Shown: positions 1 through 32,465 of the stretch, piece by piece
Layout: each line of letters opens with the position of its first letter
Position numbering within the stretch: position 1 is the stretch's first letter
DNA from: Pseudogymnoascus verrucosus
Lineage: Eukaryota
Length of the DNA: 32,465 nucleotides
Reading direction: 5' to 3' (one strand)
NCBI GenBank assembly: GCA_001662655.1
Contig: KV460296.1
The notes under the pieces: model-generated
Databases searched by the model: none
The model's input: the letters and a program-made list of their open reading frames with translations, nothing else
What the model was told of the DNA's origin: nothing
Made by a program: the position numbers and the translations under genes

Positions 1-1370
1 GNCTGTACCTCCCTCCTCCACTCCTTCTCCCCACCCTCCCCTATCGCCGGATGCCTCATCAACATACTCCTCCCCAGTCTCCTATCCCTTTTCGTCAGTG
101 TCAAAATCCCCGGAACCTCCCCGCCATCTTCACTTCTCCCATTCTGCGTGCCGATGGCACTCTCGAGTTTTACACCCAGCCATCGCAGGCCGGAGACTGC
201 TAGCCCGTCATTCTGGTGCGCTAGACTCGCTGAACCGTGGGCGTAGGTGCTTAGGATTGATATTCCGTGCGGATCATAATCTGTGAGTACGTAAATCGGT
301 GGACAGCCTCGCGTCGAGGACAGGAGATGCAGAAGCGCGCGGGTCGCGATGTCGGGGTATCCCTTTGCGGTGATGAGCAGACCAGGGCCGGCGCGGGATG
401 TGCGAGCGTGGTGCGTGGTAGAGAGGGTGCGAAAAGTGGCTTCTTTTTCAATGACGAGGATCCAATTGCAGATCGGGAAGGAGAGGCGTGATATATCTTT
501 TGTGTTTGGTACGAGGATGCCCTGGGGAGTTGTCAGTATTGTCTTAGACGGGCGAAAAGGCGCGGGGGGGGGNNNNNNNNNNNNNNNNNNNNNNNNNNNN
601 NNNNNNNNNNNNNNNNNNNNNNNNNNNNNNNNNNNNNNNNNNGAAAGCCAGGTCGTCGATGTAGCGGTCGACGATGGCTTGTTTGATGAAGAGGTCGGGG
701 TCGCGGTAGTAAATGTCTCTTTGGTGGGTTAGCAGGGGGTCAGATTGTATCAGGTTGAAGGTGCAAAATGGGTAGTGGGCATTGAGATGCTCTGTTAATA
801 TTCCAGGGCTTAGATGGGATAATCATGAGTGTAAAGTTATGAGAAATCACCCACCTTTTTGTGGTTACAATCCCAGTCACCAACGCTTCATGAGATAGCT
901 CCAATATACGGAGCAAAGCCGCTATGAAATCCAACCGTGAGCATAATTCAACCATTATCAGAACCCCAGAAGCACTTACCAAACTTCCAAGCCTCTTTCT
1001 GAGTCTTTCCCGGAAAGGTGATCTCCTTGGTCTCAACATTCCTAGTATTTCGAATCGCCCCAGTGGCAGCGTCTAGAGTTTGACCGCCTTTTTTTCCTCT
1101 CGACTTGATGTGTAGAACGAGGCACTTCTTTTCGTTTATAATACGGTCAAGGAGAGATTCGAAAATGTCTTCGATTTTGGTTATAACTTCGCCGGCTTGG
1201 AGGTTATTATTTCTTGGAGCTCCTTGGGAAATGAGTTGGCTGTCAGCGTGATTTTGCTGAGATGATACGTTGAGTTGATTCTGGGATATTAGTTTGTCAT
1301 ATGGTGAGTTATGTAGTAACAATCTGTCTGATGAAGCATCTTGATAGAGATTGAGGAGATCATGATCCAT
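1..1370 (-). CDS. SPO11: Meiotic recombination protein Spo11/Rec12 (topoisomerase VI A family); 3' end runs off the window
   Basis: Exons 1370-980, 921-855, 718-~643 (N-gap 573-642), 521-<1. Spliced product reads ...AWKF-AALLRILELSHEAL..TTKR-DIYYRDPDLF..VDRYIDDLAF (catalytic Tyr motif), then Toprim WILVIEKEATFR, LITAKGYPDIATR and LTDYDPHGISI. Confidence 0.95.
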
Positions 1371-1909
1371 TGCTGGATATTTTTTGGTGGATAATTTATT
1401 CCATTGATGAGAAATATATATCCTAGCACCAATATCTGAGAGGTCACCATAAGACGCAGATATTCTCTAAAGAGGAATATATAATTTATTTTTCAAGCTG
1501 CTCAGAATAATATCCTCGGTCTCATTCGTCGGTTCTTTCAATAATCGGTATAATTTTTGAGCCAAGATTCTTCATCCAACAAGGTGAGACAACTTTGATC
1601 CCATCTCTTGACTGACACAAATTCGCTTTGTCAGTGGACATTGACAGCGGCGCTAAGACCACTCCCTGGCTCAGGGGCGGTGTGGCTGTGTGGGACGCGC
1701 GCATCCCTGTCGATCCTAAATTCCCGTCTCCCCGTTCCCCACAAACCAACCACAAGCACTTGTGCTACTCCCTGGATATTCCAAGTGCGAAGCTCCCTGC
1801 GACGCCGTTGAGATAGCCGAGCTGCCTTTAAGAGAGGGCCAGACCTCCGTGCGATATTCAGACAGCTTCAATTGTGTACAATTGACGTCGTTTACTGAGT
1901 TCCTACGCG

Positions 1910-4175
1910 ATGTCGACCAGATCAGGGAAGACGCCGAAGGGCAAGAAGGCCAATGGCACCAGCTCCGCCATGACCGAACATACGGATAAAACCCGCTGGC
2001 GTATGTTGGACGACGATGGACGACAGACATGGCATTACCTGGAGGACGACAAGGAGGCCAAAGCCTGGCCCCAATCGTTCGCCGACAAGTACTATGTTGG
2101 CCTACCACTTGTGCGTACACCATTCGTCGCGTTTTACACCCCTCTTCAGCTATTATTCAGCTACTAACAGCTCCCAGGACGCTCCCGAACTGCCCAAAGC
2201 CAAGACCCCCCTCGAAGCCGTCAACAATGGCCTCGAATTCTTCGAGAAGCTGCAGCAACCCCCCGGAAACTGGGCCTGCGAGTACGGCGGACCGCTCTTC
2301 CTCATGACGGGCATCATCATCACCTGGACCATCACCGACACTCCCATCCCCGAGGCGCACAAGATCGAGATGCGCAACTACATCTTCGCGCGCGCCCACC
2401 CCGAGGACGGCGGCTGGGGTCTACACATCGAGAGCGACAGCACCGTCTTCGGGACCTGCATGAACTACCTAAACCTCCGTCTTCTCGGCGTCCCCGCCGA
2501 CGACCCTCGCGCAGCAAAGGCCAGAGCGACACTGCACAAGCTCGGAGGCGCGCAGCAAAGCCCCCACTGGGCTAAATTCTGGATGAGCTTACTCGGCATC
2601 GCGCACTGGGATCTCGTCAACCCCATCCCCCCTGAGTTCTGGCTCATGCCCAACTGGGTGCCCGTCCACCCGTGGCGCTGGTGGATCCACATGCGCCAAG
2701 TCTTCCTTCCCAGCGGCTACATCTACTCCAAGCGCTGGACATACCCCGAGACCCCCCTAATTCGCGAACTGCAGCAGGAGATGTTCACGGAGCCATTTGA
2801 GACTATGAACTGGAAAGGACACCGTAACTCGATCGCCCCCATGGACAACTTCCACCCCAAGACCTGGATCCTCAACCTGATCAACTGGATTCTCGTGAAC
2901 ATCTGGTTCGCCTTCCTGCGCCCCAACTGGATCAAGACCTGGGGCGAATCCCACGCCTTTAAGCTCATCGAGATGGAAGACGCCAACACCGACTTCAGCG
3001 ACCTCGCCCCAGTGTCCGCGCCCATGAACACAATCGCCTGCTTTATCGAGCACGGCCCCGACCACCACTCCGTCAAGCGCCACATCGATCGCCTCCAGGA
3101 CTACCTCTGGGTCAAGTCTGAGGGTATGCTCGTCAACGGCACCAACGGTGTGCAGAACTGGGACACAGCCTTTGCCATCCAAGCCGTCGTCGATTCCGGG
3201 CTTGCCACCGAGGAGCGCTGGCGCCCTATGCTAACCAAGGCCCTCCACTATCTCGAAGGGCAGCAGATCCGCGAGGATGTACCGAACCAGGCTGCATGCT
3301 ACCGCCAGCAACGCAAGGGCGGGTGGGCCTTCTCCAACAAGGACCAAGGCTACGCAGTCTCGGATTGTATCGCCGAGGCACTGAAAGCCGTAATCATGCT
3401 CCAGCACACCCCCGGCTTCCCCACCCTCCTCGAAGACCAGCGCATCTTCGACGCAATCGACACCCTCCTCACCTTCCAAAACACCTCCGGCGGCTGCGCC
3501 TCCTACGAACCCCAGCGCGGGTCCGAGCACCTCGAGCTACTCAACGCTGCGGAGGTCTTTGGACGCATAATGGTCGAGTACGATTACCCTGAATGCACTA
3601 CCGCCGTCGTGACCGCTTTATCCTTGTTCTCCTCCCACTGGCCTGATTATAGAGCCAAGGAGATCGCAACACAGAAGGCGAGGATGGTGCAGTGGATCAA
3701 GACTAACCAGGCCGCTGACGGGAGCTGGTATGGGAGCTGGGCTATCTGCTTTACCTACGCTACTATGTTTGCGTTGGAGAGTTTGGAGGCGATTGGGGAG
3801 ACGTACGCCAACTCCGGCCCTTCGAAACGCGGCTGCGATTTCCTCGTCTCCCATCAACGTCCTGATGGCGGGTGGAGCGAGAGTTATCGCGGGTGCGAGA
3901 CGATGGTCTACACCGAGCACCCCTCCGGCTCCCTGGTCGTGCAAACAGCCTGGGCTGTGTTGGGGTTGATGTACGCCGAATACCCGGACCGTTCTGTGAT
4001 TGAACGCGGAGTGAAGTTTATCATGGGCAGACAGCAGGCGAATGGGGAGTGGCTCCAGGAGTCGATCGAGGGGGTGTTTAATAAGAGCGCGATGATTAGT
4101 TATCCGAATTATAAGTTTACGTTTGTGATGATGGCGGTGGGGAGGTGGGGGAGGTTGGAGAAGGAGAGACTGGAG
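1910..4175 (+). CDS. ERG7: Lanosterol synthase (oxidosqualene cyclase); stop codon probably inside N-gap 4176-4252
   Basis: Exon 1 1910-2110 (TRWRMLDDDGRQTWHYL), intron 2111-2177 (gtgcgt..ctaac..cag), exon 2 from 2178. Motifs GNWACEYGGP, DGGWGLH, GTNGVQNWDT, YAVSDCIAE, QW repeats (QAADGSW, QRPDGGW, QQANGEW), EGVFNKS..ISYPNY. Confidence 0.96.
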
Positions 4176-4917
4176 NNNNNNNNNNNNNNNNNNNNNNNNN
4201 NNNNNNNNNNNNNNNNNNNNNNNNNNNNNNNNNNNNNNNNNNNNNNNNNNNNAGGGGAGGGACGTAATGGAGGATGCTCTCATTGGTACGATCTGATGGG
4301 GTTACTTATTATGCCCCTTAACAAAATGTCGGTAGTGATAATGAGTCGATGAGCTTGCGTTCCTACGCGGATAATAAAACGGATTTTTCTTCTCTTACTT
4401 ACTCTTCCATTTTGGTTGCTTGGCTTTAACTTCCTTTGCTTGGTAGCTCGGGAAAGCCTGAAGTTGATGCATCAATCTTTAATTACCTTGAAATTCAATG
4501 GTCCTTTATCTAATTATTTTATCGTTCTCAGGAAATCACGGCTTCACCAACATAATCCACCAAGCCGTCTCATTCAGTGATAACCTCCAGAAGAGATTCT
4601 CAATTATCTTAAGCATATGGTCGTATGTGAACATTCTCAGAGATATGGTCAACGTTCTTTGAAAACACCACTCCTTCGCTTTCTGACGGATGCGATCTCG
4701 GTTAGCCTCGGTCGTACATATCAGACACGCCTTTTAACTGACAAGCAAATGCGGCCCGCACATGGCGCTCGTTGCTTATCCCGGCACGCCTTCCACTTGA
4801 CAAGCTAATGCCGCCAGTTATAAATATCAAGTCACATTATAAGAAGCATTATTGGCGAGACTGCACTTTAATACTGTACTACCCAACACAATCTTCTTTT
4901 TGTTTCGCGCAGATACA

Positions 4918-6368
4918 ATGGCTTCAAGCCATGATGCCCAGGTTGATACGCCATCTTACCCGCTGAGCCTGTCTTCAGCAACGGCGACAGGTGTTGAACC
5001 ATTAGAAAACGACCTAGACTACCCTTCAAATAGCAATGAGGGGTTTTCCCTGTCTCCTACTGATGGAGGCAAAGATGCCTGGTTATGTCTGTTCGCCTGC
5101 TTCATGCTAGAGGCGTTGATATGGGGTTCATTCCCTTACCTTTTAGAAGTGTTTAAGACTAATTCACTTAGGTTTTCCATCCTGCTATGGTGTTTTTCAA
5201 GAATATTATAGTACTAGCGACGAGTTTGCTGGATCAAGTAACATACCTGTCGTTGGGGCCTGTGCTATGGTACGTCTGCATAATAGACTAGAAAGACACC
5301 TGAGGCTAATAGAGAAGCTAGGGTATCATGTATATGGATATTAGCATCTGGTTCGCCGTCCTGAAATACTTTCCAAATTTCCGCAGGTGGGCGACGCCAG
5401 TCGGCCTCGCCATCGTTTGTCTCGCATTAGGCCTTGGGTCATTCGCAACTAACGTGGGCCATCTTATCGTCACGCAAGGCATCATTTATGCCCTCGGCGG
5501 AGGTCTGGCTTGGGCTCCTGTTTTGTTCTACATCGAAGAGTGGTGGGTGCGGCGTCGAGGGTTTGCTTATGGCACAACCATGGCAGGCCTGGGTTTGAGC
5601 GGTGCCATCCTTCCGGTTGTTCTAGAATGGCTACTTAATTCTTACGGCTTTCGAACAACTCTACGCGTCTGCGCCCTTAGCTTTGTCGCCTTGAACCTTC
5701 CGGTCTTGTTTTTCTTCAAACCACGACTTCCTCTTTCACAGACAACTCAATCGAGAAGCTTCGACATGTCATTCTGGACTTGCTCAAATTTTCTGATCCT
5801 GCAGTCGGCAAACATCATCCAGAGTCTTGGTTACTTTATTCCCGGTATTTATCTCCCAAGTTTTGCGCGTTCAATTGGTGCTAGCAGCATCGAAAGCACA
5901 GCCACGGTTGTCCTTATAAATGGCGCCGCGTTCTTTGGGTGCCTGTGTATGGGCATGGCAGTTGATAAATATCATGTTGTTAACTGTCTACTGGTCTCCG
6001 CTATCGGCTCGGCCGCTGGTGTCATCCTACTTTGGGGGTTTTCTTCATCGCTGGGAACACTTTATACCTTCTGTCTCGTTTATGGAGTATTTGCTGGATG
6101 CCAATCGAGTGCCTGGAGTGCTGTCGTTCGTGACACGATAGAGAAGCACAGAGGTGCGGACTCTGGCATGGTATGGGCATGCTTATCCGCTGGAAGGGGA
6201 GTGGGTAATTTATGCAGTGGTCCATTCTCGGAAGCTCTCTTGCACTCAGGTAATTGGAACGCGGCGTTGGCATACGGTAGCGGCTATGGTGCACTCATCG
6301 CCTTCACAGGTGCTACTGCTTTTTTAAGCGGCTGGGGCTATGCTGCGAAGAGAATTGGATGGCTATGA
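4918..6368 (+). CDS. MFS monocarboxylate-transporter-like protein (Mch/MCT family)
   Basis: Exons 4918-5125, 5172-5269, 5322-6368. Contains PTDGGKDAW..LIWG-FPSCYGVFQEYY, EEWWVRRRGFAYG, and multiple hydrophobic helices. Confidence 0.88.
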
Positions 6369-6732
6369 GACCGGGAATTCTGTGTTTTGTCGTGATGTAC
6401 AATACGGAACTAGCTGGGCGGAATGACAAAGTGGAATAATTATTGTTGTATGTCCTAACGGATCGATTTGACATATTGTGCGAGTGGAACGGACCTTCAA
6501 CATATTGCAACCTAACTCCCCGATCTCCCAATTAGCGCTTGGCATGAGCATACCTTACCAGAGTTTTATACTAATCTACTGCCGTCACTGCTTTACAACC
6601 TTTCGTAGGAAAAGGTAGTTGCTCGACTGCGTACTACTGTAACCACAGTCGTGTGACGGTCATAGGGCTCCACACAGCCGCGGTACAGAATAGCAACCGC
6701 ACTACATTTGTATAAAACTCCGGTGGGTTAGA

Positions 6733-6770
6733 CCCAAGTACTCCGAGTTATTGCCTCGGAGCACTTAGGG
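6733..6770. promoter_or_regulatory. Imperfect inverted repeat with everted CCG-N11-CGG core upstream of the GH35 gene
   Basis: CCC-AAGT-a-CTCCGAG-ttattgc-CTCGGAG-c-ACTT-a-GGG, located between a TATAAAA (~6711) and the start codon. Confidence 0.4.
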
Positions 6771-6876
6771 CCAACCACAGTTGCACCACCCTGGCTTCAA
6801 AGGATAGTGCGCTGGCAAGGTAGAACAAACTGGACGATTTCCCGCGTTCATAAGATGGAACTTCCCAAAATTTGCN

Positions 6877-8610
6877 NTGGAAGCTACAACATCCCAAATC
6901 CCTTATTTGGAGAAGCTTGACTCATCATGGCAGCTTTGGGTAGACGGCAAACCCTTCTTGATCCTCGGCGCTGAGCTGCAAAATTCGTCCATGAGTTCTG
7001 CGAGATACATGGATGGTATCTGGAAGAATTTGGTAGATATGGGAATTAATACGGTTTTCGGTCCGGTTACATGGGAGGATATCGAGCCTGAGGAAGGAAA
7101 GTTTGATTTCAATGAGATTGAAGCAGTTATTGCAAGCGCCAAAGCGTACGGCCTCCGTTTGATTCTTCTCTGGTTCGGGTCCTTTAAAAACGGTACACTC
7201 CTATTTTGTCACTTGAGATTGTTTACTTCTAACAGTAGAACAGGAATGTCTACATACGCACCAAGCTGGGTTAAAAAAGACGCAATTCGGTTTCCTAGAA
7301 TGCTTCTACAGGGAGATACCGGAAAACTGACAAACTCTGGCGTGCTATCGATATTTCACTCAGAGTGCCTTGAGGCCGACCTGAAAGCATTTGCCAAGCT
7401 GATGGAATACCTGAAGAGAGAAGATCGATACCGCACTGTGATCATGGTACAAGTACAAAACGAGGTTGGACTTCTAGGCGATTCCCGAGATCGTAGCCAG
7501 GTGGCAAATGACATCTTTAACGCGCCCGTGCCAGGTGAAATTGTCAAATTCATTGCAGAGGATTGGGAGGCCTTGCTCCCAGACTTCCAAAACAATTTTC
7601 CTGGTATCCTAAAGGTGATTCAGAAGTATGCATCGAGTCCAGACATTCCAGACTGGAAGGCCCTCTTTGGCGATTCGGAGGCCACAGATGAGCTTTTTAT
7701 GGCGTATCACTATGCCCTTTATCTGGAAAAAATAGCTTCCGAGGGGAAGAAGATATACGACATCCCATTTTTTACGAACGTATGGCAAAAAAACCCAAAT
7801 GCTGATGCTGTAGCAGGAGGTGGAGGTACACCTGGAGTGTATCCTTCAGGAGGAGGAGTACCGGAGGTCCTTGACATATGGCAAAAATTTGCACCATCTC
7901 TCAATTGTATTGCACCAGATATCTACCTTAACGATTACTCGGCTACATTGGCAAAGTATAGGCATCGTGGTCAGCCGCTACTTATCCCAGAACAGCGGAG
8001 AGACGAGTACGGAGCGCGAAGAATCTGGGAAGCATTTGGGACTTATCAAGCACTAGCGGCGAGCCCCTTTGGCATTGATACCTTGAAAGCGGTCAACTCA
8101 CCTTTCACCAAACACTATAAGCTGCTGGATTCGATATCGCATTTTGTCCTCAAAGCACAACGGAACCCTAACTCAATGGTTGGCTTCTTTTTCGACGAAT
8201 TACAAGAAGATGGGAGCGATTTGAACCCTCCAAGAGCGATACGTATGGGAAAGTATGACCTGAAAATAAGTCGAGCATTTGTATTTGGTACGCCAGGCCC
8301 TGGTGCTGGCATTGTCATCCAGTTGGAGAGTGAGCGGTTTCTGCTTGTCGGATGGGGATTCAAGGTAGAGTTTAAGGCAACCTCGCCGAGATCTACACTT
8401 ACAGGCATACTACGATTTGATGAGAAAAGCGTGGTCGACAAAGTAACAGGCATGTTGCGCACAGAGCGGAGGTTAAATGGGGACGAGACGCGCAGTGGGG
8501 CTTGGGCCAATATGCCAAATGATCAGCCGGACCCAGGGAATATTCCCATTCCTATTACGATACCTGCGCGGACTATGATTGCAGAGGTTTCAGTCTTTTC
8601 TTTGGAATAA
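6877..8610 (+). CDS. GH35 beta-galactosidase of the bacterial-like (DUF5597 C-terminal) type, no signal peptide
   Basis: Probable start NTG at 6877 (first base is N) gives MEATTSQIPYLEK..QLWVDGKPFLILGAELQNSS. A 51-nt intron 7193-7243 restores LLWFGSFKN-GMSTYAPSWVK. Acid/base MVQVQNEVG, YPSGG, APDIY, nucleophile PLLIPEQ, RRLNGDE. Confidence 0.88.
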   Translation, partial: XEATTSQIPYLEKLDSSWQLWVDGKPFLILGAELQNSSMSSARYMDGIWKNLVDMGINTVFGPVTWEDIEPEEGKFDFNEIEAVIASAKAYGLRLILLWFGSFKNGTLLFCHLRLFTSNSRTGMSTYAPSWVKKDAIRFPRMLLQGDTGKLTNSGVLSIFHSECLEADLKAFAKLMEYLKREDRYRTVIMVQVQNEVGLLGDSRDRSQVANDIFNAPVPGEIVKFIAEDWEALLPDFQNNFPGILKVIQKYASSPDIPDWKALFGDSEATDELFMAYHYALYLEKIASEGKKIYDIPFFTNVWQKNPNADAVAGGGGTPGVYPSGGGVPEVLDIWQKFAPSLNCIAPDIYLNDYSATLAKYRHRGQPLLIPEQRRDEYGARRIWEAFGTYQALAASPFGIDTLKAVNSPFTKHYKLLDSISHFVLKAQRNPNSMVGFFFDELQEDGSDLNPPRAIRMGKYDLKISRAFVFGTPGPGAGIVIQLESERFLLVGWGFKVEFKATSPRSTLTGILRFDEKSVVDKVTGMLRTERRLNGDETRSGAWANMPNDQPDPGNIPIPITIPARTMIAEVSVFSLE

Positions 8611-8878
8611 AAGACGAATGGGTTTAGAGTAGACTTTTGAAAAGGAGAGTCGAAATTGTATAGTTTAGTTCTTGAGGCCGAATTATATTATGGAGTGTCT
8701 CTTCAAAAGAAACCCTCCGATGAGTGTTTATCTCGTCTCCTTTCCTCAACAGGCTTGCTGGAGCTGGAGGTGAAGGCGTGGACTTTCCGCTTGGTGATCG
8801 CCGTCAAGGCCAACTATGCCCGTTGGGGTGTAGGGTCGACGTCCTCTTGCGGCTAGTAAGCCGCTCAGCGAAAAGACG

Positions 8879-8890
8879 CCGCGGAGTAAT
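8879..8890 (+). promoter_or_regulatory. Candidate cluster-regulator site CCGCGGAGTAAT (GH2 promoter)
   Basis: Exact reverse-complement copy at 15271-15282; one- and two-base variants at 17540 and 9094. Confidence 0.55.
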
Positions 8891-9093
8891 TATGGGGTGG
8901 GTGGGCATTTGATTGGGATTGCCAGCTATGGGACCCGTAAGTTCCGAGCTTAATTCTCCGGGGTAGGAGCATACATTCTCATCTTGGGACGAAAATAAAT
9001 CAAGAACCTATATTTAACTCCCCTATTACATAACTTAATCCTGCTTTTGATCTCGGAAAAATTGAAGTCGTTCGAGCGGTCTAATACGACCCT

Positions 9094-9105
9094 CCGCGGG
9101 GAAAT
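9094..9105 (+). promoter_or_regulatory. Candidate cluster-regulator site CCGCGGGGAAAT (GH2 promoter)
   Basis: Matches CCGCGG(A/G)G(A/T)AAT seen in other cluster promoters. Confidence 0.5.
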
Positions 9106-9368
9106 TTCCATTGATATCAACATCCCATCACCCTTTAGGTAACGCTAAAAATGAATTGATCGCTATGGGGATGTAAACGACATCGAAGAGTCTAGTCGGC
9201 ATCTTCTAGCACGTGAATGAGTAATTCGAATCAAACTCGGCCTTGACTTCTACCACAGCTACTTAAATGTTCTTCAACTTACAAAATTGGTGGTCATTAC
9301 TTGCAAGATTTTACGAAGGGTCATTTTGAGCATTCCCAGATCGTGTCTTCCCTGTTCTCTCCTGTACC

Positions 9369-12300
9369 ATGGCGAATAGATTTCCGTCTTCGAGGCCTGA
9401 CTGGTCTAATATAGATGTTATACATCGTGGTTTGCTTCCCCCACGATCTTACTTTTTCCTGTACGAAACTGAGTCCAGTGCTCTCAACGGCAGTCGAGAT
9501 CTGTCGCAGTCGATCAACTTGAGCGGCGTGTGGAAGTTTCATCATAGCGCCAACCCCTTTGAGGCACCCGGTCAGTTCGAGAACCCAACAAATGACACAA
9601 CAAATTGGAAAGATATTCGAGTTCCAGGTCATTGGCAGCTTCAAGGGTGGGGTAAACCTCATTACAGCAATATCAACTACATCATCCCTGTGGATCCGCC
9701 AAACGTGCCATTCGATGCCAATGAGACTGGCAGTTATGTTACGAAATTCAGTGTACCAACAACCTTTACAGATGAACAGCTACGGCTTCGATTTGAAGGT
9801 GTAGATTCTGCATTTCACGTCTATGTAAACGGTGTTATGGTTGGTTACTCGCAAGGTTCCCGAAACCCCGCAGAGTTCGATATCATGTCTACAGTCAAGA
9901 TGGAGGAGGAGAATGTACTAGCTGTACGGGTTTATCAATTCTGTGATGGCACGTATCTGGAAGACCAAGACCAGTGGCGAATGAGTGGCATCTTCCGCGA
10001 CGTACTACTTCTTGCGTTCCCAAAAGATCATATAAAAGATTTTCAAGTTCAAACACTACTCGATGACGATTTCAAAAATGCGTATCTCAAAGTAAAGGTC
10101 ACCACGGAGGGTCGGGGCTTAATCGACCTCAAGCTTCTCGACTCGAGAGGAGTTACCATCGCTACGGAGTCAATGCAAGGCAGTGACCATCCAACCGTTT
10201 TCAACATCGCGATGACCGAGCCCAAAAAATGGAGTGCAGAAGACCCTTATCTTTACAAGCTTATTCTCTCTTTTGGCGGTCGTTTCATCGCCCAGAATGT
10301 TGGCTTTCGTACGGTGGAGATCAAAGACGGAATCTTTAAGGTTAATGGCAAGAGAATTGTCTTGCGTGGTGTCAACAGGCATGAGCATCATCCTATGCAT
10401 GGTAGAGCGGTTCCTTACGACTTCATGAAACATGACTTGCTTCTAATGAAGAAATACAATATCAATGCTATCCGGACGGCTCATCAACCCCCAGACCCAA
10501 GATTTTTCAGTCTCGCGGACGAGTTGGGCTTTTGGGTTATTGATGAGGCAGACCTTGAATGTCATGGCTTCAGTGCTATTGATAAGCTAATGTTGTCCGA
10601 CGACGAAAAGAAACTGCCGTATGCAGAAAAGATAAATCTAATCTACACTCGCCCAGGACGGTTCACTACTGACAACCCTGCCTGGAAAGGTCAACATGTT
10701 GACCGCGCAGTACAACTGTGCATGAGAGACAAAAATCATCCCTCGGTGGTGATGTGGTCTCTTGGGAACGAAGCATTCTATGGGTGCAATATTAAATCTA
10801 TGTACGATGCCATTAGAGCTCTTGATACTACCCGGCCTATCCATTATGAAGGAGATAGACAGGGAGAAACCGTTGACCTGCTGTCGAAGATGTACCTGAG
10901 TATTGAGGAACTGATTAGTTTCGGCAAAGAGCCCAACTTCACAAAGCCATTAATACTATGCGAGTACATCCATTCAATGGGAAACGGGCCGGGAAATATA
11001 AAGGAATACATCGACACCTTCTATGAATATCCTCGCTTGCAGGGTGGCTGCGCGTGGGAATGGGCGAACCAGGGACTGACGGCCAACACCCCAAACAGTG
11101 GCCCATTCTACGCCTATGGAGGAGACTTCAATGACGAACCAAATGACTCTACTTTTGTTTTAGATGGGATGTGCTTTTCTGATCATACACCGACACCAGG
11201 ACTGGTCGAGTACAAGAAAGCGATAGAGCCAGTGCAGCTTAAGGGTATTGCAGGTGGAGAAGTCACGATTGTGAATCGATACGATCTTGTCACCTTGGAT
11301 CACCTTAAATGCCACGGGTTCCTAGTTGCGGATGGGCACAAAAGGTTTCTTGGAGAGATTCTCATCCCAACAGATATTCATCCTCATACGACGGCAGAGT
11401 TGGCACTGCCACCGTTGGACACCTTTGGAATCGAAGGAGAGATTTACCTTGAACTTAATTTTACGTTGAAAGACGCAACCATATGGGCAGACAGGGTCCA
11501 TAATGTATCGTCTTCGCAACTTCAACTGTGTGCCCCTGTCAAAGAAGCGTCTAGAGACGCAGCAGATAATATGCCGCCACCAACTCTCCACAAAACACCC
11601 ACTACTTTGATCATTGCTGCAGCAGAGTCAACATGGATTTTCTCAACCATATCAGGCAAGGTTATCTCCTGGAAAAAGTATACAACCGAGCTTTTCCACT
11701 CAAGCCTTGGTCCCGAATTTGATGTCAACCGCGCTGAGACAGACAATGATCGCCGGCATGATGCTGTAGACTGGAAGGAGAAGTTCATACATCTAAGCAA
11801 AGGATACACAAAATCGGTGGAATGGTCTATAAATGCTTCGGATTCTTCGATTGGGGTCATTGTCGAAACCAGGCTTGCGCCGCTGGCTTTGTCTTGGTAC
11901 ATTAATATCACAACGAAATATACTTTCCAGAGCGACGGTTCACTAAATATCCATTGTAGCGGCAACCCAGGAGGAGAGACCCTTCCGCTCACGCTACCTC
12001 GCATTGGATTCACAATGGGTCTACCACAATCCTTTAATAAAGTCGAATGGTTTGGCCGTGGCCCAGGAGAGAGTTACAAGGACAAGAAGCTTTCACAGCT
12101 TTTTGGGAATTGGACTTCTACTGTGGAAAACCTCTTCACAAACTATGAATTCCCGCAGGAGGGGTCGAACCGCACCGATGTGCGATGGGTAAAGCTTGAC
12201 TCCGGCGAGGCTAGTATAAAAGCGAAGTTTGGGAAACAAGACGGCTTCAGCTTTACGGCTACCTACTATACGTGGAAAGATCTGTACGAATCTAAACATC

Positions 12301-12452
12301 CACACGATCTAAGGGAGAAGAAGAAAGAATATGTCGTACTAAGGCTCGATTCAGATCATCATGGGCTTGGCTCTGGAAGCTGTGGGCCGAAGACAAGGAA
12401 AGAGTACGCATTGAAACCAGGAAATTTTGAGTTTGAGATTGAACTAGAATGA
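9369..12452 (+). CDS. GH2 beta-galactosidase (LacZ/LAC4-like, 1027 aa, intronless, no signal peptide)
   Basis: LRFEGVDSAF, YLEDQDQWRMSGIFRDV, GVNRHEHHP, RDKNHPSVVMWSLGNE (acid/base), PLILCEYIHSMGN (nucleophile), YGGDF, WFGRGPGESY.DKK, and small-chain C-terminal GLGSGSCGP. Confidence 0.96.
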   Translation: MANRFPSSRPDWSNIDVIHRGLLPPRSYFFLYETESSALNGSRDLSQSINLSGVWKFHHSANPFEAPGQFENPTNDTTNWKDIRVPGHWQLQGWGKPHYSNINYIIPVDPPNVPFDANETGSYVTKFSVPTTFTDEQLRLRFEGVDSAFHVYVNGVMVGYSQGSRNPAEFDIMSTVKMEEENVLAVRVYQFCDGTYLEDQDQWRMSGIFRDVLLLAFPKDHIKDFQVQTLLDDDFKNAYLKVKVTTEGRGLIDLKLLDSRGVTIATESMQGSDHPTVFNIAMTEPKKWSAEDPYLYKLILSFGGRFIAQNVGFRTVEIKDGIFKVNGKRIVLRGVNRHEHHPMHGRAVPYDFMKHDLLLMKKYNINAIRTAHQPPDPRFFSLADELGFWVIDEADLECHGFSAIDKLMLSDDEKKLPYAEKINLIYTRPGRFTTDNPAWKGQHVDRAVQLCMRDKNHPSVVMWSLGNEAFYGCNIKSMYDAIRALDTTRPIHYEGDRQGETVDLLSKMYLSIEELISFGKEPNFTKPLILCEYIHSMGNGPGNIKEYIDTFYEYPRLQGGCAWEWANQGLTANTPNSGPFYAYGGDFNDEPNDSTFVLDGMCFSDHTPTPGLVEYKKAIEPVQLKGIAGGEVTIVNRYDLVTLDHLKCHGFLVADGHKRFLGEILIPTDIHPHTTAELALPPLDTFGIEGEIYLELNFTLKDATIWADRVHNVSSSQLQLCAPVKEASRDAADNMPPPTLHKTPTTLIIAAAESTWIFSTISGKVISWKKYTTELFHSSLGPEFDVNRAETDNDRRHDAVDWKEKFIHLSKGYTKSVEWSINASDSSIGVIVETRLAPLALSWYINITTKYTFQSDGSLNIHCSGNPGGETLPLTLPRIGFTMGLPQSFNKVEWFGRGPGESYKDKKLSQLFGNWTSTVENLFTNYEFPQEGSNRTDVRWVKLDSGEASIKAKFGKQDGFSFTATYYTWKDLYESKHPHDLREKKKEYVVLRLDSDHHGLGSGSCGPKTRKEYALKPGNFEFEIELE

Positions 12453-13007
12453 AGATACAAGAAACTATTATCGAGCTTTGTTCACGTCATAAACTTCCCC
12501 TCAACATCGCTTCCAATGTACATGCAAGTGTGATACGCCTAATGAATGTTATAGCGCACACTGAACCGTCCCATTAATCACATTATTACGACTTGCCGAT
12601 CGTAGAAGCAGTTGGGCAGGGAAAAATACTCATAGATTTCTCTTGTTTTAAAGATAGGTTGGGAATACTAGCAAATACCGTCGTACTTTGATTTTGTTGT
12701 TAAGACTGGCTATAGATCTTCCTAAGTTCGTCGCTTCTAGAATAGTAACGTCTGTCATGATGGCTGTCGATTGATTTCGTTGAGGATCTGCACTGCACCC
12801 AAGCTTGTATGCTACTTGTTGCGTTCTCGTGGTTGGTAGTAGTTATAAAAAAATTCTCAAAACATTAGACAACAATCCAAATAATAATGTTCAGGTTTAT
12901 ACTACGAGTATATTGAACTGCAGTTGAGGGAAGTTTTTGTAGCATAACTAAGTTGTTCGGCACATTGTGACTGAAATGACTTGAGACTCTTCCTCTCCTC
13001 AGGCCCC

Positions 13008-14870
13008 TTAGACAGAAACAGATTTTGCCTCGACATGGAGCGTGTTGAGCACGGTCTGGACGTTCTTAGCCTGGAGACTCATCTTGACTGGATTATCCGC
13101 CTGAAACACTTCATCTAGTTCTTCGAGTGTTCGTCCTTTAGTCTCTGGCCAGAAGAAATAGATGACTATGAGCTCGAGGACATCCCAGCAAATGAAGCAG
13201 ATATAGAAGTAGTACATCATATGCTGGAACGCAGGACCAGACGAGTATTGGATAATAGCAGAGGAGCAGGCTGTGAAGAACTGGGCCAATGACTTGCCCT
13301 TTGCACGCGTAGGTGTGTCTAAACATTCCACGACGTACATTGGAGAAAGCGGGGTCCAAGCGAAGGAGAATACGATCCCAAACAGGTAGATGAATGCAAT
13401 GCTAGTATTTGCCGCAGCTGAGTTATCCGGGTTCTCCTTGGCCAGCTTCGAAACCGGAGTGAGGATGACAAAGCAACAAATGCAGGCCATAAGTGAAGAC
13501 ATAAGCAGCGGCCTTCTTCCAGCCTTGTCTAGCAACATAGCTCCTGCCAATGAAGCAATGAAGCAGAGAGGTGCGTTAATACCGTTAAGTAGAAGCTTTC
13601 TCTGCTGGGATATGATTCCAGCATTTTCAAGCATCACTGGCAGATAGTAACTGGTGACTGAGTTTCCGGACCACTGACCGAATACGGCCATTGTCAAAAC
13701 AGGTACCAAGCGGCGACGATGAGACCGAGTATCCCATAGCTCCCTATAGTCCCACCAACTCTTGTCGGATCCTGTAGTCGAGATTTGATATTCCATTTCT
13801 GCCATTTGAAGCTTAACAATGGGGTGTTCAGGATCACCTTCACCATGATAACGGGCCAAGACAGCGCGTGCGGATTCGTTGCGTCCGTGGCTTATAAGCC
13901 ATCGTGGAGATTCAGGTAATAACCAAACGAATAGGGCGATCAGGCCGCTAGCGATGAGTTGACAATATAGAGGAATACGCCACCCGTTGGGCTTGTCCCG
14001 GGCAGCGTAGACAACCCATGCAGCCAATATTGAACCAATGTACCTATCAATGTAATATTAGCTTCATATCCTATGAGAATGTGCAAACTGTTGATAATTA
14101 ATACAGAGAATTAAGCCTGCTTACCAGAAGCAATTATAAACTCCCGACAGAGGCCCACGAAATGCAGGGTGAGCCAATTCCCCAACATAGATGGGTCCGC
14201 TGACATTTGCAAAGCAAACCCCGAACCCAAGAACAAATCGCCCTCCCATGAACATATCATGGTTTTTTGCAGACGCAGTAATAGCTGTTCCCATGACGAC
14301 AATAAGTGACCCGGTAAACATACCAGCACGCCTGCCCCAGTAATCGTTCACAGGCCCTACAAATGGTACAGCACATGCGGACCCTGTTTGAAAGCGTTAG
14401 CGGTCACGTATTTCATGATTCATTCACAGACTACTTTGAACGTACCGACGTTGTAGATGGCAAAAATGAGGCCAGTGCTCGAGGACGCGCTCACCCTGTA
14501 ATGGTATTAATAATGTGACAAGGCATACAGTGGTAAGGAAGAAATACATGTTGAAAAACTTTTGGTATGAAACCATAGCGTTGATCCCCCTAGGAATTTA
14601 TATTAGCAATGAGAGTATTAGTTGAAATTAGAGCGTGGCTACAAACCCCATAACAGAACCGTCAAAGCCGTTCATAGTTGCACAAAGGTAACCGATCAAC
14701 AAGCAACCATACAGACGCATCATGCTTAGAGAAAATATAGGGTACGTGGCTTGAATAGCACCATTGGCAATGCTAGTTGCCTCCATGGCATTTACGACGG
14801 CGTCGTCTCCGATGTTGCCCAAATGTTCGTCATGAGCAATGCGCTCGTCAAGCTTCTCGTTGGCCGCCAT
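13008..14870 (-). CDS. MFS sugar porter of the lactose-permease/cellodextrin-transporter type
   Basis: Exons 14870-14647, 14589-14548, 14495-14446, 14383-14125, 14043-13008. Motifs MNGFDGSVMGGINAM, NDYWGRR, GRFVLGFG, ELAHP.FRG..YNCFWYIGS, PESPRWL, GQWSGN, DKAGRRPL, PETKGRTLEE. Confidence 0.93.
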
Positions 14871-15270
14871 GAGAAATTTATATCCTGTATGGTTCCGTAA
14901 AAGGAAATGTCTGGCACGAATAGCGTAAGGAGAAAGGAGTTGCCGTGGTGAGGAGACAGAAAGTATTCACGTAGGGTCAGTTGACATCTTATATATATCC
15001 GATGAAGATGTCTACGAAAGCACCTGATGTCTGCAGACTTGGGCGGTTCTAGGTACAACAAATATGGGGACAAAATAGTCTAGAGCCAAAACAATCCGGG
15101 GTTGCGGGGTCGCATGAACTCTGGGGCAGCTGTAATTCGTATAGTATAGTAGTGTTTTGTATGCTTATTTTCTCACTGTTCGGCGATTCGAGTGGGTTAG
15201 CCCGACAGGGCAAACCAAACTAAAAGCAAAGGCTGGACGGGACAACTTTTGCTACCCCCTCCTCGGCTGC

Positions 15271-15282
15271 ATTACTCCGCGG
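15271..15282 (-). promoter_or_regulatory. Candidate cluster-regulator site CCGCGGAGTAAT in the divergent permease/TF promoter
   Basis: Plus strand ATTACTCCGCGG(C); identical 13-mer GCCGCGGAGTAAT to 8878-8890. Confidence 0.55.
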
Positions 15283-15500
15283 CAACTCTGGTCCAACCAA
15301 ATTTGCTCAACGCTAAGAGGCTTACGCACTCGCCGACTCCTTGGTTCATTTAGAGTCACCTTGATGAGCTAGATTATCCCGTTCTGCCGCTTATTTCATT
15401 TATTAAAGGATCCCTTCCTTAAGTGGACCGACAGTCTCTACTTATTTGTCCGACTTCGCACCAACCTCTATTCCTTCCCTCTCCGCGGACATTCTCCTCA

Positions 15501-17305
15501 ATGGCCTCTAGAAGAGGGTCGACGGTTACTCGTGCTTGTGATTCGTGTCGTATGCGTAAGGTCAAATGTGATGTAGGTGCTCCAGTAGCTGTTCTAATGG
15601 CTACTAATGTAAACGTAGGCATCAGAGGATTGCTCCAATTGCCGACTTTCTGGTCTTCCTTGCCAATACACCTCTGCGCGGAGAAAGCGGGGCCCCAAGG
15701 TGACCAGGGCACTGAGGGCTATAGAGAAAGCACGTCAAGCCACGCCTAATGCATATACTCCTGCCCTGGAGGACCGTTTGCCTTCCAATGAGGGCCCGAT
15801 GTTCCCGCCTACTCCATCCATTTGGGCAGATAGCCAAGGGCAGCAAGGACACGAAGACCTCACCCCATCTTTTAGCGGTACAGAAATCGTGCCAACAACG
15901 GAATCCGCTGGAGCAATCCGTGATAGTTTGGTGCAGTCGATGAACTGCTCAATTCCATCTATTCCTGCTCTTAATGTCATCAACCTCTGTATAGAACTCT
16001 ACATGAAATACACGTTTCCAACGGCCCCATGTGTGCATGAACCCACTCTTCAGGCAAGCGCCAACAAGTTCTTTGCGGAAGATTCTAGCGCACAACTGTT
16101 TGGCACAGGTAGTTGGGGGGACAAAGTAGTAGACATGAGGGCATTCACTCTGCTCACCGCCGTATGCGCGTCGGTGGCGTCTGTTTTGCCCAAGTCCTTA
16201 CTCCCGTATCAGGAGGCTCTCGCAGAGCCATGTCTCAAGGCTTCCCGAAATATGCTAAAGGTCTTCGAGGACTTTGATATCGAACACCCATGTGCCACTT
16301 CAATTATTTCGAGATCATTGCACTCTACAGCTTTGCAACAAATCACTGGGAAAAGCGCATTGGCATACCATATCCTCGGGCAAGCTACTTTGCTACTTCA
16401 AACTATGCGTCTTTATCGTGAAGATGCCTTGAGCAGCCATAATGCACTTCAGGCCCAACTACTTCGAAATGCTTTCTGGCAATTATTCGCAGCAGACAAA
16501 GCGTCAGCCTGTCTAGGCAGCCGTCCGTTTGTGCTTCATGAGATGTTGTTTGGCGAAGAACTGACCTTGCGCTTAAGCGGAGAAACTATGGTGCCACTGA
16601 TGAGCACATCCAGTCCTTGGTTTGAAGAGACATTAGAAGGAAAGATTCTACTAGGATTCCATTTTATTCCTCGCCTCTGGTCTACGGCTGCCAGCCTTCT
16701 CTCTGATATAAAGGCATATGGAGGAGTAGACGAGGATGCTGAGATGAAGACCCGACTAATACAAGATTACGTGGTATTTTCCGGCATTCTTGATGAACTT
16801 CCACAGTGGCTACAGACCTCTAGTCTTATTGTTTGTAGTGAAGACGGAAGGGCCACCCAATGTCAAAGAACTATGTTCTGGGTTCAGCGATGCACGATCA
16901 TGGTAACTTACCAATGTTTAAGGCTTGTCATTCTGCAACAATGCATTAATAGCAAGGCCTGGGATATTATAGGTTTGAATGGCCTGGCTCTTACTATAGC
17001 AATGGCGAAGATCGGCATAATTTATGATTTCATTCAGACACTAGAGGATATTCCATTTGTTTATCTCCAAGTCAAGGGAGAGCCAACAGTTAGTAGCCAC
17101 TGTGGATCTAGGACGGGCCAGCTGCTGATTTTAGTTCTAGGTGCAAAGGATTCGTGTAGTTGGCAGCGTTTTGCTTGAGATGACTTTCAATCCTGAGAAT
17201 GAGACTATACAAGAACGTGCAAAGAATTATTTTGTTAAACTTCTAGATATATTAGGTAGGCTGGACTCAAAGGCTTCAGATGAAATGAGCAGCTGGCAGC
17301 CGTGA
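15501..17305 (+). CDS. Zn(II)2Cys6 transcription factor (probable regulator of the glycoside cluster)
   Basis: Exons 15501-15572, 15619-17088, 17141-17305. Splicing gives ACDSCRMRKVKCD-ASEDCSNCRLSGLPC..RKRGPK. Middle-homology region LRNAFWQLFAADK; C-terminus KGEPT-VQRIRVVGSVLL..LLDILGRLDSKASD. Confidence 0.92.
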
Positions 17306-17539
17306 AACAAATACAGCGAAATACACGGGATATGATATAGGTGTGTTTCAAATGAAAGTTTACAATATCGGGAAACTTAAGTGTCAAAGCGACTCATTGT
17401 TATTCTGTCTTAAAATAATCTACTGTGCATTATCACTTTATTTGGAGGGCCCATACCACTGTGGTTCCCTCCCAACCTTGTATTCACTTGCCCCGCCTTA
17501 TTTCTATAGCTCCTCGGAAGTATGCATAATGGGCTTTGT

Positions 17540-17551
17540 CCGCGGAGAAAT
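17540..17551 (+). promoter_or_regulatory. Candidate cluster-regulator site CCGCGGAGAAAT (GH3 promoter)
   Basis: Matches the shared motif; a second CCGCGG lies at 17677-17682, just before TATATAAA. Confidence 0.5.
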
Positions 17552-17783
17552 ACAACATAGCACAGTTATCGAGTACAAGGCTGCAAATTAAGCAATCTGT
17601 ATCTTGAGTTCCTACAACCGCGCTAGTAATAAGATTCGACCTCACTAGTTTCTAGATGTTTACCACAGAATGATAACCGCGGTAGGGGTATATAAACAAC
17701 ACTTTATCAAATCAAACCAGTCCCATTTGTTAGCAAAATTCTCGCCGCTTCTACATAAGCTGCCGTCACACATACGTTGCAGA

Positions 17784-20527
17784 ATGTTGTCCCCAAGTCT
17801 TACTGATGACAAGTTTGACGGCATTGTTAATCAGCTTTCACTACCAGAAAAGGTTGGCCTGCTCTCTGGAGCCGGTGCTTGTCGTACGTCTGGGTTGCAG
17901 AGGCTGAATATACCCAGCCTTAACGTAAGCCTTTCTAAATATTGTTTAATAGCTGTTTGGACTCTAACTGTTGAGGTCTAGACATCAGATGGCCCACATG
18001 GCCTACGTGGTGGCGGCGGCCGCTTCTTCAATCCCGTACGTACCAAATACTGATAAGCCTATGTATCCGGGGCATCATCTGAGTTAATGCTTACCTACTA
18101 TACAGCCACCGGGGTACCAATTGCCATCTGCAACGGCAATTGGGGCAACCTTTGATGTCAACTTGATGCATCGTATTGGAAACTTGTTAGGCGACGAGGG
18201 CAGACGCAAAGAAGTGCATGTCGNNNNNNNNNNNNNNNNNNNNNNNNNNNGAAGACCCTGTTCTCAGCGGGACCCTGGCACTGCATTACATCAATGGCCT
18301 CCAAGAGCGCCAGGTTGCTGCCTGTATCAAGCACTACGCAGCACACGACCAATCCGCCATGGCGACTGAAGATGATGTCCATATGACGGAACGAACGTTA
18401 CGTGAAATTCACCTTATGCCGTTCCAAATTGCAATGAAGTCCCAGCCATGGGCGTTTATGGCATCGTATAATCGCATCAATGGTCTTCATGTGAGCGAGA
18501 GCCCATTTATGTTGACAGAGATTCTCCGCAAGGAATGGAAGTTTGATGGCCTGGTCATGAGTGACTGGTGGGGCACTTACAGCACTTCCGAGGCCGTCAA
18601 CGCTGGCCTCGATTTAGAAATGCCCGGACCTGCCATTTGGAGAGGCAAGCAGTTGGTTTCCGCAGTCGAATGTCGGAAAGTGCCAATGAAAGCGATAGAT
18701 ACTGCCGTTAGGAACGTACTAAAGCTTGTAGACAGAACCCACAACCCTACCGCTCCTAGAGAGAACGAAACTGGAGATACAGAAGAAAGTCGAGCACTAA
18801 CCCGAAAAGTGGCCGCCGATGCCATTGTCCTTCTAAAAAATCATAGACACATCCTTCCACTGGCTAAAGAATCAATTCAGACAATCGGCTTGATTGGCGA
18901 ACACTTTAAAATACCAGCTACTTGCGGAGGGGGAAGCTCAGAAGTAGCCCCTTTCTACGTTAGTACACCATTTGATGCAATCGTGGAAGCACTGGGTGCC
19001 GACAGGATTCAGTACCATGATGGTTGTTATTGTGAGTCGCTTGGTCCCTGGAGAACCCCCTTTCCAAACTCTAGCTGACAATCTCAGCCCGCAGATGGAC
19101 TCCATTAATAACAAGTGGCCTTACTATTCCTAAATCCCCAGAACCTGGTTTACTCCTTGAATGGTTTGGAGAAGATCCGACTAAAGTCAACGGCACTCCA
19201 TGCGTTCATTCTACAACAACATTAAGTACATCTATGTATTTTAGCCAAATGATATTGGAATCTGTGCCAGATACCCATTTCATTCGGATCAAGACAATTT
19301 TTGCACCAGAGGAGACCTGCAAATATCGCTTCGCTCTTAGTGTCTGTGGGAAGGCAAAGCTTATCATTAACGGAAGAGAAGTGGTTGATCTATGGACAGA
19401 CCATCCCAAAAAGACAGCCGACACCCCTTGTTTTAACAAGCTATCAATGGAAAGGCTGATAGATCTCGATGTGGAATTTGGCCAAAAGTATGACATCGTC
19501 ATTATTATGACAAATGAGACCGACAAAGCACATATTGGACCTACTCCACCTGGTGGTGTTCGCCTTGGAGGGCAGAAAATTCGAGATGAGGACGAGGCCA
19601 TTAATGAGGCCGTGGATTTGGCACGAAATGTTGACATTCCAATTGTGTTGGCCGGCTTGAGTTCTGATTACGAATATGAGGCTTCCGATCGTGCAAGTCT
19701 AAAACTGCCAGGTCGAATGGATGAAATGATACAGCGAGTTGCTGAAGCCAACCCAAAAACAGTGAGTGTGTGAACTTTCCCAGAGAGACTGGATGCTGAA
19801 TATATCACAGATTGTAATCACTCAGGCCGGAATGCCTTTTGAGATGCCTTGGATCGAGGCCACAGATACTCTTGTACATGCTTGGCTAGGCGGCCAGGAG
19901 ACAGGACATGCAATTGCTGATGTATTATTGGGGGCCGTCAATCCGTCAGGGAGACTGTCAATAACATTTCCGAGGCGACTCGAAGACACCCCGACATTCT
20001 TGAACTTTGGTAAAGCCGACCGTCACATCGTCTATGGTGAAGGTATTTTTGTTGGACATCGGTATTATGAGATGATTGACCGACCACCGCTCTTTTATTT
20101 TGGATATGGCCTATCATACACTGATTTTGAGTACTCGAACTTGATTGTCCCAGATGTAGTTTGCCCTAGGGTGGTTGGAGGGATGAACGATGTCGTTTTC
20201 AACATTTCGGTAGACGTTACTAACGTGGGAACCTATGACGGTTCAGAGGTCATTCAGGTGTACATTACAGATCTGGAGTGCTCAGTTCAACGGCCTAAAA
20301 AAGAATTTAAGGCTTTCCAGAAGGTCTATCTCGCCAAGGGGGAAAGGCGAACTTGCCATTTTACCTTAGATAAATACGCGCTCTCCTTCTGGTCTGAGGA
20401 ACATTCCCAATGGATAACGGAAGCAGGTGATTTTGTAGTAGTCATTGCTACCAGCGCTGACCCTGCAGATGAACTACTTCGAGTATCTTTTACTGTAACA
20501 GAGACCTTCTTATGGTCTGGCCTTTGA
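17784..20527 (+). CDS. GH3 beta-glucosidase, intracellular type with probable PA14 insert and FN3-like C-terminus
   Basis: Exons 17784-17924, 17982-18035, 18106-19031 (N-gap 18224-18250), 19088-19761, 19811-20527. Motifs [41 protein letters not shown] (nucleophile), [39 protein letters not shown]. No signal peptide. Confidence 0.94.
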
Positions 20528-21954
20528 AGTAGATACTGGGAGTGGCTCATCTACATCTTTAATACGAAGTCTTAATCTATCGCATCGAATTCGTTTTAAG
20601 GGCAGATTTTAAATGACCAAAATAGCGTTAGATGTGGCATAATGAGCAATAATGCCTAAGTCTCTCAATTTCAAATCAACCTAAGAGTAGATGTGGCATT
20701 ATATGTCTTCTGTTTTAGACCACTCCGATACTTTCGTCACATTTGACTAGAAGCCAAATTTTGGTCACGACGATTAATAGTCGCGAAATTCCGTGGCAGC
20801 GGCATATAATCCATATTTCCTGATCCTGGGCATACTGGGTGAGGATCTGATATTCATATTANNNNNNNNNNNNNNNNNNNNNNNNNNNNNNNNNNNNNNN
20901 NNNNNNNNNNNNNTTCCTTACCCAGCGCATAACAGCGCGCTTCTACCGCCTGCCCGGCTCCTCCTCCCCGCTGCCGCAGCCGCGCCAGCGACCCCCGGCG
21001 GTGGCGGCGGCGCACAGGCCACCAAACTCCCTCCGCTGAGCCCCTTGCCGCCTTAAGCGTGAGCAGGGTGAGGCGACGCGATGTTCTCGTGTCAATCTCA
21101 ACCAATGCGCTGCCGCAAGGAGTAAAAGAAAGAAAACAACACGTCGAGGACGCAAGTACGGAAGATGGGATGACGAGGTTATACCTAGATTGTCCCTCTT
21201 AAGACATAAATGCCGTGAAAGCATGGCTCGAATCTACCACCCTCTTCTACCGCCCCGGGAAAATCATCCCCGCCCCCATACCCCTCCACGCCATATCAAT
21301 GCATTCCTAAGGCGCAAGCAAGCAACCCTTCCCTCGCCACCTCTAGAATTAAACCTCATGGAAGAAATGGTTGTTGGGTGGGATATATGGCAAACCTCTT
21401 TCTCTGGCGAGAAAGCAAGTCAAGTTAGAGATAGTCGCATCGCATTAATGAGTGCAGAAACGCTGTCACAGACAGCTGGAACTATTCGGTCGGGTTCTAG
21501 AACTGCTTAGTCAGTTCAACAGACTGTTATCTTCACCAAGATCAAACCTAGTTAGGTCAAAGTAATAGTTCCACTTGCTCGCCTAGCTCGCTACAGGCGC
21601 TGATTGACCAGCACGTAATTAAGTGGGTTTACGGGCGACTTGTTTCCCGCGTGCCCCTCAATATCCAGTTGCTTTCAAATCAAATAGCTTCAGCTTTGTT
21701 GAATGTAGAGCCGTAGAATAAGGACAAACTATCTTATAACTTAGCTCTTAATAGATAAACTTACGCTAGTTCTTAGTACCATGTTGAATGACGTTGTATA
21801 CGCCGTGCGTATTTTCTGCCATGAAGCTATTTGAAGGCCGCGAAGCCCTCGCAGCCAACGACGCTATAAAAAATCAAGCACAATATCTCACCTTCTCGAC
21901 CAAACGAAAAATCCACCTAACAGATATCTCAAGTCATACAAGAGTATAGGCAAC

Positions 21955-23002
21955 ATGGTTTCTTTCACAGTATTCAGGGGTTCGAAAGAGGGGTCCATCG
22001 TAGAAGGAACTACAACCAGAGAAATACGTGAGGATGAGGTACTCGTGAAGGTGACACACTCGGGTGTTTGTGGAACAGATGAGCATCGGAGGCACACGGA
22101 TATGGTACTTGGACACGAAGGAGTCGGAATAATCGAGGTGAGCGGCTCCAGTCTTGCACCTAAAATTGTATGGCTCCTAATCATCTCTGTAATAGGATAT
22201 CGGAAGCGCCGTCAAAAGCCACTCAATCGGCGAGCATGTTGGGTGGGGATATTTTCACAACTCATGCGGTGTTTGCAAGCAGTGCCTGTTGGGGAGAGAT
22301 AATCTCTGTGCGCAAGTTGAGAAGTACGGCAAATCAAACCTAGATCAGGGATCCTTTGGCACCTACGCGGTCTGGAAAGCATCATTTGTATTCAAACTTC
22401 CATCAACGATAAGTCTGGAAAACGCAGCACCTCTAATGTGCGGCGGAGCCACGGTTTTCCATGTGTTAAAGAGCTCGAATGTTAAATCATCAGACCGAGT
22501 CGGCGTCGTCGGAATCGGGGGCCTAGGCCATCTCGCTATTCAATATGCCGCCAAGATGGGCTGTGCGGTCGTCGCTTTCTCTGGCACAGAAGACAAGAAG
22601 GAAGAAGCCATGAGGTTAGGCGCAACACAATTCGTCGCCACAGCAGGAGTGGAAACGCTCGATATTGGAGAGCCGCTCGACCACCTCTTGGTCACCACAT
22701 CGTTTCAACCGGACTGGGACCGTTTTCTGGCTATCATGGCGCCACAGGGAAGCATCTACCCTGTCACGGTCAGCGATCACAATCTGAGCATTCCTCCCGG
22801 TGTAGTGATTGGCAAGGAGCTGCGAATCATAGGCTCACTAGTTGCTCCGCGTCAGGTGTATCGGGAGATGATCGATTTTACTGCCTTGCACAATATCAAG
22901 CCAATCATTGAAACATTTCCCATGACGGCACAAGGAGCCACCGAGGCAATGGATAAGCTGCGAGCTGGAAAGATGAGGTACAGAGGGGTGTTAGCCGCTT
23001 AG
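21955..23002 (+). CDS. Zn-dependent medium-chain alcohol dehydrogenase (cinnamyl-ADH/Adh6-like)
   Basis: Exons 21955-22137 and 22196-23002. Motifs SGVCGTD, LGHEGVG, structural Zn CGVCKQC..C, AAPLMCGG, GIGGLGH, GKMRYRGVL. Confidence 0.93.
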
Positions 23003-23174
23003 TGTAGACAGTTTGTATTTTTTGTATCTACAGGAGCATACAGAGTCTTACCAATTCATTTATGATCACTGTTTAGACCTGCGGTTCGTCTACGTGACAA
23101 CAGTTGATAGAAAAATAAATGGTAAAAACAGAGATTCATTTCTTTAAATATATATTAAGCTAGCTTTTCATTAA

Positions 23175-23944
23175 CTAGACAACTAGTGTGACCTTTCCAG
23201 TAGTTATATCATAGACAAAGCCGTGTGTTCGTTCGGCAAGTTCTTTTCTAAGAAGAGGCGAGTTGTGTACGAGCGCAACATCATCTCGAATGCTTTGTTC
23301 AAGACTAAATGGTTGAGAAACCAATTAGTATATCGATCTNNNNNNNNNNNNNNNNNNNNNNNNNNNNNNNNNNNNNNNNNNNNNNNNNNNNNNNNNNNNN
23401 NNNNNNNNNNNNNNNNNNNNNNNNNNNNNNNNNNNNNNNNNNNNNNNNNNNNNNNNNNNNNNNNNNNNNNNNNNNNNNNNNNNNNAGTAAACTGTAAAAC
23501 GTGGTCGAGAAACACCAGATTCAGCATCTGGGGGGCCATACGTCCGGCACAGCTACGAACAACAACAGCATCTTATAAAATGTCAGCCTACATAAAGTTC
23601 AACGGAAGATTTAAATATCAAAGGAACCATTACCCCATTTCTCTAATCCTAGGATTTCGAAAGGGTCAAGTCGATTGTCGCAGCATGAGACTAGTTTTCG
23701 CAGCAGTTAGAGAGACAATATGAAGAGAGCAACTGAGCTTTTCTCACCGATAAATATTTTCGGCATTGGCACCTGTTGCTTGAGCGGTTGCTGGCTTATC
23801 TCGCTCAAGGATGGAATAGGTCGATGGCTCTGTGCTTTTTCACTATAGCAAAAGTTACTTGGAGTCTCTTCTCTGGGCTATTCTCTTTCATTGTACATAC
23901 CTATTTCGCCGTAGAAGCTCTTCCACAGTCGGGTTCCCACTCAT
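23175..23944 (-). CDS. Beta-class carbonic anhydrase, clade-D-like (COS/CS2-hydrolase family); not represented in the ORF track
   Basis: Exons 23944-23901, 23842-23748, 23690-23634, 23571-(gap 23485-23340), 23304-23175; visible introns are GT-AG, 57-62 nt. Product MSGNPTVEELLRRNSEKAQSHRPIP..KIFIVSCCDNRLDPFEILGLEKWDAVVVRSCAGRMAPQMLNLVFLDHVLQFT[gap]LEQSIRDDVALVHNSPLLRKELAERTHGFVYDITTGKVTLVV*. CxDxR zinc motif and GFVYDxxTGK terminus are visible; HxxC is expected inside the gap. Confidence 0.88.
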
Positions 23945-24748
23945 AATGAAAAGTCTCTTGAACACTATTAGCAGTGCAGGGTTTGATATATTATCACCTT
24001 TTTTTTGAAGTATTGAAGTAAGAATTTGATATTACACAAATATAAGCTCAACTGCGCCAAAAGAAGATGAACAAGTTAAATACTAGGCTTTTGGTTATCT
24101 GCCTATGCAAAGTCTCACATTACAAATCTACAGAAATCACTTACCTGTCTTTGAGGACTGAAGGCAATACTACAGAAACTAGCAGGGATGAGTCCAATGC
24201 AGGTGCTCGTTGCGAGCGACGCGAGACTAGCAGGGATTAGTCGAATGCAGATGGCTTACAGAAGGGAGAAGCCACTGTCGGAACCCCCCTGGATCTTACG
24301 CATCGAGTCCAAACAAAGTTCTTTACAAGTAATAACCCATGTCTACAGTAGGTTCCCACTCGCATCCAACGAGCATACCGTAACGACCGTAACGAGGGAA
24401 GCGACGCTAGCACAGTTGGGCTTAATAATTCAAGGACCAGCTCAACTGTGGGTATTATGGCTGACCATCATCTTGACGCGATACAAATTATATAAAGGCC
24501 TACAGAACGCCAACTTAATTTCCTGAATTGTATACAAGACATAAACAAGACACGACTTTGAAGCCAGAAAGCGAAATCAAATATTTACAATAGCGCACTC
24601 AAGGCAAGTCTTACAAATGCCGTCCCCATTTCTTGGAGTCGAACTCTGGTGTCTAACATATGATATTATTTAGGAGCTCGATTAAACACCCATCTTTTTC
24701 TAAAAACATCTCCAGTGCAGAACCTAAACCTATTACCTTTCGTACAAG

Positions 24749-25541
24749 ATGTCAAAGCAATCAATTCTGATTGTCTTGTCCTCAAGCCCGCAAGGATGGT
24801 ACTTGGTATGACAACTTCTCTCATTGGGTGTCCATTCTTCTGACACAAGGCCACAGCCAGAATTTGCACACCCATACGAAGTCCTATCACCACATTTCGA
24901 CCTCGTTGTAGCATCACCGAAAGGAGGAGCAACAGTCCTGGATCCTGTATCCGTCGAACTATTCAAAGGTGACGCATATTGCGTAGAGTTCGCTGAAACA
25001 AAGCAAAAGTTGTGGCTAGAGACACAAAGATTAGAAAATTTTCTGGGTCGAGCAAAAGAATTCGTTTGCATATTCTACGTAGGAGGTTTCGGACGTAAGA
25101 CCTTGACTCCTATCTTTTGCCGAAGTCTAAATAGACCATGCTAACTTGTAGTTAGCCATGTTTGACCTTGTCGACGATGCCACCTCGATCCAGCTCATTC
25201 GAGAGTTCCACGAGGCATCGTGTACCGTGGTGGCTCTTTGTCATGGCGCCGCTGCTCTGCTAAATGTCAGACTCGCAGACGGTTCGCATTATATCGAAGG
25301 AGAGAAAGTGACAGGATTTAGTAACGAGGAGGAGATAGCTGTTGACAGGCAAAAGGACATGCCGTTTCACCTTGAAGATGCTCTCAACAATGCCAGTGGC
25401 GGAAACTATGAGAGGTCCAAGGAGGCATGGGCTCCACATGTGACTGTCAGCTCTACGAAGAAGTTATTATGGGGACAGAACCCAGCGAGCGCCCAACCTC
25501 TCGCAGTTGAATTGCTAAAGGCGCTAAAGGCGGAGAGGTAA
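24749..25541 (+). CDS. DJ-1/PfpI (ThiJ, Hsp31-like) family protein
   Basis: Exons 24749-24805, 24857-25094, 25156-25541. Product MSKQSILIVLSSSPQGWYL-PEFAHPY..ASPKGG..LDP.S..FYVGGFG-PMFDL..ALCHG (Cys nucleophile)..VTGFSNEEE..MPFHLED..GQNPASA. Confidence 0.92.
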
Positions 25542-25819
25542 AATGTGAAAACGAAGATATATAGATTTCAATAACTTATATAGAGTATCATTTTTATCCA
25601 CACGTACGGCAATTTACCGCGTGGCTTGTCATCTCAATCCAAAGCTGCAATCTTATTGTCGTGTTCTGTTCTGGCCTCGAACTGCGCCAGACCCCATCGA
25701 CAACCCCCGCCACAATGCGCCTCATAACGTAGGGAAAGTAACGGGGGGAAGTAATAGGAGTTGTGAAAGCGGATGCTGTTCATGAGATCTCATGAGGACC
25801 TTGCCATTTTAACTTCAAC

Positions 25820-27477
25820 TCAACCTAGGCATTCGATGTGAGAAACTTCCTCCATCACTAGAAACCCATCCTGAACATCCTTTGGCAAATATCCGTGCCA
25901 ACCCTTGTCGACTTCGCTACGCCAAGAGTGAAATAATGCAAGTGCCTGTGGCCTATCCGATAGTAGTCCGTTCTCAGAGATGCCTGCTTCATACACGTCA
26001 AGCTCTAGGGATTCCATTTTGCCAAGTATGTTCTGCTTCCAAGTNNNNNNNNNNNNNNNNNNNNNNNNNNNNNNNNNNNNNNNNNNNNNNNNNNNNNNNN
26101 NNNNNNNNNNNNNNNNNNNNNNNNNNNNNNNNNNNNTATTGCGTTGCTCTACAGTATGGAGTCGTATCTTGGCTTCAAGTTGAAACATTATTTCAAGCGT
26201 GTTAGCGGAAGTGAAGCCATTTGAAAGACCTTCCGGGCCAATCAAACGAAGTGTGGAAACTATCCATTGCTGCCAAGCCTGCGAAAAGCATCGACGTGCA
26301 ATTTGATAGATGTATACCGAGATTCCCATACTAATAGCATCACAAGGTTTGTCTCGCTTCTCACTTTGGTCGTTGCGACTTTCCACCAGACCTGCAGTAA
26401 TACAAAGACTTTGATAAACAAGGTTCATGGATTCCAATTCGCGTGGTGCGGGATCCACGTCTGTTGTGGCAATCATTGCTAGAGAACATCCCACGAATGT
26501 GTTGTACATCAACATGTTGAGTGCCATCTCGTTAGTTGAAAATCGACAAGCTATAGGTGGCAACGGACGCATATNNNNNNNNNNNNNNNNNNNNNNNNNN
26601 NNNNNNNNNNNNNNNNNNNNNNNNNNNNNNNNNNNNNNNNNNNNNNNNNNNNNNNNNNNNNNNNNNNNNNNNNNNNNNNNNNNNNNNNNNNNNNNNNNNN
26701 NNNNNNNNNNNNNNNNNNAGAAAGCCTCTTCCCAAAATCCGCCTCTCGGATGGTTAGTTTTGAGAAGCGTGAGAATGATGAGGATGCATAAGGCACCAAC
26801 TTCTGAGCAAGGATGTCCAACTCTAGCATGGCGTCACAGAGTGGTACCATATTACGAGGATTACTGATAGACAAAATGTCTTCAGACTCTGGTAGAAACT
26901 GTATAGCTGCCCAGAGATGCTGAAGTGCACCTTTAGGGTTCTCTTGGAAGCACTATGAACGAAATTTAGTGGAGCTTTTGGATGGGGAAAGGTATATTCC
27001 CACCTCAAAGTACGTAAGCAATATAAGGACAATAAGAAGGACAGGCATATCTGGCTTCGTTTCTTGCCTTAGGTAATTGGATAGTANNNNNNNNNNNNNN
27101 NNNNNNNNNNNNNNNNNNNNNNNNNNNNNNNNNNNNNNNNNNNNNNNNNNNNNNNNNNNNNNNNNNNNNNNNNNNNNNNNNNNNNNNNNNNNNNNNNNAA
27201 GCCGAACTGCAGTTGCCGTTACAAAGTGGTGATAAAGCGGCAACTGTTCCTGTCGCCAATGAGGGTGCTTCCATGATAGCTCACAGGACAGGTCTTGCTC
27301 TTCGCGGAGAGGCCGGTTTTGGGAAGGAGAGCCGGCTTGTGGCGCTCTTCGAAGAGGTCTATAACCCTCGCAGACGAAATTCCCGGTGGAACAACGATTA
27401 CAAAATGGTTTTGCTTCGTCGCACTTTACGCGTCGCTTAAGACAAGTCAAGCAGCCGGTACGTACACGTCTGTCCAT
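25820..27477 (-). CDS. Zn(II)2Cys6 transcription factor (second regulator), interrupted by three N-gaps
   Basis: MDRRVRTGCLTCLKRRVKCDEAKPFCNRCSTGNFVCEGY from ATG 27477. Intron 27003-26953 joins LLTYFE-CFQENPKGALQHL; the C-terminal frame ends at 25820. Confidence 0.85.
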
Positions 27478-28077
27478 GACTTTCAAACCTTGGCTTGCAT
27501 ATGCAGGTGTGAAATTCGGTAAGTGAAGACTGTTTGACTTCGAAGCGGGGTGTAGGGGATGTAAAAGCTCTATATAAAGGCGGCGATGAATCGTCACACT
27601 TTCCAATTTTAGCTGCTCCACCTAGGTCAGCATGAACAACAGGGCCGTGAATTCTGCCCGCTCTTACCACACGCGGTAAGCACTAGTATACTCCTTTCAG
27701 AGTGGAGCTTCTAGTTGTGAATACTTCAATTATGCGAATATACACGAAGGTTGAAAGTGTATTTACATCATAAATTCTAAGTCGCACATCAATTTCCTTA
27801 TCTTTGCTTCCCCCCACTCCCTCCCCGCCCAGTGCCTATAGAGTAGATAGAAAAAGATGGAAATTTAAACTAAAATTGGAACGCTAATTTATACAGGACC
27901 TAACTATACACAGGTCATTCGCTTTTGACTATTATGTAGGTCATGAATATACAATCGTTGCGCCCCTAACCCCATTCCTCCAACCCCTATACCATAGGTC
28001 CTAGGCTGGGCAGTCATGCCCCCCAAAAATGCAATGCGACCACAACGAGACTCCTCTATCTATCCCTTTCTGCTTCT

Positions 28078-29153
28078 TCACCTCTTGCTCCCCTTCTTCT
28101 TCTGCGCCTCCCCAATCTCCTGCACCGACAAATCCAACTCCGACACATCCTCAAAATTCGCATTCGGCGGATCGCGATCAAGCAGATACGCAAAACGCGT
28201 CACATTGTTCATGACGTACATCGGGACATCGACGTTGCGCTCCACGCGGTCGTAGGTCTGCCAGTAGCGATCGAACAGATCAAGTCCATTGCGGACGCGG
28301 CGCAGGATTCCCGCCTTAGCGCGGTACTTCTCCTGATTGTACTCTGCGTGCGAGAAGGAGGCAAGTTTGTTGAGGAGAGTGGAGATGTGCGAGAAGCACG
28401 ACGAGCAGTGCCACGCCGCGTTCCAGAGATCAGCGGACTCGCCGATACGCGTCAGCGGGTTGCCGCCACGGCCGGAGCGCAGGTTTGAGGGTGACAGCGT
28501 GGTCTCGCCGGTGTAGAAAGTTGCTNNNNNNNNNNNNNNNNNNNNNNNNNNNNNNNNNNNNNNNNNNNNNNNNNNNNNNNNNNNNNNNNNNNNNNNNNNN
28601 NNNNNNNNNNNNNNNNNNNGAGGAAGGGGATGACTTGGTCGAACATGGCGTTGCGCTGCAGGTCTTCGTGGTCCCAGGCCACGGTGGAGTTGAGGTCCGA
28701 TTCGAGGACGTGGTGGATGATTTGAGAGTGGAAGGGAGCGAAGCGATCCCAGTTTTCTTGGAGGTGGAGGGGCTTGTCGAGGCCGGTGAAGGTCTTGGGG
28801 GACTCGACGACGACGAAGTAGTCGACTTGCTTGCTGAGAGTGTTGAGGCGGATCTCGAGCCAGTTTAGCTCATCGTTGATAAGGAAGAGGTCGTAGATCT
28901 TGCGCTTGCCGCCTTTGGGGGTGTGTGGCTCCCAGTGGTAAGGCGCGCATAACTCGGCGGGCGTGGCTTCGGCGACGTAGGAGGTCGCTTTGTTGTCGAC
29001 GGGACCGAGTTCAGATTGCCAGGTTGAATGGCTCGCGGGGATTTGATGGCGGCGGGGGGTAAGCGGGCTGTAGAAAACGGCGATGGTGACGAGCACGAGG
29101 GCTGCGAGGGCGATGAAGCGTGTCAGCCGTCGTGTCGGCATTATGGAAATCAT
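28078..29153 (-). CDS. Glycosyltransferase family 17 (beta-1,4-N-acetylglucosaminyltransferase-like), type II membrane protein
   Basis: N-terminal TM anchor; RKIYDLFLINDELNWLEIRL..VDYFVVVES.KTFTG..KPL, EDLQRNAM. After the N-gap the frame continues LWNAAWHCSSCF..KLASFSH..GLDLFDR..YLLDRD..NANF to TGA at 28078. Confidence 0.9.
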
Positions 29154-29433
29154 AATGTCGTAGGGGGCAGCATGAGATGTTGCCTTGTAGATGTATAAAC
29201 CGTGGTTGAGCCTTTCACGAGAGAAGGGATATGTCGTGTGAGGTCGTGAGGCTCAACGGTCGTTGATCTTTATAGGAGAGTATTCCGAAGGAATGGTCAA
29301 CGTCAAGGCTGAAGATTAAATTACCGCTTACGGTATTTGATCCCCGCTGTAGCCTTGCGGACCCTTAGGGGTGGGAGCCTAATGCCATATTAGGATAAGC
29401 GCGGATTCGGGACGGAAGTGGCCCATTCAATTT

Positions 29434-29472
29434 ACGCGACTTCCCTTGGAAGAATCGCGTCCCTTCACGCGT
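29434..29472. promoter_or_regulatory. Three MCB-like (ACGCGT/ACGCGA) cell-cycle boxes upstream of CAF-1 subunit A
   Basis: ACGCGA 29434-29439, TCGCGT 29455-29460, ACGCGT 29467-29472; fits MBF-type G1/S control of a replication-coupled histone chaperone. Confidence 0.55.
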
Positions 29473-29636
29473 GTCCGCCCCCAAAAGACGACATTCAGAG
29501 ACAACGGTGGCCGAAACAATTGTTAACATCACAACGCCTATCACTACACTTTATGATATCCCGAATCAAACCATATATGCTGGGCTTTGCTTGAGTAACT
29601 GTTTGTTTCTTCCCGAGTTTGGCTAGGGCTGGCACA

Positions 29637-31748
29637 ATGGACACCTCGATGGGCGGCACCTCAATGTCCCCGCGATCATTGAAACGGCAACATGAAGATA
29701 GTCCTACCAATGTAACATCAGCGCCTCTCAAGATGTCACCCGAACAACACCTCCCACCTTCTGTAGCACATCACCTTATCCGAGAGTCGAGTCCAGCGAG
29801 GAGCGACACCGAGTCAGTAATCTCGGAAGCCCCGTCACGAACCCCGAGCCTTGGACCGAATTCACCCCTTCTCAAGCCGGCGAACGCCTTTTCCATGATG
29901 AGCAGCGGGGGCCAACCGCCGAAGAAGAAGCCGAAGCTTACGTTCGCGGAGCAAGAACACAAGAAGATTCTCAAGGAGATCAGGGACCGCGAGAAGGCGG
30001 ACGAGCGTGCGAGGAAGGAGGCAGAGAAGCGGGATAAGGAGCATGATAAGGCGAGGAGGGATGCGGAAAAGGAGGCTGAACGACAAAAGAGAGAGGCTGA
30101 GAAAGAAGAGAAAAGGCTTGTTAAGGAGGCAGAGAAGCTGGTGAAGGACGCGGAGCGGGCGGAGAAGGAGAAGGAGAGGAAGGCCAAGGAGGAGGAGAAG
30201 AGGAAAAAGGAAGAGGAGAAGCAAAGGCTGGAAGAGGAGAAGAAAAAGAAGGAGAGGAGCCAGAAGAAGCTCAATTCTTTTTTCACATTACAACCCGCCA
30301 AGAAGCCAGAGAAGGACGTGAGCCCAGAGCCCGGGAACGCGGCAGGTCCGGCACCAGACGATAAATCACCAAATAAGCGCAGCGAGATTTCGGATTACGA
30401 CAAGGCGTTCCCGGCGTTCTTTGTACAAAACAGTGTCACTCTAGCTCCTATACTACGGTTTGAGCGGGACGAGTTTGCCACACAGACATTAGAAAACGAG
30501 CTAGACGCCTGTCTCAGCGGATCAAAAGCCTCAGAACGCCCGCCGAAACTCGATGCCACCAAAGCCTTCAACATACCCCACAACTGCTTCACCCGCCGCG
30601 GCAGGCGCTGCGTGCCCGTCAAGCAAATCATGTCGCACCTCCTCGGCGGCTCCTCACGACCCATCGACCTCACAACCGACTCCCAAAACGCACAAATCAA
30701 GAACACCCGAACCTCCCTCCGGGCCATCCCCTACAAGATCCTCAAATTCGCCGAGGACGTGCGGCCGCCGTACATCGGGACGTATACCAAGCAGCCCGTG
30801 TCGGGCGCAGCAAGGCTGGCTAGGAATCCGATTAAGCGCGACCTTCCGGGAGTGGATTATGATTATGATTCTGAGGCGGAGTGGGAGGAGCCGGGGGAGG
30901 ATGAGGAGGATCTTGGGTCGGAAGGAGAGGATGACGATGATGCGGATGGAGAGGAGGATCTGGATGGTTTCCTGGATGACGCTGATGACGAGATCGCCAA
31001 TGCAAGGAAACTCGTCATGCTCGGTGATTTAGAACCGAAGAGCACTGGGCTCTGCTGGGAGGATGAGCAAGGCCGGTATCCGAATATCGAGATGCGAGGG
31101 TTTGCGTTGGAGGTTATTCATGGTAAGCCCCCTTTTCCTCGAATCCATTTTTTTATCCCCTGGGATCCAATGAGTAAAGTAGATCTAACACACCCCGCAG
31201 AAAATATCAAAGTCCAAACCCCCATCGACCCCTTCGCAACACACTACTGGGCACCCCCCGCCCCACCACCCTCCATGCAACCCCCCCGCCTCCCCCTAAA
31301 CCCCATGAAAGGGACAAGCGCGCACGTCAACGGCCCCTCCGCCAAGACGGTCAAGATGTTCGGCCTCATCGCGCCTAGCACCAGCAAATCCTCTTCCGCG
31401 ACCTCCTCGTCTGGCGGCAAGTCCGGAGGAGCAGGGACGAAGAAACTAGTCGCCCCTGACGAGATGGCGGCGTTTAAACTGGCGGTGCAGGGGAGCGAGT
31501 TGAGTAAGCTGGGCTTGATTGAGGTGCTGAATAAACAGTTCCCGAAGAGCTCGAAGGGGTGTATTAAGAATACGCTTGAGGTATTTGGAGAAGAGGTGGG
31601 TGTGGAGGGAGGAAGGGGGGGTGAGTTGAGAGGTGTTGAAGGGTTTGGGAATATGTTTTATGTAAAAATTAGCGGTGTAAAGGGGTTAAGCATGCGCGCC
31701 GAGAGAGGTGTTTTTTTAGGGGGAAGAAGGGAGAAGGAAGGGATATGA
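29637..31748 (+). CDS. RLF2: Chromatin assembly factor 1 subunit A (p150/Cac1); 3' end uncertain (true stop possibly 31629)
   Basis: Long K/E/R coiled coil, PIP-like QKKLNSFF, LKFAEDVRPPYIGTY, DYDYDSEAEWEE plus acidic tract, PIDPF..YW, C-terminal winged-helix-like segment. 78-nt in-frame intron 31123-31200 (gtaagc..ctaac..cag). Confidence 0.92.
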   Translation: MDTSMGGTSMSPRSLKRQHEDSPTNVTSAPLKMSPEQHLPPSVAHHLIRESSPARSDTESVISEAPSRTPSLGPNSPLLKPANAFSMMSSGGQPPKKKPKLTFAEQEHKKILKEIRDREKADERARKEAEKRDKEHDKARRDAEKEAERQKREAEKEEKRLVKEAEKLVKDAERAEKEKERKAKEEEKRKKEEEKQRLEEEKKKKERSQKKLNSFFTLQPAKKPEKDVSPEPGNAAGPAPDDKSPNKRSEISDYDKAFPAFFVQNSVTLAPILRFERDEFATQTLENELDACLSGSKASERPPKLDATKAFNIPHNCFTRRGRRCVPVKQIMSHLLGGSSRPIDLTTDSQNAQIKNTRTSLRAIPYKILKFAEDVRPPYIGTYTKQPVSGAARLARNPIKRDLPGVDYDYDSEAEWEEPGEDEEDLGSEGEDDDDADGEEDLDGFLDDADDEIANARKLVMLGDLEPKSTGLCWEDEQGRYPNIEMRGFALEVIHGKPPFPRIHFFIPWDPMSKVDLTHPAENIKVQTPIDPFATHYWAPPAPPPSMQPPRLPLNPMKGTSAHVNGPSAKTVKMFGLIAPSTSKSSSATSSSGGKSGGAGTKKLVAPDEMAAFKLAVQGSELSKLGLIEVLNKQFPKSSKGCIKNTLEVFGEEVGVEGGRGGELRGVEGFGNMFYVKISGVKGLSMRAERGVFLGGRREKEGI

Positions 31749-31942
31749 TTACGTGGGCGAGATTCCCGATATTGGGAGGAGAAAGGCGAAAGTGAAGGGA
31801 TATATATATGCTGAGCTAGATTCTCGCTATTGGGAGAAGGAGATAAGGGCAAAGGGAAAGAGAGGGAAACGGAACTGTGAAAACCACAGTGTTCCAGAGC
31901 TACAATGGCTATCACACACGCTTCACACCCCTGATATTGCTC

Positions 31943-31956
31943 CACACACACACACA
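31943..31956. repeat. (CA)7 microsatellite
   Basis: cacacacacacaca between the convergent CAC1 and NOP16 3' ends. Confidence 0.7.
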
Positions 31957-31998
31957 CCTCGCTTCTTGCTTTGCTTCAAAGTCACATTAGATATATAC

Positions 31999-32465
31999 CT
32001 ACGCCGAACCACTTTTAGACTCCAACCACTTCCCAATCCTCCTCCTAATATCCGGCTCATTCTGCTGCATGGGGTTTAACCTCCTATCCTTAACCATGCT
32101 CTTATAATCCTCCCCCCACTTCTCGCTCAGTCGCTGACACCACTCTTGCTCCCTCGTACTCTGCTTCCTCGGTTTCTTCTCCGCGACGCGCAGGGCTTGC
32201 TCTTCGAGCTGTCTCACAACCTCGTTCTTCTCCTCCTGCTCGTCTTCAAATCCCTCGAATCCCTCCATTGCATCATCATCACCCTCGTCGCCGGACTCGA
32301 GCTCGTTAAGAGGGTCGTTGAGGGGATTGGCTTTCTTGGTGTGCGAATGAATGACCTTGATGATCTTGCCATCTGCGTCGCGCTCGACGCGCGCGGTTTG
32401 CGGCGCGATGGTGGTGGGGAGGGCGGAGGTGATGGAGAGGGTGGCCGCGGTGGAGGTGGAGGGGA
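31999..32465 (-). CDS. NOP16: Nucleolar protein 16 (60S biogenesis), 5' end outside the window
   Basis: ARVERDADGKIIKVI..NPLNDPLNEL..VVRQLEEQA..QSTREQEWCQRLSEKWGEDYKSMVKDRRLNPMQQ..DIRRRIGKW. Confidence 0.9.
   Translation of the reverse strand, partial: PSTSTAATLSITSALPTTIAPQTARVERDADGKIIKVIHSHTKKANPLNDPLNELESGDEGDDDAMEGFEGFEDEQEEKNEVVRQLEEQALRVAEKKPRKQSTREQEWCQRLSEKWGEDYKSMVKDRRLNPMQQNEPDIRRRIGKWLESKSGSA

Follow-up and report, generated by a model that had tools for sequence, protein, structure and literature searches.

A candidate aldehyde-defense regulon in Pseudogymnoascus verrucosus: a Zn2Cys6 factor, an Hsp31-type DJ-1 protein and an alcohol dehydrogenase, with a probable β-carbonic anhydrase passenger

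Background

The window analyzed here, a stretch of 32,465 nt from contig KV460296.1 of Pseudogymnoascus verrucosus (GCA_001662655.1), contains at positions 21,955–27,477 four neighboring genes, which encode a zinc-dependent alcohol dehydrogenase (ADH), a divergent β-carbonic anhydrase (CA), a member of the DJ-1/PfpI superfamily and a Zn2Cys6 transcription factor (TF). Do these genes form one pathway, and what does the CA contribute to it? The initial annotation proposed that the DJ-1 protein attacks an isothiocyanate, a dithiocarbamate or an isocyanide, the CA clears the resulting COS, CS2 or CO2, and the ADH reduces a derived aldehyde. Our analysis makes this pathway very improbable and leads us to favor, with some reserve, a private aldehyde-defense regulon composed of the TF, the Hsp31-type DJ-1 protein and the ADH, in which the CA is a recruited passenger. 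No description of such a module was found in a literature search.

Results and discussion

Gene models and composition of the block

Gene models built from splice sites show that all four genes are real. The ADH gene (21955..23002, plus strand) codes for 329 aa in two exons (21955–22137 and 22196–23002), and its single intron (22138–22195, GT..AG) is removed in contigs of relatives' runs X11 and X15. The CA gene (23175..23944, minus strand, ~181 aa) was modeled from splice sites, and the full-length relative P0011 is identical to it at every unmasked residue; it extends from the ATG at 23944 to the stop codon at 23175, with four exons before an N run (23944–23901, 23842–23748, 23690–23634 and one that enters the run from 23571) and one after it (23305–23175). 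The DJ-1 gene (24749..25541, plus strand, 226 aa) comprises exons 24749–24805, 24857–25094 and 25156–25541, and its second intron is also removed in X11 and X15 contigs. The TF gene (25820..27477, minus strand) lies tail-to-tail with DJ-1 and is interrupted by three N runs of 112, 144 and 92 N, at which its relatives have ~198, ~246 and ~162 nt of coding sequence; hence the TF frames across these runs are not readable in this assembly. It possesses the C-x2-C-x6-C-x5-12-C-x2-C-x6-8-C cluster. Accession numbers did not serve to link the genes: the search for DJ-1 relatives took proteins of at least 227 aa, the window DJ-1 having 226, and 7 of the 12 TF representatives looked up (out of 54 found) lacked an accession. 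The numbering of P0061 (V499_00016), a relative that exhibits both Zn_clus and Fungal_trans_2, does not adjoin that of the CA in its strain (V499_08012), and P0061 may be a paralog.

Several elements of the original description were borne out: the start codons of the head-to-head CA and DJ-1 genes are 804 bp apart (~800 bp had been claimed), Pfam matches to Zn_clus and to ADH_N/ADH_zinc_N confirm the flanking regulator and ADH, and the block is indeed AT-richer, with GC3 of 0.31–0.56 in 13 block pieces vs 0.62–0.80 in the four flanking genes SPO11, ERG7, GT17 and CAF1. Unrelated sugar genes are also found in this insertion-like block.

Contigs from transcript runs of relatives cover three of the four module genes, with splice joints listed for ADH and DJ-1. 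For the CA, a 636-nt X11 contig covers the 3' exon and rows of the same depth reach the 5' end, from which we infer its splicing. In the RNA-type runs the TF is represented by a trace in one run and the sugar genes are not represented, missing cover proving nothing; the soil metatranscriptome X20 yielded short pieces of ADH and GT17 only.

The conserved unit comprises TF, DJ-1 and ADH

The comparison set comprised 17 metagenome loci with a DJ-1 relative (among the matches listed), obtained in a scan seeded with DJ-1 and not with the CA. An orthologous TF is tail-to-tail with DJ-1 in 8 of the 17 loci, representing 6 independent fungi among the matches listed, while the ADH is head-to-head with DJ-1 in L024, L028 and L037, i.e. 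in three of the five TF-linked loci that are independent and reach 4 kb or more upstream (again among the matches listed). Exon 2 of these three ADHs is 46–64% identical to that of the window, nearer than the closest paralog in the genome. Losses seem to have been independent: the ADH is absent from L021 and L022/L023, and in L037 DJ-1 is frameshifted (the frameshifts could be assembly errors) with ADH and TF intact. A β-CA is absent from all 17 DJ-1 loci among the matches listed. It is missing also from the close relative represented by DNA run X21 (record 19), in which a single contig carries ADH, DJ-1 and TF, and the 864-bp segment 23205..24068 is reduced to 124 letters (joint 23204–24069). 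The module of X21 is ~90% alike to that of the window and the flanking GT17 region 86–88%, a similar divergence that fits inheritance within the genus.

The conserved unit therefore consists of a Zn2Cys6 TF and a Cys enzyme of the Hsp31 type, frequently joined by an ADH of the Ahr/cinnamyl type, without the CA. The predicted co-location in other fungi holds for TF and DJ-1, and in three loci for the ADH, but not for the CA, which undermines the CA-centered heterocumulene pathway; the notion of a compact, probably co-regulated detoxification-type module is upheld by the conserved neighborhood of TF and DJ-1. We regard the architecture and co-regulation of this module as probable. Could the genes nevertheless be chance neighbors in an accessory island, with no shared regulation? 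The AT-richer, insertion-like block with its sugar genes would agree with this, as would the abundance of both families in the genome (~10 DJ-1-family and 5 β-CA loci), but conservation of the TF–DJ-1–ADH order and of the promoter element described below, in fungi with no more than ~64–79% DNA similarity over DJ-1/TF, renders coincidence most improbable for the module as a whole. For the CA alone, it could be the explanation.

A shared promoter element and a probable inversion

The two-way promoter region between the CA and DJ-1 genes (23945..24748) aligns with X21 at 24069–24259 and 24342–24459, between unalignable stretches. It contains the main CGA-N6-CGA element, GTAACGAGGGAAGCGA (24388..24404, plus strand), a candidate site of the adjacent TF, at distances of 345 bp to the start of DJ-1 and 444 bp to that of the CA. 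This element has the top score in the window under a matrix trained without it; the motif was first spotted by eye with the window included, so only this leave-window-out scan is near-independent. The 16-mer consensus has its only exact match in the 30-Mb genome at the main element, and the 12-mer core is exact in L021, L022/L023, L025, L028 and L037, with one mismatch in L024. A second site (24208–24224), 264 bp from the CA start, is surrounded by a 31-nt direct repeat (24175–24205 and 24223–24253, within 24175..24263, plus strand), after which follows the word TGGCTTRCRGAA, common to L021, L022 and L025. An inverted copy (21579..21595, minus strand) precedes the start of ADH by ~360 bp; with a matrix trained on other fungi only it scores 15.7, the fourth highest value in the window, reached in 1 of 400 shuffles and by no match in fungal control DNA (63,417 bases), and its orientation and distance relative to the ADH are the same and similar, respectively, to those of the ADH-proximal site of L037.

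Among the matches listed, the element occurs at most 1 kb upstream of DJ-1 in all six independent loci of the GGFG type (see below) with available flank, and it was not found in the TF-less GGHG loci L030, L031 and L034 (>2.6 kb upstream, best scores 7.6–8.2). This co-occurrence suggests that the adjacent TF binds CGA-N6-CGA. For Hap1, direct repeats of triplets separated by 6 bp are known, and for Upc2-type factors TCG half-sites. Genome-wide searches did not find a larger regulon: the exact 12-mer occurs 15 times and the control pattern 9 times, and with two mismatches the 16-mer has 125 matches vs 165. The module offers a testable set of TF, site and targets: a single regulator, a 16-bp element that occurs once in the genome, and enzymes from two subfamilies.

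The order of genes in the window most likely originated by inversion. A single inversion in this genus, of a block with CA and ADH tail-to-tail, would have brought the CA to the two-way promoter and moved the ADH out, one copy of the element being carried along; the pre-inversion order, with the CA tail-to-tail with ADH, was seen in none of the loci examined. The CA, which the inversion would have placed on the two-way promoter, is probably co-induced, yet it would be a dispensable passenger, i.e. a local addition to the regulon. If so, the window illustrates how a gene can come under a two-way promoter through inversion.

DJ-1: a class II Hsp31 protein with a modified oxyanion hole

Pfam detected only a weak DJ-1_PfpI match in exon 3, and the splice-site model and residues identify the protein as a class II Hsp31. 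It is similar in fold family and length to Hsp31 of S. cerevisiae, Glx3 of C. albicans, Hsp3101 of S. pombe and Geobacillus APC35852 (1u9c in the PDB), and it shares with class II Hsp31/glyoxalase III enzymes Glu21 and the triad Cys127-His128-Glu157. It differs from them in that the oxyanion-hole His is replaced by Phe97 (GGFG instead of GGHG), in forming a clade of its own, apart from the GGHG rows (support 98/97), and in its association with a dedicated TF and promoter element; Phe occupies this position in every TF-linked DJ-1 row that shows the site. Glu and Cys are the residues required for glyoxalase III activity of class II Hsp31 (PMC4021431), and in VcHsp31 mutation of the oxyanion-hole His lowers glyoxalase activity (PMC5325305). 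The window protein, with Phe at this position, may thus be no glyoxalase.

The latter point bears on a rival explanation, which retains the regulon and sees in the GGFG-type DJ-1 a Cys hydrolase specific for a xenobiotic ester, lactone, thioester or amide, with the ADH taking over the released alcohol or aldehyde. The fixation of Phe in a well-supported clade speaks for it, as do the private TF, which would suit a specific inducer, the esterase and cPGA-hydrolase activities of DJ-1 proteins (PMC13333263), and the presence in the genome of at least nine other PF01965 matches, which could handle methylglyoxal. On the other hand, such a coupled chain fits poorly with the loss of ADH in two of the five independent loci and the broken DJ-1 in L037, which retains ADH (all among the matches listed), and no transporter is found among the conserved members of the module. 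We therefore consider this explanation rather unlikely. In the preferred aldehyde-defense regulon DJ-1 and ADH would act not as a chain but as parallel, separately dispensable defenses.

The position of Glu21 we take to be equivalent to that of Asp17 in isocyanide hydratase (InhA/ICH), likewise a Cys enzyme of the DJ-1 superfamily. Asp17 is the general acid of that enzyme (PMC10462001), and the identification of the window DJ-1 as an isocyanide hydratase was rejected on account of its Glu. Isocyanide hydratase is also absent from the 17 PDB matches at E <= 0.001 of the relative P0002. Cys enzymes do react with electrophiles of this kind, but the class II Glu/Cys-His-Glu arrangement argues against the suggested attack on isocyanides or isothiocyanates, and the known isothiocyanate hydrolases are metallo-β-lactamase-fold proteins (PMC7303113), such as SaxA, which releases COS; no metallo-β-lactamase family was found among the 21 window pieces scanned (those of the module, and ORFs of at least 200 aa elsewhere).

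ADH and the putative aldehyde chemistry

The best NCBIfam match of the ADH is AldhRedAhr (224 bits with exon 2 alone, under the cut-off of 470), and its PDB matches include 6c49 and 7bu2/7bu3. With the NADPH aldehyde reductase Ahr/YjgB and the cinnamyl alcohol dehydrogenases it shares the ligands of the catalytic (C39, H54, C143) and structural zinc (C85/88/91/99), the GIGGLG motif and AFS; it differs from Ahr/YjgB in being fungal and below the equivalog cut-off, and its loop linking the first Cys ligand to the His ligand is presumably shorter than in Ahr/cinnamyl-type enzymes. The second Rossmann strand ends without an acidic residue, with AFSGT at position 188, which we take to indicate a preference for NADP(H).

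The relationship to Ahr counts toward a reactive-aldehyde chemistry of the module, which seems to us slightly more likely than not. In such a scheme the TF would bind CGA-N6-CGA and induce the enzymes upon exposure to a reactive carbonyl compound, DJ-1 would convert 2-oxo-aldehydes into hydroxy acids without glutathione, acting possibly on substrates bulkier than methylglyoxal, given the His-to-Phe replacement, and the ADH would reduce aldehydes with NADPH. No characterized members were found either of the GGFG-type Hsp31 or of the clade-D β-CA with the changed pocket discussed below, and the identity of the inducer would provide a substrate for a branch of fungal DJ-1 proteins, whose physiological substrates are debated.

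Small clustered sets of detoxification genes with patchy distribution are known from fungi, among them the cyanase–carbonic anhydrase (CCA) cluster and TF-containing clusters such as Fusarium FDB. The window module resembles them in general organization, but it has no cyanase, its enzymes are different and conservation does not extend to the CA. Identity with the CCA cluster was rejected: the single cyanase match in the genome is on contig C5, with no CA in its 3.2-kb locus (within ~1.5 kb of the gene), and the β-CA matches are on C8, C55, C60, C64 and C91.

The divergent β-carbonic anhydrase

P0011 is recognized by Pfam as Pro_CA, three exon pieces of the window gene gave no Pfam match, and the ESM Atlas assigned Pro_CA to the CA. 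The Cys-x-Asp-x-Arg zinc ligand and dyad is present in exon 3 (C49, D51 and R53 in P0011), while the His-x-x-Cys ligands (H101 and C104 in P0011) fall in the N run. The top 8 of 12 PDB matches include CafC, Rv1284, COSase, Cab-like and CS2 hydrolase structures, other β-CAs coming last; the closest entries are 5ztp, 3las, 6jqc (CafC), 1ylk and 3vqj. The CA is ~33% identical to CafC, as counted on the PDB-search alignment, and the COSases and CafC are ~54% identical among themselves (PMC12035519). An AlphaFold2 model from a 15-row alignment reached a pLDDT of 48.8 and was set aside. In the CA tree only 2 of 16 branches are starred, so that the origin of the gene is poorly resolved and no claim of horizontal transfer is made. 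The CA may belong to the Ascomycota-dominated beta-D3 group of PMC13098186.

The clade-D assignment stands insofar as the nearest structures are of Cab type, but the active-site His of fungal COS hydrolases does not accompany it. Cys-x-Asp-x-Arg is common to the window CA and the enzymes of T. harzianum (ThCOSase), G. trabeum (GtCOSase) and A. fumigatus (CafC), and His-x-x-Cys to these and P0011. The active-site His (His55 of ThCOSase, His58 of GtCOSase) is replaced by Val68 and the Ile/Val at 73/76 by Phe86; further differences from the COSases are Asn59 to Ser, Gly61 to Ala and Gly92 to Ser. In the subfamily, none of 38 relatives has His at 68 and all 38 have Phe at 86 (the segment is visible in 38 of the 42 listed). 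A canonical CafC-like paralog is present on C64, without module neighbors in 7 kb. Resemblance to clade D, to which COS and CS2 hydrolases belong, and the promoter common with DJ-1 had recommended this CA as the remover of COS, a role with which the loss of His55 and the absence of the gene from X21 and every other listed locus are at odds.

Might the CA instead be a working member of the module in this genus, its remodeled zinc site (de)hydrating aldehydes or buffering pH/bicarbonate, with the inversion kept for this reason? The gene is present in 10 named Pseudogymnoascus strains (presence, not locus, was counted), its pocket changes are fixed in the relatives, two element copies precede it, and α-class CAs hydrate aldehydes; we know, however, of no aldehyde activity of any β-CA, and the gene is missing from X21 and the 17 other loci among the matches listed, so we find this improbable. 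A bolder version, in which the inversion captured a β-CA-fold enzyme with a pocket remodeled for a non-CO2 substrate into an undescribed aldehyde-defense regulon of filamentous ascomycetes, appears quite improbable; the CA would, for example, dehydrate aldehyde hydrates and deliver free aldehyde to the glyoxalase III and the reductase. If true, it would add a new reaction to the β-CA fold and provide a clear example from nature of recruitment to a regulon by promoter swap.

Among the relatives of the CA, 54–67% identical proteins occur in Aspergillus, Clonostachys, Sarocladium, Talaromyces and others, and their genes might be linked to DJ-1. A metagenome scan with the CA alignment gave no match, but both peptide patterns span introns, so the empty scan is no evidence of absence. 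As the changed pocket illustrates, soil surveys that take every clade-D β-CA for a COS hydrolase may overcount such enzymes.

Gene organisation and genomic setting

Splice-site models yielded an alcohol dehydrogenase (ADH, 329 aa; 21955..23002, plus strand), a β-carbonic anhydrase-family gene (CA; 23175..23944, minus strand), a DJ-1-family gene (226 aa; 24749..25541, plus strand) and a Zn2Cys6 transcription factor (TF; 25820..27477, minus strand). CA and DJ-1 are head-to-head, 804 bp apart, and the pairs ADH/CA and DJ-1/TF are tail-to-tail. All unmasked residues of the CA model are identical to the public protein P0011. In contigs of two runs from related fungi (X11 and X15, probably RNA by their listing; two organisms, two studies) the ADH intron (GT..AG) and DJ-1 intron 2 are spliced out, and parts of CA are covered in both. 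The initial annotation of a head-to-head CA/DJ-1 pair flanked by TF and ADH stands. N runs occur once inside CA and three times inside TF; because the latter are shorter than the relatives' coding sequence there, the integrity of TF across them is unproven. Two inverted repeats, one of 20 nt (90%) within the TF gene (26728–26747/27307–27326) and a perfect one of 13 nt in the ADH promoter (21680–21692/21822–21834), are probably due to chance.

The window covers the initial 32,465 bases of contig C91 in a fungal assembly of 30.2 Mb, and the nearest named proteins of CA and TF are from Pseudogymnoascus species. Inside the window, high-GC housekeeping genes (SPO11 and lanosterol synthase on the left, GT17 and CAF-1 subunit A on the right) border the AT-richer block claimed for the module, which is confirmed by GC3 values of 0.31–0.56 versus 0.62–0.80 in the flanking genes. 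The block also holds a sugar-utilisation cluster (4400–20860: MFS transporter, GH35/DUF5597 and GH2 β-galactosidases, sugar porter, a second Zn2Cys6 TF and GH3 glucosidase). In X21, a DNA run from a relative (~90% identical), the module contig continues left of 21452 into dissimilar sequence, so the cluster looks like an acquisition or loss separate from the module. To judge from X21, where TF and GT17 are on different contigs and ~7.8 kb of other sequence precedes GT17, the right edge of the block (27633–28096) is rearranged between relatives.

Genes that stay together across fungi

A metagenome scan seeded with the DJ-1 alignment gave at least 17 loci from 594 pattern matches examined. The co-location proposed initially holds for part of the module: a TF orthologue is tail-to-tail with DJ-1 in 8 of the 17 loci listed (L021–L024, L026–L028, L037; six independent cases, L022/L023 and L026/L027 being near-copies), its C-terminal part being 39–48% identical. 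An ADH orthologue is head-to-head with DJ-1 in L024, L028 and L037, three of the five independent cases with TF in which the sequence extends at least 4 kb upstream. Searches for three types of β-CA (tblastn and unfiltered HMM) were negative at all 17 loci. No ADH was found over 9.6 kb in L021 and L022/L023. The DJ-1 sequences of the TF-linked loci group with Helotiales proteins, that of L024 with Lambiella. Among the remaining nine loci, the sequence stops within the gene at L025 and L034, <600 bp follow it at L029, L033 and L035, and TF is absent from 1.5–4.2 kb at L030, L031, L032 and L036; seven of the nine carry the canonical GGHG motif.

In X21, ADH, DJ-1 and TF lie in window order on one 24.5-kb contig, which joins 23204 to 24069 via 124 other letters; CA is missing, save perhaps its final 30 bases, which hints that it was lost rather than absent from the start. 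The DJ-1 of L037 (4325–4943) appears to be a pseudogene, with frameshifts and ~50 codons missing, next to ADH and TF pieces that read intact and two persisting promoter elements. From these patterns, the TF and DJ-1 locus is the constant unit and each enzyme is separately losable. Further neighbours of detoxification type, a glutathione S-transferase beyond ADH (L037:1–663) and ABC transporters (L021:2870–7222, L024:2–2504), are not conserved across loci, and no element was seen before them. In L035 (916–1344) a GGHG-type Hsp31 and another zinc-ADH-like gene, which shares 25% identity with the ADH of the window, are tail-to-tail, possibly a second, independent Hsp31/ADH pairing.

A shared promoter element and a putative inversion

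An upstream word, CGAG[CG]GAAGCGA (two CGA triplets, 6 bp spacing), precedes DJ-1 by 350–760 bp on its coding strand; it is exact in the window, L021, L022/L023, L025, L028 and L037, whereas L024 has it with a single mismatch. First spotted by eye, the word is present in 6/6 independent GGFG loci with a 1-kb flank; when each promoter was shuffled 300 times, no more than 4 shuffles matched it. L030, L031 and L034, the last two sharing the same DJ-1, lack it. A scoring matrix trained without the window ranked two sites of the CA/DJ-1 promoter first and second in it (24388, score 28.0; 24208, 20.4), followed by one inside GT17 (28730, 17.8) and one on the minus strand ~360 bp before ADH (21579, 15.7); the last score was equalled in 1/400 shuffles and nowhere in 63,417 control bases. 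No element was detected in the TF, GH2 and MFS promoters of the window. The 16-mer consensus has a single exact genome match, in the window, and no genome-wide excess. These site results keep some circularity, as the sites were chosen with a pattern that derives in part from the window. Zn2Cys6 factors typically bind triplet repeats with a spacer, and we infer that CGA-N6-CGA is a candidate binding site of the adjacent TF. In L024 (5684–5727) the element has grown into a tandem run of four or five CGA triplets with a 9-bp period.

In L024, L028 and L037, ADH is directed away from DJ-1 across the promoter, and in L037 one element copy, on the non-coding strand of ADH, lies ~300 bp from the start of that gene. 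The window has ADH in flipped orientation, with CA in its place, and an inverted element copy precedes ADH at a distance and orientation similar to those in L037. A single inversion of a tail-to-tail CA/ADH block would account for all three features and would have moved CA onto the DJ-1 promoter; we infer this event, as the uninverted arrangement with CA was not seen.

Predicted activities of DJ-1 and ADH

The nearest structures to P0002, a full-length DJ-1 relative, are class II Hsp31-like proteins (1u9c, 4p5p), GATD1, Glx3 and yeast Hsp31. The window DJ-1 shares with class II Hsp31 the Glu21, Cys127, His128 and Glu157 set, described for members with glyoxalase III activity (PMC4021431). An isocyanide-hydratase-type enzyme, as considered initially, is not supported: none occurs among the 17 structure matches of P0002, and the window protein has Glu21, whereas the hydratase requires Asp17 (PMC10462001). 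DJ-1 differs from VcHsp31 in the oxyanion motif, the GGHG His being replaced by Phe97 in the window and all TF-linked sequences, which form a clade apart from the GGHG ones (98/97) in a tree of the last exon without L037. The glyoxalase activity of VcHsp31 falls when this His, which contributes to the oxyanion hole, is lost (PMC5325305), so the substrate may be other than methylglyoxal. The ADH has intact zinc ligands and its best family match is the NADPH aldehyde reductase Ahr, with a score under the cut-off. In the annotation of the closest named DJ-1, P0001 (Cudoniella G7Y89_g12422, 78%), the protein follows a GH47 mannosidase as a fusion, which probably reflects an incorrect gene model.

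Most likely, TF would sense a reactive carbonyl compound and, via the CGA repeats, induce DJ-1 as a glutathione-independent Cys enzyme and ADH as an NADPH aldehyde reductase, the two acting as parallel defences; CA would be co-induced by position, only in this genus. The main rival is that DJ-1 could be a specific ester or amide hydrolase (PMC13333263).

Literature searches, with most subscription papers and all supplements beyond their reach, found no published description of a CA and DJ-1/PfpI gene cluster, nothing relevant on glyoxalase III/Hsp31 in filamentous fungi and, among the matches listed, neither a ThiJ/PfpI cluster with ADH and Zn2Cys6 nor Pseudogymnoascus with these genes. No account of this member, its CGA element or the proposed promoter swap turned up in the literature searched; the trio may already be listed in gene-neighbourhood catalogues, and a TF-linked fungal detoxification cluster is of a known kind.

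The β-carbonic anhydrase and its relatives

The nearest structures place CA in the Cab-type/clade-D-like group, as initially annotated, but its pocket departs from that of fungal COS hydrolases. The pocket of ThCOSase includes His55 and Ile73 (PMC12035519), whereas CA has Val and Phe there (CafC numbering), along with Asn59 to Ser, Gly61 to Ala and Gly92 to Ser replacements, and the COSase-type His occurs in none of the 38 relatives showing this segment (42 listed). The isothiocyanate route proposed for DJ-1 and CA would depend on a conserved CA and on either a hydrolase of the MBL fold or an activity new to DJ-1 proteins (PMC7303113); neither was found, and this route is not supported.

CA relatives (54–67%) are patchy in Sarocladium, Aspergillus, Clonostachys, Talaromyces, Fusarium, Trichoderma and Xylariales, and Leotiomycetes other than the source genus are absent from the 29 CA matches. 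The genome also has a canonical CafC-like gene on contig C64 and another clade-D-like gene on C60, with no DJ-1, TF or ADH relative and no strong element beside them. Many public models of the module CA (P0013–P0016, P0032–P0035, P0041, P0042) omit the short exons that encode the zinc ligands; the subfamily is thus under-annotated.
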